This document shows, piece after piece, positions 1 to 64,000 of a DNA stretch of 64,000 bases. The notes beneath the pieces are model-generated. The model worked only from the letters and a program-made list of their open reading frames with translations. It made no database searches and was not told the DNA's origin. The stretch comes from Treponemataceae bacterium (GTDB lineage Bacteria > Spirochaetota > Spirochaetia > Treponematales > Rectinemataceae). The position numbers and the translations under genes were made by a program. The DNA lies in the NCBI GenBank assembly GCA_963667725.2, contig CAXXHO010000003.1, forward strand, positions 512,001 through 576,000, in the 5' to 3' direction. How positions within the stretch are numbered: position 1 is the first letter of the stretch; each line of letters begins with the position of its first letter.

Positions 1-998
1 TCCTTCTTCTCCCCCGGGGGTTTTACGTAGTCTTTCTTCTTCCCCCAGGTGAGGCGCCCGGGCTTGTTTCCTCCGACGACGAGGACTCGAACCGCACCTT
101 CATCCTTCTTCCTGCACTCAGTCCACTCGTGAGGCTCAAGGGCATCCGCCCGGTGCTCTCCCGAATAGCCGTCCATAACCTCAAGGTGTTCGATCCCTTC
201 AAGCTCCGCCTGCTTCCCTCCGATGAACGCCTTCTCCTTCGCCTCGAAGCAGGTCTTGTCGGCGCAGCAGTCCTTCTTGCCGAGTTCCGCGAAGAGCTGT
301 GGTTCGGCGCCGGTCCGTTTTGAGCAGGAAGAGCATGGCCCCGCGGCAGGCAGGAGATCGGCATCATGAAGCTTCCAGGCTGCCTGGGAGAGTTCCATGA
401 GGATCTCGTGCCTGATCTGTTCATCGAAGGCCTTGATCGAAATCGGCCAGGGGCGGTCGAGGATCTTAAGCGCCGCCTTCTGCTGCTCAGAAGGGAGCCG
501 GGCGATGAGGTTTGCATGCCCCGCCGAGAGCTTTCCTCCGGCGAGAAGATTCCTGGCCGCGGGAACGAGCTTCCGAAGCCTCAGGCGCTGATAGACATAG
601 ACGACGGAGCGGCCGAGCTCCTTCGCGATGGACTCGATCTCGTAGTGCCCTTCCTCGATGAGCCTATGGAAGCCTTCGGCCTCATCGAGCGGATGGATGT
701 CTTCCCGCTGCAGATTTTCGATGAGCTGGATATGAAGTGCGGCTGCGTCATCGAGATCGCGGACGATACAGGGGAGGGTGGAAACCCCGGCGAGTGAAGA
801 GGCCCTCCACCGGCGCTCCCCGGCGATGAGTTCGAAGTTCTCGCCCGCGGGGCGTACAATGGCCGGCTGCTGGACGCCGATCGAGCGGATGCTGTCGGCG
901 AGCTGCTCGAGTTTCTCCTTGTCGAACCCGCCGACACTTCGGTTCTTTGGAGAGGGTACAATCTTCTCGAGCGGGATATGATGGATTCGATCGTTCAT
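1..998 (-). CDS. ParB/RepB/Spo0J-family protein (runs off window edge)
   Basis: Manual translation from ATG 998: MNDRIHHIPLEKIVPSPKNR...LADSIRSIGVQQPAIVRP...ELIAGERRWRAS...LIENLQREDIHPLDEAEGF; GERRxRA and ENLQRED motifs; not in ORF track because it has no stop in the window. Confidence 0.9.
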   Translation of the reverse strand, partial: MNDRIHHIPLEKIVPSPKNRSVGGFDKEKLEQLADSIRSIGVQQPAIVRPAGENFELIAGERRWRASSLAGVSTLPCIVRDLDDAAALHIQLIENLQREDIHPLDEAEGFHRLIEEGHYEIESIAKELGRSVVYVYQRLRLRKLVPAARNLLAGGKLSAGHANLIARLPSEQQKAALKILDRPWPISIKAFDEQIRHEILMELSQAAWKLHDADLLPAAGPCSSCSKRTGAEPQLFAELGKKDCCADKTCFEAKEKAFIGGKQAELEGIEHLEVMDGYSGEHRADALEPHEWTECRKKDEGAVRVLVVGGNKPGRLTWGKKKDYVKPPGEKK

Positions 999-1021
999 GG
1001 GATCACTCGATTCTTCCGTTT

Positions 1022-1534
1022 TCATCGTGCTTTCAACTCCCTTGTCTCGAAATGTCCCGAAAGACAGGGCTCGTTTTTCATCATCAGGCGGACGTACCGT
1101 GACGCGAAGCTGTTGTCCAGCTTGAAGATCGCCGTTGTGTGATCGGTCGAAATATCGCTGTCGCGCAATTCCTCGAAGAGTGCCGCAATGCCCCGCGGGC
1201 GCTTGCGGGCAGCATCGTCCAAGGCAAGACTGACCAGGTTCCGATAGATGTGCGGATTTTCTCGGTGAAAGACAGCAAACCGCTCATCGATTGTCGCCCG
1301 GCGACCGGGAATGTCTGCAAAGAGTTCAGGTTGCCCATCAGCTTCCAGCTCCACTTCCGGGATAACGCCTTTCATCTCATCCCCCCTCCGCGGCGATCCT
1401 TCCTTTCGGTCACGCGCGTGTTCAGAAGCAGATTCTCTATACTCCACGATCTTCATCCATCGCTTTCCAACTCGGATATGTCCTTCCTGCGAGCTGAAGA
1501 ACGCATGGAGCTTCTGTTTCAGACGGTGCCACAT
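1022..1534 (-). CDS. Phage hypothetical protein (start uncertain: 1534 or 1375)
   Basis: C-terminal FAVFHRENPHIY...FKLDNSFASRYVRLMM...FETR resembles a recurrent phage small-protein family; sits in operon. Confidence 0.6.
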   Translation of the reverse strand: MWHRLKQKLHAFFSSQEGHIRVGKRWMKIVEYRESASEHARDRKEGSPRRGDEMKGVIPEVELEADGQPELFADIPGRRATIDERFAVFHRENPHIYRNLVSLALDDAARKRPRGIAALFEELRDSDISTDHTTAIFKLDNSFASRYVRLMMKNEPCLSGHFETRELKAR

Positions 1535-1536
1535 GT

Positions 1537-1764
1537 TCACCCCCATCTCGCGGGGCGATCCCCCGGTTCGAAAAGAAGAGGCGGGATCAGGGCCGCTTCT
1601 CGCTTTTTCCCGGGCGCGGCGAGTTCGACGCAATGTCCCTTGTAGGGACGCCCCGCCTCGAGGCAGCTCCGCGCTTCCTTCATCGCTTCGGGCGTGTACG
1701 CTCCAAGTTCGTTGTAGATGGCCGTGAGGCCCGTGAACTTCCGCCCGTCGATCCATACCGTCAT
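1537..1764 (-). CDS. Phage hypothetical protein
   Basis: MTVWIDGRKFTG...; ATGA overlap with the stop of the upstream RusA-like gene. Confidence 0.55.
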   Translation of the reverse strand: MTVWIDGRKFTGLTAIYNELGAYTPEAMKEARSCLEAGRPYKGHCVELAAPGKKREAALIPPLLFEPGDRPARWG

Positions 1765-2306
1765 GGCCGGGCTCCGGAAAAGGAACCTCGCCCCCCGGAG
1801 CGGGGTAAGGAGGTTATGAACCCCCGCTCCGAGGTTTGAGGCAAAGTGACGATTTCTACATGCACTCCCGGTTTTTCTTCCTGAAGCGCATACCGCTCGA
1901 AGCTTTGGCACCTGATGACTTGGGCAGTGTCCTGCCATGCCCTGGCTTGGGTGAGGGCCTTGATCATGGCTTCCTCGAGGACTCCGTCTGCAGGCTTCGA
2001 GTCCTGCCAGAATCTGACCGCATCCTTCTTCGGTCTCTCGAAAATAAACTGCAGGTTCAGTTCGACACGCCCCGCCAGCGGTACCTGCTTGAGGGCAGTG
2101 AAAGCGGAGACTACCAGGCTCTTCCAGGAGTCGGCGTGGTTGTCATGGCAGACGTTGAAGCGGCTTGCCCTTGTTTGCGGCATTGCGATAGGCGCCCCGC
2201 AGACGAAGAAGGATGCGACGGGCTTTCCCTCGAGGGATGCCATCGGAGCGACGTAGACGCCGTCCTTCAGGGTGAAGAAGCCCGCTTCGGCCGGGGAGAC
2301 GCTCAT
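1761..2306 (-). CDS. RusA-like Holliday junction resolvase
   Basis: PLAGRVELNLQFIFERP...SKPADGVLEEAMIKALT...WQDTAQV...KPGVHVEI matches the RusA layout; catalytic Asp pattern is divergent. Confidence 0.7.
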   Translation of the reverse strand: MSVSPAEAGFFTLKDGVYVAPMASLEGKPVASFFVCGAPIAMPQTRASRFNVCHDNHADSWKSLVVSAFTALKQVPLAGRVELNLQFIFERPKKDAVRFWQDSKPADGVLEEAMIKALTQARAWQDTAQVIRCQSFERYALQEEKPGVHVEIVTLPQTSERGFITSLPRSGGRGSFSGARP

Positions 2307-2818
2307 TCCTCGAATCCTGCCCGGAACGCTTCCGGGATATTGAAGCCCTCGTCATAGAGACTCTTCCAGCATTCTTCGCCGCATCCGGTGATGAGCTCTT
2401 TTCCATGCCCAAGGACGAAGGAGTACTCCTGCAGCAGTTCATACCAATCGATCCAGGTGAGATCGCCTTTCGTTCTGCCATCAAAGCTCTCAAGCCTCTT
2501 CTCTAGGCGCTCGATTCGGTCCCATTCGGCGGCGATGAGTGCGCCTGCTTTCTCGAGCTCCCGCTTCCGTCCCTGGAAGTACTCCCCTCGAGAAGGTTTC
2601 CACCAGGATGAATCCCAGGATGCAGGGAAGAGCACGCCGCCCCGGAAGTCCTGGAAGAGCATGGTCACGCCCTCTCCCTCCGGGTACGCATACGTTGCGG
2701 CAGCTTGGGCAAGCTCGCCGTTCCGGTGTGCATCATCATGGTCAGGCAAGAATCCTTCGCCCTCGATCTGGCGGATCCTCTCTGCTGTGATCGCCTCCAA
2801 TCCCGTCGTTGGTTTCAT
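2303..2818 (-). CDS. Conserved phage hypothetical protein
   Basis: IxAERxRQ...HDDAHRNGELAQAAATYA...WWKP...RELEKAGALIAAEWDRIER motif typical of phage proteins; RBS AAGGAG before ATG 2818. Confidence 0.75.
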   Translation of the reverse strand: MKPTTGLEAITAERIRQIEGEGFLPDHDDAHRNGELAQAAATYAYPEGEGVTMLFQDFRGGVLFPASWDSSWWKPSRGEYFQGRKRELEKAGALIAAEWDRIERLEKRLESFDGRTKGDLTWIDWYELLQEYSFVLGHGKELITGCGEECWKSLYDEGFNIPEAFRAGFEE

Positions 2819-3156
2819 TGCTCCTTCCTCCTTCGTTTCTCGAGCGATTCGAGCATCATCATTCCCGTGGCGCAGAGCTTTACGAGCTGCTCGGATACCA
2901 GGCTCATTTCCTCTTCGGCGAACACTTCGGCGAATGCGGAGTTCATGAGGTCGAACCATGTCGCCTCGCCTTTGTGCAGCCGATCCTCGAGCCGGTTCTT
3001 CCAGATCATCGCCTCCACGATCGCCTCGCTCCTGCTGGTCCCTTTGGGCTGCATTCTCAACTGCTGGCGCCCCACTTTCTTCTCGATGCGCGCGATCTCT
3101 TTGGTTATCTTCTCGAAGAGCTTCTTCCGTAGCTCCTCGCGCTCTCCTTCCGTCAC
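2815..3156 (-). CDS. Phage hypothetical protein
   Basis: ORF overlapping both neighbours by 4 nt (translational coupling). Confidence 0.6.
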   Translation of the reverse strand: MTEGEREELRKKLFEKITKEIARIEKKVGRQQLRMQPKGTSRSEAIVEAMIWKNRLEDRLHKGEATWFDLMNSAFAEVFAEEEMSLVSEQLVKLCATGMMMLESLEKRRRKEQ

Positions 3157-3443
3157 TTGAGCGCCTCGGCAAAGGCGAGGGCGGAGGCTCGGTCGGCGAA
3201 GGTCTGCCCCTGGATCGCCCCGCCTTGCATGAAGGTGACGAGGGTGGAACCGTCGGGGCAGGGCATATGGACTGCCTGCAGGGTGATGTCTTCAAAGCTG
3301 GCTTCCTGGCGCTTAAGGGAGCATTTCCCAAGGGAGGCGAGGGCGAGCGACAGAAGAAGGGCGAACAAGAGATCGGCGATGAACTCGCGATTCTTCCTGA
3401 GCCAGAGGCTAAGGTCTCGTAGCCGCCACTGCGTCCTTGTCAT
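3153..3443 (-). CDS. Phage hypothetical membrane/lipoprotein-like protein
   Basis: Hydrophobic LLFALLLSLALASLGKC segment; coupled overlaps. Confidence 0.6.
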   Translation of the reverse strand: MTRTQWRLRDLSLWLRKNREFIADLLFALLLSLALASLGKCSLKRQEASFEDITLQAVHMPCPDGSTLVTFMQGGAIQGQTFADRASALAFAEALK

Positions 3444-3913
3444 AGAGCGCTCCGTTCTGCTGTGGCTGCCTCTCGCCGCTGCCGGTTTCTCTGTTTGACA
3501 CCCTCGGCGAGATCGGGACGGACTCGTTTGCCCGAATCGTCGGCATGGCTCGCAATCCAGTCGATCATGGTTTGCCGATCGATATGGATGGGACGCTTTC
3601 TGCTATCGACGGGGAGAGCACCTGTGTATATCTGCTCCCTCAGAAAGCGATCGCTCATGCCGCAGTCCTTACAGAGTTCGGAAATCAGGGCCGGACCCTT
3701 GTCCATCGGGAGGGTTGAAAGCGGACCGGTAAGTTTCTCAAGAGCGGTTCGAGGGATGAGAATGCGAGTGCCGATCCTCGCAGCGAGGAGCTTTCCGGAA
3801 CGGATCCTGCTCCAGACGGTTTTAGGCACGTATCCCCAGATCTTTGCAGTCTCGGGGACAGAAAACGCAATCCTGTTCCGACAGGCTTGATCTCTCGATA
3901 GTCCGTTTCTCAT
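3440..3913 (-). CDS. Excisionase-family (HTH_17-like) DNA-binding protein with tandem HTH
   Basis: FSVPETAKIWGYVPKTVWSRIRSGKLLAARIGTRILIPRTALEKL plus a second similar repeat; strong RBS GAGGAGG before ATG 3913. Confidence 0.75.
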   Translation of the reverse strand: MRNGLSRDQACRNRIAFSVPETAKIWGYVPKTVWSRIRSGKLLAARIGTRILIPRTALEKLTGPLSTLPMDKGPALISELCKDCGMSDRFLREQIYTGALPVDSRKRPIHIDRQTMIDWIASHADDSGKRVRPDLAEGVKQRNRQRREAATAERSAL

Positions 3914-3930
3914 GGAAGTCCTCCTCTTGA

Positions 3931-4014
3931 TGGAAGCGGAGGGATTCGAACCCTCGTTGTTTTTCTCAATGCTGTTTTCGAGGCAACCGGTTCCTGCCTC
4001 TGACCTACGCTCCC
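3931..4014 (-). tRNA. Phage-borne tRNA-Ser(CGA)-like gene, possibly degenerate
   Basis: Minus strand: acceptor GGGAGCG/CGCTTCC, T arm GAGGG-TTCGAAT-CCCTC, loop CTCGAAA, long variable arm; imperfect anticodon stem and weak D arm. Confidence 0.6.
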
Positions 4015-4150
4015 GGATGCGGGGCGGCGTTATCTGGCGCCCCGCTTTGTGCAATCTATGAACCCACCGAATTGACGCCTCGGTGGAGGCGAGATACCTG
4101 CCCATACGGACAGGCCCAAATTGCGCCCGCGTGGTAAGTGCGGGGACGCT

Positions 4151-4223
4151 AGGCAGGCGCGGGAGTCGAACCCGCTGTCTCCGGCTTATAGGGCCGGCGT
4201 GGAAGCCGTTTCACCTGTCTGCC
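4151..4223 (-). tRNA. Phage-borne tRNA-like gene with anticodon TAT (Ile), atypical
   Basis: Minus strand: acceptor GGCAGAC/GCCTGCC (1 mismatch), anticodon arm CCGGC-CCTATAA-GCCGG, T arm GCGGG-TTCGACT-CCCGC. Confidence 0.65.
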
Positions 4224-4300
4224 AAACGAAGATTGAAAAACCCCTCTTCCGGGCGTATTCTTGAAGCACGACCAACAATTTCATCCCGAAGGAGGGGAAA

Positions 4301-4507
4301 ATGATCCATAAAGGTGACAATGCTGAGACTAATCGGGGAGAAGGAATTAAGCTTGCGATCGAGATCCTCAAGACACAGCCTGAGCTTCTGTTCCATTCTC
4401 TAGACGGGAAAACGATAGCGTCATGCGTTATCAGCCTGTCGGAATCCTTGATTGAGTACGTGACAGAAGGGAAATCGCCTGCTACTTCTGGTCTGCCTGT
4501 TGGCTGA
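4301..4507 (+). CDS. Small hypothetical protein, antisense to the early operon
   Basis: Strong SD AAGGAGG upstream; 68 aa. Confidence 0.45.
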   Translation: MIHKGDNAETNRGEGIKLAIEILKTQPELLFHSLDGKTIASCVISLSESLIEYVTEGKSPATSGLPVG

Positions 4508-4640
4508 TCACTAAAGCAGTCCGTCCAGTAGTATCGATTTCGCCAGAGGATCTCGTGACTTGCTCTGGGCTGATGCTGACAACCCGATAGCCGAGTGTGC
4601 CGAGCATCACGATTAGCTTTGTAAGGTCTTCGTTGCTCAT
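4482..4640 (-). CDS. Small phage hypothetical protein (52 aa)
   Basis: Manual: AAAGGAG SD then MSNEDLTKLIVMLGTLGYRVVSISPEQV...DQK*. Confidence 0.45.
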   Translation of the reverse strand: MSNEDLTKLIVMLGTLGYRVVSISPEQVTRSSGEIDTTGRTALVISQQADQK

Positions 4641-4682
4641 AACTCTTCTCCTTTGTGAACTTGTAGAAAGCTGTTTGAGAAA

Positions 4683-5063
4683 TCATGCTATGTACGCCTT
4701 CAGCTTTCTTCGCTCTCGAACTGGCATCAGGTCCCATTTTGTCCGCCGTTCTATCTCTGGGATGGAGATCCATGTTTCATAGGTTTTCAGCCACCATCGC
4801 CTGGGGCTATTACCCGCGTCGGGGACTCCGAATCCAGGCATTCGCCAGGGTTGTCGGAGGAGGGTGCTTCGGGAGACCCCTTGCTTCTTCGAAATGTCCG
4901 AAAGGCTGACTTTCCCTGTTTCGAGGACGGAAACCATGGCGTTTTCCAACCTTAGCAGCCGCTCGAGTGCTTCATTGAGGGCTCCGGCCATATCGCTTCT
5001 TGCATCAATCATGGGCAGTCCCCCTATCCAATTTGAGTAATCCATTTCTGGCGTTCTTTTCAC
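4683..5063 (-). CDS. HTH DNA-binding protein (excisionase/AlpA-like)
   Basis: VSLSDISKKQGVSRSTL HTH followed by PGFGVPD...RRWW wing. Confidence 0.6.
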   Translation of the reverse strand: MKRTPEMDYSNWIGGLPMIDARSDMAGALNEALERLLRLENAMVSVLETGKVSLSDISKKQGVSRSTLLRQPWRMPGFGVPDAGNSPRRWWLKTYETWISIPEIERRTKWDLMPVRERRKLKAYIA

Positions 5064-5415
5064 TGATGGAAGAGGAGTCCGGAGAGGCTTCGGTATCCGG
5101 CTTTGGTATAGCCAGGAGAGCCTTGAGGCGTTTCACCTCGAGGGCAAGGTCCTTAGCTGCTGTGATAACCGAGGCGTTGGCTAATGCTTCGATCGCCGTA
5201 CTGGTTGTCTTGCATGCGAGATGAGTATCTCCCTTGCTGGAAGATCCCGCGGAAAGTCCGAGATTGAAAATAATGCTTCCAAAAGCGTCTCCTGTAAGAG
5301 CGCTTGAAGGATCAGTTGTTCTGATTGTGCCATCCTCTGCCAGGAACCATTCCCCTGGGGACGCCCGTTCTACCGATGCCAGAGCATCGTCGATCCGTTG
5401 ATCTCGTGACCGCAT
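5005..5415 (-). CDS. Phage hypothetical protein
   Basis: SD GGAGG before ATG; 136 aa. Confidence 0.6.
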   Translation of the reverse strand: MRSRDQRIDDALASVERASPGEWFLAEDGTIRTTDPSSALTGDAFGSIIFNLGLSAGSSSKGDTHLACKTTSTAIEALANASVITAAKDLALEVKRLKALLAIPKPDTEASPDSSSISEKNARNGLLKLDRGTAHD

Positions 5416-5430
5416 GGAAACCTCCAGCTT

Positions 5431-5628
5431 TTAAGAGCTTGCTTTCGAGTCTTGTTCGGTTGGGCTCTGCTTTGAATCAGGAATTAGCACCAACCTATCA
5501 CCATCTCGGTACATGGCCATTTTTTGACCAGGTTGAAGATTTGTGTCTTCTACGTATTCTCGTGGGAGGGTAATTCCATAGCCGCGTCGGCCGTTCTTAC
5601 TAAGTCGATAGCGCCTTAGAAGTATCAA
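5431..5628 (-). CDS. AbrB/MazE/SpoVT-like DNA-binding protein in the Cro position
   Basis: RLSKNGRRGYGITLPREYVEDTNLQPGQKMAMYRDGDRLVLIP is an AbrB swapped-hairpin pattern; AGGAG SD before TTG 5628. Confidence 0.75.
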   Translation of the reverse strand: MILLRRYRLSKNGRRGYGITLPREYVEDTNLQPGQKMAMYRDGDRLVLIPDSKQSPTEQDSKASS

Positions 5629-5629
5629 T

Positions 5630-5680
5630 ATGTAGCTCCTTATATCCAATAGGCGTATTATTGGAGCAATAGAGCTACAT
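5630..5680. promoter_or_regulatory. Nested inverted repeat in the divergent switch region (candidate operators)
   Basis: ATGTAGCTC..TCCAATA-N7-TATTGGA..GAGCTACAT between the AbrB-like gene and cI. Confidence 0.5.
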
Positions 5681-5733
5681 TGTCAAGCAAATAATGTATT
5701 TATTTTTCTCTTTTTTTGGCTTAAAGTCAAAGC

Positions 5734-6417
5734 ATGGAATTTTATGAAAGAGTAAAGACTCTTGCAAAGCAAAATAGAATTACTATCGAAGGGGCTGCTG
5801 AGGCTGCCGGCATATCTAGAGCCCAGTACTACGGCTATAAGAAGCATGGGAATTTACCAAGAGCTGATGAAGCAGCGAACCTCGCAAAGGAATTAAATAC
5901 TTCAGTTGAGTATCTTGTTTTTGGAAAAGAAAGTACAAGAAAAGATATGCCTAGCGGTTTGGTCATAAGAGATGATAAAGGAAGAGAAATTGAAATCGAT
6001 AGTGAGCTATGTCTTCTGCCAATCCTTTCCCAGAAAGTAGCGGCTGGCATGGGCCAGGCCATGATCGACGATGTTGAGATCGTTGGTCAGCTTCCATTCC
6101 TAAACCGAATGCTTCGAGGCGAACAGCCGGCAGGCGCCAAGGCCCTCGAAGTCCGCGGAGACTCGATGACCGGCGTTAATATCTTCGATGGGGATATGGT
6201 TGTATTCATACCTGGAATAATTCGTGGCGATGGGATCTACGTGCTTGCCGTGGGCGATGAGCTGATTGTGAAACGTGTCGAGTTCGATGCAGTATCAAGG
6301 AAGATCCATATCATGTCCGAGAACCCTCGCTATAAAGATCGAGTAGAGTCCGCCGATGGCCAGACTCTCAGGGTTGTAGGGAAGGTGTTTGGTTGGGTAC
6401 ATGCGCATCCATATTGA
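5734..6417 (+). CDS. CI-like repressor: XRE HTH plus S24 peptidase
   Basis: N-terminal HTH; VAAG cleavage motif; VRGDSM catalytic Ser; VKRV catalytic Lys; SENPRY. Confidence 0.92.
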   Translation: MEFYERVKTLAKQNRITIEGAAEAAGISRAQYYGYKKHGNLPRADEAANLAKELNTSVEYLVFGKESTRKDMPSGLVIRDDKGREIEIDSELCLLPILSQKVAAGMGQAMIDDVEIVGQLPFLNRMLRGEQPAGAKALEVRGDSMTGVNIFDGDMVVFIPGIIRGDGIYVLAVGDELIVKRVEFDAVSRKIHIMSENPRYKDRVESADGQTLRVVGKVFGWVHAHPY

Positions 6418-6926
6418 TTACTTGGTTAGTCACTTATGTTACATTAAATGAAGATACCACTGCATTCTTTATATAAAGAAGTATCGTTTACCGGTTGACT
6501 TCTCCGAGAAGCCCTTTATCATAACAGACAGTAACACAACTGTTGAATTTCATAATTAGAAAACGATGCTCGGCGTACCCATTCTGTTTCGGCGAAGAGT
6601 TTGCCGAGTGTCCGTAATCTTCCTCTGAAGACTTTAGCCTTAAAAGGGCTATAATGCAGAGATATAATTGGTTGCCTTGAATCTCGTTCATCAACAATAA
6701 AAAAAGAGAGATGCCTATATTACTGTCGCTATTGAGATAAGGTATTGTTTGAGCTTAAAACATATGGTTTTATTCCCTTCCGCATAAAATACCATCTGTT
6801 AGTTTATACAGGTTAAGATCTTTTATGTAGAAAGAGAAGTAACCCATCCATAGAGAAGCAGTCAAAGATTTTATACTGGTAGATTTTTACTGATTTCACG
6901 TTTATTTATAGATCAACCCAATTATT

Positions 6927-6934
6927 GTTATATG
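6927..6934 (+). other. First crossover site GTTATATG (attI-like or remnant of a decayed attC)
   Basis: Exact reverse complement of CATATAAC (7670-7677) ending cassette 1; no attC palindrome recognised upstream. Confidence 0.6.
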
Positions 6935-6961
6935 GACCTCCGGGCAGTTAAAGGAGATTAT

Positions 6962-7696
6962 ATGGAATATCAAAAAAAATTAATTTTATTTCTAGACCTT
7001 CTTGGATTTAAGTCATTTATTAACGAAAAAACACAACTAGATGATAACTATGTAATGCATATACAAAGTATTATAAACCTAATCGAAACCATACGTGATG
7101 ATTTTTGTTTAGATGCAAGTATTAATCCTAATCAACGGCTTAGAAGTAATTTGTTCTCAAACTCTAGAATTACACAATTTTCTGATTCAATTATTATGAG
7201 TTCATTTTACCTAGTTGAAGATCATCTTAAAGAAACATTAGTTGATATAGTGGCAATGCAATGTAATGCTATTTATAGTGGTTTTCTTTTCCGAGGTGCA
7301 TTAACATATGGAGATATTTTACATACAGATAAATATTTGTTTGGTCCTGGATTTATTGATGCATATGAGATGGAGAGAGATAAAGCAGTATATCCTCGAA
7401 TTATTATTAGCGACTCGGTTATTAATAATGTCAACAGTACATGTAAGGCTTGTGATGATTTAATAGTCACCGATAAAGATGGAATAAAATACCTAGATAT
7501 TTTCAGTGGATTCAAATATAGATTTAACAGAGAATCATCAATAAGAGTAATGATTTCAGCATTGGAAAGAATAATACTAGAAGGTAAAAAAAATCAGAAT
7601 AAAAACATTCTAGAGAAATACTTGTGGCTAGAAGAAGAGTTGCTGAAATATAAAAAAAGAGAAAAAAGACATATAACAAATGCTTCAACCCTATAA
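6962..7696 (+). CDS. Cassette 1: class III nucleotidyl cyclase-like protein
   Basis: LFLDLLGFK, FSDSII, LFRGALTYG, LFGPGFIDAYEME, YPRIII motifs; SD AAGGAG before ATG 6962; stop lies inside attC. Confidence 0.65.
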   Translation: MEYQKKLILFLDLLGFKSFINEKTQLDDNYVMHIQSIINLIETIRDDFCLDASINPNQRLRSNLFSNSRITQFSDSIIMSSFYLVEDHLKETLVDIVAMQCNAIYSGFLFRGALTYGDILHTDKYLFGPGFIDAYEMERDKAVYPRIIISDSVINNVNSTCKACDDLIVTDKDGIKYLDIFSGFKYRFNRESSIRVMISALERIILEGKKNQNKNILEKYLWLEEELLKYKKREKRHITNASTL

Positions 7697-7795
7697 CGCC
7701 TTTTGTCATGGTTTTTGCTTGAAGATGACGCAAAAACCACGCCAATCTTTCGCTTCGCTCAGGAACAGGCGTTAAGGGTTAAGCCAATGCTAGAT
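7671..7795 (+). repeat. attC site 1 (R' mutated GTT to GCT)
   Basis: ATATAAC-AAATG-CTTCAACC...GGTTAAG-CCAAT-GCTAGAT, 125 bp. Confidence 0.85.
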
Positions 7796-7832
7796 GGATG
7801 CCTTCAGCGAATAAATTGGTAAAAGGGATTAT

Positions 7833-8687
7833 ATGACTAATGAACTTCTTGAATTACTTAGAATTGAAAGTAATGATCTAGATAAAGAATTTAGCAAAGC
7901 ATCAATAAAGGGTAAAGGAACACCACAAGAAATAGCCGACTTTAGAGAAGGTTACTTTAATAGCATTATAAGGAAGTACTTTCCATTTCCTTATAGAGTT
8001 ACTAAAGGCGGGATTATCGATACATTCGGAAATAAATCTGCATCAATTGATTGTGTTTTATGTAATCCTGCTCATCCATATACAATAGATAATTCAGGAA
8101 AATATTCTGTTTTACTTGCTGATGGTATTGATGCTGCTATAGAGATTAAGCCTGATATTAAGTCAAAGCACGAATTGATTAGAGGCTTAAGCCAAATAAA
8201 AAGTGTAAAAATATTACGTAGATCAAAATCACCAATTGTTGTTACAAGTAGGGTTACTGAAGAAATTATTGAGTACTCAAAGACTATCCCTTCATTTATT
8301 TATTCAATTGAAGCAAAGAAAAATATTGAAAATACATTAAATGAAGTTATTGAATATTATGTTCAAAATGATATTCCATTAGAAGAACAGGTTGACTATA
8401 TCGTAATTCATAATATTGGAATATTTGTTAATTATAAATATCAAGAGTTAAATAAAGGATACGTACCTGAAGGAATTCCAAGATATGGATACTTTTTTGA
8501 AACTTGGAACGAGCTTACTTTTGCTGCTTTCTTATTATATCTGAACCTTAGCTTTACAGCAGTTCCAGTTATAACGAGTAGTGTATTAGAACGTTATCTA
8601 TATTCTATCAAACCTATTAAAACTGGAAGGTTTAATTGTGAAGTATTTTGGGAAAAGGGGCATCTAACAAATGCTTCAACCCTATAA
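7833..8687 (+). CDS. Cassette 2: DUF6602-like PD-(D/E)XK nuclease-fold protein
   Basis: FRE...KYFPFPYRVTKGGIIDTFGNKSASIDCVL...AAIEIK; stop lies inside attC. Confidence 0.7.
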   Translation: MTNELLELLRIESNDLDKEFSKASIKGKGTPQEIADFREGYFNSIIRKYFPFPYRVTKGGIIDTFGNKSASIDCVLCNPAHPYTIDNSGKYSVLLADGIDAAIEIKPDIKSKHELIRGLSQIKSVKILRRSKSPIVVTSRVTEEIIEYSKTIPSFIYSIEAKKNIENTLNEVIEYYVQNDIPLEEQVDYIVIHNIGIFVNYKYQELNKGYVPEGIPRYGYFFETWNELTFAAFLLYLNLSFTAVPVITSSVLERYLYSIKPIKTGRFNCEVFWEKGHLTNASTL

Positions 8688-8786
8688 CGCCTTTTGTCAT
8701 GGTTTTTGCTAGAAGATGACACAAAAAACAAACCAATCCTTTGCTTCGCTCAGGAACAGGCGTTAAGGGTTAAGGCAATGTTATGC
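8662..8786 (+). repeat. attC site 2 (intact)
   Basis: ATCTAAC-AAATG-CTTCAACC...GGTTAAG-GCAAT-GTTATGC, 125 bp, near-identical to attC1. Confidence 0.9.
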
Positions 8787-8860
8787 GGATGCTTCGCGCA
8801 AGTAAATATTGTAGTATAGCAAATATTCTTAAAAACCTGTCTTAATAAAAGGCAAAAGAA

Positions 8861-10261
8861 ATGCCAAAACATCTATCATTAAAAATTTCAAATATGATAA
8901 TAAAGCTTTATCAAATATGGCCTTTTAATAGAGTTCCCGCAGCAAAAATTGTAAATAAATATTTGCATTCTGGAAGATTGTTAAATTTTAAATATAAAAC
9001 ATTAGATGAAATTCTAAATCTTGAGGCAATATGCCAATATTTTATTATTCCAATAGAAAAAAGGTTTAAGCTAATTAAGATTATTGATAAATTATATAAA
9101 AAATATGGAATAAAGCAGTTTGGAAATGATACAGATAGGTTGAAAGAGCAATTTGATAATTTATCATTGTCATCCGGTGGTTGGTCCAATTTATGTTATT
9201 TAAAGATAGATATTAATGGAAAAAATGGAGTTAATAGTGCTTTTATTAGCGTGGCACGGGTAGAAGAATCATTGCTTCTTGTAACAATTAAATCAATTCC
9301 CTCGGAAAAATTTAAATATAAGTATTATCAAGCAATAAAAATGCAAAACAAAGAATTTCCTATCCTTTATTATAGTTCGATAAAAGGCTATATAAAAAGC
9401 CCTGGATTTACAGATTATCTATATAATGTTCAGATATCATATGAATGCGATAAGCTAATTGATTGTTATAAAAAAATGTTAAATAAAGTATTCAAGATGT
9501 TAACAAAAGAATCATTAATTATTGCTCCGTTATCTATATTTATTTGTTATATAGATGGTCCACTTGCAGAAGACTATTATAAACGGGAACACCTTAAGTC
9601 ATGGAATAGGCTTGGGTTAATCGATGGAGAATCTTCAATAATTGGAGACGATGATAAAAAGTTTTATTTGATAAATAAGAAAAGTATTAAAAGTGACACT
9701 TTCTATTGCTTTGTTGATAAAACTAAAATGTTGTTAGAAGAGTTTTATTCTGAATACTGTGAAAAAATATTTTCATTACATGATGATATGCAAATTATTT
9801 TCGTATGGAATATTATAAAAGATAGTATTACTAATCGAATATATTCTCAACTTAACGATATCAGAGCAGATCTATATGAAAATGAGAATGGTTGGGAGAT
9901 ATTGAAGAATAAATACTTAAGTCCTTACGGAAATGTTATAAAAAATAAATATATTTTCGAAAGAATATTTGAAAATAATGGTAAAATCAGTGAAAGAGAA
10001 GCAAAATGGTTTGGAATAAGTACAATAAATATTGTTGATATATTTTCAAATAAAATTAAATTTACGGAATATATAAATAAGCAAATATCATATAAAACAA
10101 ATAGAATTAGTAAAATTATAAAAGATATTACTTTTGCGCTTGAAGGATATAAAAGCATAAGAAACGATCGTAGCAATTTAAAAATCCAAATTTGGTTATT
10201 TGCATTAACAATAATAACTGTATTAATTGGATTAATTCAAATAGTAATTGCGGTCGAATAA
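8861..10261 (+). CDS. Cassette 3: hypothetical protein with a single C-terminal TM helix
   Basis: 466 aa, very AT-rich; ends IQIWLFALTIITVLIGLIQIVIAVE; stop overlaps R''. Confidence 0.75.
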   Translation: MPKHLSLKISNMIIKLYQIWPFNRVPAAKIVNKYLHSGRLLNFKYKTLDEILNLEAICQYFIIPIEKRFKLIKIIDKLYKKYGIKQFGNDTDRLKEQFDNLSLSSGGWSNLCYLKIDINGKNGVNSAFISVARVEESLLLVTIKSIPSEKFKYKYYQAIKMQNKEFPILYYSSIKGYIKSPGFTDYLYNVQISYECDKLIDCYKKMLNKVFKMLTKESLIIAPLSIFICYIDGPLAEDYYKREHLKSWNRLGLIDGESSIIGDDDKKFYLINKKSIKSDTFYCFVDKTKMLLEEFYSEYCEKIFSLHDDMQIIFVWNIIKDSITNRIYSQLNDIRADLYENENGWEILKNKYLSPYGNVIKNKYIFERIFENNGKISEREAKWFGISTINIVDIFSNKIKFTEYINKQISYKTNRISKIIKDITFALEGYKSIRNDRSNLKIQIWLFALTIITVLIGLIQIVIAVE

Positions 10262-10341
10262 CAAATGCTTCAACCTTATAAATGCTTTGGCATGGCGTGT
10301 GTAAAACACCAATGCACAAACCACGCTAAGCCTTCGCTCAG

Positions 10342-12264
10342 CTGACGTTGTACAGCGTGTGGTATAATACAGTAAGCAATAAAGCAGCTTAATATATTAT
10401 ACTGACAACAAATAACTAAAAACGGACTGTACAAAAAGCATGATGCAAATGCGGTATAAGATATTTATAAATATTCGAAATAAAACTTTACAGATAAAAC
10501 ACTATGTTGTATAATTAGCGGTATAATGAACGTACGGAAATGTACCCTAAAGAATGCTCAAGGCGGTACCTATACGTACCTTCAACTTGTGCACAACTAC
10601 CGCGTCAAGGAAACAGGAAAGACCAAAACCAATGTCCTTATGAAGCTCGGACGGGAAGATCAGATCGAGCCTTCCTACATCCAGGCGATCATCAAGGCAC
10701 TGTCTGCGGTCTTAGGCGAATATCCTTCTGAAGTCCCCGCCGGATTTGACTTCCATTCAAGTCGGGAGCTTGGGGGCACCTGGCTTCTAGATGCCCTATG
10801 GAATCGTCTTGGCATGGCAAAGGCTATCAAAGGGCTTCTTAAGGAACGACAGTTCGCCACACCCGTCGAACGGCTCTGCTTTGCCATGGTTTCAGGAAGA
10901 ATACTCGCTCCGGGTTCGAAGCTTTCTCTTGAACACTGGGTTTCAAAGAAAGCATATATCAGGGATCTTGTGAACGTCGATGTTCACAATCTTTACCGGG
11001 CGATGGATCTTCTTGTGGAGTCGAGCGAAGAACTCCAGAAGCACATATTTACCGAAGTATCAAAGAATGCCCACCTTGATGTGGATCTTATCTTTCTTGA
11101 TACGACGAACACCTATTTCGAGACCGACGAAGATGCTTCCGGTTCAGGGCTTTTAAAACGTGGCCACAGTAAAGATGGACACCCCGAGCTACCGTTGGTT
11201 TCGATTGCCTTTGCGGTGACGCGTAGCGGCATTCCTATTCGCTGCTGGGTATTCCCGGGCAACACGAGCGACCAGACGATCGTCGAGCAGGTGAAAGGTG
11301 ATCTAGGACAGTGGAATCTTGGTCATGTCGTCATGGTCCAAGATGCAGGATTCAATAGTGCCGACAACAGAAGAATCCTTTTACGGGAATGCGGTGACTA
11401 TATCATCGGCGAAAAGCTCCGCGTTGGTACCGATGGCGCCGCGGTAGAAGCCCTACACCGGAAAGGGCGATTCAGGATCCTGGAAAGTGGCCTCGCGATT
11501 AAAGATGTCGTCCTCGATGCAGGGAAAGCCACGGAGCGCCGATTCATCATCGTCAAGAATCCGGAAGCCGAAACGCGCGACCATGTCATACGCGAACAAA
11601 TCGTCGATGCTACGAAGCGCAAGCTTGATGAACTGTCGCAGTATACGGGGAAAGCACACACGAAAGCGGCGTGTGCGCTACGCTCTCATTCCGCCTATGG
11701 CAGATACATTAGGCAGGATACGAAGGGTGTCTTGCACCTCGACACCGCCAAGATAGCCTCAGAGGAACTCCTTGATGGCAAGTTTCTAGTGTCGACGTCC
11801 AGCATGAAGCTGGATGCTGCCGATATTGTTGCCGGCTATAAGCAGCTCTGGGCCATAGAGCGGGTATTCAAGGATATGAAAAACACCTTGGATATTCGTC
11901 CCATATACCACCGACTTGATGATCGTATTCGAAGCCATATTCTTATTTGCTGGCTTGCCATGGTGCTGGTACGGTATGCAGAGAATATGGCGGACCGGTC
12001 GTGGTACCAGATTGAAAAAGTTCTGTCCGATGTTACTGCAGGGCTTATTGAGAGCGACAATGTAAGCCTCTGGTATTGCTCTGATATTTCCGACGAGGCG
12101 AAGGACATTTTCAAGCGCTTAACTATTGAATTACCAAAGAAAGTTCTTGCTACAGTAGCAAGAGATCCTGTTGCGGTATAAAAGATTTTCGACTGCAATC
12201 GTATAACTCTATTATTTATAGAGTATTAGCAAGATTTTCTATACCGCGCACTGTACAACGCCAG
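10342..12264 (+). mobile_element. IS1634-family insertion sequence
   Basis: TIRs CTGACGTTGTACAGCGTGTGGTAT / ATACCGCGCACTGTACAACGCCAG (20 of 24 match); flanks CTCAG / CTCAA resemble a target duplication. Confidence 0.88.
10526..12181 (+). CDS. IS1634-family DDE transposase
   Basis: YLQLVHNYR N-terminus, FLDTTNTYFE, RGHSKD, FPGNTSD, DAG, YKQLWAIERVFKDMK, RPIYHR. Confidence 0.92.
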   Translation: MNVRKCTLKNAQGGTYTYLQLVHNYRVKETGKTKTNVLMKLGREDQIEPSYIQAIIKALSAVLGEYPSEVPAGFDFHSSRELGGTWLLDALWNRLGMAKAIKGLLKERQFATPVERLCFAMVSGRILAPGSKLSLEHWVSKKAYIRDLVNVDVHNLYRAMDLLVESSEELQKHIFTEVSKNAHLDVDLIFLDTTNTYFETDEDASGSGLLKRGHSKDGHPELPLVSIAFAVTRSGIPIRCWVFPGNTSDQTIVEQVKGDLGQWNLGHVVMVQDAGFNSADNRRILLRECGDYIIGEKLRVGTDGAAVEALHRKGRFRILESGLAIKDVVLDAGKATERRFIIVKNPEAETRDHVIREQIVDATKRKLDELSQYTGKAHTKAACALRSHSAYGRYIRQDTKGVLHLDTAKIASEELLDGKFLVSTSSMKLDAADIVAGYKQLWAIERVFKDMKNTLDIRPIYHRLDDRIRSHILICWLAMVLVRYAENMADRSWYQIEKVLSDVTAGLIESDNVSLWYCSDISDEAKDIFKRLTIELPKKVLATVARDPVAV

Positions 12265-12355
12265 CTCAAGCCCGGATTTAAAAGCTAAACCAATGTTAGG
12301 TAGACCCTTCGAGTAGGACTATTAATTTAATTTTTTACACTAAAAGGATAGATTA

Positions 12356-13555
12356 ATGTCAGGACGATCAGCAACTGAAACAATTCGTGGTTTTTATTAC
12401 CAATTTGATTATTCAATTCTGAAAATACTCCGTTCTGACAATGATACAGTCAGCTTTGATATCGAAAAGATTGAAGACCTTGATATCAACACAGTTGATG
12501 AAACAACGGCGGTGCAATGCAAGTACTATTCTGGGACTGGATATAATCATTCAGTGATTGCTGAACCAATTCGAAAAATGATTAAGCATTATTCTCAGCA
12601 TCTAGACCAATCGATAAGATATAAACTTTATGGTCATTTTGCTTCAGGTCAGGATAAGCTCACATTGCCAATTGATATCAATTTTCTTAAAAGTTATTTT
12701 TTGACTTACAATCACAAAAATGTTAAGCATGAGTTTCAGATTGACGAATCTATCGATGATGAAATATTAGCAAGCTTTTTAGATGTATTGGATATTGATA
12801 TAAACGCTGCTACATATGAATCACAATTTTCAGAAATACAAAAGTTATTATGCAATTTGCTTTCTTGTACAGAATTTGAAGCCGATTCTTTATACTACAA
12901 TAGCGCGCTTCGTATAATTAAGGAATTATCTGTTCAAAGGGATGATTCAAAGAGAAGAATAACTAAAGCAAAAATGGTAGAGAGCATTTCCTGTAAGGAT
13001 ACCCTATTTGGGATCTGGTACATGAACTTGAAGGGGAATGAAAAATATTGTAGAATAATTAGGAAGAAATATTTTACTCAGCTTAATACATCTCCGTTTG
13101 AGAGATTTTTTATTATTGAAACTTCTCCGAGCACATCGATTCAGAATTTGAAAAGCATTACATATATGCTAGCTAATAAATGGTCAAAAATATCACGAAG
13201 AACAGTAGACACTTATTGCGCCTTTGTTTTATTTCCCCAATTAGGTGCATCAAATCTTAAGGAACTAAAAGTACAGCTCTATAAAGAAGGACTTCCAATC
13301 ATTGATGGATATCCTTTCCATGGATCTAATTTATGTACAGATTTTCTTTCGATCGAACCTAGATATGATAATAGAATTAAACTAAAATTCATAAATTCAT
13401 TAGGTGACTTTGCAGAATATCTTGATTATTCTACTCATCGTAAGGAAGTGTATCAATTTTTTACCTCGCAATCAGTTGATTTAGGTACGACAAACTTCGA
13501 TTTGCATATTTCAATTTGCTTGAAGAACGTCATGGACATATTGGAGGTATTATAA
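12356..13555 (+). CDS. Cassette 4a: DUF4297-family anti-phage nuclease-like protein
   Basis: RSATETIRGFYYQFDYSIL...IEDLDI...VQCKYY (Cap4-like PD-(D/E)XK with QxK); coupled to HerA. Confidence 0.8.
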   Translation: MSGRSATETIRGFYYQFDYSILKILRSDNDTVSFDIEKIEDLDINTVDETTAVQCKYYSGTGYNHSVIAEPIRKMIKHYSQHLDQSIRYKLYGHFASGQDKLTLPIDINFLKSYFLTYNHKNVKHEFQIDESIDDEILASFLDVLDIDINAATYESQFSEIQKLLCNLLSCTEFEADSLYYNSALRIIKELSVQRDDSKRRITKAKMVESISCKDTLFGIWYMNLKGNEKYCRIIRKKYFTQLNTSPFERFFIIETSPSTSIQNLKSITYMLANKWSKISRRTVDTYCAFVLFPQLGASNLKELKVQLYKEGLPIIDGYPFHGSNLCTDFLSIEPRYDNRIKLKFINSLGDFAEYLDYSTHRKEVYQFFTSQSVDLGTTNFDLHISICLKNVMDILEVL

Positions 13556-15330
13556 TGCCCGAAATAAATGCTGAAGTAGTTGGTGTTTTCCCAAGCAAAG
13601 TACGTATTTCTGTTGATAATATTAGTGATTTTAAGGTTGTTGAAGAAGAGCTTAAAATCGGATCGTACTTAAGGATCATTGGAGACAATGAAAATGTCAT
13701 TCTAATCGCAATGATCAATAGCTTCTCTATAGAGGCTACAATTGAAGGTGGCCGTAAGCATTTTATAGAAGCTTCTCCTTTAGGGATAATTACAGATGGC
13801 ATTTTTATTCGAGGAGGAGATTCTATCGCCATTCCTCCAAAGAAAGTTGAACCCGCAAAGAAAACAGAAATACAAGAGATATTTGGAAATTCCGTACCTG
13901 ACGCTAAAAAGTACATTTTTTCCACGCTAAATGCAAATCGATCAATTTCTGTTCCAGTTGATGGTGATAAATTCTTCAATAAACATATTGCCATCGTCGG
14001 ATCAACTGGTTCCGGGAAATCGCATACTGTAGCAAAACTCATTCAGAAAGCTCGCGATGCAAAAAATTCTGGATATTCTGGATTGAATAATTCTCATATT
14101 GTGATCTTTGATATTCATTCAGAATACAAATCAGCATTCCCTGAGGCTAATGTATTATCAATAGATAACTTGATTATTCCTTATTGGCTATTGAACAGTG
14201 ACGAGCTTGAGCAAATATTGCTTGATACTGGCGAGAGAGATAACTATAACCAAGCTTCAGTATTTCGAAGCTTGGTGACCGAAAATAAAAGACTAAAAAA
14301 TCCAACAGTAGATAAGGTTTTCTATGATAGTCCCCTTTTCTTCGATATTCAAGAAGTTCTCAATGCACTAACAAACATAAAAAATGAAACTGTAAATGCA
14401 AAAAATACAGACAGATATATGATTGTTGATCCTTCATATAAACTTGAAGCTGAAGGCAAAACAAATGTAGATTCAGGTATATTGTTAACTAACGATGAGA
14501 AAATGAGCAAATACTTTGAGAAGGTACTTTCATTCCACCCTAGAAAATCGCAGAGCATAACTTCAGGTGACTATTCTGATGGAACCTTGGATAAATTTGT
14601 TTCTAGGTTCCAAGCAAAAGTTTCCCAGGATAGACTCGAGTTTCTTTTTGGAGAGCATGCTAAATCAATATCCTTTTTAGATACTGTTAAGCAATTCATT
14701 GGATATGAAGAGAAAAAAGAAAAAAACGCTATAATTATAGACCTTAGTGGCGTGCCTTTTGAAGTCTTAAGTATTACCGTATCCTTAATTTCTCGTGTGA
14801 TATTTGAATATGGTTACCACTACAAGCGTTTTAGAACCAGAAAAGATCCATCTGAAAAAATCAATAATGACACACCAATTCTAGTAGTCTATGAGGAAGC
14901 TCATAAATATGCGCCAAGAAGTGATCTTGCGAAATACCGACCATCTTTGCTTGCTATTGAGCGGATAGCAAAAGAAGGTAGAAAATATGGCATTTCTCTA
15001 TTATTGGCTAGTCAACGGCCCTCAGAAATATCAGAAACAATCTTCTCGCAATGCAATAACTTTATAGCGATGCGTCTTACAAATCCTGATGACCAAAGTT
15101 TTGTAAAGAAACTCCTACCTGATACAATGGAAAGCCTGATTGATCAATTACCTGTATTAAGAGCTGGCGAGGCATTGCTAATAGGAGAAGCGGTTGTTAT
15201 ACCATCAATTGTAAAGATAGAAACATGTGATATCCCTCCTTCCTCAAATGACATCCCATATTGGCAATTATGGAAAGGTAGTTGGAAAGAATCTATACTC
15301 GAAACCATCGAGAAGGAATGGATGAAATAA
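13555..15330 (+). CDS. Cassette 4b: HerA/FtsK-like ATPase (DUF87)
   Basis: HIAIVGSTGSGKS Walker A, DIHSEY, EEAH Walker B, IAKEGRKYG, SQRPSE; TAATG overlap with the upstream stop. Confidence 0.92.
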   Translation: MPEINAEVVGVFPSKVRISVDNISDFKVVEEELKIGSYLRIIGDNENVILIAMINSFSIEATIEGGRKHFIEASPLGIITDGIFIRGGDSIAIPPKKVEPAKKTEIQEIFGNSVPDAKKYIFSTLNANRSISVPVDGDKFFNKHIAIVGSTGSGKSHTVAKLIQKARDAKNSGYSGLNNSHIVIFDIHSEYKSAFPEANVLSIDNLIIPYWLLNSDELEQILLDTGERDNYNQASVFRSLVTENKRLKNPTVDKVFYDSPLFFDIQEVLNALTNIKNETVNAKNTDRYMIVDPSYKLEAEGKTNVDSGILLTNDEKMSKYFEKVLSFHPRKSQSITSGDYSDGTLDKFVSRFQAKVSQDRLEFLFGEHAKSISFLDTVKQFIGYEEKKEKNAIIIDLSGVPFEVLSITVSLISRVIFEYGYHYKRFRTRKDPSEKINNDTPILVVYEEAHKYAPRSDLAKYRPSLLAIERIAKEGRKYGISLLLASQRPSEISETIFSQCNNFIAMRLTNPDDQSFVKKLLPDTMESLIDQLPVLRAGEALLIGEAVVIPSIVKIETCDIPPSSNDIPYWQLWKGSWKESILETIEKEWMK

Positions 15331-15335
15331 AAGAC

Positions 15336-15457
15336 GCCTAACAACTACTTCAACTGGATAATTCCTTTGGCACGGTTTGTGAAATCGCTTCGCTCTTTAT
15401 GCACAAACCGCGCCACGCCCTTCGAGCACGGACTTAAGGGTTAAGCGAATGTTGTGT
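15336..15457 (+). repeat. attC site 4 (apparently intact)
   Basis: GCCTAAC-AACTA-CTTCAACT...GGTTAAG-CGAAT-GTTGTGT; inner arm CGGTTTGTG/CACAAACCG. Confidence 0.85.
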
Positions 15458-15498
15458 AAACGCCTTCGGCGCTAAAGGAAATAAAAAAGGAGTAACGA

Positions 15499-15696
15499 AT
15501 GGATCAAATAATTAAATATTTTTCAGCAAATTATGAGTGGTTATTTTCCGGAATACTGTCAGGATTGATATTTTTTTTACTCGGTAACAAGCACGGATAT
15601 GATAAGGCAATAAAGCAGAAGCAAAAGGTTGGAAAAAACGGTAAAGGCATCCAGGTCAGTGGTAATTATACAGTAACAGGAAAAAGCAATGAATGA
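15499..15696 (+). CDS. Cassette 5a: 65 aa membrane peptide with C-terminal Q/N/G motif
   Basis: SD AAGGAG; hydrophobic WLFSGILSGLIFFLLG; tail QKQKVGKNGKGIQVSGNY. Confidence 0.75.
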   Translation: MDQIIKYFSANYEWLFSGILSGLIFFLLGNKHGYDKAIKQKQKVGKNGKGIQVSGNYTVTGKSNE

Positions 15697-16528
15697 AAAA
15701 CAAAATCAAAAAGTAGGTGATAATTCAACTGCCATTCAAGTTAATGGCGATTACCATGCTGGACTTCCTTATGATCAAGTAAAATCAATTTTTATGGATT
15801 TATTTGAGCTAAACTTCCCAAGAATACAGACATTGGCAAAAGCAGAAGCCGATAAACGAGTTCAAGAATTACTTAATAATTTAAGACAGTCAATGGAAGC
15901 TAAACAAAGCAACATTGATGTATTAAAATTTACTGATCCAGGAATTCAAATTGAGATGCAGCAAATGATTACAAGTGTTGCCTGCAGAGGAAACAAAAGT
16001 AATATTGATTTGCTTTCAGAATTATTTACAACTATAATCGAAAAAGATTGCCCAGAAATAATTGAGCAAATCGCTGGTGAAACTCTTAAAATAATACCAT
16101 TATTAGGGAAAAAGCAACTTGATGCTTTATCCGTTATGATTTTAACATTTGAAGCAAGTGTGGAAATTATAACAATCGAACAAGCAGAAAATGTTTTCAG
16201 AGATACTATGCCATTTATACGTCATGCAGAATATATAACATCCGGTGACCTTTCCTATTTGGTGTGTGTTAATTGTATATCTCGAAAGTCAATTACTCAT
16301 GTTAATGTTGTGCCAAATATCATTAGATGTATTCCAGGAATGGACAAAACTGGCATTGAAGAAGTAATTAATCAATCGAAACAAAAGCGGTTGTTAAATA
16401 TTCTATCATTCACAGAGTACATGGGAAAATGTCAAATAGGGCGATTTGATTTATCTCCAGTTGGAAAACTGATTGGATGGCTTAATATACAAAGCATTTC
16501 TAAAATCGATATTAAAACGTTATTTTGA
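15689..16528 (+). CDS. Cassette 5b: LPO_1073/Vpar_1526-like protein
   Basis: N-terminal QNQKVGDNSTAIQ...GLPYDQVKSIFMDLFELNFPRI...FTDPGIQ recalls this family. Confidence 0.7.
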   Translation: MNEKQNQKVGDNSTAIQVNGDYHAGLPYDQVKSIFMDLFELNFPRIQTLAKAEADKRVQELLNNLRQSMEAKQSNIDVLKFTDPGIQIEMQQMITSVACRGNKSNIDLLSELFTTIIEKDCPEIIEQIAGETLKIIPLLGKKQLDALSVMILTFEASVEIITIEQAENVFRDTMPFIRHAEYITSGDLSYLVCVNCISRKSITHVNVVPNIIRCIPGMDKTGIEEVINQSKQKRLLNILSFTEYMGKCQIGRFDLSPVGKLIGWLNIQSISKIDIKTLF

Positions 16529-16531
16529 ATC

Positions 16532-16636
16532 GCACAACAACTGTTTTAAGCTGAAAATTCCTATTGGCATGGTTTGTGCTGTCGCTTTGTTCGGAACAAA
16601 CCACGCCAAGCCCTTCGGGCCGGAATTGAAGGTTAA
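16532..16636 (+). repeat. attC site 5, truncated (R' missing)
   Basis: GCACAAC...GGCATGGTTTG/CAAACCACGCC...GGTTAA, then unrelated palindrome in place of R'. Confidence 0.75.
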
Positions 16637-16693
16637 TCTTGGGATGGTACCTCCCAAGAAAAAATTCGATTGTTTATGCAATGAGAGTTACTG

Positions 16694-17323
16694 ATGAACT
16701 GCTTAAAGGAAAAAATGCTGAATAGAACTAACTCGAAAATTGAGATTGGATTCGTGAATGAACACACTGTAGAGTATGTTCTTGTTCAAAAACTTGTAGA
16801 AATTATAGGGAATATACCTCATGCTTTTCTTTTTCCTTACCAAACAAGAGAGGGAAACACAGTTTCCAGAGAAATACATAGAAATGATAATTTTAGTATG
16901 ATTGGAATATTTTCTAGAAGACCGAAAATTAGACTTGACCATAAAGAAGATATATATATAAAAATCAACCAAGAAATTATCGATTATTCAAATAAAGCAT
17001 ATACCTTTGGTATCCCTTTTATTGCAGGATGCCCAATAGCATCAAATTTTTGGGATCTTGGTAATAACATCGCCTGGTTTGATTTACAAAAAATGAAAAG
17101 AGAGTGCCTTATAAAAGTAAGCAGTCAAAGCTTAAGAAGTAATTCAAGTGAAGAATTGCTTACAACAAACAAATTACGAGATGTATTATTAAATAATAAG
17201 ACCATATTTAATATTACAAATGCAATGGATGCAATTAAATATTCTGTCAGCAAAATGAATCAGTATCGGTATTCACTATTCGGTCCGATTTATAAACCTT
17301 TTTATCTATTAATAAGAAAATAG
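16694..17323 (+). CDS. Cassette 6: hypothetical protein
   Basis: 209 aa AT-rich ORF between attC5 and attC6; no family recognised. Confidence 0.7.
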   Translation: MNCLKEKMLNRTNSKIEIGFVNEHTVEYVLVQKLVEIIGNIPHAFLFPYQTREGNTVSREIHRNDNFSMIGIFSRRPKIRLDHKEDIYIKINQEIIDYSNKAYTFGIPFIAGCPIASNFWDLGNNIAWFDLQKMKRECLIKVSSQSLRSNSSEELLTTNKLRDVLLNNKTIFNITNAMDAIKYSVSKMNQYRYSLFGPIYKPFYLLIRK

Positions 17324-17353
17324 TGACTATCATAATTTTATGGTAAACTCGTT

Positions 17354-17473
17354 GCCTAGCAACCGCTTTATCCTAATTCGCAATGAAAAGGTTTTCGTAG
17401 GTTTTGATAAACTATAAGTTTTCCGTATGCGTAACAAAGCGTGACGGCTTAAAAGTCAAGCTAATTATCATGA
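17354..17473 (+). repeat. attC site 6, strongly degenerate
   Basis: GCCTAGC-AACCGCTTTATCCT...GTGACGG...GTCAAGC; colinear homology with attC7. Confidence 0.55.
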
Positions 17474-17574
17474 TATAATAAATAAGAAATTAAGACATAT
17501 GGTCTAGATAATAGAATATAATAACTCTGCATTATTTGTTTTTACAGTATTATCGTTGTGCTTACGGGGAAAAA

Positions 17575-18387
17575 ATGTATTACAATAAATTGACTATTAT
17601 TCGAAAAATATTTGATGGTGGACAAAAAAATGTTTTTCTTGCGAATGATTCTAGTGACACAACTATAGTATATAAGCTTTGTAAACCGAAAAATGATTAT
17701 CAACTTGAGCGATTTAAAAGGGAGCTGATGTTTTTACACTCCCAACATAAATCTTGTTTTCCGTTTGTTATTGATTATCATATTGATGAAAGAACAAAAG
17801 AAATCGAAATAATTGAAGAGTTTATTGATGATGGATCATTAACCGATCGCTTGAATAATATCTGGACAGAGAATGATTGTGTTATTTTCCTTAAGAAAAT
17901 ACTAGAGCCCTGTATTGAATTATGGAGCAAGAATATAGTACATCGAGATATAAAACCTGATAATATAATGTTTAGAAAGAATGGCGAACTTGTGCTTATC
18001 GATTTAGGAATAGCTCGTTTCATTGACTACTCTTCAATAACTAATACCTTAAATATTATGGGTCCTTGTACTCCAATTTATGCAGCACCTGAGCAAATTA
18101 TTAATCAAAAAAGGTTTATCGATTTTCGCACAGATTTGTTTTCTATAGGCATAGTAGTTCTTCAGCTGTTTTTAGGTTTTCATCCATTTGATCCATGCAA
18201 AATAACTAACAGCAAAGCTGATATTATTCAAAACATTTTAGCGGGGGTTTATGCATCAGCGAAAAGCAAAAATTCTTGTAGCGAATACTTTAGTATTTTA
18301 ACTAATAAGCTGCTGAAAACAAGGCAATACCAAAGATTCAGTTCTGTCGATGAATTAAATAAGTTCATTTCTACAAACTGGGGGTAA
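17575..18387 (+). CDS. Cassette 7a: Hanks-type Ser/Thr protein kinase
   Basis: GGQKNVF, VYK, RE, HRDIKPDN, DLG, YAAPEQ, DLFSIG. Confidence 0.92.
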   Translation: MYYNKLTIIRKIFDGGQKNVFLANDSSDTTIVYKLCKPKNDYQLERFKRELMFLHSQHKSCFPFVIDYHIDERTKEIEIIEEFIDDGSLTDRLNNIWTENDCVIFLKKILEPCIELWSKNIVHRDIKPDNIMFRKNGELVLIDLGIARFIDYSSITNTLNIMGPCTPIYAAPEQIINQKRFIDFRTDLFSIGIVVLQLFLGFHPFDPCKITNSKADIIQNILAGVYASAKSKNSCSEYFSILTNKLLKTRQYQRFSSVDELNKFISTNWG

Positions 18388-18391
18388 GAAC

Positions 18392-19582
18392 ATGCTTTTA
18401 TTACATCAAACTGGTAATAATTACAAATGGAACATTCAAAGCTTTACTGAAGATCATATTGGTGACGGATTAATTCTGTCGCCAATAAATACTAGTTATA
18501 AAAATCTTGAAGCGTTACCAAAAGCAATTATAGAAAAATCTGTTTTTGACCCTCAATTATTAATGCCATCTAATGGGAATGGAAAACTTACAACATACCC
18601 ATATTTTCCTACTTCAATATTGCCTTCGTATAGATCTACTGATTATGAATCAATAAAAAAAGAAATTGCACGACAATATACTCAGATGATTATTAAGCTT
18701 GGATTTAAAAAAATTATTATACCAAATAGATACAGTGATATTGAATCCTCGACATATCTTGAAAACATACAAAGCAATTTTATAGAACCATATTGCAATG
18801 AAATTCCTTCATCTCTGAAGATAGCAAAATATTTAACTATATTCGTCAACAAAACAAGGCTTATTGATGATGAAGCAAGAGATACAATGCTTGACTGGAT
18901 AACAGGTCTTTCAGAAATAGATGGTATATATCTTATATTTGATATTAAACGAACAACAAAGCAGATAAAGGACGTAGATATTTTAGCCGAAGCACTGTTT
19001 TTTGTAAAATCAGTTGAATCATCTGGTAAAAGAGTTATAATCGGCTTCACGAATACAGAAGGAATTTTATTTTCTATTGCTGGGCCTGAAGCTATAACAT
19101 GTGGCAGTTATGAAAACTTACGTAACTTTAGTATGTCAATAAGTCGATTTGCTAAAAAGGAAAAGGAAAAAAAAGGTAGACGGGGACCAAACGCACGATT
19201 GTATAGTGCCGTACTAATACAATGGATTGAATATAACTATGTTAAGGCTTTAGTAAAGAATCGTTATAGCCGATTATATGAAATATTCGCTGATTCAAAG
19301 TATCGGCCCTTATTCTTTGAGCCAACTTATAACTGGCATTTTGGAAGATCGGAACTATATAAACATTTTTTCATAGAGATTGATCGACAAGTAAAAGACC
19401 TCCCAGATGATCTTGATGAAAGAAAAAATTATTTGCTTTCAGCTATAAAGAATGCAATTACTATTTATGAAGATATTGCTCAGAGTGGTATATTACTTGA
19501 TTCTGATAGTAATGGAACGCATCTCAATGGATGGTTCAATGCAATCACTATATATGATAGATTAGTTAGGGAGCGGTTATAA
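18392..19582 (+). CDS. Cassette 7b: hypothetical protein, possibly TIM-barrel/beta-protein-like
   Basis: HQTG, ILSP, FDPQ motifs; alternating beta/alpha pattern; 4 nt after kinase stop. Confidence 0.6.
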   Translation: MLLLHQTGNNYKWNIQSFTEDHIGDGLILSPINTSYKNLEALPKAIIEKSVFDPQLLMPSNGNGKLTTYPYFPTSILPSYRSTDYESIKKEIARQYTQMIIKLGFKKIIIPNRYSDIESSTYLENIQSNFIEPYCNEIPSSLKIAKYLTIFVNKTRLIDDEARDTMLDWITGLSEIDGIYLIFDIKRTTKQIKDVDILAEALFFVKSVESSGKRVIIGFTNTEGILFSIAGPEAITCGSYENLRNFSMSISRFAKKEKEKKGRRGPNARLYSAVLIQWIEYNYVKALVKNRYSRLYEIFADSKYRPLFFEPTYNWHFGRSELYKHFFIEIDRQVKDLPDDLDERKNYLLSAIKNAITIYEDIAQSGILLDSDSNGTHLNGWFNAITIYDRLVRERL

Positions 19583-20013
19583 TGTTTCAATCAGAGAGTG
19601 ATTTATCTTTTGCATTTAAAAAAATTTTACCGACTACACATTGGGCAAATACTGAAGTGTTCGAAGAGGTTGAAGGACTATTAGGCATTCCTGATTTTAT
19701 TCTAATTAAAAAAAACAGAAAAACAAATGTTGCAATTGGTGTTGAACTCAAGTTATCTAACTGGCAAAGAGCAATGAATCAGGCGTTTAAGTATAAAACA
19801 TTCTGTAATATGAGTTATGTTATAATGGATGATGCACATATTGAACCGGCAAAGAAAAAACTTCCTGATTTCATCCGTTATAATATTGGTTTGGCTAGTA
19901 TTGATGATAATAAACATGAAATAAAATATTTTTATAAGCCTATAATGCAAGAACCATATTCTGAAGAGCTAAACACGAAACTATATCAGAAGTTATTCGC
20001 AAGTATATATTAA
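19582..20013 (+). CDS. Cassette 7c: small PD-(D/E)XK nuclease-fold protein (MmcB/sce7726-like)
   Basis: EEV...GIPDF...GVELKLSNWQRAMNQAFKY; TAATG coupling. Confidence 0.7.
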   Translation: MFQSESDLSFAFKKILPTTHWANTEVFEEVEGLLGIPDFILIKKNRKTNVAIGVELKLSNWQRAMNQAFKYKTFCNMSYVIMDDAHIEPAKKKLPDFIRYNIGLASIDDNKHEIKYFYKPIMQEPYSEELNTKLYQKLFASIY

Positions 20014-20018
20014 CAGCG

Positions 20019-20140
20019 GCATAATAACCGCTTTTACCTTATTCGAATTGACTAGAATATTCATAGGTCTTGAAAAACCATTGGTTCTCTGTATGCACAG
20101 TATCGAGTGACGGAATAAAGATTAAGCGAAAATGTTAGGT
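20019..20140 (+). repeat. attC site 7 (R'' AAC to AAT)
   Basis: GCATAAT-AACCG-CTTTTACC...GATTAAGCGAAAAT-GTTAGGT. Confidence 0.65.
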
Positions 20141-20258
20141 GGACGCTATACGCGGGAAAAAACAATCAAACTTGTGAAATATGAGGGAGAAACTGATGGA
20201 ATAACAGCCGCCTTGATTGTTTGTTTTGTCTTGTGGACAGCCTGGCGGCGTTAGTATT

Positions 20259-20585
20259 CTATTCTTGCGAAACGACTAAATCCCAAGCACTGTTCATTCC
20301 TTCCAGCACAAACTTTGATTCATGATTGTTTTTTACATAATACAGATAATTACGCTGGTAAAAATTATACTCTTTCCCTGCTGTTTGAGTGGGCAGAACG
20401 ATGATGATTAACTGCGTCTTTTCAGTTAGCGTCTTGCTTACATCAGTGCTCAAGTTACATGAAGCTTTTTTCCTTCCACCAAGACACTTTGATTTCCATA
20501 CTATACTTCCATCAGATGCTTTTACCTCAAAGGTTGCTGACATCATTACCGCAGCATTCTGAAATGATAAAACCTGTGCTTCCAT
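20259..20585 (-). CDS. Hypothetical protein
   Basis: SD AAGGAG before ATG; 108 aa. Confidence 0.6.
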   Translation of the reverse strand: MEAQVLSFQNAAVMMSATFEVKASDGSIVWKSKCLGGRKKASCNLSTDVSKTLTEKTQLIIIVLPTQTAGKEYNFYQRNYLYYVKNNHESKFVLEGMNSAWDLVVSQE

Positions 20586-20905
20586 ACGATCTCCTTTTTT
20601 CTATTGATACGATAAATTATAAGTCCTATATTTAATAAAACAAGTAAATTCGTAAAAACAGAGAAAATCGGCTCCTTGTTATCTTCGAATAGAACCATAT
20701 GCGTAAGCCGCTTCCCTGGAATATAAGTATCCATCGGAAGACGAAGAAACTGGCATATGAACATGAGGGACTGTACCCGATGAGTATCCTGCCATTCAAC
20801 AAAAAGGGCAGGGGACTGGGACGGCATCCGAAATAGAGACCGGTCGCACTTTTCGAATACCTGATCCGGATGTAGGCGAATCCGGGCGCGATAGTATCCG
20901 AAAGT

Positions 20906-22087
20906 TCAGCCTTTTGTAGCTTTGTTGGCTCGTTTGTCGCCGCGGTCTTTGTCGAGTATGTCTTTCACCGAAAGTCCCTCTTTGTAGACTGTTTCGTCAT
21001 CCGGATGCTGGTACCCCTTCGAAGTGACCGAACTCGCGTGGCCCATAAGAAGCATAAGGGAAGCTTCGTCCAGAATTTCTAGCTTGTATGTTCCAAAACT
21101 GTGACGGAGGTAGTATGGCGTCCAGGTGGAATCCATGTATCCCAAACGCTTCATTGCACGTTCGAAGCAATTTCCTATTGAAGCTTCCGACACCGGGTTT
21201 GATCGGCCGGGAGCCGTAAACACGAAGTCCATATCGTCGGCAGTCATTGTCTGCTCTTTCCATATAAGCAATTCCTGAACCGTTCGCTCCGAAAGATATC
21301 CAGGTCGAACAATCCCCGTCTTTGTGGTCTTTACCTTGCTGTTTGTCCCTGATTCAATCGCTGTCCGGATAGGAACGAAACGCTTCTCAAGGTCTATCTG
21401 CCCCCACCTAATCGCCCGGAGTTCTCCAGGGCGTGCCCCCGTATCATTCATGGCGAAGAAGAATGCAACATACATTGGCGAACCATAGAGCTTGATGGCT
21501 TCGCCATGGGTAGCCGGATAAAGTATGACGATGACCTCACGGGGGAGGGCAGACCGGGGCTTTTCTGGGGCTTTATTGTATTTGACCACTCCTTCAAGAG
21601 GGTTTTCCTTGACGAGCCCTTGCTGGCGCCAATAGGTGAACATTAGAGAAAGCGCATAGAGCATCTTGTTCCGCGTGCCGCGGGCGTATGGGGAGCCATT
21701 GATCCTGTTGAGGCTTTTTATTGTGATATTGATCTCTGACGGCTCAAGCTCCTGGATGTTACAGGCACCGAAGACCTTCAGAAAATGGTTCTCGAGGAAG
21801 CCTTGATAGATGGCGAGGGTGGCATCGGTTCGCTTCCAGCCATGTTCTACCTGGTCGCGATCCCACGCCCCATCCTTGTTGAAGAATCCAACAGCGAGTT
21901 CGGAGAAGAGGTAGTCTTTCGCTCTGCCTAGAAGAACAAGGTGATTTCTCGACGCCCATTTCACGGCAGCTTCCCGGGTGCTCTCGGGAGACATGAACCA
22001 TTTTCCGGGGGCATCGTCGTATTCTACGCGAAAGCGTTTCTTCCCTGGTATCCACTGCGTCTTGATAGCTTTTTTCGGTCTGGGCAT
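20906..22087 (-). CDS. Phage-type tyrosine recombinase/integrase
   Basis: TGARPGEL (R), KT, YYLRHSF (HxxR variant), LMGH, YQH; N-terminal arm-binding-like and SAM-like domains; adjacent to tRNA. Confidence 0.92.
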   Translation of the reverse strand: MPRPKKAIKTQWIPGKKRFRVEYDDAPGKWFMSPESTREAAVKWASRNHLVLLGRAKDYLFSELAVGFFNKDGAWDRDQVEHGWKRTDATLAIYQGFLENHFLKVFGACNIQELEPSEINITIKSLNRINGSPYARGTRNKMLYALSLMFTYWRQQGLVKENPLEGVVKYNKAPEKPRSALPREVIVILYPATHGEAIKLYGSPMYVAFFFAMNDTGARPGELRAIRWGQIDLEKRFVPIRTAIESGTNSKVKTTKTGIVRPGYLSERTVQELLIWKEQTMTADDMDFVFTAPGRSNPVSEASIGNCFERAMKRLGYMDSTWTPYYLRHSFGTYKLEILDEASLMLLMGHASSVTSKGYQHPDDETVYKEGLSVKDILDKDRGDKRANKATKG

Positions 22088-22150
22088 ATGTCATTCTGAG
22101 GCTTTGGGCAAATATTTGTCAATATAAACACATACTTTTTCACATACCCT

Positions 22151-22203
22151 AAAAAAAGAGGCTGATAAATCCTTATAATAAAAGGATTTATCAGCCTCTT
22201 TTT
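22151..22203. terminator. Long hairpin with A/T tails downstream of tRNA-Glu (bidirectional terminator / att region)
   Basis: AAAAAAGAGGCTGATAAATCCTT-ataataa-AAGGATTTATCAGCCTCTTTTTT. Confidence 0.75.
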
Positions 22204-22275
22204 TAGCCCCTAGGGGAGTCGAACCCCTCTTTAAAGATTGAGAATCTTTTGTCCTAACCGATAGACGAAGGGGCC
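22204..22275 (-). tRNA. tRNA-Glu(CTC)
   Basis: GGCCCCTTCGTCTATCGGTTAGGAC-AAAGA-TTCTCAA-TCTTT...GGTTCGACTCCCCTAGGGGCTA. Confidence 0.95.
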
Positions 22276-22320
22276 TCGTGAAAGAAATGGCTCTCTGTTC
22301 GAGAGCCATTTCTTTCACGA
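22276..22320. repeat. Perfect inverted repeat between the two tRNAs
   Basis: TCGTGAAAGAAATGGCTCTC-tgttc-GAGAGCCATTTCTTTCACGA (20 bp stem). Confidence 0.8.
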
Positions 22321-22377
22321 GCGAGATTTTCGCCCGCGGCTCAAATCTCGCATCGCATCCGATCGGTAAAACCCAAG

Positions 22378-22448
22378 TTCCCCAGGGAGGATTTGAACCC
22401 CCACAAGCAGATCCAGAGTCTGCCGTGCTACCATTACACAACCGGGGA
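22378..22448 (-). tRNA. tRNA-Gln(CTG)
   Basis: TCCCCGGTTGTGTAATGGTAGCAC-GGCAGA-CTCTGGA-TCTGC...GGTTCAAATCCTCCCTGGGGAA. Confidence 0.95.
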
Positions 22449-22647
22449 ATGACGTCAACGGCAGATAAAATAGCGCAGCTGGCGCCCTTAGTCAATACCT
22501 CGGGAAGTTCAAAAAATAATCATGCCGATGAATAATCTTCATTGACAAGCCGCTATAAGGGATTTATTCTTAAAGAGAAAAAGATATGCACAAATGTGCA
22601 TTATAAATCGACAGGAATCCTGGTTTAGCCCTGGAGAGGAGAGAAGG

Positions 22648-23376
22648 ATGACAGGTGGAATCGCGCGCGGAACGGAGCGACTTTTCGACGATAAGGGGCA
22701 TCTCTTTCTTCTCGCCCTCGACCACTCCCAGAGCGGCGTGATGCCGGGGCTGGAAAATTCCGGCGGACTCATGACGAAACTAGCCGCTTCTGCCCTGGAT
22801 GGCTTCATCCTCAACATAGGCATGAGCGGGCTGATGGCCGCGCCGCCATTCCTCAGGAAGAAACTCGTACTGCGCACATCCTTCGGAGGATCCATGCTCG
22901 CGAGCGATTACTCGACCGTGCACGCCAACCATGTGAGTCCGGAAACCGCTCTCTCCGTCGGCGCCGACGCCGTCCTCATGATGGCGGTGATCGGCGGCAC
23001 GGATTACAGGAGCCTTCAGGCGCTCGCCGCCGATATCGACCGGTTTCACCAGCTTTCCATTCCCGTGATCGTGGAGATTCTCGCCGCCGACTTCACCAAG
23101 ACCAGCAGTTTCGACATTCAGTATCACGGGGCGCGGATAGCCGCCGAGCTGGGAGCCGATGTGGTGAAAGCTTTCTTCGTGGAGGGTTTCGACAAGGTGA
23201 CGGCCTGCTGTCCGGTGCCGGTCATTCTCGCCGGCGGACCCAAGGACCGCGACATCGCCGCCGTGGCGGCTCAGGCGCTCTCCGAGGGGGCGAGGGGATT
23301 CGCCTTTGGCCGTAACATCTTCCAGGCTGCCGATCCCGAAGCTGTCGTGGCTAAGTTAGGCGGACTTCTGAAATGA
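22648..23376 (+). CDS. Class I aldolase, DhnA/LsrF family
   Basis: ALDH, ARIAAELGADVVK (Schiff-base Lys), PVILAGGP, GRNIFQ. Confidence 0.9.
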   Translation: MTGGIARGTERLFDDKGHLFLLALDHSQSGVMPGLENSGGLMTKLAASALDGFILNIGMSGLMAAPPFLRKKLVLRTSFGGSMLASDYSTVHANHVSPETALSVGADAVLMMAVIGGTDYRSLQALAADIDRFHQLSIPVIVEILAADFTKTSSFDIQYHGARIAAELGADVVKAFFVEGFDKVTACCPVPVILAGGPKDRDIAAVAAQALSEGARGFAFGRNIFQAADPEAVVAKLGGLLK

Positions 23377-24389
23377 AGGCAGGTCCTGACGCTTCGACCA
23401 TCTACAGGATCGCTCGATATTACTATGTCGAGGGATTGTCTCAGGAGGAGATAGGAGCCAAGGAAGGTTTTTCCCGCTCCCAGATATCGAGGCTCCTCGA
23501 ACGGGCGAAGGATCTCGGATTAGTGAAGATCACCGTGCTTCCGCCGGCCGATCTGCGCACCGAAGAGTTGGCCAGGATCCTCGTGGACAGCCTGCGTCTG
23601 CGCACCGCGGTCGTGGTACCGGTGAGGAAGAACGCAGATGCCGACGACATAGCGCTGGCCATCGCCACGCGGGCGGCGGATTGTCTCCCCGGACTCCTGT
23701 CGAATTTCGGTGTCGTGGGGCTTGGCTGGGGCCACACCCTATACAGGACGGCCGAGCTGCTGCCCAGGAATTCCGACAAGGCAGGCAAGCCTCTTTTCGT
23801 GCCTCTCATCGGAACTTCCGGCGATGACAATCCCGATCTGCAGATAAACACGATCATCGATAGGTTCAGCTCCTCGTTCCGGTCCAAGGGCCTCTTCGTG
23901 AACATGCCTTCGGTGCGCGAAAAAGGCAGGCCGCTCTCGAAAATCGAGGAGAAGAGGATAGCGAGCCTTGAGGAATACTGGAACGCGATGGAAGCCGTGG
24001 TGATCGGGCTGGGCGTTCCTCCCTCGGAGTCCCCGAATCTGATAGCCGAACTCCCCATGGAATACAGGGACGAGCTCAAGAAAAGCGCGTCTTGCGGGGA
24101 TATTCTTGCCCATTATTTCGACGCCGGCGGAAAGATATTCGAGCCCGAGAACAGCTGCGATCTTCTGGCCTTCGACATCACGAAGCTCCCCGGAATCAGG
24201 CAATCGATCTGCCTTGCGGGGGGACGCAACAAGCACAGGGGGATCTTGGCCGCGGCCCGCTCCGGGTACATCACCGATCTCGTCACCGACGAATGGACGG
24301 CGCTCGCGGTTCTGGAACTCCTGGGCGAGGGGGGCAAGCTGCCGGCGGGAGCCCTTCATAAATCCGGACAGAAAGGGAGCGGCGCATGA
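23373..24389 (+). CDS. Sugar-binding transcriptional regulator, SorC/LsrR family
   Basis: ARYYYVEGLSQEEI HTH; GLGWGHTL; LVTDE. Confidence 0.92.
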   Translation: MKAGPDASTIYRIARYYYVEGLSQEEIGAKEGFSRSQISRLLERAKDLGLVKITVLPPADLRTEELARILVDSLRLRTAVVVPVRKNADADDIALAIATRAADCLPGLLSNFGVVGLGWGHTLYRTAELLPRNSDKAGKPLFVPLIGTSGDDNPDLQINTIIDRFSSSFRSKGLFVNMPSVREKGRPLSKIEEKRIASLEEYWNAMEAVVIGLGVPPSESPNLIAELPMEYRDELKKSASCGDILAHYFDAGGKIFEPENSCDLLAFDITKLPGIRQSICLAGGRNKHRGILAAARSGYITDLVTDEWTALAVLELLGEGGKLPAGALHKSGQKGSGA

Positions 24390-25354
24390 AAGCACTCGTC
24401 TATACGGGCATCGGATGCCTGGAAATGCGGGACATCCCCAAACCGGATGCCGATTTTATCGTAAAGGTCTCCGGTTGCGGCATATGCGGAACCGATCTTA
24501 AAACCTATCTCAAGGGGCATCATTTTTTCCCGCCTCCCGCGGTTCTGGGCCACGAGTTTTTCGGCGTCGTGGACAAGGCTTCCCCCGGAAGCGGATACAA
24601 GACAGGAGATCCCGTGGTTGTCGCGCCCTACGCTGAGTGCGGCTCCTGCTCGCTGTGCCGCGTGGGCGCGGGAACGCTCTGCAAACATAAGATGTTCGTG
24701 GACGGAGGCGCTTTCTGCGAATATGTGGGAATACCCGCCGGCTATGTAGGCACCGGGGTATTCCGCGTTCCCGCGGCCGATGACAGCTTTACCCTCGTGG
24801 AACCGCTCGCCTGCGTCCTGAACGGCATCGAGCACCTGAGGCTCAGGGAAGGAAGCAAGGCCCTCGTGGTGGGCTCAGGCCCCATGGGCGCGCTGTTCGC
24901 GCTGGTGTTCAAGGCTAAGGGAATCCCCGTCACCGTGGTCGAACTCGGAGCCCTGCGCAGGGAAAAAGTGGCGTCCTGGGGCATCGACGCGAGAGAGCCC
25001 GGGGCCGTGGCCGCCGCGGACTACGACAATATCGTCATCGCCGTGAATAAAAAGGAACTGGTGGCCGATTACGCTAAAGCCGTGGGGGACGCCGGCACCG
25101 TCCTCATGTTCGCCGGTCTCGGGAAGGAAGAGTCGGTCGCGATAGACGCCTACTCTATTCATTACAGGGAAGTGGCGCTCGTGGGCTGCTCGGGATACGC
25201 GATACGGCATTTCAGGCAGGCTCTCGCCCTCATCAAGGATCACAGGGAAGAATTCTCCCGCGTCATAACGCACAGGATGCCTCTCGCGGAAGGGGCGGAA
25301 GCCTTCAATCTGCTCTCTGGCGGTCAGGCCTTCAAGATAGTCCTGAAACCATAG
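24386..25354 (+). CDS. Zn-dependent alcohol/sugar-alcohol dehydrogenase
   Basis: CGTD, GHE, CGSCSLC..C, EPLAC, GSGPMG. Confidence 0.92.
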   Translation: MKALVYTGIGCLEMRDIPKPDADFIVKVSGCGICGTDLKTYLKGHHFFPPPAVLGHEFFGVVDKASPGSGYKTGDPVVVAPYAECGSCSLCRVGAGTLCKHKMFVDGGAFCEYVGIPAGYVGTGVFRVPAADDSFTLVEPLACVLNGIEHLRLREGSKALVVGSGPMGALFALVFKAKGIPVTVVELGALRREKVASWGIDAREPGAVAAADYDNIVIAVNKKELVADYAKAVGDAGTVLMFAGLGKEESVAIDAYSIHYREVALVGCSGYAIRHFRQALALIKDHREEFSRVITHRMPLAEGAEAFNLLSGGQAFKIVLKP

Positions 25355-25366
25355 GAACGGCGAACC

Positions 25367-26425
25367 ATGAAGCTTGGAATACTTTTCGGACCTGGCTCGG
25401 GCGACGGCGGTTCGATCCGCGCCGAGAAACTGCTCGCGCGGAGGCTCGAGGGGCAGGGCGTCGCCGTCTGCGAGGGCCTCTTCGGGGGAAGTTGGCGGCC
25501 GGGAGATGCCGGGGACTCCAGGGATTCAGGGGGCGCGGGAAATTCTGGGAATTCCGGAGCCCCAACACTCTGGCGGAGACTCGCCGTCGCGTCTTCGGGG
25601 CATCCTTCAGGCTACGTGGAAGAACTGCGCGCCGCGGTCGCCGCGCTCTCCGCCTGGGGAGCCGAACTCCTCGTATGCGTGGGAGGGGACGGGCTCGCCT
25701 CCTACGCGGCGGACGCCATGCTCGCTGGGATCAGGCCCATGCCGCTTCTGGGCATCGCCGCGGGCACGATAAACGTGGGGCCGATCGTCTCGCTGGGGCT
25801 GGACGGGATCGCCGATCTCGATCCGGAAAAGCTGAAGACAGAAAAGGTCGGCGCTGTCGAAGTATCGCTGGATGGCGCCCACCTCGCGTATGGATTCAAC
25901 GACATCGTCATCGGCGACACCTTTCTCGGCATGATGGATGGCGCGGCGAAAAGCCTCTCGGTCCGGGCCATGCTGGAGAAAGGCGAGAAACAAGAAGCTT
26001 CGCCTTCCCCCGACATCGTCGGCCCAGCCTTCGCGGTGAGGAAAAATGGGATCGGCATCGAGCCCGGCATGCGCGACCCTGCCCAGATCATCGTTTCGCC
26101 ACTCGGGAAGCGCGAATTCTACGCCAGGGCGATCGTTGGAGTCCTCTGCGACGCCGCATACATGAAGGGCGCGGCGGCCATGGCGCTCTTCGATTCGGTC
26201 ATCGTGAGAGCCGGAAGCCCGGAACGCGGCATATCCGATTTTTCCGCGACCGAGCAGCTTCTTTTCGGCCCGGGAGACTGGGTGGAAATAAGCGGCCTCG
26301 CCGCCTCCGGACAGATCGTCGTCGATGGGAATCCCTTCGCCCGCGTGGGCGATCGCGTTCGGTTCAGGTCGATGCCGGATCTGGTCGAGGTAGCCAAGCC
26401 GCATCATTTCGGTATGGAGGCATAG
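25367..26425 (+). CDS. NAD-kinase/AcoX-like fold protein
   Basis: GGDG, LGIAAGTIN, FND, VDGN motifs. Confidence 0.7.
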   Translation: MKLGILFGPGSGDGGSIRAEKLLARRLEGQGVAVCEGLFGGSWRPGDAGDSRDSGGAGNSGNSGAPTLWRRLAVASSGHPSGYVEELRAAVAALSAWGAELLVCVGGDGLASYAADAMLAGIRPMPLLGIAAGTINVGPIVSLGLDGIADLDPEKLKTEKVGAVEVSLDGAHLAYGFNDIVIGDTFLGMMDGAAKSLSVRAMLEKGEKQEASPSPDIVGPAFAVRKNGIGIEPGMRDPAQIIVSPLGKREFYARAIVGVLCDAAYMKGAAAMALFDSVIVRAGSPERGISDFSATEQLLFGPGDWVEISGLAASGQIVVDGNPFARVGDRVRFRSMPDLVEVAKPHHFGMEA

Positions 26426-26426
26426 G

Positions 26427-27344
26427 ATGGATTCCGGCAGAAGCATGCCCAGGATGAAGAACAATCTCCAGGCCAGGGAACAGAGGAGGGCCGCCGCGGT
26501 GATGATGACGCCGCTTCTCCTCACCCTGTTTTTCCTCTTCCTCCTGCCGGTGGCCTTCGTCGTCATGATGAGCTTCACCAACTGGAGCCTGACTACGCCG
26601 ACGCGAGCCTTCGTGGGACTGAAAAACTTCCTCTTCGTCCTCAAGGATGAGCGATTCTGGAAGGCGCTCGGCAACACGGTTTTCTATACGGCGATAAAGC
26701 TCGTGGCCGATACCGGCCTCGCTCTCTTTATAGCCACCCTCCTGGACAGGAAACTGCATCTGCGGCGCTTCTTCAGGATCGCGCATTTCGCGCCCGTCGT
26801 GGTTCCCATCACCGCCTCGAGCCTGATCTGGCTCTGGTTCTACGACCCCGGCATCGGCCCCCTCAATCAGATCCTCGTAAGCCTCGGCCTTCCGGCCATG
26901 CAATGGCTCTACAGCGAAAAGACGGCCTTGCTGTCGGTGATCCTGTTCTCCGTCTGGAAAGGATTGGGCTACAACGTCATCCTCTTCCTTGCCGGCCTCC
27001 AGAGCATCCCCGAATCCTATCTCGAGGCGGCGCGCATCGATGGAGCGAGCGAGAACCAGGTATTCTTCAAGATAAAACTGCCGCTTCTCGCGCCCGTCAC
27101 CTCCTTCGTGATCATGATGGGCGTCATCAACTGCCTGAAAGTCTTCACGGAGGTGGATGTGATGACACCCAATCACGGGCCTCTGGAATCGACGCTCCTC
27201 CTCGTCTCGTACATCTATGACCAGTCATTCACAAGAGGGAAGATGGGCCGCGGCGCCGCGACAGCCCTCCTTCTGTTCCTGCTCATATTTGGGTTCACCC
27301 TGCTGCAGAGAGCCTTCGGGCGTAAAAACGTAAGTTACGACTGA
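26427..27344 (+). CDS. Carbohydrate ABC transporter permease
   Basis: EAARIDGA EAA loop; multiple TM segments. Confidence 0.92.
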   Translation: MDSGRSMPRMKNNLQAREQRRAAAVMMTPLLLTLFFLFLLPVAFVVMMSFTNWSLTTPTRAFVGLKNFLFVLKDERFWKALGNTVFYTAIKLVADTGLALFIATLLDRKLHLRRFFRIAHFAPVVVPITASSLIWLWFYDPGIGPLNQILVSLGLPAMQWLYSEKTALLSVILFSVWKGLGYNVILFLAGLQSIPESYLEAARIDGASENQVFFKIKLPLLAPVTSFVIMMGVINCLKVFTEVDVMTPNHGPLESTLLLVSYIYDQSFTRGKMGRGAATALLLFLLIFGFTLLQRAFGRKNVSYD

Positions 27345-27355
27345 GGGAGGAAAGC

Positions 27356-28183
27356 ATGAACAAAAAAAAGCGCAAGCGCTATCCGGCCGTCTTCATATTT
27401 TTGACGCTGAGCTCCCTGCTCATGATTTTTCCCTTCGTATGGATGTTCCTGTCCTCTTTCAAGACCTCGGCCGATGTCTACAGCTACCCGCCCCAGTGGA
27501 TACCGAGCTCCTTCCAGCTGGGCAATTTCTTGGAAGTGTTCAAGAAGATTCCCTTCCTGAGATTCTACGCGAACAGCATCGTCATCGCCATCGTGCAGAC
27601 CTTCCTGCAGATCCTCATCTCGGCGATGGGCGCCTTCGCCCTAACGAAGCTGGAGTTTCCGGGTAGGAAAAAGATGTTCACCTTCATGCAGAGCAGCATG
27701 TATGTCCCCGAAGTGGTGACGATGATACCGCTCTTTCTCCTCGCTTCCTGGGCGGGACTGGTGGACACCTACGCGGGACTCATCCTGGGAGGCCTCATCT
27801 GCGCCTTCACGACGATACTCCTCATGTCCTTCTTCGAGATCATACCGAACGACCTCCTGGACGCGGCCAAGATCGACGGCTGCGGCTATTACAGGATTTT
27901 CCTGCAGGTGGTCATACCCAACTCCCGGACCGCCATCGGGACGGCGTCTCTCTTCGCCTTCCTCACCCACTGGCGGAGCTACATGTGGCCGTTGATCATC
28001 ACGAACAACGTGAAGCTGAGAACGCTGCCTATCGGACTGAAATACCTGGTCCAGGAGACCTCCTCCGAATACCAGGTTCTCATGGCCGCCTCTCTCATGG
28101 CGATAATACCTGTGCTTCTGGTGTACATGCTGATGGAAAAGGAGTTCGTGCAGTCCATAACGCTGACCGGACTCAAGTCATAG
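27356..28183 (+). CDS. Carbohydrate ABC transporter permease
   Basis: DAAKIDGC EAA loop; TM segments. Confidence 0.92.
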   Translation: MNKKKRKRYPAVFIFLTLSSLLMIFPFVWMFLSSFKTSADVYSYPPQWIPSSFQLGNFLEVFKKIPFLRFYANSIVIAIVQTFLQILISAMGAFALTKLEFPGRKKMFTFMQSSMYVPEVVTMIPLFLLASWAGLVDTYAGLILGGLICAFTTILLMSFFEIIPNDLLDAAKIDGCGYYRIFLQVVIPNSRTAIGTASLFAFLTHWRSYMWPLIITNNVKLRTLPIGLKYLVQETSSEYQVLMAASLMAIIPVLLVYMLMEKEFVQSITLTGLKS

Positions 28184-28250
28184 CTCGAGATACGGAGCCG
28201 ACCTGCGCGCGGCTCGATACGGGAAGGATAGCCTTCCAGGAGGTAGGGGA

Positions 28251-29495
28251 ATGAAACGAACGGTATTGGTTTTGGCTGCTCTGCTCGCCCTATGCGCGGC
28301 GGTGATCCCCGTCGCGGCCCAGACGAAGCTCAAGGTTTGGTACGCCATTTCGGGGGATTCGGGCGAAGCGTTCAAGGCGATGCTGGAAAAATACGACGCG
28401 GCGAACGACGATGTAGCGCTCGAGTATTCCTATTCGGGCAACTACGGCGACACGGCCACGAAGGTCAGCGCCGCCCTCGTCTCCAACACGGCCCCCGACG
28501 TCGCTCTGATGGCGGCGGGACCGCTCTACACGGGCGCCCGCAATGATTTCTTCATCGAAGAGAAAATCAACGAACCCGATTTCCAGAAGAACGACATCTA
28601 TCCCGGCGTATGGGACTATGCCAAATTCAACGGCAGGGTCTGCGCGGTTCCCTACGGCATCTCCACGCCGGTTCTCTACTACAACAAGGCCGTCATCGAA
28701 AAGGCAGGAATCAGCCTCAAGAATCCACCCAAGACATGGGCTGAATTCGCCCAGGTCGCCAAGACCGCCCAGGCCAAGGGCAATATCAACGGCGGCGCCG
28801 ATTTCTGGGGTTTCGATGTCACGGATGTGGGCTGGCTCTTCAAGACAATGCTCAACCAGAACGGGAACGGCGTCATCTCGGTGAAAGGCGGCAAGATCAC
28901 GCCCGCCTTCAACGATGAAAAAGCCGTCGAGGTGGCGACCTTCTGGGAAAAACTCACGGCCGATAAGCTGATGGCCGTCGGGCAGCATTCCAACGCCGAG
29001 AAGAAGTTCCTCGCCGGGAACCTGGCTTTCCTCGTGGCCACGTCGGCCAGAGTAGCCCGTTGGTCGGCCGACCCCGCGCTGAAGATCGGCGCCATTCCGA
29101 TGCCCTATTTCCAGAAACCCTCGGTAGCCCTGGGCGGCAACGTCCTCATCATCCTCAGCAAAGATCAGAAGATGAAGGAAGCTTCCTGGAAGCTCGTGAA
29201 GTACCTCGCCAGCAAGGAAAACCAGACCGCCTTCGCCTTGAAGACCGGCTATCTGCCGATACGCAAATCCGGCCTCACCCTTCCCGCTGCCGCGGCTGCG
29301 GTGGAAAAGAACGCGATGTTCTCGGTCGCCTTCGATCAGCTCGACAACAGCTGGTCATACTGGCACTTCGACCAGATGGGGACCATGGACCAGATCCTGG
29401 CGCAGACGATCGACACCATCGAGCGAAAGGTCCGCGATCCGAAAGCGGCGCTCGAGAAAGCAGCGGCTGAACTCCAGACCGAAATCGACGGCTGA
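28251..29495 (+). CDS. ABC transporter substrate-binding protein (UgpB-like)
   Basis: Signal peptide; STPVLYYNK; PPKTW; TGYLP. Confidence 0.9.
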   Translation: MKRTVLVLAALLALCAAVIPVAAQTKLKVWYAISGDSGEAFKAMLEKYDAANDDVALEYSYSGNYGDTATKVSAALVSNTAPDVALMAAGPLYTGARNDFFIEEKINEPDFQKNDIYPGVWDYAKFNGRVCAVPYGISTPVLYYNKAVIEKAGISLKNPPKTWAEFAQVAKTAQAKGNINGGADFWGFDVTDVGWLFKTMLNQNGNGVISVKGGKITPAFNDEKAVEVATFWEKLTADKLMAVGQHSNAEKKFLAGNLAFLVATSARVARWSADPALKIGAIPMPYFQKPSVALGGNVLIILSKDQKMKEASWKLVKYLASKENQTAFALKTGYLPIRKSGLTLPAAAAAVEKNAMFSVAFDQLDNSWSYWHFDQMGTMDQILAQTIDTIERKVRDPKAALEKAAAELQTEIDG

Positions 29496-29499
29496 TTCG

Positions 29500-30288
29500 A
29501 TGAACAAGTATTCCTTTTCCACGGCCGCGCTCTATCCGAGAAGCGCGGCCGAGAGCCTGCGCCTCATCCGGGGCGCGGGTTTCTCGCACGCCGAGCTGAT
29601 GCCCCAGTGCTTTTCCGAGGCTCGCGAGAGCTTCGCCCTGGACGCCGAGAAGTGCGGGATACATGTCGCCTCCATCCACTATCCCCTCGCCATGTTCTCC
29701 ATGCTCTACAACGCGGGGGAGGGCATGGCAGCCGAGGCGCGGAGCTTCGGAAACGGACTCGTGCGGCTCTGTTCTCGCCTCGGGGCCGAGGTCCTCGTCG
29801 TCCATCCCCATGAGCCGCAGAAAGATCCCGCGCTCCGGCTCCTCCTCGAGGAACCGATACGGCGGAATCTCCAGTTGCTGGGCGAAGCCTGCGAAAAGGC
29901 GGGCCTTACGCTCGCGATAGAGAACAACCCCAAGGGGCCGGGCAGGACACCCTCCGGCCTGCTTTCCTATATCGCCTCCCTGGAAGCGGGACCGGCGGCC
30001 TGGCCGATGGTGGATACCACCGAAGCCTGCGAGGCGGAGGAAGATCCCGCGGCCTTCATCTCGGCGGTGAAACCGCGGCACATGCATTTAAGCGACCACG
30101 CTGGCGACAAGAAGCATATTCCCGCCGGCGAAGGGGAGAACGATTGGGCCGCGATCAAGAAAGCCCTCGCGGGCTATGAAGGCTACTACACGCTCGAACC
30201 CCTCTATCGCTTCTATATCGACGAGCCGGAGAAAAAGCTCGCGAAGGCATACGACTTCATCGCCGGGCTCATGGAGGCCAACGCATGA
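29500..30288 (+). CDS. Sugar phosphate isomerase/epimerase (xylose isomerase-like TIM barrel)
   Basis: LAIEN, DT, HMHLSD, HIPAGEG, TLE. Confidence 0.85.
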   Translation: MNKYSFSTAALYPRSAAESLRLIRGAGFSHAELMPQCFSEARESFALDAEKCGIHVASIHYPLAMFSMLYNAGEGMAAEARSFGNGLVRLCSRLGAEVLVVHPHEPQKDPALRLLLEEPIRRNLQLLGEACEKAGLTLAIENNPKGPGRTPSGLLSYIASLEAGPAAWPMVDTTEACEAEEDPAAFISAVKPRHMHLSDHAGDKKHIPAGEGENDWAAIKKALAGYEGYYTLEPLYRFYIDEPEKKLAKAYDFIAGLMEANA

Positions 30289-31298
30289 GCGAAGGCGCGT
30301 ATCCCGCTGCCAGCCTCCGGTCCATGCTCGAGGCTTTTGCTGTGGGAGATGCCTTGGGCATGGCCACCGAATTCATGACGCGGCAGGAGATTCGCGATCG
30401 TTTCGGCTTTGTGGAGGGGCTGGTCGCGCCGGAACTGTCGAAAAACCACGGCGATCTGCGCAGAGGCCAGGTTACCGATGACACGGAACAGGTTCTGGCC
30501 CTCCTGGACGAATACCTCGTCCGCGGGAGGATAGACCCGCGCGAGACGGCCGAAAGGCTCCTGCGCTGGGTGAGGGAGAGCGGCGCCATCGAAAAGCGCT
30601 ACATCGGGCCCAGCTCGAAGGCCGCCCTCCTGGCGATATCAGGCGGGGCTGATCCCGCCGTCACGGGGCTCGGCGGAACCACCTGCGGGGGCGTGATGCG
30701 CAGCCCCGCCGCCATCCTCTTCGCGCTTTGCGCCGGACTACCCCTCGAAAAAAGCGTCCATGACTGCCTTTTGCCCACGCATAATACGAGGCCAGCCCTG
30801 GAAGCGGCCACAGCCTGCGCCTACGCGTTGAGGGAAGCTCTCAGCGGCGGGGATATACCGGAAATCATGGCGGCCGCCGGCATGGGGGCTGTGGCGGGGG
30901 CCGCCCTCGCTCCCTGGAATACCTGCGGTCCGTCGCTGCTGGCTCGACTGGAGCATTTCGCGGCGGCCGAACCCGGATTCGCGAGTCCCGACGATGCCCT
31001 GGATTTCCTCTACTATGTGTACGGAACGGGACTGGAATCCGTCGACGTGGCTTCCGCGGCCCTCTGCGTCTTTTCCCGCGCGCCTCAGGATACATGGCTC
31101 TGCCTGCGGATGGGCGCTTCCGTAGGAGGCGACACCGACACCATAGCGGCTCTGGCGGGCATGCTCTCGGCGGCCTATCTTTCGGCCCGCGGGAAAAGCC
31201 ACAATATCCCTGTTGAGGCTTTGGACGACGTGATGGAATGCAACGGGCTGGATCTCGTTTCCCTGACCGACAGGCTCGTGGTGGTCGATGAGCGCTAA
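30285..31298 (+). CDS. ADP-ribosylglycohydrolase family protein
   Basis: GDALG, TDDTEQ, GGDTDTIAA. Confidence 0.92.
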   Translation: MSEGAYPAASLRSMLEAFAVGDALGMATEFMTRQEIRDRFGFVEGLVAPELSKNHGDLRRGQVTDDTEQVLALLDEYLVRGRIDPRETAERLLRWVRESGAIEKRYIGPSSKAALLAISGGADPAVTGLGGTTCGGVMRSPAAILFALCAGLPLEKSVHDCLLPTHNTRPALEAATACAYALREALSGGDIPEIMAAAGMGAVAGAALAPWNTCGPSLLARLEHFAAAEPGFASPDDALDFLYYVYGTGLESVDVASAALCVFSRAPQDTWLCLRMGASVGGDTDTIAALAGMLSAAYLSARGKSHNIPVEALDDVMECNGLDLVSLTDRLVVVDER

Positions 31299-32595
31299 AA
31301 GAAAGGTTCTCCATAAAAACGCGTTCGCCTGCCTCGTCTTTCTTCCCTTCTGGGGCGTTTCCTATTCCTTGAGCTTTTTCTACCTTGGCCTCTACTTCAG
31401 GGAATTCGGCGTGAGCGACGCCCAGCTGGGTCTTCTCGTGACGGCCGGCGCAGGCGCTTCCATCGTCTTCTCCTTTCTCGCCGCGCCCATCGTGAACAGA
31501 TTGGGCCGTAGGAGAGCCACGCTCATTTTTGACCTCCTGGGCACGGCCCTGCCTTTCCTCATCTACGCGCTGCATGGAAGCTTCGTTTTCGCCCTGGCGG
31601 GCACGATTCTTTCCAACGCGAGCAGAGTGACGAATATCGGCTATTACCTTCTGATGACAGAGGATTCGGGAAACGGGGAAAGAGCGGACGCGTTCAACAT
31701 TTTCAACATAATCATCATCGCTTCGGGGCTTTTCGTGCCCGTGGCGGGAAGTTTTGTCGCGCGCGCCGGTCTGGTGCGGGCCGAACGCGTTTTCCTTTTC
31801 GTGTCGGCCGCGGTGATCGCCGGGGCGGCCTTCGGCCGAAATCATTTCGCCGTCGAAACGGCCGCGGGCAAGGCTATGATCGAGAAAACCAAGATCGGGA
31901 AGGGTAAGATCGGGAAGGGTCGCGCTGCGATACTGGGCTCCTATGAGGCCGCCCTGCGCTTCATCCGCGCGGACAGGGCTGCGGCGGCCGCCGTCGCCGC
32001 GAACGTGCTTTTCTATGTGTACTATCTCGTGGGCACCAATAGCAGCCTCTATTTCGCTCCGTTTTTCGCCGACGCCCTCGGCATGGACGCGTCGCTGGTG
32101 AGTATCGTCGGGGCTCTGTATTCAGGCGGCACGCTCTTCGCGATGCTCTTCCTCAATCCGCCCCTGTTCCGGCGCCTGGGACCGGCGCGATGCACGGTTT
32201 TCGGCGCCGCGCTCAATATGGCCGGATTCATTCCTCTGGTTTTCCTGCGGCGCGCGGCGCCCGTCTGGGTCATGGGGGCCGTTCTGGTCTCATCGGTCGG
32301 GTTCGGGATGCTCAAGTCAGCCATCGACGCGGCGCTCGCGACCTGCTCCGGCGACATCTCTTCAGGGGAGGGCTTGTCGGCCGGCGAGGAGGCGAGGGCG
32401 GGCATCTATTCCATCGCGAACCTCGCCTCTTCCGCGCTCGGCATGGGGGCGGGAGCGCTCTGCAGCCTCTTCTATCCTTCCCTGCCGCGGTTCATACCCT
32501 TGATTTCAATCGCGATTCTGGCCCTCATCGCCGGACTGCTCCTGCGGGCGAATCGCCCTGCTTCTCAATCCGCCTTTTCCCGCCGGATGTCATAG
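31288..32595 (+). CDS. MFS transporter
   Basis: ~12 TM; NRLGRRR motif A. Confidence 0.85.
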   Translation: MSAKRKVLHKNAFACLVFLPFWGVSYSLSFFYLGLYFREFGVSDAQLGLLVTAGAGASIVFSFLAAPIVNRLGRRRATLIFDLLGTALPFLIYALHGSFVFALAGTILSNASRVTNIGYYLLMTEDSGNGERADAFNIFNIIIIASGLFVPVAGSFVARAGLVRAERVFLFVSAAVIAGAAFGRNHFAVETAAGKAMIEKTKIGKGKIGKGRAAILGSYEAALRFIRADRAAAAAVAANVLFYVYYLVGTNSSLYFAPFFADALGMDASLVSIVGALYSGGTLFAMLFLNPPLFRRLGPARCTVFGAALNMAGFIPLVFLRRAAPVWVMGAVLVSSVGFGMLKSAIDAALATCSGDISSGEGLSAGEEARAGIYSIANLASSALGMGAGALCSLFYPSLPRFIPLISIAILALIAGLLLRANRPASQSAFSRRMS

Positions 32596-34784
32596 AGTTC
32601 CAGTTGGGGTTTCTCCTCACCATTCCATTTGTTGAGCGTCACCTTGAAGAGCAGATCGACGCGGTCTTTCGCCTTGAAGGAAAAATCCCTCTCCAGGCGC
32701 TCGGCGCCGTCCCAGAGAAGGGCCGGCCATTTGTAGCTGCCGAAGTCGAGGGTGAGCTTGAGGTGGCTCTTGGCCGATTTGCCCACGACCTGGGCGTCCA
32801 CCATCGGAACGCCGCGGGCGAGGAAGACGAGAGGGCGGTTTTCCTCCCCGAAGGGTTCGAAACGCGAATAGACCTTCTGGAGCTCGGGGCGCAGGTAGCT
32901 GTGGGGCAGTTCCGCGTCGACGGTGATGGTCTCCTCGGCGCTCGCCATTTCGGCGGCCTTGAGATGGGACGAGGCGATCGAAACGAAGGATTCCCAGTTT
33001 TCAGGCGGCATGGAGAAACCGGCGGCCGCGTCGTGCCCGCCATAGTCGATGAAAAGATCGGCGCAGGCGGCGAGAAGGCCCGATATCCTGAAATTGTTGG
33101 CCGTGCGGACTGACCCGACGACGCTACCGTCTTCCTTGAAGGCCGCGACTATGGCGGGCACCTTGAAGGTGCCTACCATGCGGGAGGCGAGAAGACCCGT
33201 GATGCCGGGCTTCACGAGAGGCGACCCCACGAGGATGAAGCGGCTGTCGTTCTTCTCGAAGCTTTCGCGCGCCAGCGGATAGACCGCTTCCCAGGTGTCC
33301 GAGCCCATCTTCTTGCGCTCGTTGTTCGCCTGGATGATGTCCTCGACGGCCTTCGTTCTGGCGGCCGGGTCGTCGGAGATGAGGAGGTCGAGGGCAATGT
33401 CGGGCTTTCCTATTCTTCCCGCGGCATTCAGGAGGGGCGTGACCTGCCAGGCGATTTCCGTTGAACTCAGGCCTTTGCCGAGCCCCTGGGCCTGGAGAAG
33501 TTCCCTCAGGCCCTTGCGCGGCGTCGAAGCTATCGCTTCGACGCCGCGCTTCACGATGATCCTGTTCTCGTCGCGGAGCGGCATGAGATCGGCTATTGTA
33601 CCGAGCGCGGCGAGCTGGATCAGCGCCTCTCCTTCCTCGGACTGGGAACCCAGCCTGCGTTGGGCAAGGACGGTGAAAAGCGTCTTCAGGACATCGATGT
33701 CGCCCGTTTCGGAGGAAGAATAGCGGGCAATCCTCAGGACCGATTTAAGCTCGGAGAGTGACTTCCCCGCGAAGTGCGGAAACAAGGCCGTGATCTCGTC
33801 GGCGATGTCGTAGCTTTCGATATCCACGTTGGGCCCGAAAATCCCGCGCGAGACGCGGTTCTGGATCGCCTTCTGCCAGACGAAAATCGAGCGTCCCTGG
33901 AGGAAGCGGGCGATTTTTTCGAGGACGGCCGAAGTCCTGGGTGATCCTTCCTCCAGCGTCTCCGAGAAGCGAGCCGTCTCGATGAGATTGTGGAGCTTCA
34001 CGATTTCGATCTTGTAGCGCCTGACCTCGCTGTCGAGATCGCCGGCGCCTTCTTCCGGCTTGAAGGCGACGGTGCCCTCGGCCGCCTGGGTCCGGCCGGC
34101 CGGAATCGTCGCGTTCGTGATGGAGAGAAGGGCCACGGACTGCTTGTAAAGACCGGTTCTCGCGAATGAAAGAGCTCTCGCGACCTTATAGGCGACGCCG
34201 GCCCCCGCGAGATCGCGGAAGGGATAGCCGCAGCCTTCGATTTTAGGATCGATGACGGCCACCGCTTCGGGCGGAAAATCGGCCTGAAGCTTGTGGTGGT
34301 CGCAGATTATGACGTCGACGCCCAGTTCGGCGGCGTGGGTTACTTCCTTGTGATTCGAGATGCCGCAGTCGACCGTGATGATGAGACTTCCGCCTTCCCT
34401 GGCGAAATCGTCGACCGCGGCCATAGAGAGACCATAAGCCTCTTCGCCTCGCGGCACGCGCCAGGTCGCGGTAATGCCCATCGAAGCGAGGGTCTCGACC
34501 ATAAGCGTTGTCGCGGTCACGCCGTCCGTATCGCTGTCTCCGAACACCATCACTTTTTCGCCCTCGTCGGCGGCGAGAAGTATCCTGTCGACGGCGTCCT
34601 CCATGGATTCGAAGAGAAAGGGATTGTGGAGGAAGCGCGGATCGTTCTCGAGGAAATAGAGCACCTGCTCGGGGCTCGTCACCTTCCTGCGGGCAAGGAT
34701 CGACGCGGTGAGCGTATCAATTTCGTAGCTGCGCGCCATGGACCTCACAAGCCCGGCGTCCAGGTCATCTTTTATCCATCTCAT
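32565..34784 (-). CDS. recJ: ssDNA-specific exonuclease RecJ with internal insertion
   Basis: GDSDTDG, TVDCG, DHH, LGTIAD, LNAAGR, GGH; likely start MRWIKDD. Confidence 0.92.
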   Translation of the reverse strand: MRWIKDDLDAGLVRSMARSYEIDTLTASILARRKVTSPEQVLYFLENDPRFLHNPFLFESMEDAVDRILLAADEGEKVMVFGDSDTDGVTATTLMVETLASMGITATWRVPRGEEAYGLSMAAVDDFAREGGSLIITVDCGISNHKEVTHAAELGVDVIICDHHKLQADFPPEAVAVIDPKIEGCGYPFRDLAGAGVAYKVARALSFARTGLYKQSVALLSITNATIPAGRTQAAEGTVAFKPEEGAGDLDSEVRRYKIEIVKLHNLIETARFSETLEEGSPRTSAVLEKIARFLQGRSIFVWQKAIQNRVSRGIFGPNVDIESYDIADEITALFPHFAGKSLSELKSVLRIARYSSSETGDIDVLKTLFTVLAQRRLGSQSEEGEALIQLAALGTIADLMPLRDENRIIVKRGVEAIASTPRKGLRELLQAQGLGKGLSSTEIAWQVTPLLNAAGRIGKPDIALDLLISDDPAARTKAVEDIIQANNERKKMGSDTWEAVYPLARESFEKNDSRFILVGSPLVKPGITGLLASRMVGTFKVPAIVAAFKEDGSVVGSVRTANNFRISGLLAACADLFIDYGGHDAAAGFSMPPENWESFVSIASSHLKAAEMASAEETITVDAELPHSYLRPELQKVYSRFEPFGEENRPLVFLARGVPMVDAQVVGKSAKSHLKLTLDFGSYKWPALLWDGAERLERDFSFKAKDRVDLLFKVTLNKWNGEEKPQLELYDIRREKAD

Positions 34785-36091
34785 GAAGCTGATAATTCCT
34801 CCAGTATCAAGGGCGAAGAAACGGGAGCCTCCGGCGAGACCCGAAGCGCCTCGCGGGCCAGGCCCAAGGCCGGCTCCAGGCAGGCTTCGTCCTTTCCGAA
34901 AATGCTTGCCACGAGATCGCCTCGCGTCACGCGATCGCCTTTCTTGCGTTCGAATATGAAACCGACGTCGGGGCTTACCTTGTCGTCTGTTGTATTTCTT
35001 CCCACGCCGAGATGGACGCCGGCGATTCCAATCTTCCAGGCGTCTATGGAAGCGATATAGCCGTTTTCGGGAGCCCTGAGTTCGGCGCTGTACGGCGAGC
35101 GGCATCGGCCTCGAAGCGAAGCGAGCCTGGCGGGATCGCCGCCCTGCCTCGCGATGTTGGCGAGGAAAAGTTCCATGGCCCTTCCCGATTCTACGGCGCG
35201 CGCGCAGGTCGCCTCTCCCTCGGCCACCGAACCGGCTTTGCCGGAGGCGACGAGCATCCAGGCTCCCAGCCTGTAGACGAGTTCCATCACGTCGGCCGGC
35301 CCTATGCCTTCGAGGCAATCCATCGTTTCCTCGATTTCGAAGAAGTTGCCGACCGTCCTGCCCAGGGGCTCGGACATGTCGGTGATGAGGGCGACGACGC
35401 GCTTGCCCATGGCCGTCCCCGTTCGCACGAGGCTGGTCGCTAAAGCCTTGGCTTCGTCGAAGGTCTTCATGAAGGCGCCCGGACCCGATTTGACGTCGAA
35501 GACGAGGGCGTCGGCCCCTTCGGCCACTTTTTTTGAGAGTATAGAAGCGGTGATGAGGGGGATCGACTCGACCGTGGCCGTGACGTCGCGCAGAGCGTAC
35601 AGCCTCTTGTCGGCAGGCACGACGCGGGCCGTCTGCCCTGTCATCGCGAAACCGTCGGCCAGAATCCCCGAGCGGAAAGCGGCGAGATCCAGGCTGGTCC
35701 TGTAGCCCGGAATGGATTCAAGCTTGTCCAGCGTGCCGCCCGTGTGGCCGAGGGCGCGGCCCGACATCATCGGCACCTTGGCCCCGCATGCGGCCACGAT
35801 GGGCGCGAGGGGCAGGGAAATCTTGTCGCCCACGCCGCCCGTTGAATGCTTGTCGACGAAGGGGCCAGGGATTCCCGAAAGATCCATCCTGTCGCCCGAG
35901 CCGAGCATGGCGGAGGTGAGAGCGGCCGTCTCCGCCGCCGTCATCCCTTTGAAGAATATGGCCATAAGGAGGGCTGATATCTGGTATTCCGGAATTTCCG
36001 CGCTTACATATCCATCGATGATGAAGCCGATCTCCTCGTCCGAGAGCGCCAGACCTGAGCGTTTCTTCATGATTATATCCACGGCTCTCAT
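34781..36091 (-). CDS. pdp: Pyrimidine-nucleoside/thymidine phosphorylase
   Basis: DKHSTGGVGDK, SGRALGHTGGTLDKLE, ASILSKK. Confidence 0.95.
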   Translation of the reverse strand: MRAVDIIMKKRSGLALSDEEIGFIIDGYVSAEIPEYQISALLMAIFFKGMTAAETAALTSAMLGSGDRMDLSGIPGPFVDKHSTGGVGDKISLPLAPIVAACGAKVPMMSGRALGHTGGTLDKLESIPGYRTSLDLAAFRSGILADGFAMTGQTARVVPADKRLYALRDVTATVESIPLITASILSKKVAEGADALVFDVKSGPGAFMKTFDEAKALATSLVRTGTAMGKRVVALITDMSEPLGRTVGNFFEIEETMDCLEGIGPADVMELVYRLGAWMLVASGKAGSVAEGEATCARAVESGRAMELFLANIARQGGDPARLASLRGRCRSPYSAELRAPENGYIASIDAWKIGIAGVHLGVGRNTTDDKVSPDVGFIFERKKGDRVTRGDLVASIFGKDEACLEPALGLAREALRVSPEAPVSSPLILEELSAS

Positions 36092-36128
36092 GCGTTTTCC
36101 TTTCTGCTCACGGGCGGCCAAACCATGC

Positions 36129-36166
36129 GCGGGGACTCGCCATCAGGTCTGATGGCGAGTCCCCGC
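36129..36166. repeat. GC-rich perfect inverted repeat between recO and pdp
   Basis: GCGGGGACTCGCCATCAG-gt-CTGATGGCGAGTCCCCGC (18 bp stem). Confidence 0.75.
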
Positions 36167-36239
36167 CGCGCCGCGCATATATTCAACGTATCGGAACAGA
36201 TATTATACTTCAAGAACAGGCTCGGGATAAAGTCTCCGC

Positions 36240-37001
36240 TCACTGGGACATCAGCGTGAGAAGCGTCCCTTCCGCCGCCTTCTGCGAGATGTAGTAGATG
36301 ATCCCCTTCAGCGACGAAAGCGTCGCGTCATCGGCATGGAGGGCCGAACTCTCGGCGAGGCTGCCCCGCGAGAAACCAAGCAGGCAGTCCAGTTCGTCCG
36401 TTCCGAGAGGGAGTCCGTCACGGCCGCAGGAGTCGCAGACGAAACCGTCATGGGCCGCCGAATATTGAACTCCGGTAATGGCTTCCCTCGCGCCGCCGTC
36501 GTGAAAGGCCAGTTTTTTCCCGCAGCCGGCGCAGCGCTCAAGATCGGGGCGCAGGCCCATTATTTCCAGGATCTTCCAGAGATAGGCGAGGAGCGTCATG
36601 TCGGCCTTTTCGTCCTCTTCGTCGTTGAGAACCCTGAGGGCCTGGAGGGAAAGCTCCAATACTTCCGCGTATTCGCCGCCGCAGCCCGAGGTCTTGATGA
36701 TGAGCTCCGCTATCACGCTTGCCGACCAGAGCCTGGAATAGCTTTCGCGGAGCCTGGAGAATGATTCGATGATGGAAAGATCGCTCAGTTTCCTGTAATG
36801 CTTGACGGGATCGGCATAGATGAAGACTTTTGCGAATACGAAGGGCGAGGCTGAGGACCGCAGCGAGCTGCGCGGTCCTCCGAACACGAAGGCGTCGATG
36901 ATGCCGGCTTCGGCGCTCAGCATGCTTACGATCCTGTCCCCTGAGGGGCTCTCCTTCGAGCGGAGGAAGAGGGCTTCGAAGCTTTCGTTTCGGTCAGGCA
37001 T
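36240..37001 (-). CDS. recO: DNA repair protein RecO
   Basis: DRIVSMLS..G OB fold; GLRPDLERCAGCG and CDSC Zn finger. Confidence 0.88.
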   Translation of the reverse strand: MPDRNESFEALFLRSKESPSGDRIVSMLSAEAGIIDAFVFGGPRSSLRSSASPFVFAKVFIYADPVKHYRKLSDLSIIESFSRLRESYSRLWSASVIAELIIKTSGCGGEYAEVLELSLQALRVLNDEEDEKADMTLLAYLWKILEIMGLRPDLERCAGCGKKLAFHDGGAREAITGVQYSAAHDGFVCDSCGRDGLPLGTDELDCLLGFSRGSLAESSALHADDATLSSLKGIIYYISQKAAEGTLLTLMSQ

Positions 37002-37740
37002 CGCGATCCTCTGTCCTTGAGTCCTTGTCGTCGACGATCCACCAGCTGACGCCGCCGGATTCGCCGCGCCTGAGCCTCTCCCGCTTCGCGCGTTCTAGCC
37101 GCGCCAGTTCCCGCTTCTTATAGCCGCGGGACCAGAGCCACGACGATACGAATCCCCCGATATGGGCGAGGTAGGCCGTGCCTCCCGCGCTGAGTCCCGA
37201 AAAGCCTCCAGCGAGCTGGAGGATGAACCAGAATCCAATGACGATCCAGGCGGAAAGGGCTGTCGGGATGAAGTTAAACAGGAGCACGACTACCTTGTTT
37301 CCGGGAAAGAGCACGAGGTAGGCGGCGAGCACGCCTGAGATGGCCGCCGAGGCGCCAACGAGGGGCACTTCGGCCGCCGCTCCGCCGATGGCGAGGGCCG
37401 CGGCTACATGGGCGAGGACGCCGATCGTGCCCGAAATCAGGTAGAGGGCGATAAAACGCCTGCGGCCTATCCTGCATTCCACGTTGTCGCCGAAAATGCC
37501 CAGGAAGAGCATGTTGCCCGCGAGATGGGCGAGTCCCCCATGGGCGAACTGGCTCGTGAGAAGACTCGGCAAGCCCCGTCCGCTCGCTATTTCTGAAGGT
37601 ATCGCGGCGAGGGCGAGAGTCGGGAGGTCGGCGCCGAAGCCCTGGATGAAGATGAAGACAGCGACGTTTATCCCGATGAGGCTCCAGGTGGCGATCGCCG
37701 AACCGCGCCCGCAGGAATTCTGATCTCCGATCGGAATCAT
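36994..37740 (-). CDS. Rhomboid intramembrane serine protease
   Basis: HLAGNM, GASAA, AYLAHIGG. Confidence 0.92.
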   Translation of the reverse strand: MIPIGDQNSCGRGSAIATWSLIGINVAVFIFIQGFGADLPTLALAAIPSEIASGRGLPSLLTSQFAHGGLAHLAGNMLFLGIFGDNVECRIGRRRFIALYLISGTIGVLAHVAAALAIGGAAAEVPLVGASAAISGVLAAYLVLFPGNKVVVLLFNFIPTALSAWIVIGFWFILQLAGGFSGLSAGGTAYLAHIGGFVSSWLWSRGYKKRELARLERAKRERLRRGESGGVSWWIVDDKDSRTEDRDA

Positions 37741-37861
37741 GCCAATACTCCTCCCCCTCGGAAAAATATAGTGCAAAGTACCCCCGAAGGCTACTGGGAA
37801 AAGGACGGGCGATGACAGGTTCGGGCCACGGTTGAAGCGGTCAGCCTAATATGGTATTACT

Positions 37862-38494
37862 GTGGCGATGACCAAAGCATTGATGTTCGATCTTGACAAC
37901 ACGCTCTATTCTGAAAAGACAGGCATGGAAAAGCAGGTCGTCGAGAGAATAAACGGATTCGTATCCAATTTTCTCGGCTGGCCTCCCGAAGAAACGAACC
38001 TAAGGCGACGCGAAGGCGCTAAGCGTTTCGGCACGACCCTCGAATGGCTCGTCTACGAGAAAGGCCTGAAAGATGTCGACGCGTATTTTGCTTTCACGCA
38101 TCCCGAGGGGGAGGAAGACTGCCTGACGATCGACGATGGGGTGAAGGGGATTCTCGATTCACTGGACTATCCGAAGGTAGTGCTGACGAACGCGCCCATG
38201 GAGCACGCGATGCGAGTGCTGCGCAAGCTGGATATCCTGGACCGCTTCAAGGGAATTTACGATATCAGGTATAACGGCCTCGTGGGCAAACCCCATCCCA
38301 AATCATATCTGCGCGTCCTGGAGGCGTCGGGCTTCTCCGCCGAAACGACGGTGTTCATAGACGACAGCCCCAAATACGTCAAGGGCTATCTCGCGTTGGG
38401 CGGCAGAGGCATCCTCAAGGATGAGGGCGAACGGTTCCTCGGTCACGGATACGAGCGCGTCACGACGTTGAAGGAACTCGCGGCCCTGCTCTGA
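37862..38494 (+). CDS. HAD hydrolase (pyrimidine 5'-nucleotidase-like)
   Basis: FDLDNTLY, TNAP, KP, FIDDS. Confidence 0.88.
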   Translation: MAMTKALMFDLDNTLYSEKTGMEKQVVERINGFVSNFLGWPPEETNLRRREGAKRFGTTLEWLVYEKGLKDVDAYFAFTHPEGEEDCLTIDDGVKGILDSLDYPKVVLTNAPMEHAMRVLRKLDILDRFKGIYDIRYNGLVGKPHPKSYLRVLEASGFSAETTVFIDDSPKYVKGYLALGGRGILKDEGERFLGHGYERVTTLKELAALL

Positions 38495-38498
38495 TTTT

Positions 38499-39404
38499 TC
38501 AGCCCTTCGCCTTCCCGGCTCGTTTGGCGAGCGATCCCGCCACGAGCGCGATGAGAGTCGCGGCGTAGGGAATCATAAGTATGAATTCAGCGGGTATCCT
38601 GAATAAACCCTGGGCATAGTTCGAATAACTTTCGGCCAGCGCGAAGATGAAGCAGGCAAGGGCAATTTTGCCTGGTCTTCGCGCGCCCAGATAGATGGCC
38701 ACAAGGGCTATCCATCCGCGGCCGGCGCTCATGTTGGGCACATAGGCGGCGAGCGGCAGCGACAGGCTCACGCCGGCCATTCCGCAAAAAAATCCGGACA
38801 AGACTATGGCGATGAGTCGATAGGCGTCGGGCCTGAATCCCGATGCCGCCACCGCCTCAGCGTTCGCTCCCGTCGCCCTTATTTTCATACCCAGGGGCGT
38901 CCTGCGGATGATCACCGCGGCGGCGATGACGAAAAACCACGAAAGATAGACGAGAACGGTATGCGAAAAGAGGGCCGGTCCGAAAAAGGGAATGTTTCCC
39001 AGCAGTCCGGCGAATGGCCTGGCCAGCTCGGGGATTTTGAAGGCGACGACGCTCTTCGTTCCGAACCATTGTCGGGAAAGCACCACAGTCAGCCCCGACG
39101 CGAAAATATTGGCCGCCAGGCCGGTCACGAAAATATTGGCTTTGAGGCGTATCGTGGCCGAACCGTAGGCCCAAGCCAAAAGGGCGGCGGCGAGACTCCC
39201 GGCGACGAGGCCGGCGAAGAGGCTTTGCGTCATCGAGGCCGCCACGATGCCGAAGAAGGCGCCGACGAGAATGAGACCTTCCAGGGCTATGTTGAGCATT
39301 CCCGTGAGTTCGGTGAAAAGGCCGCCCAGGGCGGCGAATATGAGCGGCGTCATGGCGGCTATCGCGTTGCCCGCTATCGTTCCCGTCGTGCCGGCCCAGT
39401 TCAT
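38499..39404 (-). CDS. Nucleoside/sugar ABC permease
   Basis: GMLNIALEG, GRGWIAL, MIPY. Confidence 0.9.
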   Translation of the reverse strand: MNWAGTTGTIAGNAIAAMTPLIFAALGGLFTELTGMLNIALEGLILVGAFFGIVAASMTQSLFAGLVAGSLAAALLAWAYGSATIRLKANIFVTGLAANIFASGLTVVLSRQWFGTKSVVAFKIPELARPFAGLLGNIPFFGPALFSHTVLVYLSWFFVIAAAVIIRRTPLGMKIRATGANAEAVAASGFRPDAYRLIAIVLSGFFCGMAGVSLSLPLAAYVPNMSAGRGWIALVAIYLGARRPGKIALACFIFALAESYSNYAQGLFRIPAEFILMIPYAATLIALVAGSLAKRAGKAKG

Positions 39405-40462
39405 CGCTTCCCCCCGATCCCGGCCCGCGTGAGGCCCGCCGCCTTCAGTTTTTCCGCGAAGGGAAGGGCCGTCGCCGTTATGAGAAGGAATATGACGGCC
39501 TGGACGATGGCCACGATTTCTGAACTCACGTCGGAGCCGAGCATGACGCTTTTGGATCCCGAATCGAGATAGGCGTAAAAAGCCGCTGCGGGGATGAGGG
39601 CGAGAGGATTGTTCCTCGCGATGAGCGATACCGCTATGGCGCTCCAGCCGACGCCCGACGAAAATCCGCGCATGACCTTGTAGTAGGAACCGAAAACCAT
39701 GAGAGCCCCGGCGAGGCCGTGCAGCGCTCCCGACAGCGCCATGGGAAGAAGGGTGTAGATTCCGCTGTCGATCCCGGCATAGCGCGCGAACTCCCTATTG
39801 GCTCCGCAGAGCCTGAGCTCGAATCCGAATCTTGTCCTATCCATCACCGCCTTGCCCGCGAGGGACGCGAGGAGTCCGATGATGAGTCCGGTGCTCAGCG
39901 AGGAGGGAGGAAAAATCTTCGGGAAAGCCGCGGACGCGGCGATCGCGCGCGTCGTCTGGAAATTACTGGCAGGGTCCTGGAAAGGTCCGGTGACGAGGAA
40001 GTCGACGAGAAGGACGGCCAGGGAGGAAATGAGGAATGATGAAATGAGCTCGTCGACGCCGAGGCGGCGCTTGAGGGTTCCCGATAGCCCGCCGATCAAG
40101 CCGCCTGCCGCGGCCGCCGCGGAACAGGAAAGAAGTTGAACGACGAAGGTCGAGCCTTCGGGAAGGTTCAAGGCCACAAGCGTCGCCACGAGGGCTCCGC
40201 CGTAAATCTGCCCTTCGCCGCCGAGGTTGAAGTTGCGCGATTCGAAAGCGAAGGCGACGCCCAGTCCTGCGACGATGAGCGGCACCATCGAGGAGATGAG
40301 GTTGCCCAGATAGTAGCGGTTCGTAAGGGGCGCCACGAAGAAGAGGAACAGCGAATCGGCGAAGGAATCCGAGAAAAGATAGAGCAACAGGCAGGCCGAC
40401 GCAAGAGCCGCCGCTATCGTGAAGAGAAGGACGCCTCCGCGTCCGCGGCTTGCTTTACTCAT
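39401..40462 (-). CDS. Nucleoside/sugar ABC permease
   Basis: FNLGGEGQ, RTRFGFELR, ARYAGI. Confidence 0.9.
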   Translation of the reverse strand: MSKASRGRGGVLLFTIAAALASACLLLYLFSDSFADSLFLFFVAPLTNRYYLGNLISSMVPLIVAGLGVAFAFESRNFNLGGEGQIYGGALVATLVALNLPEGSTFVVQLLSCSAAAAAGGLIGGLSGTLKRRLGVDELISSFLISSLAVLLVDFLVTGPFQDPASNFQTTRAIAASAAFPKIFPPSSLSTGLIIGLLASLAGKAVMDRTRFGFELRLCGANREFARYAGIDSGIYTLLPMALSGALHGLAGALMVFGSYYKVMRGFSSGVGWSAIAVSLIARNNPLALIPAAAFYAYLDSGSKSVMLGSDVSSEIVAIVQAVIFLLITATALPFAEKLKAAGLTRAGIGGKR

Positions 40463-42014
40463 TTGAGCCGCCTCCGATGGCGAGCGGACTGGGGGAAGCC
40501 GAGAGGCCGAGCATCAGGGAACCCAAGCCTTCGCGCGTCACTTCAGGGCCATTAGGCAGGGAGCCGGCCAGCCTGCCCTTGCGCAGAACGGCTATCCTGT
40601 CGGACAGCGTCAGTATTTCATCGATATCGGAGGAGAGAAGCACGATCGCCGATCCTTTTTCGCGCAGGGCGAGAATTCGGTCGTAGACGAACTCAGCCGA
40701 TGCCCTGTCGAGTCCCCAGGTGGGTTCGCAGAGTATACAGAGAGCCGGGGGCGGATCCGAGAGTTCGCGGGCAAGAATCATTTTCTGTATATTGCCGCCC
40801 GAAAGTTCCTCGACGAGACTATCCGGGCCGGCTTTTATGGAAAAGTCGCTGATGGCGGCGCTCGCCGCCTTCCTGGCCGCTTCGCTGTCGAGAATGCCTC
40901 TCGGGAAGAAGGCGGCCCTGTCCAAAGCTATGAAGTTTTCGGCCACCGTCCTGCTGTCGCAGGAACCCCGCCTCATCCGGTCGGAAGGGACATAGGCTAT
41001 GCCGTGGAAACGCCAGGGCGCCGACCTGAAACGAGGGTAGGGAGCGCCGAAGAACCGAAGCCTGCCCGAACCCGGCTTGACGATGCCAGCGAGGAGATCT
41101 TCGAGTTCGGTGAGACCATTACCGGATAAGGCGCAAAGCCCGCGGATTTCGCCCGGCCTGACGGCGAGGGAAAGCCGATCGAGCAGGGCCACACCGTGAT
41201 GACGAGCCCTGAGGCTCAGGTTTTCGAGCTCCAGGACAGGTTCGCCGCCCGTCACGGCGGGAAAGCGCGGACGATGTTCCCTTAGGCCGCCGCTTCCCAT
41301 CATCATGCCTGAGAGATCCTGTTCCGACACCGCCGACGCGGGAAATTCTCCGACGGTCTCGCCGTCGCGCATCACGGTGACCGTATCGGCGATTTCCTTC
41401 ACTTCCCTGATCTTGTGCGTGATGATGACGATAGTCTTCCCTTCTTCCTTGAGCCCGCGGAGCGTGGAAAAAAGGGAGCGTATCTCCTGTTCGGTGAGCA
41501 CAGAGGTGGGTTCGTCGAGTATGAGCACCTCGCAGTCCCTGTACAGAAGCCTGAGGATTTCCACCTGCTGTCGTTCCCCGACCGTGAGTTCATCGGCAGG
41601 CTTCTCAGGATCGATCGAAAAGCCGAATCTGACAATGGCCTTGGCGGCCGCGTCCACGCAGGCTTTCCTGTCGATGAAAATGCCGCAGAGCCTTGGCTCG
41701 ACGCCGAATACGATGTTTTCGGCGGCGGAAAAGCCCGGTATGGTCATGAAATGCTGGTGGACCATGCCAATCCCATGTTTGGACGCGTCGGAAGCGCTGC
41801 GGAAGCCGACGGCGCGCCCGTCGATGGCGATGCTGCCGGAATCGGGCTTGGTAAGTCCGGCGAGGATCCTCATGAGCGTTGTCTTGCCGGCGCCGTTTTC
41901 GCCGATGACGGCGTGGATTTCGCCCGCGGACAGATGAAGCTCGGCCTTTCTATTTGCCCAGGTTCCGCTCGAAGAGAAAAATTTGTCTATTTTTTCAAGG
42001 CTGATACTTTTCAT
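40455..42014 (-). CDS. CUT2 ABC ATPase (two domains)
   Basis: GENGAGKT, DEPT, LSGGNIQK. Confidence 0.93.
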   Translation of the reverse strand: MKSISLEKIDKFFSSSGTWANRKAELHLSAGEIHAVIGENGAGKTTLMRILAGLTKPDSGSIAIDGRAVGFRSASDASKHGIGMVHQHFMTIPGFSAAENIVFGVEPRLCGIFIDRKACVDAAAKAIVRFGFSIDPEKPADELTVGERQQVEILRLLYRDCEVLILDEPTSVLTEQEIRSLFSTLRGLKEEGKTIVIITHKIREVKEIADTVTVMRDGETVGEFPASAVSEQDLSGMMMGSGGLREHRPRFPAVTGGEPVLELENLSLRARHHGVALLDRLSLAVRPGEIRGLCALSGNGLTELEDLLAGIVKPGSGRLRFFGAPYPRFRSAPWRFHGIAYVPSDRMRRGSCDSRTVAENFIALDRAAFFPRGILDSEAARKAASAAISDFSIKAGPDSLVEELSGGNIQKMILARELSDPPPALCILCEPTWGLDRASAEFVYDRILALREKGSAIVLLSSDIDEILTLSDRIAVLRKGRLAGSLPNGPEVTREGLGSLMLGLSASPSPLAIGGGSNE

Positions 42015-42035
42015 GATGAGGCGCCAAGCCCTGAA

Positions 42036-43040
42036 TCAGAGCTGGGGAACCTTGAACGACAGCGATCCGTTTTTGATCCTGGCGATAGCCTCAGCCACCT
42101 TGGCTTGCACGGATTTAGGCACGCCATCCAGATAGCTGGGATTCGCGTTCAGCAGCTCGATATAGCCTTCCCTCATGCCGACAATATCGGCCCTTCCGAA
42201 AGCGAGCTTTCCTTCCACCGCTTCCTTCAGCTTCGTGTAGGCCAGACTCTCCTGGCGCAGGGCTGTGCAGCCGAGGATGGTTTTCGGAGCGCGCGAGTAC
42301 TCGTCGCTGTCGAAGAAGACGAGGTACTTGCCGGCATCCTGGGCCGTCTTTATGACGCCCTGGCTTGCCGAACCGCAGATGGGCAGGATGACGTCGACGC
42401 CCGAGTCTATCATACTTCGGGCGAGCTCGGCCGCCTTGGTCGCGTCGTACCAATTGCCGAGAATCCTGACGTCCAGCTGGAAGGCGGGATCGGCCGCCTT
42501 TAAGCCCTGCTCGAAGCCCGGAATGATGAGCTTATCCATGACGGGGTAGTGCTGTCCGATGATCAGCCCGACCTTCTTGGCCGCGTTGGCTCCGGGGAGG
42601 GAACTCATCGACAACAGGCCGGCCAGATAGCCCGTTATGTAGCCCTGCTCGGTCTGATTGTAGAGGACGGTGTAAAGATTGGGATTCCCCGGCTTCATGC
42701 CGTCCAGGCTGATGAACTTCTGCTTGGGGAACATGGGCGAAATCGCGCCGATGAGATCCGGCAGCGAAGGATTGGAGGTGAGGATGAAATCGTAATTGCC
42801 CGTCGCCACGAAGCTCGTCAGCTTTTCCTGCCATTCCGCCTGGTTGAAGCCTGCCTCGAAAATCTTTACCGAGGCGCCGGGGATTTCGGCGGCCAGTCTT
42901 TCGGCGCCGGCCGCGAGATCTGAATACGTGGGGCTGCCTTCCCTGACGCCGGGTATGAAGACGCCGATTCTCGGCGGTTTGGCGAAGACGGGAAGGGCGA
43001 GAACGAGGATGGCCGCGACGATGGACAGACGGAATTTCAT
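42036..43040 (-). CDS. BMP-family ABC substrate-binding protein
   Basis: Signal MKFRLSIVAAIL; EQGYITGYLAG; GNWYDATKA. Confidence 0.88.
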   Translation of the reverse strand: MKFRLSIVAAILVLALPVFAKPPRIGVFIPGVREGSPTYSDLAAGAERLAAEIPGASVKIFEAGFNQAEWQEKLTSFVATGNYDFILTSNPSLPDLIGAISPMFPKQKFISLDGMKPGNPNLYTVLYNQTEQGYITGYLAGLLSMSSLPGANAAKKVGLIIGQHYPVMDKLIIPGFEQGLKAADPAFQLDVRILGNWYDATKAAELARSMIDSGVDVILPICGSASQGVIKTAQDAGKYLVFFDSDEYSRAPKTILGCTALRQESLAYTKLKEAVEGKLAFGRADIVGMREGYIELLNANPSYLDGVPKSVQAKVAEAIARIKNGSLSFKVPQL

Positions 43041-43167
43041 ACATTCCTCCAAAATGAAGGGAGAATCGACAAGCTTTTGAAACTTACGTAACAAAAAATC
43101 TTACGTAAAATTGATAATAGCATATTTCAAAAAATATTCAAGTAGGGTATCATTGAAACAGCACAGT

Positions 43168-43626
43168 ATGAAAACCAACGGCGATAGCTTGAAGATCGGA
43201 GACCTCGCCTCCATGTTCGGACTCACGGCGAGATCCATACGCTACTATGAAGAATTGGGCCTCCTGAAATCCAACGACAGGACGGAAGGGCTCCATCGCC
43301 GCTATCCCGGCAGGAACATCGTCTACCTAAAACGGATCAAACAGCTCAAGACCTATGGACTGAGCCTGGGCGAGATCAAGGAATTTTTCGATCTGGCCGA
43401 GGAAGACCCCTCGGGAGAAGCCTGCAAGGCCCTTCTCGTCAGAAAATATGAAGAGCGGATCAGCGCCGAAGAGGCGGCGATCGGCGAAGCGCAGAAAAGG
43501 CTGGACGAGCTGAAAGACCAGGCCGACTGCCTGCGCGGCCCCGGGCGGTTTTTCGCTTGCCCCGGCGAGGACTGCGGCGAATGCGATACCGCCGATTTCT
43601 GCGACATGGGAAGCGATAAGGCATGA
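43168..43626 (+). CDS. MerR-family regulator with Cys-rich tail
   Basis: KIGDLA...IRYYEELGLL; CPGEDCGECDTADFC. Confidence 0.9.
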   Translation: MKTNGDSLKIGDLASMFGLTARSIRYYEELGLLKSNDRTEGLHRRYPGRNIVYLKRIKQLKTYGLSLGEIKEFFDLAEEDPSGEACKALLVRKYEERISAEEAAIGEAQKRLDELKDQADCLRGPGRFFACPGEDCGECDTADFCDMGSDKA

Positions 43627-45068
43627 TCGTCGCCATCGATATAGGAACAACGAGCGCGAAGGCTGCTCTTTTCGACAGGGAAGGCGGCTGCGTCGCCGTC
43701 GAGAGGGCGACGATACGGGGCATCATCGGCGCCAATCCTATCGAACATGAAATAGACCCGCGATCCTGGACGGAAGCGGTCAAAGGGCTGCTCGCGGGGC
43801 TGGCGGCCGCGACTCCGGGCGGCCTGGGCGACGTGGAATGCGTGGCGGTGAGCGGAAACGGCCCCACGCTGCTGCCGGTGGGCGCCGACGGCGAGCCGCT
43901 CCACAACGCCATCACCTGGATGGACAGGAGAGCCGCCGGTGAGTCCGCGCTGGCCGAACCTATTCTGGGCAGGTTCCTCGACCCGGCGTACAATCTTCCG
44001 AAGGTGCTCTGGCTCAAGGCCCAGCGCCCCGATATCTACGAAAACACCCGCTGGTTCTCCTCCTGTCCCGAATACATCATCGCGCGCCTCTGCGGCGCCT
44101 GGATAAGCATCCTCCCTGCCGAAGGCTACCAGGCGATAATCTGGGACTCGAGGTCGCTGAGGCTTCTCGGCCTGGATGAAAGGAAATTCCCTCCCTTCGC
44201 GAAGCTGGGCTCCATCGTGGGGGCGGTGACGCGACAGGCGGCCGAAGCGACCGGCCTTCCCGAAGGCATCCCCGTCGTCGCTGGCGGACCCGATTTCATC
44301 GTCTCCCTCATCGGCACCGCGACGACCAGCCCCCGCAGGGCCTGCGACAGATCGGGCACCTCGGAGGGCATCAACCTTTGCTGGAACACGGCTGTCCCTA
44401 GGGATCCTCGTCTCCTCTTCATGCCTCACGTCATAGAACCTTACGAGAACATTTCCGGCGTCATCTCGGCGACGGGAAAAGCAGTCTCCTGGTTCATGGG
44501 CATAGAGGGCGTCGGGGCTGGCGATCACGGCGACTTCTTCCGCATGGCGGCCGAGGCTCCGGCCGGCGCGGACCGCCTGCTTTTCCTTCCCTATCTGTCC
44601 GGCGAGCGGGCCCCGCTCTGGAACCCCGACGCCCGCGCCGTCTTCGTGGGGCTTTCCCTGAGGCATGGGAGGAAGGAGATGGCCCGGGCCGTGGCCGAGT
44701 CGGCGGGATTCGCCATGCGCGACGTCATTGAGGTGATGGAATCCCTGGGGGCTCGGGTGGAGGATCTCCGCGTCACGGGCCAGCCCGCGGGGAACGCCGT
44801 ATGGAACCAGATCAAGGCCGATATAACGAGGAAGCCCATTCTCGTCCCTGCCTTCGGCGAAGCCGAACTTCTCGGCGACCTCTGCCTCGCCCTGGTCGCC
44901 CTCGGCCAGTTCCCGACCATAGGGCAGGCTGCCGAAAAGCTCGTTTCCTTCGGGAAGACCTTCTTTCCCGATGAATCGAAGAAGGCGCTCTATGACGAGC
45001 TCTTTTCCCTGTATCGAGAGAGCTACAAGGGTCTGGAGCCGGTTTTTCACCGCCTCGCGAAGCTTTAG
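43623..45068 (+). CDS. FGGY carbohydrate kinase (xylulokinase-like)
   Basis: DIGTTSAK, WMDRR, FLPYLSGERAP. Confidence 0.92.
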   Translation: MIVAIDIGTTSAKAALFDREGGCVAVERATIRGIIGANPIEHEIDPRSWTEAVKGLLAGLAAATPGGLGDVECVAVSGNGPTLLPVGADGEPLHNAITWMDRRAAGESALAEPILGRFLDPAYNLPKVLWLKAQRPDIYENTRWFSSCPEYIIARLCGAWISILPAEGYQAIIWDSRSLRLLGLDERKFPPFAKLGSIVGAVTRQAAEATGLPEGIPVVAGGPDFIVSLIGTATTSPRRACDRSGTSEGINLCWNTAVPRDPRLLFMPHVIEPYENISGVISATGKAVSWFMGIEGVGAGDHGDFFRMAAEAPAGADRLLFLPYLSGERAPLWNPDARAVFVGLSLRHGRKEMARAVAESAGFAMRDVIEVMESLGARVEDLRVTGQPAGNAVWNQIKADITRKPILVPAFGEAELLGDLCLALVALGQFPTIGQAAEKLVSFGKTFFPDESKKALYDELFSLYRESYKGLEPVFHRLAKL

Positions 45069-45254
45069 AGGCGCTTCGCACGGGTTCGAGGCGAGAAAGG
45101 AAGCCGGGAACACGCAACTTCCCGAGGCTCCCGACGCGATTCCCCTTGACCCTTTTCCAAAGACTGTCTACGTTTACGGAAACTTGCCGGCTTCTTCTAA
45201 AATTTACGCGTTTAAATGTATAATGGATGCGAACGCCAGCACGGAGGTAATTTC

Positions 45255-45836
45255 ATGCCCGAAACCAAAGTCGTCATCAATCTTTCCAACCGCCACGTCC
45301 ACGTCAGCCGCGAGGATCTCGACATCCTTTACGGCAAGGGCTATCAGCTCACCAAGACCAAGGACTTGATCCAGCCCGGACAGTTCGCCTGCGCCGAGAC
45401 CGTCACCATCAAGGGACCGAAGGGCGCCTTCGAGGGCGTCAGGATACTCGGACCGGAACGCAAGGAGACGCAGTGCGAGATTCTCGCGAGCGACCAGTTC
45501 AAGCTGGGCGTTCCCGGTTGCCCCGTGCGCGAATCGGGCCAGCTCGACGGCAGCGCCTCCTTCGAGATTATCGGACCGGCCGGTTCCATTAAAAAAGATA
45601 AGGGCCTCATCATCGCCAAACGCCACATCCACTTCAACCTGGAAGAGGGCAAACGCTTCGGCGTCGCCGACAAGCAGCTCGTCAGCCTCAAGGCCGGCGG
45701 GGAGAGGGGAGCCATCTTCCTCAACGTCGTCTGCCGCGTCAACGCGGCCTACGCTCTCGAATGCCATCTCGATTTCGACGAAGGCAACGCCGTGGGCATT
45801 GGCAACGGCACCCTCGGCGAGATCACGACGCTCTGA
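45255..45836 (+). CDS. pduL: Phosphate propanoyltransferase PduL
   Basis: SNRHVH, QPGQFA, RHIH, HLDFDEGNA. Confidence 0.92.
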   Translation: MPETKVVINLSNRHVHVSREDLDILYGKGYQLTKTKDLIQPGQFACAETVTIKGPKGAFEGVRILGPERKETQCEILASDQFKLGVPGCPVRESGQLDGSASFEIIGPAGSIKKDKGLIIAKRHIHFNLEEGKRFGVADKQLVSLKAGGERGAIFLNVVCRVNAAYALECHLDFDEGNAVGIGNGTLGEITTL

Positions 45837-45895
45837 TTTCAAATCGATACTACCGGCGGGCCCCTTTCTGGCCCGCCGCCTGAAGGGGATCGGAA

Positions 45896-46960
45896 GTGAG
45901 CAAAATAATACTGAAAGCGCAGGATCTCGACGGCTATCTTTCGGCCAAGGACAACGCCTACCTGGCGCAGATGGACGCTCTTTATCGCCAGGCCATGGTT
46001 TCCTTCAACATTCTGGGCACGAGCCATTCGGAAACCGAGAAAAAGAAGGAAGAAGCCGCCCTCATCGAGCTCTACAACACGATGGGAAGCCTGATGAAGG
46101 AAATCTGCGCGAGCGAGCCGCGCATTCAGGTATATTCCTTCGTCACGCCGCACGAGAACCACGGCGAAGCCTCGCGCCTCATCGCCAAGCTGCGCGACAT
46201 CAACACCGGACGCCAGGAATTCGTCTACTACACGCAGAGGGCCTTCGAACTCCTCTTCAACATCGCTTTCGGCGGCGGCGTCAATCCCAATAAAAACTAC
46301 CTCATCGTCAAGACGCCCGTCGGCATTCCCGTGCAGAACTACGCCGTGCACAAGATTCCCAACATCGACGCGCAGCTCTCCAACACGGTGATGTGCGTCA
46401 TGCTGCGCGGCGCCCTCCTGCCGTCGATGATCGTCTCCAAGGAAATACAGGAGTATTCCTCTTCGGGCTATCTCACCCCCTTCGCCCTCTTCAAGATCAA
46501 ACGCGACGATTCGAAGAGCGAGACGACGATGGAGTACATCCTCGATCTGGACCGTTCCTACTTCAAGCTGGAAGAACTGGACGGGAAGAATCTCGTGTTC
46601 GCCGATCCCATGAACGCCACCGGCGGCTCTCTCGTCACCGTGGTGAAATACCTCCTCGAGAAAGGCGTCAAACCCAAGTCGGTGAAGTTCCTCAATGTCA
46701 TTTCCGCGCTGAAAGGCAGCCTGAGAATCGTCAGGGCCATCGAGAACGTCACGGTCCACACGCTGTGGATGGACCCCATCCTCAACGAGCGCGCCTATAT
46801 CATGCCCGGCCTGGGCGACGCGGGCGACAGGATCAACGGCGTGGACGAGGACAAAAATCCCCGCGACATGCTCAGGCTCGTGGCCGATTACGGCACCAAC
46901 ATCACCGGGCTGTACCGTTCGCAGCTCAGGATCATCGAAGAAACGGTGCTCCACCATTGA
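45896..46960 (+). CDS. upp: Uracil phosphoribosyltransferase with N-terminal extension
   Basis: [14 protein letters not shown] loop; [12 protein letters not shown]. Confidence 0.9.
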
Positions 46961-46975
46961 GTCGAAGGTCCTCCC

Positions 46976-47818
46976 ATGACTGAAACGCGAGCCGTCGGCT
47001 TTTCGCTGTTCTGCGGCCCCGACCTCATCCTTCCGCCCGCGTGGAATAATGAGCTTCCGGGATTGCCCCTATTTGAATCGCTGTCGCTTCCGGGCGGCGC
47101 CGTAGTGGCAAAAAAGGATGGCGTCCCCTCGGGCTTCGCGAGCACGGCCTTCGATTTCGACGGCAAGACTTATATGGCCGTGGAGCTGAGCGACGAGCAG
47201 GCTTCGGGGCTGCCGGGGGCTTCCCACGTGCCGCTGCGGCAGTTCATCGGCACAGCGCCCCAGGATTCGGTCACCTTCATCCTCAAGGCGAGGGCCTACG
47301 CGCACTGGTCCTTCGTGGCGCACTACTGTGCCTTCTGCGGCGCGCCGCTCGTCGACGGGCGCGGCCGCGACTACGAAAGAGCGAAGGTCTGCGAGGCATG
47401 CGGCCGCGCCTACTTCCCGCGCATTTCGCCCGCGGTAATCATCCTCATACATCGCGGCGGCGAGATGCTTCTCGCGCATAACGCCAAGTTTCCCGCAGGT
47501 CGCCACGGCTTGATAGCCGGCTTTGTCGAGCCGGGCGAAACGCTGGAGGAGACTGTCCATCGCGAGGTTATGGAGGAGGCCGGCATCGAAATAAGCGAGC
47601 CGCGTTACGTCAGGTCCCAGCCCTGGCCCTTTCCTGATTCGCTCATGATCGCTTTCGAGGCCGAGTACAAGTCCGGCGAGGTACGTCCCGACGGCGAGGA
47701 AATCGACCATCTGGGCTGGTTCTCACCCGACCGTCTGCCCGATATTCCCCCGCACGGTTCCGTGGCACGCTATCTCATTGATCGTTTTATCGCCGCGGCT
47801 CAGCTGCCTTCGGCCTAG
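46976..47818 (+). CDS. nudC: NADH pyrophosphatase NudC
   Basis: CAFCG/CEACG Zn ribbon; GFVEPGETLEETVHREVMEE; SQPWPFP. Confidence 0.93.
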   Translation: MTETRAVGFSLFCGPDLILPPAWNNELPGLPLFESLSLPGGAVVAKKDGVPSGFASTAFDFDGKTYMAVELSDEQASGLPGASHVPLRQFIGTAPQDSVTFILKARAYAHWSFVAHYCAFCGAPLVDGRGRDYERAKVCEACGRAYFPRISPAVIILIHRGGEMLLAHNAKFPAGRHGLIAGFVEPGETLEETVHREVMEEAGIEISEPRYVRSQPWPFPDSLMIAFEAEYKSGEVRPDGEEIDHLGWFSPDRLPDIPPHGSVARYLIDRFIAAAQLPSA

Positions 47819-47827
47819 GCTCGCCGA

Positions 47828-48529
47828 TCAGCGGGGCGATGAGCTCCTCGAATTCCTCAGCTTCCGCAGGCCCTCGCCATTGAGTATCCTTATTTCCTTT
47901 CCCGAAAGTTCCAGGATCCCGAGGCGCTGCAGGGCTCCCAGTTCGCGCGACAGGCTCGGCCTCGCCACGCCGAAAAGCTCGGCCATTCTTTCGCGCGTGG
48001 CCTCAAGGTGTATCGTGGCCGAACCGGAAAGCTCAAGGCGGCGAAGGAGCCAATCGGCAAGTTTTTCCCTCAGGCTTATGAACTGGGCCGCTTTCAGCTT
48101 CTCTGTCAGAAAGAAGACTCTATCTCCAATCTCTTTGAGCAGGGCTTCCAGAATGGGCTGATGTTTCATGCATAGCCTTAAGAGAGCTTCTTTCGGGATA
48201 ACGATGAAGCGGCACTCTGTCCTCGCTTCCACGCTGACTGGCAGTCTCTGTCCCGAAGTGAAGAGTATGGCCGAGGCGATGGCTTCTACGGCCTTGAAAC
48301 TCTCCACCCGCACTACCTTTCCCTCATCGCTCGTCATCTCCGCGAAAGCCTCGCCTTCTATGAGGATATACAGCGATGAATACCCGCATCCTGCCAGCAG
48401 GATGACCGATTTTTCTTCGAAGGTCTTGAGCGAATGCGGAAGCGTATCGAATTCCTTCGCCAGTTCGGCCGGTTCGATATCGGCGAATATCCTGCACGAG
48501 GAAAGTCTTGCCATGTCGCGAAGCTGCAT
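47828..48529 (-). CDS. Crp/Fnr-family regulator
   Basis: cNMP-binding domain; GVARPSLSREL HTH. Confidence 0.88.
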   Translation of the reverse strand: MQLRDMARLSSCRIFADIEPAELAKEFDTLPHSLKTFEEKSVILLAGCGYSSLYILIEGEAFAEMTSDEGKVVRVESFKAVEAIASAILFTSGQRLPVSVEARTECRFIVIPKEALLRLCMKHQPILEALLKEIGDRVFFLTEKLKAAQFISLREKLADWLLRRLELSGSATIHLEATRERMAELFGVARPSLSRELGALQRLGILELSGKEIRILNGEGLRKLRNSRSSSPR

Positions 48530-48648
48530 TGCCTTCCATTTTCCCGTGGGAACGGTCTTTTGTCCAGTGCGAGCGCGCATTGCCCTTAACGCACCCCCTT
48601 GCGCGCGCGGTCGGCAGCGCCTACCATGCCGATAGCAAGGAGGAACGA

Positions 48649-50055
48649 ATGGATTTTTCCTGGAAAGTAATCATCGATGCCGGCCTCATTTCATCCGCTT
48701 TAATTGTGGCTACCTTCATACGCTCCAAGGTAAGGTTTTTCCAGAAATACCTCATTCCCAACGCTCTCACCGCCGGATTCATCCTCCTTCCCGTCTATAA
48801 TTTCGTGCTTCCCGCCGTGGGATACAAGATGAATGGGCTGGGGGATCTCGTATACCATCTTCTCAATATCTCCTTCATCTCAATGTCCCTGCGCTCCTCT
48901 CCTCCCAAGGTAAAAGGGCATTCAGGGGGCGGCGTTCTGGGCATGTCCACGGGCATTCTCATGGGGTACGCCACGCAGGCCTTGCTGGGGCTCGGTCTTA
49001 CGCTGCTTTTCCTGCCCAAGATCCATCCTGCTTTCGGGCTGCATCTTCCTCTCGGTTTCGCCCTCGGACCGGGCCAGGCCTACGCCATCGGCAAGGGCTG
49101 GGAGGCTATGGGCTTTGAGGGAGGCGCTTCCGTCGGCCTTACCTTTGCGGCCCTCGGTTATCTATGGGCATGTTTCGGAGGCGTGGTTCTCATAAACATG
49201 GGGATCAGGAAGGGCTGGATCGGCGCCGAAATGCTCGCTTTCATGAAGGACAAGACCCTCCTGACAGGCATCATGCCGAAGAATGGCAACAAGCCTGTGG
49301 GCGGCCGCCTCACCACGGATTCGGAAGCCATCGATTCATTCAGTTTCCATATCGCCGCGGTCTGTGTCGTCTATTTCCTATCTTTCCTTCTTCTCAAGGG
49401 ACTTACGATCCTCCTCGGATTCGCCGGCAAGACAGGCGCCGAATTGGCCGCCAACTTCTGGGGCATCAACTTCATATTTTCCGCCCTCGCGGCTATCGTG
49501 GTAAGGCGTCTTGTCGATGTTTTGAAGTTAGGCTACATCCTGGATGACGATTCCCTTACGCGCATTTCGGGTTTTTCCGTCGACTTCATGGTCGCCGGCG
49601 CCCTGGCGGCGATTTCCCTTGTCTTCGTGGGGAAGTATTGGTTTCCCATCCTCCTTATGTCAGCCATCTGCGGGCTTCTAACCAGCGTCACGGTGCCATG
49701 GGTAAGTTCGCGCATGTTCAACGATTACAAGTTTGAGCGAATGCTGATGCTGTATGGCGTCTCGACGGGCACGCTGTCGACAGGGCTGGCACTTCTCAGG
49801 GTCATGGACCCCGAGTTCAAGACCAAGGTGTCCTCCGACTATATGCTCTCGGCCGGTCTTACCTTCATCCTTGCGATCCCCTTCATTTTGGCCATCAATT
49901 TGCCCGCCAAGGCATATGTTACGGGGGATATGTCCTATTACTGGCTGATGGTTGGCGTCGCGGCTCTCTATCTTGCCTATGTTCTGGTGTCGTACATGGT
50001 GCTCGCGAAGAAGAAACGCTTCGCCAAGCCCGGTCAATTATGGTATAGGGGTTGA
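48649..50055 (+). CDS. Sodium/glutamate symporter (GltS/ESS family)
   Basis: IPNALTAG, GFALGPGQA, TGLALLRVMDP; SD AAGGAGG. Confidence 0.85.
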   Translation: MDFSWKVIIDAGLISSALIVATFIRSKVRFFQKYLIPNALTAGFILLPVYNFVLPAVGYKMNGLGDLVYHLLNISFISMSLRSSPPKVKGHSGGGVLGMSTGILMGYATQALLGLGLTLLFLPKIHPAFGLHLPLGFALGPGQAYAIGKGWEAMGFEGGASVGLTFAALGYLWACFGGVVLINMGIRKGWIGAEMLAFMKDKTLLTGIMPKNGNKPVGGRLTTDSEAIDSFSFHIAAVCVVYFLSFLLLKGLTILLGFAGKTGAELAANFWGINFIFSALAAIVVRRLVDVLKLGYILDDDSLTRISGFSVDFMVAGALAAISLVFVGKYWFPILLMSAICGLLTSVTVPWVSSRMFNDYKFERMLMLYGVSTGTLSTGLALLRVMDPEFKTKVSSDYMLSAGLTFILAIPFILAINLPAKAYVTGDMSYYWLMVGVAALYLAYVLVSYMVLAKKKRFAKPGQLWYRG

Positions 50056-51330
50056 GTTTTCCTTGCTGCCGCGTGACGCGATCAGCAGTTCCAGGGCCAT
50101 CGCGTACTTGTACCCCGAAACGGTCTTGTCGTCGAATCGGGCACGGTAGACCATCATCCCAACATAGAACTCGAAAAAATTCCACTTGAGGACGCCGGGT
50201 CGCTCTATCTCCTTAATCTCGAAGGAAATGGCTTCGCCATTTTCCGGCCGCAGGGTCAGGCCGTCGGAGCTGAGCGTGAGGCTGCCATAGCCCAGGCTTT
50301 CCATTTTATCCATGCGTTTGCCGCGCAGGAGCCTTACTTTTTCGTCGAAAAAAATCGCGCGGCCGGGCGCCGATGCAAAATCCTGCTCAAGCAGGGTACT
50401 TAGATATGCTTTCTGCCACCTATCCCACTCATGCAGGGAAGGGAAGAGAATTCTGTCGTTGCCTCCGCCCATGGTTTCGCAGACGGGTTTCCCGACATTT
50501 CCTGTCGCGGCCGACCGGAAGCTTCCGTCCTCGCCGTACTCGGCGGCGAATCCGCAGGCCGAACAGGAGACGAGGATGCCGTCGGACTTCATGGTCTGGA
50601 GTTTCCCGCAGGCCGGACAGACGTAGAGCGCCAGATCGACGCGTTCGGCCCGCTTCGCGCTGCTGTACCGCTTTCCGTGTTCTTTTGCCCATGCGGGATC
50701 GTCGTGATATATCGCCTTGTTCAGCCTTTCATCGATTTCCGCCACGCTCAGCTGTTTGATGTTGATCGGGTCAAGCAGCTGAGTGAATTCGATCTCCATC
50801 TCGCCCTTCCTCTTTCTGTATGACCAGCGGGGCTTTGTCATGAAGGCGCCCCTGGAAACGGCGCAGATGACGGGCACCTTGAGCAGTTTGACCAGCTTCG
50901 CCGTCGATACGAGGGAGGGCAGGGATGTTCCGTCCCAGGTAGCCTGGCCTTCCGGATAAAAGCCGACCACGCTTTTTCTCTTTCTGATGAATTCGACGAT
51001 CCAGTTCACGGTTTCGATGTCGGGGATGGCTTTCGATTTAGGGATGGATCCGACCAGCTTTATAAGGAGAAAGCGCATAAGGGGAGAGCGCAGGTTGCCG
51101 TCGCTCGTGACCCAATGGACGGGATGGGGCACGAAGAAATTCGTGAGGAAGGGGTCCATGTTGCAGGAATGGTTGCCGACGAGGATGAAGGGAGGTTTCA
51201 CGGTATCGAAGATTTCGCGCCCGATGGCATGGGCATTATATGTCCCCGCTATGTAGGCTCCCACGGTGTACCTCAGGATCCAGGTTGAGAACCTGCTGCT
51301 GGTGGGGCGATATCGTCGTGCGTTGATCAT
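50038..51330 (-). CDS. Lysophospholipid acyltransferase (PlsC-like) with C-terminal Zn ribbon
   Basis: NHSCNMD (HX4D), YPEG, CPACG/CSACG. Confidence 0.85.
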   Translation of the reverse strand: MINARRYRPTSSRFSTWILRYTVGAYIAGTYNAHAIGREIFDTVKPPFILVGNHSCNMDPFLTNFFVPHPVHWVTSDGNLRSPLMRFLLIKLVGSIPKSKAIPDIETVNWIVEFIRKRKSVVGFYPEGQATWDGTSLPSLVSTAKLVKLLKVPVICAVSRGAFMTKPRWSYRKRKGEMEIEFTQLLDPINIKQLSVAEIDERLNKAIYHDDPAWAKEHGKRYSSAKRAERVDLALYVCPACGKLQTMKSDGILVSCSACGFAAEYGEDGSFRSAATGNVGKPVCETMGGGNDRILFPSLHEWDRWQKAYLSTLLEQDFASAPGRAIFFDEKVRLLRGKRMDKMESLGYGSLTLSSDGLTLRPENGEAISFEIKEIERPGVLKWNFFEFYVGMMVYRARFDDKTVSGYKYAMALELLIASRGSKENSTPIP

Positions 51331-51457
51331 GTTTCCCTCTCGTCCTGAGACAAGTATGAGAGAAAACCGCGTCTGCCGCAACCCGGGGCGCAACAAGGGC
51401 AACTTCATTTGACTGTCGCGGCTCTTTTCATTATTGTAGCTCAACAAAGCAGGGATT

Positions 51458-52051
51458 ATGGATTTTGACAAAATACTGCGCCAGTGGGACGAAAGTCAGA
51501 AACAGGGCGCCCAGAAGAAGAAAACCGAGCAAGGGCCGGGCAAGAAAGCCAATGCCCCGGCGATCGAGGAAAAGCTCTCTCGGAAGACCGGAGCTCCGGC
51601 ACCCGCGACACAACAGGTTTCGCGCGGCGCCCCGAAGCAGGTGAGCGCCGACGATTATCTCAATCATTGGATGACGATACACGGGGTTCCCGACAAGGAT
51701 GAGCGAGGCGATCCCGGGGAAAACGACAGGACGGCGCGCATCGAGGAAGCCGAGCGTCTGCGGCGCATGCGTCCGCAGGCTGTCCTCGATCTTCATGGCA
51801 AGACGGCCGCCGAGGCCGATGCCTCAATAGTGGATTTTCTGCTGGCCAGCCGCAATTCTGGACTGGAGAAAGTGCTCATCATTCACGGCAAGGGTCTTCA
51901 TTCAGCCGGCGAGCCTGTCATGGCCGATGTGGTGAGAAGGGCTCTGGAGACGAATAGTCTCGCGGGAAGTTTCGGACCCGCCGACCGCAGTCAGGGAGGG
52001 CGGGGTGCGACATGGGTGAGAATCAGGAAGCGGGATTATTTTTCTCGGTAG
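51458..52051 (+). CDS. Smr/MutS2 domain protein
   Basis: LDLHG, IIHGKG, GGRGAT. Confidence 0.9.
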
Positions 52052-52254
52052 ATGATTCTGCCTCGGGAAAGATCGTAGGGCGAGAGCCCGACGCGGACCT
52101 TATCTCCCGGGACAATGCGGATATAGTGTTTTCTCATTTTGCCTGAAAGGTGGGCGAGAATGATGTGGCCGTTCTGCAGCTCGACCCTGAACATTGTGTT
52201 TGGGAGGGCTTCACGAACGATTCCCTCTACCTCTATGGCTTCTTCTTTCGCCAC
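52036..52254 (-). CDS. infA: Translation initiation factor IF-1
   Basis: (M)[10 protein letters not shown]...[10 protein letters not shown]...[16 protein letters not shown] start after AAGGAG. Confidence 0.97.
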
Positions 52255-52463
52255 GTCGACTCCTTGGATTGGTGGGCCTTCAATTTTTCGGATTGGTACT
52301 TGCGCCCAGTAAGTATATGAAATAGTATGTACCGCCGAGACGAATGTCAACATGCGCGGGAGCGCGCGGGGCACACGACTTGACATTTTACGCTATATGA
52401 TGCATTGTGCGCATCCAAAATTACAGAACCGGCGTTGAAAAATGCCTTGTTCGGGGGAGTCTG

Positions 52464-52820
52464 ATGGAAACAACCTTTACCGAACAGATGCGGGAATTGC
52501 TCATTCTGCAGAAGCGCGAGATCCTTGAGGCACTCGCCGCCACAAATGAAGAATTCCGGGCTATCGTCGCGGAGATGGATCCCAAGGATGTAGCCGATGT
52601 CGCGTCCGATGATATCGACAGGAAGATGATCGAGGCGCTCGGCTCCCAGGATATCAAGAGGCTCAAAGCCATAGACGCGGCGCTCACGCGCATAAGTCAG
52701 GGGCGATACGGGCTTTGCATGGCCTGCGGCAAAAAAATACCCCAGGAAAGACTCGGGGCTATCCCCTACGCCGTCCTCTGCATCGACTGCCAGAAGAGCG
52801 AGGAAAGGCGAAACCGCTAG
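52464..52820 (+). CDS. DksA/TraR C4 zinc-finger protein
   Basis: DVADVA coiled-coil tip; YGLCMACG...RLGAIP...CIDC. Confidence 0.9.
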   Translation: METTFTEQMRELLILQKREILEALAATNEEFRAIVAEMDPKDVADVASDDIDRKMIEALGSQDIKRLKAIDAALTRISQGRYGLCMACGKKIPQERLGAIPYAVLCIDCQKSEERRNR

Positions 52821-52881
52821 AGAAGGGATTGTTTCCCGATCGGAAAGAAATATATGCGGGGCAGCGGAAGCTGCCCCGTTT

Positions 52882-53757
52882 TTATATCTTCGCGCCTCGG
52901 CAAGCCTTCCCGGCTTCGTCGATCCCGATTTCCCGCCACAGGCGGTCGGCGTCCATATACCAGAGACTTTCGTAGCCCGCTTCCCTGGCCGCGCCGATGG
53001 CGACGGCCTGATATCGGCCGAGATGGGCAGGGGCGTGCGCGTCGTCGCCCAGGGTCAGCCTTAGGCCTTTCTCGCGCATGTGTTTCAGGATGGCCATGGA
53101 CGGGTAGGGCGAGTCGATCTTCCCCCTGGCCAGGCCGCCGGTGTTGATTTCCGCCACGCGATCCAGTTCGGAGGCCCTGTCGACGGCGGCATAGGCGGCG
53201 GCCAGATAATCGGCGGCCGTCTCGTCGAACCATCTTCCTTTCGCGTTGTTTTTCTTCACTAGATCGAAGTGTCCCAGAATGTCGAAACCGCCTTTTTCGA
53301 TCATGGCGATCAGGTTTTCATAGTATTGCTTCCAAACGAGCGACGCGTCTCCCCCAAGGCCGGCTACATGACGCGCGAAATCCTCCTCGGGCTCGTCGAC
53401 GGTAAATTCGTCCTGGGCCAGGCCGGTGAGGAAGTGAACGGAACCGAGGCGGAAATCGGGGTCGATGACGTCATAGACTTCGTCTCCGGGAGAAACGATG
53501 CCCCTGATGTAGTCAATTTCCAGGCCGAGGAGAATGGTCATGCCGCGGGGCTTCCAGAGCGAGGCGAGCGATCGTATCGACGCGGCGTAGTCGCCGATGG
53601 ATCGCCACTTCATGTTCCATGAGGTTTCGAAGGGCAGGGGTGCGTGGGAAGAGAATCCCAGGATGGAATAGCCGGTCTCGAACGCCGCTTCGGCCATGGT
53701 CGCGGCTCTCGATGTCCCGTCGCAGAATTCCGTGTGCGTGTGGTAACTGAACAGCAT
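52882..53757 (-). CDS. PHP-family histidinol-phosphatase (HisJ-like)
   Basis: HTHTEFCDG, GSVH, GHFDL, EINT, DDAH. Confidence 0.88.
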   Translation of the reverse strand: MLFSYHTHTEFCDGTSRAATMAEAAFETGYSILGFSSHAPLPFETSWNMKWRSIGDYAASIRSLASLWKPRGMTILLGLEIDYIRGIVSPGDEVYDVIDPDFRLGSVHFLTGLAQDEFTVDEPEEDFARHVAGLGGDASLVWKQYYENLIAMIEKGGFDILGHFDLVKKNNAKGRWFDETAADYLAAAYAAVDRASELDRVAEINTGGLARGKIDSPYPSMAILKHMREKGLRLTLGDDAHAPAHLGRYQAVAIGAAREAGYESLWYMDADRLWREIGIDEAGKACRGAKI

Positions 53758-53873
53758 GGCTTACTATAGCGGAAAGGCGGCGGGCCGCGCCAGCCGGGTT
53801 CCGCCTTGATCCGCCGGGCTGGCGCGGCCCGGGCGCTTGACTGTTCGCTCGCGCGACCCCTACTATTGAGCCA

Positions 53874-54989
53874 ATGGAACAGGAAAGGTCCTTCGACGCT
53901 GCCGCCTCCGATTCGGCCCGGATCGGCGAGAGTTTCAAGAATCTGGTGAAAGCCCTTCCCGATATCGTCTACGTTCTCGATCCTTCAGGCTATTTCGTCT
54001 ATCTGAACGAAGCGGTGCGCAGTCTCGGCTATGAGCCTGAATCGCTCATAGGCAGGCACTTTACCGAGATCATTCATGAGGATGACAGGCTCAAGGTATC
54101 CCGCGACGCCGTTCTCGCCAAGATCCGCACGCAGGAGGCTTTTCCGGAGACGCCTCCCAAGCTTTTCGACGAGCGCCGATCGGGTCAGCGAATGACGAGG
54201 GAGCTTGATGTAAGGCTCATCGGCGGTAAAAACGGGGAAATCGTCTACGCTTCGGTCAACGCCTATGGCGAACCGGTGGCCGACCCCGTTCTTCACTCGC
54301 TTTTCAAGACCGATGGTCCGGTGACGATGGGTGTCATCCATGACGTCACGGCCGCCATGCTCTACCGGAAAAGCCTCGAGGAAAACCTCGCCTCGAAGGA
54401 AATCCTCCTCAAGGAAATCCACAACCGCGTCCGCGACAATCTGCAGATGATCTCGAGCCTGGCCCACCTGCGCGAGATGGACGTCCACGAGGAAAGCGCG
54501 AAGCGGTCCCTCTCCGAGCTCATCGCCCAGATAAAATCCATCGCCATCGTCCACGAAGCGCTCTATCAAGCCGAAAATGTCTCGGGCGTCTCGGCGCGGC
54601 ATTATTTCGAGCACTTCGCCCGCCTCATGGCGCAGTCCTATGGCCATATCGGTTCTCCCGTCGCGCTGAAGGTAAACGCCGACGATTGTCTTCTCGACGC
54701 GGGAAGGCTTTCCTGCATGGCGGTGATCGCCAGCGAGTTCGTCTCGAACGCCTACCGTTACGCTTTTCAGGATGGCCGGGCGGGCACGATCACCATCACC
54801 TATCACCGACTGCCTGGCCGCGACGAACTTGCCGTCGTGGACGATGGAATGAGGCCTTCCTCAGACCGAGACATTGGGGCCGGGCTAGGCGCTGAAATCG
54901 TGGAGGCGCTGGCGAAGCAGCTTGGCGGGCGGATAGAAAGGGAGTCCGCTTGCGGCACCTCCATGAAACTGATAATGCCGTCGCGATGA
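53874..54989 (+). CDS. PAS-domain sensor histidine kinase (HisKA_2)
   Basis: PAS IHEDD; LLKEIHNRVRDNLQ; E..SNAYRYAF, DDG, GLG. Confidence 0.88.
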   Translation: MEQERSFDAAASDSARIGESFKNLVKALPDIVYVLDPSGYFVYLNEAVRSLGYEPESLIGRHFTEIIHEDDRLKVSRDAVLAKIRTQEAFPETPPKLFDERRSGQRMTRELDVRLIGGKNGEIVYASVNAYGEPVADPVLHSLFKTDGPVTMGVIHDVTAAMLYRKSLEENLASKEILLKEIHNRVRDNLQMISSLAHLREMDVHEESAKRSLSELIAQIKSIAIVHEALYQAENVSGVSARHYFEHFARLMAQSYGHIGSPVALKVNADDCLLDAGRLSCMAVIASEFVSNAYRYAFQDGRAGTITITYHRLPGRDELAVVDDGMRPSSDRDIGAGLGAEIVEALAKQLGGRIERESACGTSMKLIMPSR

Positions 54990-55096
54990 GAAGGGCTTTT
55001 TAATTTTTCTGTATATAATAGTTATATTATATATAACATTCAGGTTTTCCCCCGCTGACCTGAGGGGAAGACCGAGGATTCAAGGAGTCGAAAGGC

Positions 55097-56032
55097 ATGA
55101 ACGCCAGCTACGAACTGATCATCATTGGAGCGGGAGTGGCCGGATTGACGGCAGCCCAATATGGGGCCCGCGCGAATCTCAAAACGCTCGTCATCGAGGA
55201 AATGGCGCCCGGTGGGCAGGTCCTGCTCATCGACCAGCTGGAAAACTATCCCGGCATCAAGGAACCGGTTTCAGGCTATGATCTCTCGGAGACGATGAGG
55301 ATGCAGGCCGAAGGTTTCGGCGCCGAATTCGTCACGACATCGGTTGAAAAGGTTGAAAGGGCGGGCACGGGATTCTCCGTGACGACTTCAGACGGAATTT
55401 TCATGGCCGAAGCGGCCATCATCGCCACCGGCGCGAAGCATCGCCGGCTCGATATCCCCGGCGAGGAAGCCTTCATTGGCAGGGGCGTCTCCTATTGCGC
55501 AACCTGCGATGGTCCCTTCTTCAAGGGAAAGAAGATACTTGTCGTGGGAGGCGGGGACTCGGCCTGCGACGAAGCCATGTACCTCGCCAAGCTGTCGGAC
55601 AAGATTGTCATGATCCATCGCAAGGATCGCTTCAGGGCGCAGAAAGCTCTTGCCGAGCGCGTTCTGGACAACCCGAACGTGAAGGTCGTTTTCAATACGG
55701 TGGCGCTAGAGATTCGCGGCACGAAGAAAGTGGAGTCGGTCCTGCTGAAAGATGTGGTGAGCGGAGCAACGCGCGAGGAAGCCTTCGACGCGGTTTTCGT
55801 ATTCGTGGGGTCGGACCCGAACACAGCCTTCCTTCCCGATATAGCCAAGGATGAAACCCATTACGTCATCACCGACGAGAAGATGGCCACGAGCCTGCCC
55901 GGTCTCTTCGCCGCCGGCGATGTACGCGTTTCGCCCTTCAGGCAGATCGTGACGGCCTGCTCCGACGGAGCCGTGGCCGCCCACGCGGCATCCCAATACA
56001 TAGACGAGACGAGGGGGGCGGCGTATCGCTAG
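55097..56032 (+). CDS. trxB: Thioredoxin reductase
   Basis: GAGVAG, ENYPG, CATCDG, GGGDSA, AAGD. Confidence 0.96.
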   Translation: MNASYELIIIGAGVAGLTAAQYGARANLKTLVIEEMAPGGQVLLIDQLENYPGIKEPVSGYDLSETMRMQAEGFGAEFVTTSVEKVERAGTGFSVTTSDGIFMAEAAIIATGAKHRRLDIPGEEAFIGRGVSYCATCDGPFFKGKKILVVGGGDSACDEAMYLAKLSDKIVMIHRKDRFRAQKALAERVLDNPNVKVVFNTVALEIRGTKKVESVLLKDVVSGATREEAFDAVFVFVGSDPNTAFLPDIAKDETHYVITDEKMATSLPGLFAAGDVRVSPFRQIVTACSDGAVAAHAASQYIDETRGAAYR

Positions 56033-57812
56033 AAAACGGGAGCCGGGGCGGGCGGGGAGAGGCGGATCCGGAACGAAGGTTGGATTATTCATCCTCTTCG
56101 CCGTCGTTTTCGTCCCTCTCGCTTTCGCCGCGCCGGGTTCTGCCGCGGCGAGCTCCGCCGCGAACCCGACCCCGCGCGATTTCTGGCGCGAGCCGGATGT
56201 TTCGGCCTATCCAGTCTTTTTGCAGGAAAAGTGGGCTTCCTATCTGGTCGAGGCATATCTGGAATCGATGACCGACGAGGAAATTCTTTCCCAGGTCCTC
56301 ATGGTGGGGTATTCGGGCATGGTACCCTCGGCCTCTCTTCTGCGCTGGGTGGAAACCTGGGGTATCGGCGGCGTCAAGATTTTTGGCTGGAACGCCGAGG
56401 ACACCACGGCGTTGGCCGACGCCATCGCCGTAATCCAAAAAAAGGCCCTTGCCCGTCCCTCCTCCCTGCCTGTCCTTGTCGCCACAGACCAGGAAGGCGG
56501 CTGGATTCGCCACGTGAAGGGAGAGACCTCGGAATCGTCGGGGAATATGGCCATCGGCGCCACCGCCTCGGTCCGCGACGCTTATCTGGCCGGTTTTCAT
56601 ATCGGAAAGGAACTGAGGATTCTCGGCATCACCATGAATTTCGCCCCCGATGTCGACATCGCGACCAATCCCGACAGCGTGATCATCGGACCGAGGGCTT
56701 TTTCCGACGATCCCGCCCTCGTGGCGAAACTGGGGCTCGCCTACGCGCGCGGCTCTCTCGCCGCCGGCGTCATTCCTACGGCCAAGCACTATCCGGGACA
56801 CGGCGCCACGTCCAAGGATTCCCATGGCTCGCTTCCCGTCATCGACGTCGACGAGAGCACCTTCCTGCGCCGGGAACTGGCTCCTTTCGCGAGCCTTGTC
56901 CGCGACGGAATTCCCGCCATCATGAGCGGCCACCTGGCTTTTCCCAAGATAACAGGCGGTTTCGAGCCGGCCTCGCTCTCGAAAACCCTGATCACCGACT
57001 ACCTGCGCGGCAGGCTGGGGTACAAAGGTCTCGTCATCACCGACGATCTCTATATGGCGGGAGCCCTTGGGGAGGGCTCCATCCTGGGCACCTGCATCCA
57101 AGCGCTGATGGCGGGAAACGACATGATTCTGCTCTCGGCCGCCCCCGATCTGGATGGAGCCTTGTGGAAGGGCCTTCTCGCCAAATATCGAGGGGATGAA
57201 GCCTTCGCCAAGAGAGTACAGGAGGCGGCGGGACGCGGAATCGCCCTCAAACTGAGGCATCTGCGGCCCTTGGGCGAGAAAGCGCTCGTGCCCGACTCCA
57301 GGGCCGTGGCCAGGCTTCTTCCCGATCCCGACGCACAGGTTTTTTTCAGGGACCTGGCCAGGCGCAGCGTTTCCCTCGTGGGGAAGGGCGAGCTGCCTTT
57401 CCTTCCCGAGAAAAAAGTAATGATCGCCGGACCTTTTTCCGTGTTCAATACGATTGGAAAGAAGAAATATCCCAATTCCACCTCCTACCAGTTTTCGTAC
57501 AGGCCGGAAAATGCAGCGTCCAAGGCCGAACTGGACGATTTCAGGACAGCGATATCAGGCTGCGAAGCCGCCATCGTCTGCGTCGCGAATATGGCGGGAC
57601 TGCAGTTCGCTAGCGCCGCCCACGACGCTGGTCTCAAGGTAGCGATCATATCCGTACTCTCGCCCGTTAATATAAGGCATTCCTCCTGGGCTCAGGCTAT
57701 CGTGGCCGTCTATCACTACGCGCCCGTCAGTCTGGAGGCCGGTTTTGAGGCCCTGCTCGGGGAAATCCCGGCGGGAGGCCACGTGCCTCTGTCGGCCAAG
57801 GCGCTGCAATAG
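56025..57812 (+). CDS. GH3 beta-N-acetylhexosaminidase (NagZ-like); start uncertain
   Basis: DQEGG, KHYPGHG, KDSH, ITDDL; an in-frame signal peptide lies upstream of the TTG at 56220. Confidence 0.85.
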   Translation: MARKREPGRAGRGGSGTKVGLFILFAVVFVPLAFAAPGSAAASSAANPTPRDFWREPDVSAYPVFLQEKWASYLVEAYLESMTDEEILSQVLMVGYSGMVPSASLLRWVETWGIGGVKIFGWNAEDTTALADAIAVIQKKALARPSSLPVLVATDQEGGWIRHVKGETSESSGNMAIGATASVRDAYLAGFHIGKELRILGITMNFAPDVDIATNPDSVIIGPRAFSDDPALVAKLGLAYARGSLAAGVIPTAKHYPGHGATSKDSHGSLPVIDVDESTFLRRELAPFASLVRDGIPAIMSGHLAFPKITGGFEPASLSKTLITDYLRGRLGYKGLVITDDLYMAGALGEGSILGTCIQALMAGNDMILLSAAPDLDGALWKGLLAKYRGDEAFAKRVQEAAGRGIALKLRHLRPLGEKALVPDSRAVARLLPDPDAQVFFRDLARRSVSLVGKGELPFLPEKKVMIAGPFSVFNTIGKKKYPNSTSYQFSYRPENAASKAELDDFRTAISGCEAAIVCVANMAGLQFASAAHDAGLKVAIISVLSPVNIRHSSWAQAIVAVYHYAPVSLEAGFEALLGEIPAGGHVPLSAKALQ

Positions 57813-57829
57813 CCATGAGGCCGGATTGA

Positions 57830-58429
57830 ATGAGCGGCGTTTTGCGTGAAGCTGACCTGCTTGAATTCGATTTTCCGCCGCAGCGGGAAATCTGCGGCAT
57901 AGACGAGGCCGGCAGGGGGCCTTTGGCTGGCCCCGTCTGCGCCGCGGCCGTCATGCTCCCCGCGGATTTCGCCTTCGGACTGCTGGACGATTCCAAGGCT
58001 TTGAGTCCCGCTAAAAGGATTAGGGCCTACGAAGCCATTGTGTCGGGAGCTCTCGATTGGGCTGTGGGCTGGGCGACCTGGGAGGAAATCGGGCGCCTCA
58101 ACATTCTCAACGCCAGCCTTTTAGCGATGAAACGAGCCTTCGACGCCCTCATTCTCGAACCGCGGATGGTTTTCGTGGACGGCAACAAGGCGCCTTCCCT
58201 GGGCTGTCCGGTGTTTCCGCTCATAAAAGGCGACAGTCTGCTTCCCTCGATCATGGCCGCGTCCATTCTGGCCAAGGTAGCGCGGGATAGGCTCATGGCG
58301 AGGCTGGACGCCGTGGAGCCCCAGTACGGTTTCGCGCGGCACAAAGGCTATCCCACGAAGGAGCACCGGCAAGCCATAAAAAAAACCGGGCTCTCGCTCT
58401 GGGCGAGACCCGGTTTCAGGGTTGAATGA
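57830..58429 (+). CDS. rnhB: Ribonuclease HII
   Basis: GIDEAGRGPLAGPV, DDSK, DGN, AASILAKV. Confidence 0.96.
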   Translation: MSGVLREADLLEFDFPPQREICGIDEAGRGPLAGPVCAAAVMLPADFAFGLLDDSKALSPAKRIRAYEAIVSGALDWAVGWATWEEIGRLNILNASLLAMKRAFDALILEPRMVFVDGNKAPSLGCPVFPLIKGDSLLPSIMAASILAKVARDRLMARLDAVEPQYGFARHKGYPTKEHRQAIKKTGLSLWARPGFRVE

Positions 58430-58444
58430 TCGGTCGGGCGGAGA

Positions 58445-59161
58445 TCAGTCCGTCGGGCCGGATTTTTTCACTTTGCGGACGACAATGCGCTTGACCGGCT
58501 TGTCCGCGCCGCGGGAAGCCGTGGCAGGGCCTTTGCTGCCCGGGCGTTCGGTGTATCGTCCCGCCGAGGACAGGGGTTTGCCCGATGAGGCGGCCGAGCG
58601 GCCGGAAGCTGCGCCCGAACGGGGCGAAGCGGTGAAGGTGCGACCCGCGGAAGCGCCCGAGCGGGGCGAGGCGGTGAAGGTTCGGCCGGCCGGAGCTCCC
58701 GTCCTTTCGGAAGGGGAACTGGTCCTGCCGGAGGGGCCGCCCGCGCGCACAACGGCTCTTCTCGCCGGTTTGTGGTCCGAATCGCCATGTTCGCGGTAGG
58801 ATGAAGATCTGCCTTCGCGGGGACTGTCGAACTCGCGGCGAGGTCTGGATTCCGAACTCCTGCGCGCGGGGCGCTTTCCTTCGTCCTCGTCGTCCGAGCG
58901 GTTGTACGCAGTCGGATCCGGGGCTACCTTGATACCTGTCTTGTCTATGAATTTAAGCGCCGATTGGAGGGATTTCAGGAATTCCTCCATATGTTCGCCG
59001 AACACCACGATGGAACGCCTGTCGAAGCTTTCACCTTCGCTGGGCTTGCTCTCGACGATGCTCAGGAACACGTCGCCGTTCCTGTTCTGTTTGACGTTGA
59101 AAAAATACGTCCTGCCATCGCAGGCGAATCTCGTCGAAAAAAGCTCTCCGCGAATACCCAT
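58445..59161 (-). CDS. DUF3276/PUR-like nucleic-acid-binding protein with low-complexity tail
   Basis: RTYFFNVKQNRNGDVFLSIVESK...RRSIVVF. Confidence 0.8.
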   Translation of the reverse strand: MGIRGELFSTRFACDGRTYFFNVKQNRNGDVFLSIVESKPSEGESFDRRSIVVFGEHMEEFLKSLQSALKFIDKTGIKVAPDPTAYNRSDDEDEGKRPARRSSESRPRREFDSPREGRSSSYREHGDSDHKPARRAVVRAGGPSGRTSSPSERTGAPAGRTFTASPRSGASAGRTFTASPRSGAASGRSAASSGKPLSSAGRYTERPGSKGPATASRGADKPVKRIVVRKVKKSGPTD

Positions 59162-59242
59162 CCCTAACTCCTCTTGTAAGCAGCGTTCCATACTACACGA
59201 AAGTCCGGGTTTTGCACAAGCCGCGGAGCCTTCGCGGGCTTC

Positions 59243-61192
59243 TTAGCGGTCGGCGGCGCGTACCATGCCCACGTGCCATGAGAGGAAGTAATCCTCGTCG
59301 GCCAGACCGCCGCCCTCCACGTCGGCCATGACCCTGAAAACAGGTTCCGTGCCCGAGCCGCGCATCCAGAGGAAAGCCTTGGGCGCTCCCGCCGCCGTCG
59401 AGAAGACGATGCGCAGGCCTCCCTGCCCCGAGGCGGCGAAATCGTCGCCTATCGCCTTTTCGACGGTGCCGTTGGACGCGAAGGCTGTCCAGGACGTGAT
59501 GCCATAGCGACGATCTAGTTCGGATTTGCGTTTTTCCCATTCAGAGGAGAATATGTCCCGGTAGCTGGCCTTGAGGGCTATCTTATCGGAAGTTCGAACG
59601 TGCAGCGCCGCCCTCTCCTCGAAGACGCTCGTCGTGGCCCATACCGGCAGGCTCGCGATGACATCGGCGAGGTCATAATCGTCCCTGTATTCCGATTCCT
59701 TCCCGCAGGCCTTGAGCCAGAGGCGGAAAAGACCCGGGCTGTCCGGCAGGTCGGGGAGACGCAGGAGACGTATCATGGCGCCCAAGGTGGAGAGCGGGTC
59801 CCTCACCTTCGAAGGATGCGTTATCGTGCCCCCGTTCGATCCCTCGCCCAGGATGCGCACGGTCCAGCCCTCGCGGCGGAGATTCTCGGCGAGGTTCACG
59901 ACATTCGCCTCGCCCGTTTCCGATCTGAATACTGCGGCGCCGAAATAGCCGGCGATGCGTTCTATGCGCATGCTCGTCGCGTCGTTCACGACGACGGCGA
60001 TCCTACCCGATTTAAGCGCCGCGAGTTCGGCCAGGCAGGAGAGAGAGAATACTTCCTGGGCCTCAAGGATGCGCGCCTTTCCCTGGGCTTTGTCATAAAA
60101 GACAAGATTGCCTCGGTCGCCGTCGCAGTCGGGCACGTAACCCAGCTGGTACGCAGGATCTATGGCGTGGGCTTCGCCCACGAGGCGCATGCAGAGCGAA
60201 AGCGATCCGCCCTCGGGCACGATGCGGTGGCCGAAAAGTCTCGGCTGATCGTTGAAAAATTTCGTCCTGATCGACAGCCCCTCGAAGAAATCCCTGTCTA
60301 TGGAAAGCGACCTGGCCGAGCCGTTGAGTTCGGCGACGATGCCCAGGGGGCGCTTCGAGCAGGCATTGGCGAGCCGGTCCAGGCAATCGGCTTGATCTTC
60401 CATCGCCGATTCGCCCGTAACGACCTCATGGGTGAAAAGGGTATAGGCGGAGATGGACTGTCGTTTCCATGCCGTACATTCCTCGAAACAGGCGGCGACG
60501 GCTTCTTTCCTTGCTATCGATACCAGCGCGAGGGCCTCGCCCGAAGGATCGGGGGAAGCGACCGCTGCCTTGAAATCGGCGATGAGCGGGGTTATCTGGC
60601 TCGCGTTCAGGACGCCGCCCGTTCCAAGGCCGAATTTTACACCATTATGACCGGGAGGATTGTGGCTGGCTGATATGTAGGCGAATCCAGCGATCCTGCG
60701 GGGATCCTCGGCGGGCAGCCCGCCCGCGTTTCCCGCGAGCGCCATTATCTCCGGGACGGCAACGATGAAGCAGTAGCGCACCTCCATTCCCATACCCAGG
60801 AGGACGCGCGCGAAAATGTCGCCCAGGGCGGGGCCGGTAGGGCGGGAGTCGAGACCCAGGAGGACGGCAGGCTTCCCTCCGCCATGATTTTCCGTCGGCT
60901 GGCTCATGATGAAGTTGCCGAAGGCTCTCGCCATCAGCGCCGCGAGGACTGTGTCGGCCTTCGATATATGGATGGAGAGGGAGTCGTCGGCATCGTCGCC
61001 GGTCGACCATGAGGCTTGCGCGTCCCCGGCCAGAGGAGCCGCGAAGACTTTTCGCCAGCCCGATGCCGACAGTATCAGCGTCGAGGCGGCGCGTGCGATT
61101 TCGGCGCGGGAGGGCAGGCTCTTGGCGTCCAGAGGGAGAATGTCGGGATCTCCGATGTCGATACCCGTGGCGGGATGATATATCATGGACAC
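59243..61192 (-). CDS. Alpha-D-phosphohexomutase (phosphoglucomutase-like)
   Basis: SASHNP, DCDGDR, GEGSNG, RGSGTEP. Confidence 0.9.
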   Translation of the reverse strand: MSMIYHPATGIDIGDPDILPLDAKSLPSRAEIARAASTLILSASGWRKVFAAPLAGDAQASWSTGDDADDSLSIHISKADTVLAALMARAFGNFIMSQPTENHGGGKPAVLLGLDSRPTGPALGDIFARVLLGMGMEVRYCFIVAVPEIMALAGNAGGLPAEDPRRIAGFAYISASHNPPGHNGVKFGLGTGGVLNASQITPLIADFKAAVASPDPSGEALALVSIARKEAVAACFEECTAWKRQSISAYTLFTHEVVTGESAMEDQADCLDRLANACSKRPLGIVAELNGSARSLSIDRDFFEGLSIRTKFFNDQPRLFGHRIVPEGGSLSLCMRLVGEAHAIDPAYQLGYVPDCDGDRGNLVFYDKAQGKARILEAQEVFSLSCLAELAALKSGRIAVVVNDATSMRIERIAGYFGAAVFRSETGEANVVNLAENLRREGWTVRILGEGSNGGTITHPSKVRDPLSTLGAMIRLLRLPDLPDSPGLFRLWLKACGKESEYRDDYDLADVIASLPVWATTSVFEERAALHVRTSDKIALKASYRDIFSSEWEKRKSELDRRYGITSWTAFASNGTVEKAIGDDFAASGQGGLRIVFSTAAGAPKAFLWMRGSGTEPVFRVMADVEGGGLADEDYFLSWHVGMVRAADR

Positions 61193-61321
61193 GATGTCTC
61201 TCCTTATTGCCGCGGCGGCTTTTCCACCGCGCGTTGCATGTTTATCGCTAGTTTATTGCCAGTGCATTACCCGTTCATTGCCAGTATACGACAAGCATCA
61301 TCTAAAAATCCATAAAACGCA

Positions 61322-62422
61322 TTGCGCCCGCGTGAGCAAATCGATATCTTTTCGGGAGTGAACACCCTCAGCCTGTTGAAAAGCCTGGCCTCCGGATTCA
61401 TTCCGCTTCTCGCCTACATCGCGGCGGAACTCGTTTTCGGCGAGACAATAGGCCTCTTCGTGGGACTTGGCATCGGGATCCTCGAATTCATCATCTATTA
61501 TCTGAAGGAAAAGAAAGCCGACCTCTTCGTCGCCGCCGACACCCTGCTGCTGGCCGCCATGGGACTCCTCTCGCTTCTTCTGCGCAATCAGATATTCTTC
61601 CGCATGAAGCCGGCTATAATGGAAGGCTTCATGGCCATCGCCATGGTCTTCCTGCTCTTTCTGCCCCCAAAAGCGCTCCAAGGGTATATGAGCCATCAGA
61701 TCAAGGGAATTGTCCTGGACGAAGCCGGAATGCCGGCGCTCCGACGCAGCCTGGGCCTGATGGTGGCCGTGTTCGCGCTCCATGCCGGACTGACGGCTTG
61801 GGCGGCCTTGGCCGCCAGCACCGCCCTGTGGGGTTTCGTCTCCGGCGGCCTGCTCTATATCATGCTCGGCATAGCCCTGGCGGGTCAGTGGATGACGCTG
61901 CGCAGGCAGAAAAAAAACGCCCCCAGGCCCGCACCTTTGACCTGGTGCCTCCTTATCTTCGACGGGACGGGAAGCCTCTACGCGGGAAAAACCCCCGGGA
62001 ACGAAAGCCGATGGGACAGCCCCGCCAGAGGGAAAGCAGCCGGAGAAGCAGGCCTGGAGTCCAGTCTTGGACAGACGCTCGCCCGGCTGGGCATCAAAGC
62101 CGCGGGCGCGGACCATGCTTTTTCCATACGCCCCGCCTTCATCCTCGATGTTGCGGGAAAAATCTTGCCGATATCCGCGTCGCCGGAGCCGGGCGCCGAA
62201 TTGGTGCTCACCGCCGCGCTTCCGCTAGAAGCTTTCCCCAAAGGCATCGACCCGACCGAACGCAGACTCTGGCCTATTCCCGACCTCCTCGCTCTCGTCG
62301 CGACGAGCAAGCTGGCCGCTTCCTTTGAGCGGGAGCTCCTCGCGCTCTCCTTCCTGGGCAACCCTTTACGCGGCGAGGCCGGAGCAGGTATAGTGTCCGA
62401 TAATAATGATGCACATATTTAA
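61322..62422 (+). CDS. YciB/IspZ-like membrane domain fused to a degenerate NUDIX-like domain
   Basis: FFRMKPAI plus several TM helices; soluble C-terminal LLIFD.TG.LY...WD. Confidence 0.6.
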   Translation: MRPREQIDIFSGVNTLSLLKSLASGFIPLLAYIAAELVFGETIGLFVGLGIGILEFIIYYLKEKKADLFVAADTLLLAAMGLLSLLLRNQIFFRMKPAIMEGFMAIAMVFLLFLPPKALQGYMSHQIKGIVLDEAGMPALRRSLGLMVAVFALHAGLTAWAALAASTALWGFVSGGLLYIMLGIALAGQWMTLRRQKKNAPRPAPLTWCLLIFDGTGSLYAGKTPGNESRWDSPARGKAAGEAGLESSLGQTLARLGIKAAGADHAFSIRPAFILDVAGKILPISASPEPGAELVLTAALPLEAFPKGIDPTERRLWPIPDLLALVATSKLAASFERELLALSFLGNPLRGEAGAGIVSDNNDAHI

Positions 62423-63296
62423 CGCCCTGTTCTGGCTGCTGAGAGGAGTCAGGGTTTACGCGCTCGTAGGTTCGACAGGAACCGGAAAGAGCTTCAGGGC
62501 AAAGCTCGTGGCGCAGAAGTATGGCATCGAGATGATAATCGACGACGGGCTTCTCATCCGCGGCGACCAGCTCGTTGCCGGCAAATCGGCGAAAAAGGAA
62601 GCGCTGTATCTCGGCGCGGTCAAGACGGCGCTTTTTCACGAAAAGAATCACCGCGACCAAGTAGCCAAGGCGCTGCAGCGGGAGAAATTCCGCAAGATAC
62701 TCGTTATCGGCACCAGCGAGAAAATGGTAACCCGGATCTGCGAACGCCTTCAGATACCTCAGCCTTTTAAAATCATCAAAATCGAGGACATCGCGACAAA
62801 AGCCGAGATCGAAAAAGCCCTGCAGTCGCGCCAGATCGAAGGCAAGCACGTGATCCCAGTTCCCGCCCTCGAAATCCGCCGCAATTACCCATCCATATTT
62901 TACGACAGCGTCCGCGTCTTCCTGAAAAGAAGCTTTGGCGCCGGCGCTTCCCTGCCTAAAATCTATGAAAAGTCAGTAGTCAGGCCAGAGTACGCCAAGA
63001 GGGGTAGGGTGGCCATTTCCGAAGCAGCCCTTTCCCAGATGGTCGTCCATTGCGTGAGCGAATTCGATCAGTCGGTCCATGTGAAAAGGCTCGCGATCCG
63101 CGATGATTCCCAAGGGTATAGGATAACAGTCGTGCTGGAAGCGCCCTATGGAACGAAACTGGCGTCCAACGCCCATGCCCTGCAGGAATATATAGTAGAC
63201 AGCATCGAACGCTTTACGGGCATCCTCGTGGCTGAGGTCAACATCGTCATTGATCGGCTCACTCCAAGAAGAAAAGCTGATAAAACAAAAAAATAG
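62406..63296 (+). CDS. P-loop domain plus Asp23/Gls24-like C-terminal domain protein
   Basis: GSTGTGKS, IIDDGLLI, GKHVIPVP; LQEYIVDSIERFTG..VNIVI. Confidence 0.8.
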   Translation: MMHIFNALFWLLRGVRVYALVGSTGTGKSFRAKLVAQKYGIEMIIDDGLLIRGDQLVAGKSAKKEALYLGAVKTALFHEKNHRDQVAKALQREKFRKILVIGTSEKMVTRICERLQIPQPFKIIKIEDIATKAEIEKALQSRQIEGKHVIPVPALEIRRNYPSIFYDSVRVFLKRSFGAGASLPKIYEKSVVRPEYAKRGRVAISEAALSQMVVHCVSEFDQSVHVKRLAIRDDSQGYRITVVLEAPYGTKLASNAHALQEYIVDSIERFTGILVAEVNIVIDRLTPRRKADKTKK

Positions 63297-63423
63297 ATCG
63301 GTTTCCGCGGAGCCGAATGAAGTTCCTGGCGTATTGACGACGTCGAAAGAACTGTGTACTATTGGCTTTGTTGCGAGATGAATGAGCCTCATTGCGCATC
63401 AAACGTATCCAAGGAGAACCGTC

Positions 63424-63519
63424 GTGCCCTGTGGTAGAAAACGAAAGCTTAAGAAAATAGCGACGCATAAGAGAAAGAAGAAGAGAAGACTCAATAGACA
63501 CAAGACCAGAGTCTCCTGA
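63424..63519 (+). CDS. Small basic protein, bS22/AURKAIP1-COX24 (DUF1713)-like
   Basis: SD AAGGAG; GTG start; MPCGRKRKLKKIATHKRKKKRRLNRHKTRVS; below the ORF track size cutoff. Confidence 0.8.
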   Translation: MPCGRKRKLKKIATHKRKKKRRLNRHKTRVS

Positions 63520-63537
63520 CAATCGTTATTTTCATGG

Positions 63538-63567
63538 AAAAGCTGTCCTGACGGGCAGCTTTTTTTT
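63538..63567 (+). terminator. Rho-independent terminator
   Basis: AAAAGCTGTCC-tgac-GGGCAGCTTTTTTTT. Confidence 0.8.
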
Positions 63568-63675
63568 ATGCGGCGACCCGAGAGCGCCGCCAGACCGAAA
63601 GCCTTGTCCCGCGTGGCGCTATAGCCTTATAATCTTCATGAATCTCAATTCTTCAATGGAAGCAGGTGATTGCAT

Positions 63676-64000
63676 ATGAACGAACTCCTGAAAAAGATTT
63701 CCGATTTCGGCATCGTGCCCGTCGTAAAGCTGGATGAGGCGAAGGACGCCCTGCCGCTGGCGAAAGCCCTCTACGAAGGCGGCCTGCCCCTGGCCGAAAT
63801 CACTTTCCGCACATCGGCCGCCGAAGAAGCGATCCGCACGCTCAGCGCCCAGATGCCGGAAATGCTCGTCGGCGCCGGCACCGTCCTCACGCGGGAACAG
63901 GCCGACAAGGCCATCGCCGCCGGCGCGAAATTCATCGTTACGCCCGGCTTCAACAGGAAAGTAGTAGAGCACTGCCTGGCGAAAGGCGTTCCCATAGTAC
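63676..64000 (+). CDS. eda: KDPG/KHG aldolase (runs off window edge)
   Basis: MNELLKKISDFGIVPVV...GGLPLAEITFRT...VGAGTV...FIVTPG. Confidence 0.92.
   Translation, partial: MNELLKKISDFGIVPVVKLDEAKDALPLAKALYEGGLPLAEITFRTSAAEEAIRTLSAQMPEMLVGAGTVLTREQADKAIAAGAKFIVTPGFNRKVVEHCLAKGVPIV

Follow-up and report, generated by a model that had tools for sequence, protein, structure and literature searches.

A candidate integron cassette dock without intI in a phage-derived element of a Treponemataceae bacterium

The window analyzed here is a stretch of 64,000 nucleotides (positions 512,001 to 576,000 of contig CAXXHO010000003.1) from the Treponemataceae bacterium assembly GCA_963667725.2, which is 97% complete with 6.3% contamination and carries two of its three intI genes on small contigs. 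It holds part of an integrated element of 39.4 kb bounded at both ends by 15-bp repeats of tRNA-Glu. The phage-related features of this element within the window are as follows:

21..5649, minus strand: in-window part of the phage early operon (AbrB/MazE-like protein, excisionase, tRNA-Ser, RusA, ParB-like protein)
5734..6417, plus strand: CI-like repressor (HTH and S24 peptidase; 58% identical to the CI of IMG/VR phage L060)
20906..22087, minus strand: tyrosine integrase of the element (phrog_1, not IntI; catalytic R, R, H and Y motifs present)
22201..22215, minus strand: 15-bp att core at the 3' end of tRNA-Glu; its other copy lies at C3:494782, 17.2 kb to the left of the window
22204..22275, minus strand: tRNA-Glu(CTC), the integration target

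The element possesses both an integrase and an att pair, as well as genes for lysogeny and replication (CI, excisionase, RusA, ParB-like protein and a replication initiator), with the early operon extending leftward to the replication initiator and a DUF2292 gene at C3:505.4 kb. Virion genes were searched for genome-wide among terminase-, portal- and capsid-type genes, and tail and lysis genes were sought among the ORFs of the element. Using the L060 proteins as queries, no match to HNH, terS, terL, portal or capsid was found in the genome, nor was a helper phage of the L060 type; Terminase_6N also had no match in the genome, and a PHROGs search of 27 ORFs of the element gave weak partial matches only and no convincing virion gene. 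As no virion genes were found, the element is described here as an apparently defective, phage-derived prophage lacking detectable head, tail or lysis genes, and the term prophage used by an earlier sequence-only reading of this locus is not supported in its functional sense. A tRNA-like match at C3:504434 was considered as an att site and rejected, as it falls in the end of a hydrolase ORF. Neither att joints nor cassette-excision joints were found in contigs of the probable source sample, such contigs being prone to drop rare variants, and the joints that were listed from them look like attC repeats of other arrays.

Between CI and the integrase, and inside the att pair as had been proposed, lie seven co-oriented low-GC units, which extend from G|TT at 6927 to position 20140. 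The GC content of their ORFs is 0.25–0.36, compared to approximately 0.56 in the phage early region. The cassettes and their attC sites, all on the plus strand, are:

6962..7696, plus strand: cassette 1, ORF of 244 aa without a family; nearest named atlas cluster adenylate/guanylate cyclase-like (0.85, a lead only)
7670..7795, plus strand: attC1, 96% identical to the best-matching host attC; mutation of R' to GCT
7833..8687, plus strand: cassette 2, DUF6602/NucC-like nuclease
8661..8786, plus strand: attC2, 93%, the most intact site
8861..10261, plus strand: cassette 3, ORF of ~460 aa without a family
10255..12301, plus strand: attC3, 85%, split by IS1634 (IS 10342–12264; transposase 10526–12181; 5-bp target repeat with one mismatch)
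12356..15330, plus strand: cassette 4, adjacent genes of a DUF4297 and HerA anti-phage system
15335..15457, plus strand: attC4, 89%
15499..16528, plus strand: cassette 5, membrane-like ORF of 65 aa and a protein of the LPO_1073/Vpar_1526 family
16532..16700, plus strand: attC5, 80%, ending after L' (16636) and abutting an IS30-family right end (16637–16700)
16694..17470, plus strand: cassette 6 remnant (ORF of 209 aa) and, at ~17354–17470, eroded attC6, 69%, the weakest call
17575..20013, plus strand: cassette 7, Ser/Thr kinase, unnamed conserved protein of 396 aa and sce7726-like protein (below cut-off)
20020..20140, plus strand: attC7, eroded, 75%; crossover G20134

The expectation of defence cargo is borne out by cassette 4, both genes of which exceed their NCBIfam cut-offs (NF042945, 447 bits against 300; NF042944, 923 bits against 850). 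None of 11 cassette proteins has a homolog elsewhere in the genome, and the array is therefore not a recent copy of a block from a host array.

The genome was searched with a profile seeded with five window sites (E ≤ 0.01, non-overlapping matches). This returned 263 matches, 237 of them in three arrays adjoining intI genes, and included six of the seven window sites, attC6 being missed. All three host intI genes score over the TIGR02249 cut-off and lie elsewhere in the genome, and IntI is thus available in trans, as had been suggested. Neither intI nor a remnant of it was found in the element, and the locus, with six profile matches and one eroded site, corresponds to a CALIN and not to a complete integron. 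Judged by their sequence, the window sites are of the host's own attC family. The R''-L''...L'-R' palindrome with a GTTRRRY crossover is present in attC2, attC3 (split), attC4 and attC7; attC1 carries GCT at R', while attC5 and attC6 are without R', and GTT at this position is kept in 225 of 229 host attC. Folding of the bottom strand was strong for attC1 (z −5.5) and attC2 (z −4.3), whose minimum-energy folds show a bulged T and a bulged G six pairs apart, moderate or partial for attC4 (z −2.6) and attC5 (z −3.0), and no better than shuffles for attC6 (z −1.1) and attC7 (z −0.7). The array described earlier is real, and the two bulges in attC1 and attC2 are as stated there; corrections concern R' of attC1 (GCT in place of GTT), the split attC3 and the shortened attC5.

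Identity to the best host attC falls from attI outward (96, 93, 85, 89, 80, 69, and 75%; rho −0.93, n = 7; host median 96%), a gradient that could alternatively reflect foreign donors; a weak one (rho −0.21) is present in the C5 host array as well. Of the window attC sites, just about three remain nearly intact, one being split by IS1634, one cut by the IS30-family element and two eroded. The array is now decaying, and its shuffling is therefore probably mostly past; with most attC sites damaged, the description of the array as shufflable is not supported for its present state, although its attI could still accept new cassettes.

Upstream of the cassettes lies a platform, on the plus strand, consisting of:

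6495..6522, plus strand: predicted cassette promoter, sigma70-type (TTGACT-16-TATCAT)
6563..6614, plus strand: leader RNA hairpin, LoaP-type (conserved core 6580–6597; UUCG loop with a U-G closing pair; lower stem with covariation)
6635..6651, plus strand: second small hairpin, weak (z −1.35); inspection by eye showed similar ones in the three further leaders that lack intI
6903..6930, plus strand: attI, crossover G6927|T6928; R box GTTATATG, the exact complement of attC1 R''

This attI, the sigma70-type promoter and the covarying UUCG hairpin had been missed by the sequence-only reading. The R box of cassette 1 and R'' of its own attC are complementary at 8/8 positions. The junction was scored with an attI matrix trained only on 18 intI-adjacent sites, which had been chosen with a short pattern matched by the window site as well. 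Among 30,512 GTTR sites genome-wide, the three host attI ranked highest, followed by that of an intI-less array (E2b) and then by position 6927 of the window. At 12.5 bits the window attI is weaker than the host attI (27–28 bits) and within the leave-one-out range of 4.5–28.3 bits, and just one of 2,312 array background sites, namely the attI of E2b, scored above it. The idea that the element acts as a landing pad gains from the presence of this attI.

The same promoter and hairpin precede all three host intI genes and three other intI-less arrays; the dock recurs four times in this genome. In the host integrons the order is promoter, hairpin, intI and attI, and in the window it is predicted promoter, conserved hairpin, attI and cassettes. 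The −35 box is nearly invariant across 20 aligned leaders. The 10-nt apex of the hairpin has 27 copies in the genome, of which seven have the promoter pattern 40–110 nt upstream, and all seven are integron platforms; at random positions the pattern was found 23 times in 20,000. Two-sided changes occur in 10 of 16 hairpin pairs, a level reached by none of 500 shuffles. Only tRNAs were found by Rfam at gathering level in positions 1–24000, and the leader gave no credible match at E ≤ 10. A one-mismatch motif at C5:60.3 kb with a nearby UpxY-like gene was rejected as a relative, having no promoter and lying inside an ORF.

Within the family, the hairpin was identified at only 14 of 29 intI loci (13 by pattern and one by model; some flanks end at contig ends). 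Together with the promoter it stands ahead of cas6 or cas1 operons in three relatives. In a metagenome scan giving 26 motif matches, five precede an intI-like ORF, a further one shares this leader but runs out of contig, three precede cas1-like genes and 17 were judged by eye to be chance, with no intI-less dock among them. Of the 401 genomes in the phylum scan, the exact 16-mer was found only in G000, and one-mismatch matches elsewhere were near the control level, so that nothing points to the motif beyond the family. The viral scan returned 13 exact matches, one in a leader context (L152, on the same contig as L060) and 12 judged to be chance; separately, a ParB-related viral locus, L065, gave a single weak attC match.

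The 10-nt apex is identical (10/10, including the U-G closing pair) to the core of the Bacillus velezensis dfn hairpin given in the supplement of PMC12691694, making the leader hairpin, with its covarying stem, a dfn-like hairpin of the UNCG type. According to the available text of that article, the dfn hairpin is required for antitermination by LoaP, and LoaP occurs in Spirochaetota. The host possesses a stand-alone LoaP-like NusG paralog at C3:1093681 (NF033641, 118.7 bits, under the curated cut-off of 125; best PDB match 8f5g, E 1e-14). This gene is present in 67 of 69 family genomes, so its co-occurrence with the hairpin cannot discriminate. The two systems, as far as the source describes them, share the hairpin type and apex, a long 5' leader and a LoaP-like NusG paralog; they differ in that LoaP would here act on integrons, cassette docks, cas operons and the accessory operon of a phage, in that the loaP-like gene is unlinked, and in that no clear intrinsic terminator is seen in the leader to which LoaP would bind.

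The reading we favor, with a probability of roughly 0.6, is that the locus is an intI-less dock in a phage-derived element, likely loaded in trans by the host IntI, with LoaP probably acting as its antiterminator. The accessory slot behind CI carries an integron platform that lacks intI, and the host IntI would have inserted cassettes there one after another at a functional attI. Transcription would start at the predicted promoter, the LoaP-like paralog of the host would bind the leader hairpin, and bound LoaP would let transcription read through the long array, with a possible benefit in defence.

The most probable alternative, to which we assign perhaps a quarter of the probability, accepts the dock and the loading in trans and gives the hairpin another role, such as stabilizing the 5' end of the RNA or binding a different factor. 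UUCG loops are common, nearly every genome of the family has the LoaP-like gene but the hairpin occurs patchily, and no intrinsic terminators were called in the leader and no excess of them within the array. The LoaP targets described in the available text of PMC12691694 are biosynthetic operons. Against this stand the apex, which is bulged and invariant although the stem below it covaries freely, a pattern that suggests sequence-specific binding, the complete match to the dfn core with its unusual closing pair, and the position of the hairpin, which in every case heads a long, AT-rich operon of foreign origin.

Somewhat less probable is the capture of a block, in which the front of a complete integron (promoter, intI, attI and cassettes) was taken up and intI later deleted, leaving a decaying relic and not a dock. 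A single deletion in the host integron order would yield the present layout, a cassette-start-like stub beyond attC7 (17/22 identical to host cassette starts) also fits the capture of a longer block, and the IS damage and mutated attC1 are signs of decay. This is opposed by the lack of any intI remnant, by a hairpin–attI spacer that aligns neither with host intI spacers nor with the other intI-less leaders (z ≤ 2.1) while hairpin-to-attI spacing is held at 300–347 nt in the four intI-less arrays, the other three leaders being unrelated, and by the attC sites themselves, those near attI being 93–96% like host sites and the distal ones 69–75%. Moreover, in the related phage L060, which has no attI (best attI score −5.3), the promoter and hairpin already follow CI, ahead of an AT-rich operon.

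It is unlikely that the 39-kb region consists of separate insertions piled up at tRNA-Glu, with the array belonging to an integrase-bearing island and its place behind CI accidental. Four DUF2292-like repeats and two more cassettes do lie left of the replication initiator gene, and in the sister element E2 the platforms are at the opposite end. G002 retains the att pair and left cassettes (99%) without CI, array or integrase, and G001 has the integrase (97%) with none of window positions 1–20000 found; a truly empty tRNA-Glu site was not found, since G001, G002 and G023 all carry inserts. However, the whole region lies within one att pair, a search for internal att copies of at least 14 bp found none, and CI, the leader and cassette 1 are joined in a single unitig. 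The hairpin of L060 lies 146 nt after the stop of the orthologous CI and that of the window 163 nt after its CI stop, and this like distance ties the leader to CI.

Chance IntI insertion at a secondary attG site without any platform, as in Loot et al., is largely excluded by the attI rank and by a promoter and hairpin at the spacing seen in three other arrays, even though three host IntI genes exist, such insertion is efficient in the experiments available in bioRxiv 10.1101/2022.09.11.507474, and a lone leaderless cassette group at C3:604 kb (attI score −13.3) looks to be of this type.

A second example of the arrangement CI, hairpin, attI and array was not found in other genomes, the model giving no further match in 23 related loci. 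CI relatives are present in eight of 69 family genomes, and neither attC nor hairpin was found in G019, G014, G077 or G023 (the last located by its integrase). A genome-collection scan with CI gave three weak loci, and GenBank phages had repressors at only ~30%. In G023 and L060, too, the cargo next to CI or the integrase is AT-rich and variable. Prophage accessory defence hotspots of the P2/P4 type likewise hold such cargo in this position, but the slot described here would be filled via attI/attC rather than by homology.

An array in a prophage is in itself less surprising than the earlier reading held, as phage CALINs have been published, among them one with its own attI in the cryptic Shewanella prophage M16-3 (Qi et al., 2023; PMC9892861). 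As described in the accessible part of that article, M16-3 resembles the present element in having a cassette cluster without adjoining intI that starts at an attI in an inactive prophage; it differs in that virion genes and a complete integron, intI included, are present and no leader RNA is described, whereas here intI is absent and virion genes were not found. In the Treponema-type chromosomal integrons, in the portion of Wu, Doak and Ye (2013; PMC3607928) available, the host intI is likewise transcribed toward attI and cassettes; the window shares the attC and attI of its host's family but has a platform without intI in a mobile-type element. The attG/SALIN route, in the preprint cited above, also gives orphan cassettes from IntI acting outside its own integron, but attG sites differ from attI, and the window junction scores as attI with a promoter module. 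Defence genes in cassettes, as here, are part of the view of integrons as anti-phage stores in the available text of bioRxiv 10.1101/2024.07.02.601686, and the HerA-DUF4297 system (PMC11291478, as far as available) is here packed as a 3.2-kb cassette.

In the accessible text of Qi et al. (2023) it was left undecided which came first, the joining of the prophage CALIN or the prophage turning cryptic. Here the attI, the age gradient and phage L060, which shares the leader and lacks an attI, suggest a way in which such arrays arise and that they were loaded in place. A wider proposal, which we put forward tentatively and as rather less probable than the dock itself, is that the core LoaP paralog of this family runs an antitermination regulon of acquired and defence-related genes, namely integrons, cas operons and phage accessory slots, and that phage elements exploit it: an attI behind a post-CI LoaP hairpin would give integrase-free, host-loaded and fully transcribed docks that move cassette sets between cells. 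No report linking LoaP to integrons was found in a literature search that reached few subscription papers. In the standard model, as given in the available text of PMC8876359 and bioRxiv 2024.07.02.601686, only cassettes near the promoter are expressed. A LoaP-type signal heading integrons would be a testable way round this limit, and long arrays would, if this is true, be switchable as a whole and not silent beyond the first cassettes. The role of LoaP would then extend from antibiotic operons to phage defence.

Seven low-GC units, all in one orientation, run from position 6927 to 20140 of the window (C3:512001-576000), which belongs to a 4.22-Mb assembly with 97% completeness and 6.3% contamination. 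Five of the window's unit ends were used to seed a profile, which gave 263 non-overlapping genome matches at E≤0.01, with 38, 169 and 30 of them directly 3' of three intI genes on contigs C1, C5 and C7, respectively, and the remaining 26 on C3. Because this profile matches arrays downstream of host intI genes, the window repeats belong to the attC family of the host's own integrons. The integron-type cassettes with attC ends described in the sequence-only reading are thereby borne out by the genome matches, and the check it proposed for intI and sister attC sites returned three intI genes, each heading an attC array. The bulged T and G that it placed on the bottom strand are present in the hairpin folds of attC1 and attC2.

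Identity to the best host attC starts at 96% and declines along the array to about 70% (n=7, rho -0.93); the host median is 96%. The R' of attC1 is GCT, the host sites having GTT in 225/229 cases; attC3 is split by an IS1634 copy, attC5 is truncated by an IS30 end, and attC6 (the weakest call) and attC7 have lost their folding advantage over shuffled sequences. The IS1634 copy at window 10342-12264 has nine other copies on C3 and C5, with 5-bp target repeats, and since six of the ten adjoin an attC at one or both ends, at the same CTCAG/CCGAG position, IS1634 may target attC. The array carries:

NucC-like nuclease
DUF4297-HerA anti-phage pair, exceeding both cut-offs
LPO_1073-family gene
Kinase operon, last gene sce7726-like
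Further proteins without a name

The 11 cassette proteins compared all lack a homolog elsewhere in the host genome. The kinase, a 396-aa unnamed protein (86 homologs) and the sce7726-like gene (window 17575-20013) may form an undescribed defense operon. In a prophage of genome G023, at the same tRNA, the slot between integrase and CI holds a Beta-protein gene accompanied by a small partner (L019:9730-11356).

A second copy of the 15-bp 3' end of the tRNA-Glu lies at C3:494782, and a similar terminator-like hairpin comes after it; the repeat pair therefore bounds a 39.4-kb element which encloses the array, as had been supposed. In genome G002, of the same genus, both att arms survive, and a 12.3-kb remnant without CI, array or integrase lies between them; sequence identity ends about 110-115 bp into each arm. 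CATACC-like repeats on both arms (window 22090-22200; C3:494797-494911), also retained in G002, are candidate integrase arm sites. Two more cassettes with eroded attC, encoding a Fic protein and a beta-lactamase-fold hydrolase, occupy the element's left end (L009:10038-12650, equal to C3:502.0-504.65 kb); they are 99% identical in G002 and have no leader hairpin.

An early operon orthologous to the element's own is present in L060, a linear IMG/VR record of a related phage (42% complete). In L060 it runs on into terS, terL and portal genes; in the window's element it goes no further than rep and a DUF2292 gene. A search of the host genome with the L060 HNH, terminase, portal and capsid proteins gave no match. 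The element is thus phage-derived and integrated, but defective or helper-dependent, so that of the proposed prophage setting the phage origin holds but a functional prophage is not supported. The operon also carries a tRNA-Ser(CGA) plus another tRNA-like element, detected by Rfam, not ARAGORN (window 3931-4014 and 4151-4223), and a phrog_4652 gene without a Pfam match (L009:15928-16548).

The first cassette opens at G6927|TT, with an R box that exactly complements the R'' of its own attC. By a matrix built solely from 18 intI-adjacent attI sites of the family, picked by a short pattern that the window junction also fits, this junction ranks fifth among 30,512 genome GTTR sites, behind the three host attI (than which it is weaker) and the attI of E2b, an array in a sister island. 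An 18-nt motif lies 347 nt upstream, with a predicted promoter (TTGACT-16-TATCAT) ~60 nt 5' of it. At ≤1 mismatch the motif occurs seven times in the genome, three times ahead of an intI gene and four times ahead of an array lacking intI; its 10-nt apex has 27 copies, with a promoter at only these seven (random positions, 23/20,000). It folds into a hairpin with a bulged invariant apex and a covarying stem, two-sided changes being seen in 10/16 pairs (0/500 shuffles), a figure inflated by sequence relatedness, and no Rfam match was found. The hairpin was found in 22/69 family genomes and at 14/29 extracted intI loci, and precedes cas6 or cas1 in three genomes. In one genus it heads cas6 and cas1-cas2 operons (L188, L189, L190; L264, L266, L273), candidate LoaP-controlled CRISPR-Cas loci. 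Genus g20 has an additional small gene between hairpin and intI (L192, L194, L196). Host intI is in the Treponema-type orientation, and this, together with a Spirochaetaceae match, points to a spirochaete host; the ~430-aa IntI has an N-terminal extension that is weakly HARP-like (E 1.5e-4, below cut-off; L012:9701-10993).

Two other islands of the host genome carry the same promoter-hairpin-attI dock:

E2, C3:1616.3-1656.2 kb (L026-L028): homologous early operon; integrase and repressor differ
E3, C3:337.3-364.4 kb (L024, L025): third island, at tRNA-Ala, 48-bp repeat

E2 lies at tRNA-Pro (44-bp repeat); its early region is 78-93% identical to that of the window's element, its early operon ends at the same gene, and its far end has two tandem docks and 14 attC matches. 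E3 has four attC and type I restriction-modification-like genes. A lone leaderless cassette group in core DNA (C3:603.5-605.9 kb, L029), with a non-attI junction score of -13.3, appears to be an attG-like insertion.

LoaP, a NusG-paralog antiterminator, was proposed from the UUCG loop before any comparison with its target sequence. The host's stand-alone paralog is closest to LoaP, with a score just under cut-off, and its best PDB match is 8f5g, listed as NusG, which we take to be a LoaP-RNA structure. A LoaP-like gene is present in 67/69 family genomes, so its co-occurrence with the hairpin says little. In the supplement to PMC12691694, the dfn leader hairpin of B. velezensis carries the same 10 bases, CTGTTTCGGC, and LoaP antitermination is shown there to require this hairpin (PMC12691694). 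From this match we infer that LoaP would bind the hairpin and antiterminate the array; the lack of a terminator excess in the array, the reported failure of attC sites to act as terminators and the patchy distribution of the hairpin all count against it.

In L060 the hairpin sits directly after CI, ahead of an AT-rich operon, and there is no attI. The likely order of events starts with a temperate phage having promoter and hairpin after CI for accessory-gene expression, behind which an attI would have arisen or been recruited. Host IntI would then have inserted cassettes singly, newest at the front, loading the array in place, with LoaP carrying transcription across them; late genes would have been lost later, or were never present, and insertion sequences would now be eroding the array. 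The main rival is capture of an integron front end as a block with subsequent loss of intI, which a cassette-like stub after attC7 fits. Between hairpin and attI no intI remnant was found; their distance is 300-347 nt in the four intI-less docks, and the window's spacer is unalignable with those of the others.

A cassette array in a prophage, the main point of the sequence-only reading, is already published, since attC clusters without adjacent intI are described from phages, among them a cluster that has an attI and lies in a cryptic prophage (PMC9892861). Our literature search found no report of a compact promoter-hairpin-attI dock or of a LoaP link, and no second genome with the exact CI-hairpin-attI-array layout was found among those searched. 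What the window adds is a dock tied to the CI slot of a phage, a related phage with the leader and without attI, and an age gradient along the array.

Follow-up and report, generated by a model that had tools for sequence, protein, structure and literature searches.

Integron cassettes are inserted as circles at G^TT, which creates chimeric attC sites (PMC4889954). In the accepted model, expression is confined to cassettes close to the integron promoter, the remainder being stored silent (PMC8876359, bioRxiv 2024.07.02.601686), and attC sites are not terminators, according to the review among these sources (PMC8876359). Arrays in which two or more attC sites occur with no nearby intI are known as CALINs (Cury 2016, PMC4889954), and attI is described in the same work as mostly unpredictable by current tools. 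A separate system, the antiterminator LoaP, has been reported from Spirochaetota (PMC12691694).

Here we describe an array in a 64,000-nucleotide stretch of a Treponemataceae genome (GCA_963667725.2, contig CAXXHO010000003.1, positions 512,001 to 576,000), referred to below as the window. It fits the CALIN definition, with seven attC sites, two of them weak, and no intI nearby. At its head, spanning 6495-6933, are a promoter-like site, then a bulged UUCG hairpin and an attI of three boxes, without an integrase gene (Table 1).

Table 1. Features of the array and its surroundings (window coordinates)
Feature	Position	Strand	Remarks
Phage-type repressor (HTH + S24 peptidase)	5734-6417	+	Left neighbour of the head; Pfam, PHROG 4
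Promoter-like site, sigma-70 type	6495-6522	+	TTGACT-16-TATCAT; candidate array promoter
Conserved stem-loop (bulged UUCG hairpin)	6555-6623	+	Core CTGTTTCGGC (6584-6593), similar to the dfn hairpin that LoaP binds
attI region without intI	6770-6933	+	Core 6911-6926; crossover after G6927
Cassette 1	6928-7789	+	244-aa protein of no assigned function (6962-7696); attC1 (7670-7796); start/end match 8/8
Cassette 2	7790-8780	+	DUF6602 / NucC-like nuclease gene (7833-8687); attC2 (8661-8787); start GCT
Cassette 3	8781-12295	+	466-aa protein of no assigned function (8861-10261); attC3, interrupted by an IS
IS1634-family element	10342-12264	+	NF033559 above cut-off; ends and 5-base target repeats identified
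Cassette 4	12296-15451	+	DUF4297-HerA anti-phage pair (12356-13555, 13555-15330); attC4
Cassette 5	15452-16636	+	65-aa ORF; LPO_1073/Vpar_1526-family gene (15689-16528); attC5, cut before crossover
IS30 3'-end remnant	16637-16700 (end approximate)	+	Two IS30 copies on contig C5 have matching ends
209-aa ORF and attC6	16694-17464	+	attC6 strongly decayed (about 17354-17464), weak, E 0.29
Old three-gene cassette	17465-20141	+	Ser/Thr kinase (17536-18387), 396-aa and 143-aa proteins; decayed attC7 (crossover G at 20134)
Phage tyrosine integrase	20906-22087	-	Distinct from integron integrases; next to tRNA-Glu (22204-22275)

Cassette boundaries and array composition

The sequence-only reading of this region had held that each cassette's start matches its own end, as the footprint of circular intermediates. 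All ten start and end motifs that it listed are exact at their positions (6927/7670, 7789/8661, 8780/10255, 12295/15336 and 15451/16532). When cassette starts are compared with the reverse complement of their own ends at core positions 4-8, 20/25 bases agree; across 120 permutations of the pairings the mean is 13.2, and the true pairing alone reaches 20. As also claimed, R'' and R' mismatch within the linear sites, which together agree at 8/20 bases at these positions. Agreement ends at core position 8, with positions 9-12 close to background, and the mismatches per eight bases from cassette 1 to cassette 5 are 0, 1, 1, 2 and 2.

The host's own arrays show the same pattern. Own-end pairing at positions 4-8 is perfect in 152/162 cassettes of the large integron and in 35/37 and 23/27 cassettes of two others, and in each of these three arrays none of 5000 shuffles attains the observed mean. 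The junctions circularised in silico fold better on the bottom strand than the linear sites in four of four cases (-32.6 vs -27.7, -24.7 vs -22.8, -18.2 vs -16.8 and -23.4 vs -21.7 kcal/mol). Genome-wide, bottom-strand folds are the more stable ones at 244/256 attC sites, and the same attC repeat family builds large arrays beside three integron integrases elsewhere in the genome. Folding, strand bias and these matching arrays support the view that the pairing arose as circular cassettes of an integron were inserted at G^TT. Such pairing is the ordinary, textbook footprint of integron gene cassettes and is not new; by itself, it is a known and useful means of dating cassettes.

The array genes share one orientation, each finishing at an attC, and R'' (..AAC) and R' (GTT..) cores flank an inverted repeat as in integron arrays; attC1 has GCT as its R', the second cassette starting with GCT instead of GTT, and attC5 has no R'. 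The first site, attC1, is 96% identical to one site of the host's large integron. For the cassette 1 protein there is a weak nucleotide-cyclase lead only (0.85). The DUF4297-HerA pair is called by PADLOC and by NCBIfam NF042945 and NF042944, the latter two above cut-off; no DUF4297 homologue was found among 300 relatives at 1e-30, and none of the seven cassettes is duplicated within this genome. The IS1634 element splits attC3, 31 bases ahead of its crossover. A general preference of this element for attC was considered and is unsupported, since 0/9 loci in relatives lie inside an attC. Further along, attC5 is cut at about 16636 and fused to the 3' end of an IS30. The array extends beyond its reported end at 16538 to 20141, with two decayed sites. 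Its far end looks like a cassette start and not an attI half, so part of it may be block-captured. In the runs of assembled contigs that cover this stretch (two from one sample), only short-sided joints caused by repeats were seen, with no circle junction among those listed.

A conserved hairpin in the leader

The 15-base hairpin core occurs seven times in the 4.2 Mb genome, every time at an integron head. At all seven heads a TTGACT-16-TAnnAT layout precedes the hairpin, which stands 46-57 bases downstream of the -10 box. Its outer stem covaries: 93% of cells are paired, 17 cells are changed on both sides, and 0/500 shuffles score as high. The hairpin is part of the lowest-energy fold in only 4/7 leaders, and a second hairpin follows it in the intI-less heads. 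The 8-base loop core GTTTCGGC lies within 700 bases upstream of intI in 26/48 relatives, never antisense (shuffle mean 0.6), and is missing from the other 22/48; the relatives counted are kin and not independent. Outside integrons, the hairpin is found at the head of cas operons and of a phage accessory locus that have no integron parts, as expected of a general expression signal. An 18-base scan of species genomes returned 82 stretches, where chance alone would give about 69; of these, only spirochaete-like matches with a stem were counted. In metagenomes, at least 119 stretches were found, of which 79 were analysed and at least 13 are strong; among viral sequences, 1/9 motif loci looks real. 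With a strict model, the 131 genomes outside the family gave one weak match, and only the 8-base core reaches further. Rfam has no family matching the hairpin or the attC sites at E up to 1.

Ten core bases are identical to those of the Bacillus velezensis dfn hairpin, as given in the supplement of PMC12691694, and the two hairpins share a layout of stem, bulge, two pairs and internal loop. By this comparison, the hairpin shares its core with an RNA bound by LoaP and is likely a candidate LoaP site. The genome does encode a LoaP-like protein, whose best family is NF033641 (118.7 bits vs a cut-off of 125) and whose best solved relative is 8F5G. Where 8F5G carries an ER pair, this protein shows S in place of the E; the pair would correspond to the E40/R41 named in PMC12691694. 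The gene, at 1093681-1094256 on contig C3, lies about 575 kb from the array rather than beside it and heads a xanthine-dehydrogenase-like operon without a clear hairpin. Because 65/68 family genomes carry such a gene, its co-occurrence with the hairpin is uninformative. A second NusG paralogue, of the UpxY type, is also present. By a simple scan, terminator-like sites on the sense strand are few, at 4/11 in the window array and 1/14 along the large integron's first 12.5 kb. Our search of the literature found nothing that links LoaP with integrons.

UUCG loops are common as stable folds, and the hairpin might be real and yet serve RNA stabilisation, control of intI translation, or another binder such as the UpxY-type paralogue or IntI. 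Several points weigh against the LoaP reading in this way: the protein scores below its cut-off and is tied to another operon that lacks a clear hairpin, sense-strand terminators are few, and the middle stem is UU/AA here vs CG/CG in the dfn hairpin. Against a role apart from LoaP stand the ten identical core bases within the dfn layout, the retention of the hairpin at heads that lack an intI for translation and ahead of cas operons without an integron, and the U-G wobble pairs, which, unlike those of attC, suit the sense (transcribed) strand. We consider such a role rather unlikely, and LoaP-mediated antitermination remains our preferred reading of the hairpin.

An attI without its integrase gene

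The palindromic boxes of the window attI stand 157, 56 and 23 bases before the crossover, offsets equal to those in the host's complete integrons, and the three best palindrome matches of the window head sit exactly there (157, 23, 56). An attI core matrix was built from the sites of 19 relatives, and 89517 GTT sites were scored. The three true attI rank 1-3, and the four intI-less heads rank 4, 5, 7 (the window) and 38. With core and accessory boxes combined, the window attI takes rank 6, scoring 26.1 vs 12.5 for the next site. By homology, the attI layout of complete integrons in this host is present in full here, and the intI stretch is absent.

The same head recurs in this genome, at four loci that lack intI and at three where intI follows it, and at least two more distinct intI-less heads occur in metagenomes (L228, the same as L257, and L259); a DNA search with the head matched 0/68 family genomes. 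No intI or intI remnant was found in the window, where no intI adjoins attI as it does in a complete integron, and three intI genes above cut-off lie on other contigs of the genome. Sequence comparison suggests that the head is likely filled in trans by these integron integrases of the host.

Alternatively, the array could be a block cut from a complete integron that later lost intI, with nothing added since, its head a decaying relic. The loss of intI and rearrangement are listed among the origins of such arrays (PMC4889954), the head retains the order of leader, post-intI palindrome and attI, and the far end of the array is truncated. Against this, the promoter, the hairpin and the attI boxes are conserved and the intervening DNA is not. 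The head interiors resemble neither leaders nor trailers of complete integrons (36 comparisons, one with a z of 3.3), and that of the window is no closer to other heads than shuffles are (z 0.1-1.6); this divergence to background contrasts with an attC1 that shares 96% identity with a host site, and no remnant of intI was found in the window. First cassettes pair perfectly, 8/8, at 4/4 intI-less heads, compared with 4/20 later cassettes (P about 0.007), although this test is biased in that two of the four first junctions were originally located by requiring a 7/8 match. A relic is an unlikely account of the head, and loading in trans is retained below.

Prophage setting and origin of the head

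The array sits inside a tRNA-anchored prophage remnant. The repressor to the left of the head is 61% identical to one on a viral contig that also carries a terminase small subunit, and a viral relative continues into HNH and terminase. Among the 20 island proteins scanned, only integrase, repressor, excisionase-like, RusA and replication matches were obtained, and no head, tail or packaging genes such as an intact prophage would carry. Repressor homologues are present in 7/60 relatives, and attC was found in none of the 13 stretches examined; the excisionase query gave no match in viral sequences. A sister island carries HamA and a helicase as cassette defence genes.

In a related phage, repressor, promoter, hairpin and cargo occupy the same slot without attI or attC. 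Such an accessory promoter and hairpin could have come first, with cassettes landing alongside at a secondary site of the attG type; insertion by IntI is described at short GWT sites throughout genomes (bioRxiv 2022.09.11.507474). The attI core and the accessory boxes at host offsets go far beyond a three-base motif, and we regard this order of events as very unlikely. A mixed origin, in which a phage leader was joined to a captured attI, is possible.

Proposed explanation

We lean towards the view, from sequence evidence, that this is an integron array, lying in a prophage remnant, whose head joins a promoter-like site to a LoaP-type hairpin and an intI-less attI, and which is likely filled in trans and likely subject to LoaP-type antitermination. 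The cassette ends pair as the insertion of circles at G^TT demands. The idea that the repeats are terminators or simple duplications paired by chance, for which one could cite the 86% identity of attC1 and attC2 across 156 bases, deserves practically no credence and had been rightly argued against: the permutations, the shuffles of the large arrays, the bottom-strand bias and the integron integrases of this genome refute it. With the attI architecture of complete integrons in place by homology and the intI stretch missing, IntI made elsewhere in the genome would insert circles at this attI, newest first, so that older cassettes would be displaced, decay and become fixed. The hairpin, which by comparison is kept at all seven heads and before intI across the order, may be bound in the nascent RNA by the host's LoaP-like NusG paralogue, and the polymerase would then read further through the AT-rich array. 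Through it, expression would extend beyond the first cassettes and take in the DUF4297-HerA defence pair. The footprint is known, but the regulatory variant is probably new.

More broadly, spirochaete integrons might form a LoaP regulon, in which one promoter and hairpin antiterminate intI and array together, and miniature intI-less heads on prophages, trans-loaded with defence cassettes, share the switch of cas operons. We put this forward tentatively, as possible though rather short of probable. If true, processive antitermination through intI and array would mean that distal cassettes are not silent by default.

Comparison with known systems

The array resembles CALINs (PMC4889954) in its attC sites without a nearby intI, in its chimeric attC and in having an integrase elsewhere in the genome. 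It differs from them, as characterised there, in that the full attI is retained, along with a promoter-like site and a conserved RNA hairpin, and in a head that recurs four times in one genome and at two or more metagenome loci. Closest in setting is the cryptic Shewanella prophage M16-3 (Qi 2023, PMC9892861), a defective prophage with an array that has attI and no adjoining intI; M16-3 also holds a complete integron, and the available portions of that report describe no leader hairpin. As in Treponema-type integrons (Wu 2013, PMC3607928), intI reads towards attI, in the cassette direction, in all three complete integrons here; the accessible parts of that account mention neither a promoter nor a leader element upstream of intI. 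Cassettes at attG sites (Loot, bioRxiv 2022.09.11.507474) are likewise inserted away from the intI locus, but their reported consensus is a short GWT, whereas the window site has the host attI architecture. For attI sites and integrase-less heads, the hairpin offers a sequence signature by which they could be sought.

The LoaP system of B. velezensis dfn/mln (PMC12691694) shares with these heads a UNCG-type hairpin soon after the promoter, the ten core bases and a LoaP-like NusG paralogue. In place of antibiotic clusters, the putative targets here comprise integron heads, cas operons and a phage accessory locus; the gene is distant, and the middle stem differs. Nor did a simple scan find a strong leader terminator. 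If the reading is correct, the widespread spirochaete LoaP, known only from Bacillus antibiotic clusters, would gain a defence-related regulon.

Finally, Vibrio anti-phage cassettes (Darracq, bioRxiv 2024.07.02.601686) provide a precedent for defence genes as cassettes, represented here by DUF4297-HerA. Distal cassettes in Vibrio are described there as poorly expressed until moved to attI, and the read-through signal of our heads may extend expression. A conserved antiterminator-loading hairpin at integron heads would, if true, change the model of silent distal cassettes for the whole order.

The cassette array and its chimeric sites

The sequence-only reading had held that each cassette of the window array starts with a match to its own end, as left by circular intermediates, and all ten boundary motifs on which it relied are present where it had placed them. 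Around G^TT, 20 of 25 bases match at core positions 4-8 when a cassette's start is compared with the reverse complement of its own end, versus 8 of 20 within linear sites, and among the 120 permutations of the window cassettes no other pairing scores as well as the true one. After circularization in silico, the bottom-strand fold of the circular junction was better than that of the linear site in 4/4 cases. The repeat family of the window has 274 nonoverlapping profile matches genome-wide, mostly in three arrays downstream of integron integrases (contigs C5, C1, and C7), all scoring over the TIGR02249 cutoff. In the arrays behind these intI genes, the own-end match is perfect in 152/162, 35/37, and 23/27 cassettes, with 0 of 5000 shuffles attaining the observed mean. 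Because of the permutation, folding, and three-array results, the pattern is real and represents the chimeric attC sites known as a footprint of integron cassettes, according to the available part of PMC4889954; the pairing was described correctly and was already known. We are practically certain that the window repeats and genes form an integron cassette array.

This array is ageing. Mismatches climb from the first to the fifth cassette (0, 1, 1, 2, 2), the third site (attC3) is interrupted by IS1634, the fifth (attC5) is truncated at an IS30 remnant, and two further attC sites have decayed. IS1111 elements that target attC sites exist. Four of the 10 IS1634 copies are inserted 31-32 bases before an attC crossover, one of them inverted, and in two others the rearranged sides are flanked by attC; attC sites make up 0.85% of the genome. 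No IS1634 within attC was seen in nine loci of relatives. The two target repeats of the window copy are unequal at one base, unlike those of most other copies, reflecting either a single-base substitution or a site of hybrid origin. Elsewhere on contig C3, a single attC is matched by a start lying 1843 bases upstream; with its poor score for attI, this locus represents a cassette standing alone at a secondary site.

Locations of features in the window and elsewhere in the genome (G000)
Feature	Location	Remark
Phage-type repressor	window 5734-6417	left boundary of array
Phage integrase adjoining tRNA-Glu		other boundary of array
tRNA-Ser; second tRNA-like gene	window 3931-4014; 4151-4223	phage early region
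Leader hairpin	window 6555-6623
Palindromes	window 6770-6787, 6871-6888, 6904-6921	degenerate
Candidate cyclase-fold gene and NucC-like nuclease	window 6962-8687	separate cassettes
IS1634 copies linked to attC	window 10342-12264; G000 C5:418362-420284, 432330-434252, 458066-459988, 399953-401875, 406028-407950
IS1634 target repeats	window 10337-10341, 12265-12269
Kinase cassette	window 17536-20013	old
Fic-domain cassette	L006 9926-11290 (G000 C3:501926-503290)	left of window
Lone attC	G000 C3:603936-605892
L008	G000 C3:1635000-1654400	tRNA-Pro
L010	G000 C3:346500-364300	tRNA-Ala

An integron head without an integrase gene

The first junction of the array reveals an integrase-less integron head. 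In relatives, a conserved sequence precedes the first GTT downstream of intI. A matrix of 19 distinct relatives' attI sites, leaving out the genome itself, placed the three true attI sites at ranks 1-3 of 89517 scored GTT sites and four junctions lacking intI at ranks 4, 5, 38, and, for the window, 7. We also derived a palindrome from the 45 bases that directly follow intI in 16 relatives; in the window, its three top-scoring matches stand 157, 23, and 56 bases ahead of the crossover, at offsets shared with the complete integrons. When both scores are combined, the window site comes 6th, scoring 26.1 against 12.5 for the next one. A search for an intI remnant in the window found none. Judging from these scores, the first junction is very likely an attI site. 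The degenerate palindrome, TTATACTG-NN-CAGTATAA, lies at fixed offsets before attI in the lineage and provides candidate accessory IntI sites.

First cassettes pair at 8/8 bases at all four intI-less heads, versus 4/20 later cassettes (P about 0.007), a comparison biased by two junctions having initially been located via a 7-of-8 match. The first site, attC1, is 96% identical to one site of the large integron (162 tested cassettes), and the interior of the window head resembles other heads at the level of shuffled DNA. From these three observations we infer continued insertion in trans, by which the window array was likely filled.

The surrounding element and its cargo

Early phage genes extend leftward of the array. 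No head or tail genes were matched among the island proteins scanned, and a viral contig sharing these early genes proceeds to HNH and terminase; on these grounds, the array-bearing element is a prophage remnant. Its cargo includes DUF4297-HerA, a NucC-like nuclease, and a kinase unit. Directly 5' of the nuclease lies a gene that, on a weak lead, may have a nucleotide-cyclase fold. The kinase, a 396-aa protein (86 homologues, none named), and an sce7726-like gene form one cassette, possibly an undescribed defence unit.

The Fic-domain cassette has matching GTC/GAC rather than GTT/AAC cores and stands amid three repeated fragments from the phage's replication region. Next come, downstream, a gene with a beta-lactamase fold (serine hydrolase) and then a decayed attC. 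Contig C3 carries two more tRNA-anchored integrase islands with arrays lacking intI. L008, a related prophage remnant, has two tandem intI-less heads with 10 and 5 cassettes, including Abi-alpha, TIR, methyltransferases, NUDIX, and GNAT. L010, an integrase island, combines type I restriction-modification genes with an intI-less head, and its cassettes include HamA plus helicase and an Sll1717-family ATPase.

A leader hairpin at integron heads

Aligned heads share an invariant 19-base motif downstream of a promoter-like site (TTGACT-16-TAnnAT). Its 15-base core has seven copies in the 4.2-Mb genome: three lie before the intI genes, one each, at 1.5-1.6 kb from attI, and the other four lie at the intI-less heads, where the distance to attI is 300-347 bases. 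These four heads therefore present the promoter, the hairpin, and attI but have no integrase gene. Metagenomes contributed at least two further distinct intI-less heads (L228, the same as L257, and L259) among 13 strong matches in 79 loci.

The motif is predicted to fold into a stem, a one-base bulge, two pairs, a small internal loop, two pairs, and a UUCG loop. Across 16 aligned copies, related to each other and motif-selected, 93% of cells are paired and 17 are altered on both sides, and no shuffle was as high. U-G pairs are consistent with the transcribed strand, the hairpin is present in the lowest-energy fold of 4/7 leaders (window leader, z = -2.39), and Rfam has no family at this site. 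A strict model matches 23/68 family genomes (7 of the 23 in the training set), 37 of the family genomes carrying intI; 14 matches precede intI by coordinates and three precede cas-type genes. On one viral contig, the hairpin follows a repressor and precedes ordinary cargo genes. In one genus of the family, the hairpin lies upstream of cas10/cas6-like and cas1-cas2 operons (L086, L087, and L208); at L193, L195, L199, and L202, also of one genus, an extra gene or spacer of ~700-900 bases separates hairpin and intI.

In 26 of 48 relatives, drawn from four families, the 8-base loop core lies upstream of intI at a distance of no more than 700 bases, with none antisense and a mean of 0.6 in two-base block shuffles; one of the 26 is probably chance, and 22 relatives lack the core within this distance. 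The 48 comprise 28 top intI matches with enough flank and 20 hand-picked, from 101 genomes with intI. Named records bearing the leader motif are labelled spirochaetes, which points to a spirochaete host. At spirochaete integrons, this leader hairpin is conserved and is of the LoaP type.

Counting against read-through, terminator-like sites are scarce on the sense strand (4/11 in the window array; 1/14 in the first 12.5 kb of the large integron), and attC sites are reported as nonterminating in the accessible text of PMC8876359. Tentatively, and with odds slightly below even, the hairpin could extend expression of the cassette array.

Comparison with known systems

The genome encodes a LoaP-like gene (118.7 bits, below the cutoff of 125), present in 65/68 family genomes. 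The protein's best solved relative is 8F5G, a LoaP structure. Points against a LoaP role here are the score below the cutoff, one changed putative contact residue, and the position of the gene, far from the window array and first in an XDH-like operon at which no clear hairpin was found. On balance, we favor the view that this protein would bind the integron leader hairpin. Literature searches outside subscription journals found neither LoaP and integron together nor integron with NusG paralog and cassette; the portions available on integron, antitermination, and cassette array held nothing on such a leader hairpin.

The orientation of intI toward the cassettes in 3/3 complete integrons agrees with that reported for Treponema integrons in the available part of PMC3607928. 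A prophage array bearing its own attI, like the window array, has a precedent in the accessible portion of PMC9892861. The hairpin shares ten core bases, CTGTTTCGGC, and its layout with the Bacillus velezensis dfn hairpin (PMC12691694); the part of that source at hand reports that LoaP antitermination requires the hairpin and that LoaP is present in Spirochaetota.

Follow-up and report, generated by a model that had tools for sequence, protein, structure and literature searches.

A two-gene cassette with a shared RHIM-like motif joins a small membrane peptide to a Vpar_1526/LPO_1073-family protein: a candidate amyloid-signalling defence module

We found that a two-gene cassette in a 64,000-nucleotide stretch of a Treponemataceae genome (the whole stretch is referred to here as the window) encodes a 65 aa membrane peptide and a 279 aa protein that share one short motif, placed near the C-terminus of the first and the N-terminus of the second, and that this pairing recurs in every assessable locus among the relatives of the 279 aa protein. 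We see about an even chance that the two genes constitute one mobile two-component module for abortive-infection-type phage defence that works by amyloid signalling, and we read the cassette as what may be a new form of the Bell/NLR and Bab/Agp amyloid-signalling pairs. Literature searches under LPO_1073, Vpar_1526 and amyloid-signalling topics returned no description of the pair, and neither an N-terminal motif nor a membrane partner of the Vpar_1526/LPO_1073 family was met in them; published supplements may list related motifs.

The small ORF, in the effector position (15499-15696, + strand), is preceded by a Shine-Dalgarno-like AAGGAG (15487-15492, +) that ends 6 nt ahead of its ATG. The large ORF, in the receptor position (15689-16528, +), overlaps the small one by 8 nt (ATGAATGA) and has an AGGA 7 nt ahead of its own ATG; both of these signals were read off the sequence. 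A single gene split by a frameshift is rejected, since each ORF has its own start and Shine-Dalgarno-like sequence and since the two-gene form is kept in relatives with varying overlaps. A scan with the sigma-70 consensus found promoter-like sites no more commonly than in shuffled sequence. The two motif copies lie at 15616-15669 (+; residues 40-57 of the peptide) and 15701-15754 (+; residues 5-22 of the 279 aa protein) and are identical at 11 of 18 residues by direct count, while one BLASTP comparison of the two proteins returned a single shared stretch (12/19 identical, E 2e-6) that covers receptor residues 4-22. The initial annotation had located both ORFs and both 18-mers correctly and had given the same count of identities; its statement that the 279 aa protein starts with the motif requires a small correction, as the motif begins at residue 5.

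The 65 aa product had also been called a membrane peptide that ends in the motif, and our data agree. It contains a single hydrophobic segment, with a best 17-aa Kyte-Doolittle window of 1.72 at residues 13-29, and AlphaFold2 predicts helices at residues 3-10 and 12-37 followed by low-confidence coil at residues 38-65. The predicted transmembrane helix (15535-15585, +; approximately residues 13-29 from hydropathy and AlphaFold2) includes a small-xxx-small pattern, SGxxSG. Its N-terminal flank is neutral and the 15 residues that follow the hydrophobic segment contain five K and one D, so that by the positive-inside rule the peptide probably adopts an N-out/C-in topology. The peptide matches no Pfam, NCBIfam or PADLOC family. 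Across 21 aligned relatives N11, W14, S17, Q40 and Q52 are invariant. A peptide profile searched against 401 genomes of the class to which the genome of locus L001 belongs recovered only the pair of L001 itself and weak matches to the N-terminal helix.

We found that the 279 aa protein is a full-length member of the Vpar_1526/LPO_1073 family, in agreement with the earlier assignment. It matches NCBIfam NF045477 (LPO_1073_dom) with an E of 3.9e-40 and 138.1 bits (cut-off 45) over residues 25-275 (15761-16513, +), spanning model positions 1-251 of 257, and by precomputed assignment it belongs to Pfam PF28206, a name that is also used in the Atlas clusters. Since the match covers residues 25-275, the motif precedes the family domain. 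NF045477 is the sole family match of the protein, with no NTPase domain and no NLR/STAND architecture found. Its AlphaFold2 model is all-alpha with a mean pLDDT of 94.5, and the motif is modelled as coil in the monomers of both proteins, forming a flexible N-terminal arm in the 279 aa protein. A Foldseek search of the model against the PDB returned nothing at E ≤ 0.001, and the highest VIA-align score among 48,161 chains was a Z of 6.4, with designed helical bundles over approximately 75 residues, which is under the level regarded as meaningful for helical proteins. An alignment of 109 sequences contains no invariant catalytic-type residues. Because the domain has neither such residues nor a recognisable fold, it bears no positive mark of a sensor, and we infer a sensor role from gene position and from the exchange with an NLR-like protein described below. 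Prediction of a complex between the two proteins, made with two alignments and no controls alongside, gave no answer (score 0.01). The family comprises 1430 representatives at E ≤ 1e-3 and has no functional annotation, and its domain model omits both the N-terminal motif and the membrane partner.

The motif is approximately 20 residues long, with the consensus K-Q-x-Q/M-K-V-G-D/N-N-S-x-A/G-I-Q-V-G-G-N and the core NSTAIQVGG. On the receptor side it is nearly invariant among the 12 closest homologues, where K4, Q5, G10, S13, A15, I16, Q17 and G20 do not vary. A 22-column motif profile scored at least 5 bits near the N-terminus of 114 of the 150 family representatives and of 0 of 150 reversed controls; judged by this profile, the motif is a feature of the whole Vpar_1526/LPO_1073 family. 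The two sides differ in conserved ways, with IQVGG in the effector and IQVxG in the receptor, and with K against D/E at motif position 4. A six-frame scan of the window's own genome found the motif pair only at 15499-16528, the five other regular-expression matches appearing to be chance.

Resemblance to the RHIM core had been proposed from the letters alone, and it holds in part. When the motif profile was compared with 177,635 PDB sequences, the RIPK1 RHIM peptide 9hr9 (NSTGIQIG) was the only match at E ≤ 10, with a non-significant E of 1.1 over 8 residues. Of 20 effector-side motifs, 17 contain the tetrad (I/V)Q(I/V/A)G and 7 the exact G-phi-Q-phi-G pattern; the corresponding figures on the receptor side are 3 of 20 and 0 of 20. 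The copies in the window, G-I-Q-V-S-G and A-I-Q-V-N-G, are inexact to this pattern and carry one residue beyond the RHIM tetrad. Pfam searches at E ≤ 10 with the peptide and with residues 1-40 of the 279 aa protein found no RHIM or other family, under HMMER filters that drop weak matches. The motif core resembles RHIM and BASS3, a likeness that is weak statistically. In the suggested check for co-variation, made over 20 pairs, cognate motifs share on average 9.6 of 18 residues and non-cognate motifs 8.84 of 18 (permutation p 0.003), a small difference that is uncorrected for relatedness. Co-variation of cognate motifs is small because both motifs are close to one consensus.

We questioned whether homologues retain a motif-bearing upstream partner, as the initial annotation predicted. 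An upstream ORF of 57-91 aa with a hydrophobic helix and the motif is present in all 16 assessable homologous loci; 19 were fetched (L001-L019), of which L004, L011 and L017 were left out as their upstream sequence was too short. Four other genomes have a family match over the cut-off, and among these distant members the pair is found in L021, L022 and L024 and a fused form in L023. The pair is also present in two viral contigs and as an E. coli copy, so that the architecture of an effector with a C-terminal motif beside a partner with an N-terminal motif is kept in close and distant relatives alike. In IMG/VR, each of the eight matches to a DNA pattern of the effector-side motif is a small membrane ORF with a motif-bearing partner immediately downstream, which is Vpar_1526-like in six cases and NLR-like in two. 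The two genes are tightly coupled, with stop-to-start distances of -29 to +12 nt in 18 of 21 pairs (L001, L007 and L009 were left out of this count). The membrane module itself is not uniform: besides a one-helix NYEW type there are two-helix modules, in L019, L028/L029 and E. coli.

In the viral contigs L030/L031, a 59 aa peptide that is 69% identical to the window peptide precedes an 871 aa NLR-like protein with NB-ARC (E 1.5e-6) and TPR_12 (E 1e-142) domains. Residues 1-21 of the 871 aa protein are identical to the window protein at 20 of 21 positions (95%, E 2e-9) and the rest is dissimilar. The layout in these contigs is the canonical effector/NLR one that Dyrka et al. set out for amyloid signalling (10.1101/2020.01.06.895854). 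At the level of gene content, the receptor is thus interchangeable between a Vpar_1526 and an NB-ARC/TPR protein. We also found fusions in which membrane helix, motif and Vpar_1526 domain are joined in one chain, in 4 of 150 representatives (P0089, P0150, P0151 and P0159) and in L023; the first three contain a single motif copy, and P0159 and L023 contain two in tandem. The distribution of the family is patchy, with members in 5 of 401 genomes sampled in the phylum and in 7 of 5426 E. coli genomes, and its hosts include E. coli prophages, a Vallitalea prophage, Oceanisphaera and integron-type cassettes. Searching genome contigs with the single protein gave no relative and with an alignment gave one, and none of 50,697 phage records had a tblastn match to the 279 aa protein.

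The window cassette lies between attC-like sites in an AT-rich array, beside DUF4297-HerA (E 5e-134 and 8e-278) and near a PD-T4-6-like kinase. The upstream site (15336-15446, no strand assigned; GCCTAAC ... GTTAAGC) aligns with the other intergenic repeats of the array, has a bottom-strand fold with a z of -2.96 against shuffles, and divides the DUF4297-HerA cassette from the two-gene cassette. The downstream site (16532-16638, no strand assigned; GCACAAC ... GTTAATC), supported by alignment and a bottom-strand fold z of -2.98, closes the two-gene cassette, and each of its ends is one base off the RYYYAAC...GTTRRRY consensus. Since the 64-kb window contains no IntI, and IntI genes scoring above the cut-off, three in all, are confined to other contigs of the genome, the array is of CALIN type; the integrase that was seen is of the Phage_integrase type adjoining tRNAs, not IntI. 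In E. coli the pair (L040:4743-5855) is found between gpA/DinI and the portal gene gpQ of P2-like prophages, a locus presented as a defence hotspot by Rousset et al. (PMC9122126), and the NLR-paired variant directly follows the lysis cassette of a prophage. Among 14 outside loci scanned, just two (L021 and L024) have known defence genes beside the pair, most neighbours being without a family, and neither protein matches a catalogued defence model of PADLOC-DB 2.0 at E ≤ 0.01. A defence role is supported by context, namely the DUF4297-HerA neighbour, the attC-bounded array and the P2 hotspot.

The reading in the initial annotation is partly supported: its architectural part holds, and phage sensing by the Vpar_1526-like protein, templating of an amyloid fold and membrane disruption by the peptide are putative. 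We propose that the 65 aa peptide would act as a minimal inner-membrane executioner, made of one glycine/serine-rich helix and a disordered cytoplasmic tail that ends in the RHIM/BASS3-like motif, and that the 279 aa protein, with its motif on a flexible N-terminal arm, would take the place of the NLR-type receptors of known pairs. From the arrangement of the parts we infer the following course. A trigger, presumably phage infection, would cause the Vpar_1526 protein to oligomerise; the clustered N-terminal motifs would then stack into a cross-beta nucleus, and this nucleus would draw in and convert the tails of the peptides. Because their tails would be recruited and converted in this way, the peptide helices would be brought together, and the membrane lesion that they may form would halt the infected cell. 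More tentatively, and with a probability that we place well below even, the RHIM-like 20-mer may be a portable self-templating plug that wires a bare helix to swappable sensors by prion-like cross-beta conversion. The sensors would be Vpar_1526-family proteins or NB-ARC/TPR NLRs, and the hosts unicellular bacteria, prophages and integron cassettes. Counting against the two-component signalling reading, the fused P0089, P0150 and P0151 have a single motif copy, which would be unexpected were the motif a mere hetero-adaptor.

The main rival to amyloid signalling is constitutive membrane anchoring, in which the peptide merely tethers the Vpar_1526 protein or the NLR to the inner membrane, the two motif copies pairing stoichiometrically as a beta-strand zipper, and it is the Vpar_1526 domain that does the work, whether in defence or in another role, with neither templating nor a peptide lesion. 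The fusions of helix, one motif and Vpar_1526 domain (P0089, P0150 and P0151) suggest that the membrane-attached state is the natural one. The N-terminal helix module NYEWLFSGIGV, moreover, is found fused to unrelated domains together with the motif (P0175, P0176 and P0178) and also on motif-less proteins of DUF1292 and receiver-like type, which is how a generic anchor would behave. Uninfected cells of Veillonella parvula yielded Vpar_1526 in their whole-cell, outer-membrane and surface fractions, in a data set that by its authors' account contains many false positives (PMC5491611), and this hints at constitutive membrane association. Anchoring leaves unexplained, however, why membrane modules of unrelated kinds and their partners should all retain one RHIM-like motif, and why a STAND protein of NLR type should be docked in advance on a peptide of 59 aa. 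The conserved differences between the IQVGG and IQVxG sides, including K against D/E at motif position 4, also speak against it and, by analogy, known systems of like architecture signal by templating. On balance we regard anchoring as rather unlikely, and as deserving more weight than the readings that follow.

We next consider a function other than defence, such as envelope stress, mobile-element maintenance, or a common degron or localisation tag recognised by a third factor. In the outside loci most neighbouring genes indeed lack a defence annotation, and literature on the family names yielded one paper, which merely lists Vpar_1526, and no member with a tested function. The window copy is nevertheless situated among defence genes and the E. 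coli copy in the P2 gpA-gpQ hotspot, and the patchy distribution in the phylum and in E. coli, together with the NLR-paired variant, also tells against such a role, which we hold to be improbable. Still more doubtful is a toxin-antitoxin-like system, in which the peptide would be a holin-like toxin whose tail is bound and restrained by the Vpar_1526 protein and which is freed by loss or titration of that protein. Toxin-antitoxin modules are abundant in cassette arrays and prophage hotspots, the very settings of the pair, and it would suit such a module that the gene of a small membrane peptide precedes a larger gene which overlaps it and is translationally coupled to it, both on mobile elements. 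Natural fusions are hard to square with a toxin and its antitoxin, however, as is a partner that can be replaced by an NLR-like sensor retaining the motif alone, and the motif of the large protein is modelled on a flexible arm instead of a binding groove. Chance similarity, or a meaningless duplication remnant, has nothing but the shortness of the motif in its favour and is rejected as extremely improbable, being contradicted by the pairwise E of 2e-6, near-invariance of the motif in both families, and a pairing that recurs in every assessable locus and in the IMG/VR matches.

The amyloid-signalling proposal gives a concrete candidate function to a sizeable unannotated family (PF28206/NF045477), whose members properly form units of two genes or a fusion, which existing domain models overlook. 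Should the two proteins couple in an amyloid-like way, bacterial immune amyloid signalling would no longer be confined to Bell/NLR pairs in filamentous bacteria and to the one example of Bab/Agp, but would take in a minimal and widespread module carried by unicellular bacteria, by prophages and in integron cassettes. In that case the effector would be a single helix, and therefore the question of how motif stacking leads to a membrane lesion would be unusually tractable; the native E. coli copy in a P2-prophage hotspot makes experimental work straightforward. If the motif is indeed a self-templating plug, the Vpar_1526 family with its 1430 representative clusters would be a major class of non-NLR amyloid-signalling immune receptors, and phage defence would contain a direct counterpart of the core of animal RHIM necroptosis, possibly its ancestor.

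One of the closest known systems in design is Bab/Agp of E. coli ECOR25, which defends against T5 through a shared 20-residue amyloid motif, BASS11 (Ibarlosa et al., 10.1101/2024.11.07.622273). As in our pair, the genes described there are adjacent in a prophage defence hotspot, the motif is at the C-terminus of a small membrane protein and the N-terminus of its partner, and the proposed logic is that the receptor templates the effector and thereby brings about abortive infection. Bab is reported as a 109 aa protein with a Bell-like helical domain, whereas the effector here, at 65 aa, has a bare transmembrane helix in its place. The key residues given for BASS11 (I87-G88-S89-V90, Q92, D99 and N100), which are all that we compared, have no obvious line-up with the motif here. 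Bab/Agp is proven by experiment, and the 65 aa/279 aa pair is known from its sequence.

Bell/NLR pairs with the motifs BASS1-10, including the RHIM-like BASS3, exemplify the effector/NLR amyloid-signalling architecture (Dyrka et al., 10.1101/2020.01.06.895854). As in those pairs, the motif here is at the C-terminus of the effector and the N-terminus of the receptor, encoded by neighbouring genes that often overlap; the G-phi-Q-phi-G core is seen here in 7 of 20 effector-side motifs, and an NB-ARC/TPR-paired variant exists. In contrast to the pairs as described, the effector here has no Bell domain, being 65 aa long with one helix and no family match, and its usual receptor is no NLR. The same study places BASS pairs in multicellular Actinobacteria and Cyanobacteria and calls them rare in Proteobacteria and Firmicutes (10.1101/2020.01.06.895854), whereas the family described here occurs in the prophages, the Oceanisphaera host and the integron-type cassettes named above. 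Carriage of defence systems as mobile-integron cassettes has been reported ('Mobile Integrons Encode Phage Defense Systems', 10.1101/2024.07.02.601719), and the cassette here is alike in being a compact system bounded by attC-like sites beside other defence cassettes, and unlike in that the window contains no integron integrase.

Among eukaryotic systems, metazoan RIPK1/RIPK3 RHIM shares the N-S-T-G/A-I-Q-I/V-G core, with the match to RIPK1 9hr9 being non-significant (E 1.1), and differs in that no Pfam RHIM match is obtained and that the window copies IQVSG and IQVNG extend one residue beyond the tetrad. HRAM is presumed to be unrelated in sequence to the motif here. Fungal HET-S/NWD2, as outlined by Ibarlosa et al. 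and Dyrka et al., has the same two-gene logic and a motif of approximately 21 residues, and is unlike our pair, which has no HeLo domain and no NACHT/WD receptor. HET-s contains two pseudo-repeats, of which the tandem motif copies in the fused P0159 and L023 are reminiscent.

The pair consists of two plus-strand genes, an open reading frame (ORF) of 65 residues (15499-15696) and one of 279 residues (15689-16528), which overlap by 8 nt and are preceded by the Shine-Dalgarno-like sequences AAGGAG (15487-15492, plus strand) and AGGA (15678-15681, plus strand), respectively. Hydropathy analysis of the small product revealed a single hydrophobic segment (residues ~13-29) that includes SGxxSG. A lysine-rich stretch follows this segment, from which the positive-inside rule predicts a cytoplasmic location for the C-terminal tail. 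The AlphaFold2 model of the small product (21 relatives) places helices at residues 3-10 and 12-37; residues 38-65 are modelled as coil with low confidence. The large product is matched by NCBIfam NF045477, 'LPO_1073/Vpar_1526 family protein' (E 3.9e-40, residues 25-275), with PF28206 as the Pfam counterpart, precomputed for this protein and its relatives; a local Pfam copy and PADLOC gave zero matches for either protein. Its AlphaFold2 model (109 sequences, mean pLDDT 94.5) is all helix from residue 28 and coil over residues 1-27, and structure comparison found no match for the Vpar_1526 domain among solved structures. Nearly invariant across the 109 sequences are N42, F43, P44, A50, P84, Q87, G101, L109, and G259, among which there is no obvious catalytic set.

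The initial annotation had placed related 18-residue stretches near the end of the small product and the start of the large one; both lie where it put them and have 11 of 18 residues in common. This stretch is the sole match when the two proteins are compared by BLASTP (12/19, E 2e-6), it lies outside the Vpar_1526 domain model, and its two copies read GIQVSG and AIQVNG. In the 12 homologues nearest to the large product (identity 43-100%), the N-terminal motif is almost unaltered and is better kept than the remainder of the protein. Nineteen loci encoding relatives were fetched (one genome and 18 metagenome contigs), of which three are cut too near a contig end to judge and two duplicate others. 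The motif-bearing upstream partner expected from the initial annotation was present at 16 of the 16 loci with usable upstream sequence, in each case as an ORF of 57-91 residues that has a hydrophobic helix, carries the shared motif at its C-terminus, and stops within a few bases of the large-gene start. Alignment of relatives indicates that the small proteins are a recognisable family in their own right, with the consensus MIxFxxxNYEWLFSGILSGLIFWxLGxKxGYxKAIKQxMKxGNNSxGIQVGGN and invariant residues N11, W14, S17, Q40, and Q52, and the 40 motif copies from 20 pairs align gap-free across 22 columns.

When 1.84 billion representatives were searched by profile, 1430 members of the Vpar_1526 family were recovered at E<=1e-3. 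The 22-residue motif profile scored at least 5 bits near the N-terminus in 114 of the 150 best representatives versus 0 of 150 reversed controls, which indicates that the motif, though unannotated, is general to the family. Members are sparse: among 401 genomes sampled from the window's phylum, 5 score above the cut-off, the window's own counted. Of the other four, three distant members (L021, L022, and L024) again have an upstream membrane-plus-motif ORF, and at L024 a divergent motif variant occurs on the small and large side alike. In the fourth (L023), the Vpar_1526 domain is fused in one ORF to membrane helices and several copies of the motif, and fused forms were also found in 4 of the 150 representatives, with one motif copy in P0089, P0150, and P0151 and two in P0159. 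On viral contigs L028 and L029, the upstream partner is a different, two-helix membrane protein. When IMG/VR was searched with a DNA pattern for the effector-side motif, each of the eight hits was a small membrane ORF followed immediately by the gene for a motif-bearing protein. On viral contig L051 (3060-3964), the Vpar_1526-like partner is broken into three consecutive frame pieces (87, 132, and 98 residues) beside an intact upstream membrane gene, possibly through decay of the copy or misassembly.

Viral contigs L030/L032 and L031 encode a 59-residue peptide that is 69% identical to the window peptide and identical to a hypothetical protein assigned by its source to Vallitalea guaymasensis. 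The partner 3' of this peptide is not a Vpar_1526 protein but an 871-residue protein with NB-ARC (E 1.5e-6) and TPR_12 (E 1e-142) domains; its residues 1-21 match the window large protein at 20 of 21 positions (E 2e-9), and outside these residues the two proteins have no similarity. This pair lies directly 3' of a prophage amidase endolysin and a holin-like gene. According to Dyrka et al., an effector/NLR arrangement defines bacterial and fungal amyloid-signalling pairs, and the peptide with its NB-ARC/TPR partner has exactly this layout, bearing out the architecture that had been proposed from the window alone. Our comparison shows the peptide-plus-motif head to be a module with exchangeable receptors, and from this exchange we infer that the Vpar_1526 protein occupies the receptor position. 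The N-terminal helix module NYEWLFSGIGV is present on many other proteins (P0171-P0184); those without the motif carry DUF1292 and receiver-like domains, and in P0175, P0176, and P0178 the module and the motif are followed by unrelated C-terminal regions. These occurrences suggest that membrane-tethered proteins with the motif form a wider family.

The core common to RHIM, the fungal PP motif, and bacterial BASS3 is described by Dyrka et al. as G-phi-Q-phi-G. Of the 20 effector-side motifs, 17 contain (I/V)Q(I/V/A)G as a tetrad and 7 have the complete G-phi-Q-phi-G signature; 18 of the 20 receptor-side motifs read IQVxG. On the likeness to RHIM noted earlier, the 40-copy motif profile, with the whole PDB sequence set as target and an E limit of 10, had a single match, the 22-residue RIPK1 RHIM peptide 9hr9 (NSTGIQIG to NStAIQVg), whose E of 1.1 is suggestive but not significant; Pfam gave no RHIM match. 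Effector and receptor sides differ systematically at position 3 (M versus Q), position 4 (K versus D/E/N), and position 15 (G versus polar). We speculate that the K versus D/E difference at position 4 might make hetero-stacking more favourable than spontaneous effector self-assembly. Co-variation of the motif across homologous pairs was also found, with a mean identity over 18 residues in 20 pairs of 9.6 for cognate versus 8.84 for non-cognate combinations; the cognate value was reached by 0.28% of 20,000 permutations, which ignore relatedness. With neither side departing far from a single consensus, the effect is small; L024 (variant not alignable over 18 residues), duplicates, and the E. coli and L051-L057 pairs were left out of this set.

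In the E. coli Bab/Agp system, as reported in 10.1101/2024.11.07.622273, a 20-residue motif present both in a small protein that targets the membrane and in a large sensor transmits an infection signal by amyloid conversion, leading to abortive infection. Given the architecture, the NLR swap, and the RHIM/BASS3-like core, we consider this logic the best reading of the pair, with the balance of probability about even. From the observed anatomy and comparative pattern, we reason that the Vpar_1526 protein would oligomerise in response to infection, that its N-terminal arms would nucleate a cross-beta stack capturing the cytoplasmic peptide tails, and that the glycine/serine-rich peptide helices, forced together, would breach the membrane. 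The main rival, that the peptide is a plain membrane anchor for the large protein, is less likely than this reading: single-motif fusions, the same helix module fused to unrelated domains, and detection of Vpar_1526 in membranes fractionated from uninfected V. parvula (a data set with many false positives, according to its authors) are in its favour, but a mere anchor fits poorly with one RHIM-like motif kept across unrelated membrane modules and unrelated receptors and with motif sides that are consistently asymmetric. A toxin-antitoxin pair or a non-defence function is less likely still. The sequence comparisons place the sharing of the motif beyond chance, which is excluded by pairing at 16/16 loci and the BLASTP E of 2e-6.

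Motif-coupled effector/receptor pairs are already known as a kind of system, and the proposed amyloid-signalling pair is new in its members: the effector would be a bare transmembrane peptide, the receptor would come from a large non-NLR family, and the hosts are unicellular bacteria, prophages, and cassette arrays. Our literature searches found no description of the peptide/Vpar_1526 pair, although supplements of the bioRxiv papers might list related motifs.

Within the window, the pair lies in an AT-rich island (~26-40% G+C between ~7 and 20 kb; genome 58-63% G+C) bordered by minus-strand tRNA genes (3931-4223 and 22204-22448), with a tyrosine recombinase at one end (20906-22087) and an S24/cI-type repressor at the opposite end (5734-6417). 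Between ~6900 and 20300, plus-strand genes are separated by related ~110 bp repeats with attC-like ends (7661-7816, 8652-8807, ~10258-10341, ~12278-12315, 15336-15446, and 16532-16638, with weaker ones near 17330 and 20020), whose bottom strands fold better than shuffles (z -3 to -5.4). The motif pair is exactly one repeat-bounded unit (15441-16632). The unit immediately upstream (12356-15330), likewise flanked by attC-like repeats, is the anti-phage pair DUF4297 (NF042945, E 4.7e-134) and HerA (NF042944, E 7.8e-278). Two units downstream (17536-20013), a gene for a Ser/Thr kinase like PD-T4-6 and MADS kinases (PADLOC E 9e-33) precedes two overlapping genes of 396 aa and 143 aa, the latter with a weak sce7726-family match, and together these may be a three-gene defence candidate. 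The other cassette genes (254 aa, 284 aa, 466 aa, and 209 aa; 6932-10261 and 16694-17323) have no assigned function or a DUF only; the 284 aa gene is DUF6602 (E 5e-17) and the 466 aa product has a hydrophobic C-terminal tail. A DDE transposase ORF of ~52% G+C (10526-12181; PF01609, E 1e-12) breaks the AT-rich array. The genome has three IntI genes, all on contigs other than this one; since the window holds no integron integrase, we describe the array as a CALIN-like cluster in a tRNA-flanked island.

Evidence for a defence context is thinner outside the window and E. coli. Recognisable defence genes lie near the pair in 2 of 14 scanned outside loci (RM at L021; RhuM/PDC-S05 and PDC-S60 at L024), two loci lie in phage structural or lysis regions, two have transposases, and most neighbours have no family assigned. 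The homologous pair occurs in 7 of 5426 complete E. coli genomes, in 6 of these over at least 80% of its length; an 81-residue protein with two helices and the motif at its end is paired there with a Vpar_1526 protein of 285 residues. In the two records examined, a P2-like prophage carries this pair between its replication endonuclease/DinI genes and its portal gene, a locus reported as an anti-phage hotspot by Rousset et al. (PMC9122126). Adjoining it on the opposite strand (E. coli records L040, 1687-4437, and L041, 3945-6695), three overlapping hypothetical genes probably make up another system that lacks annotation.
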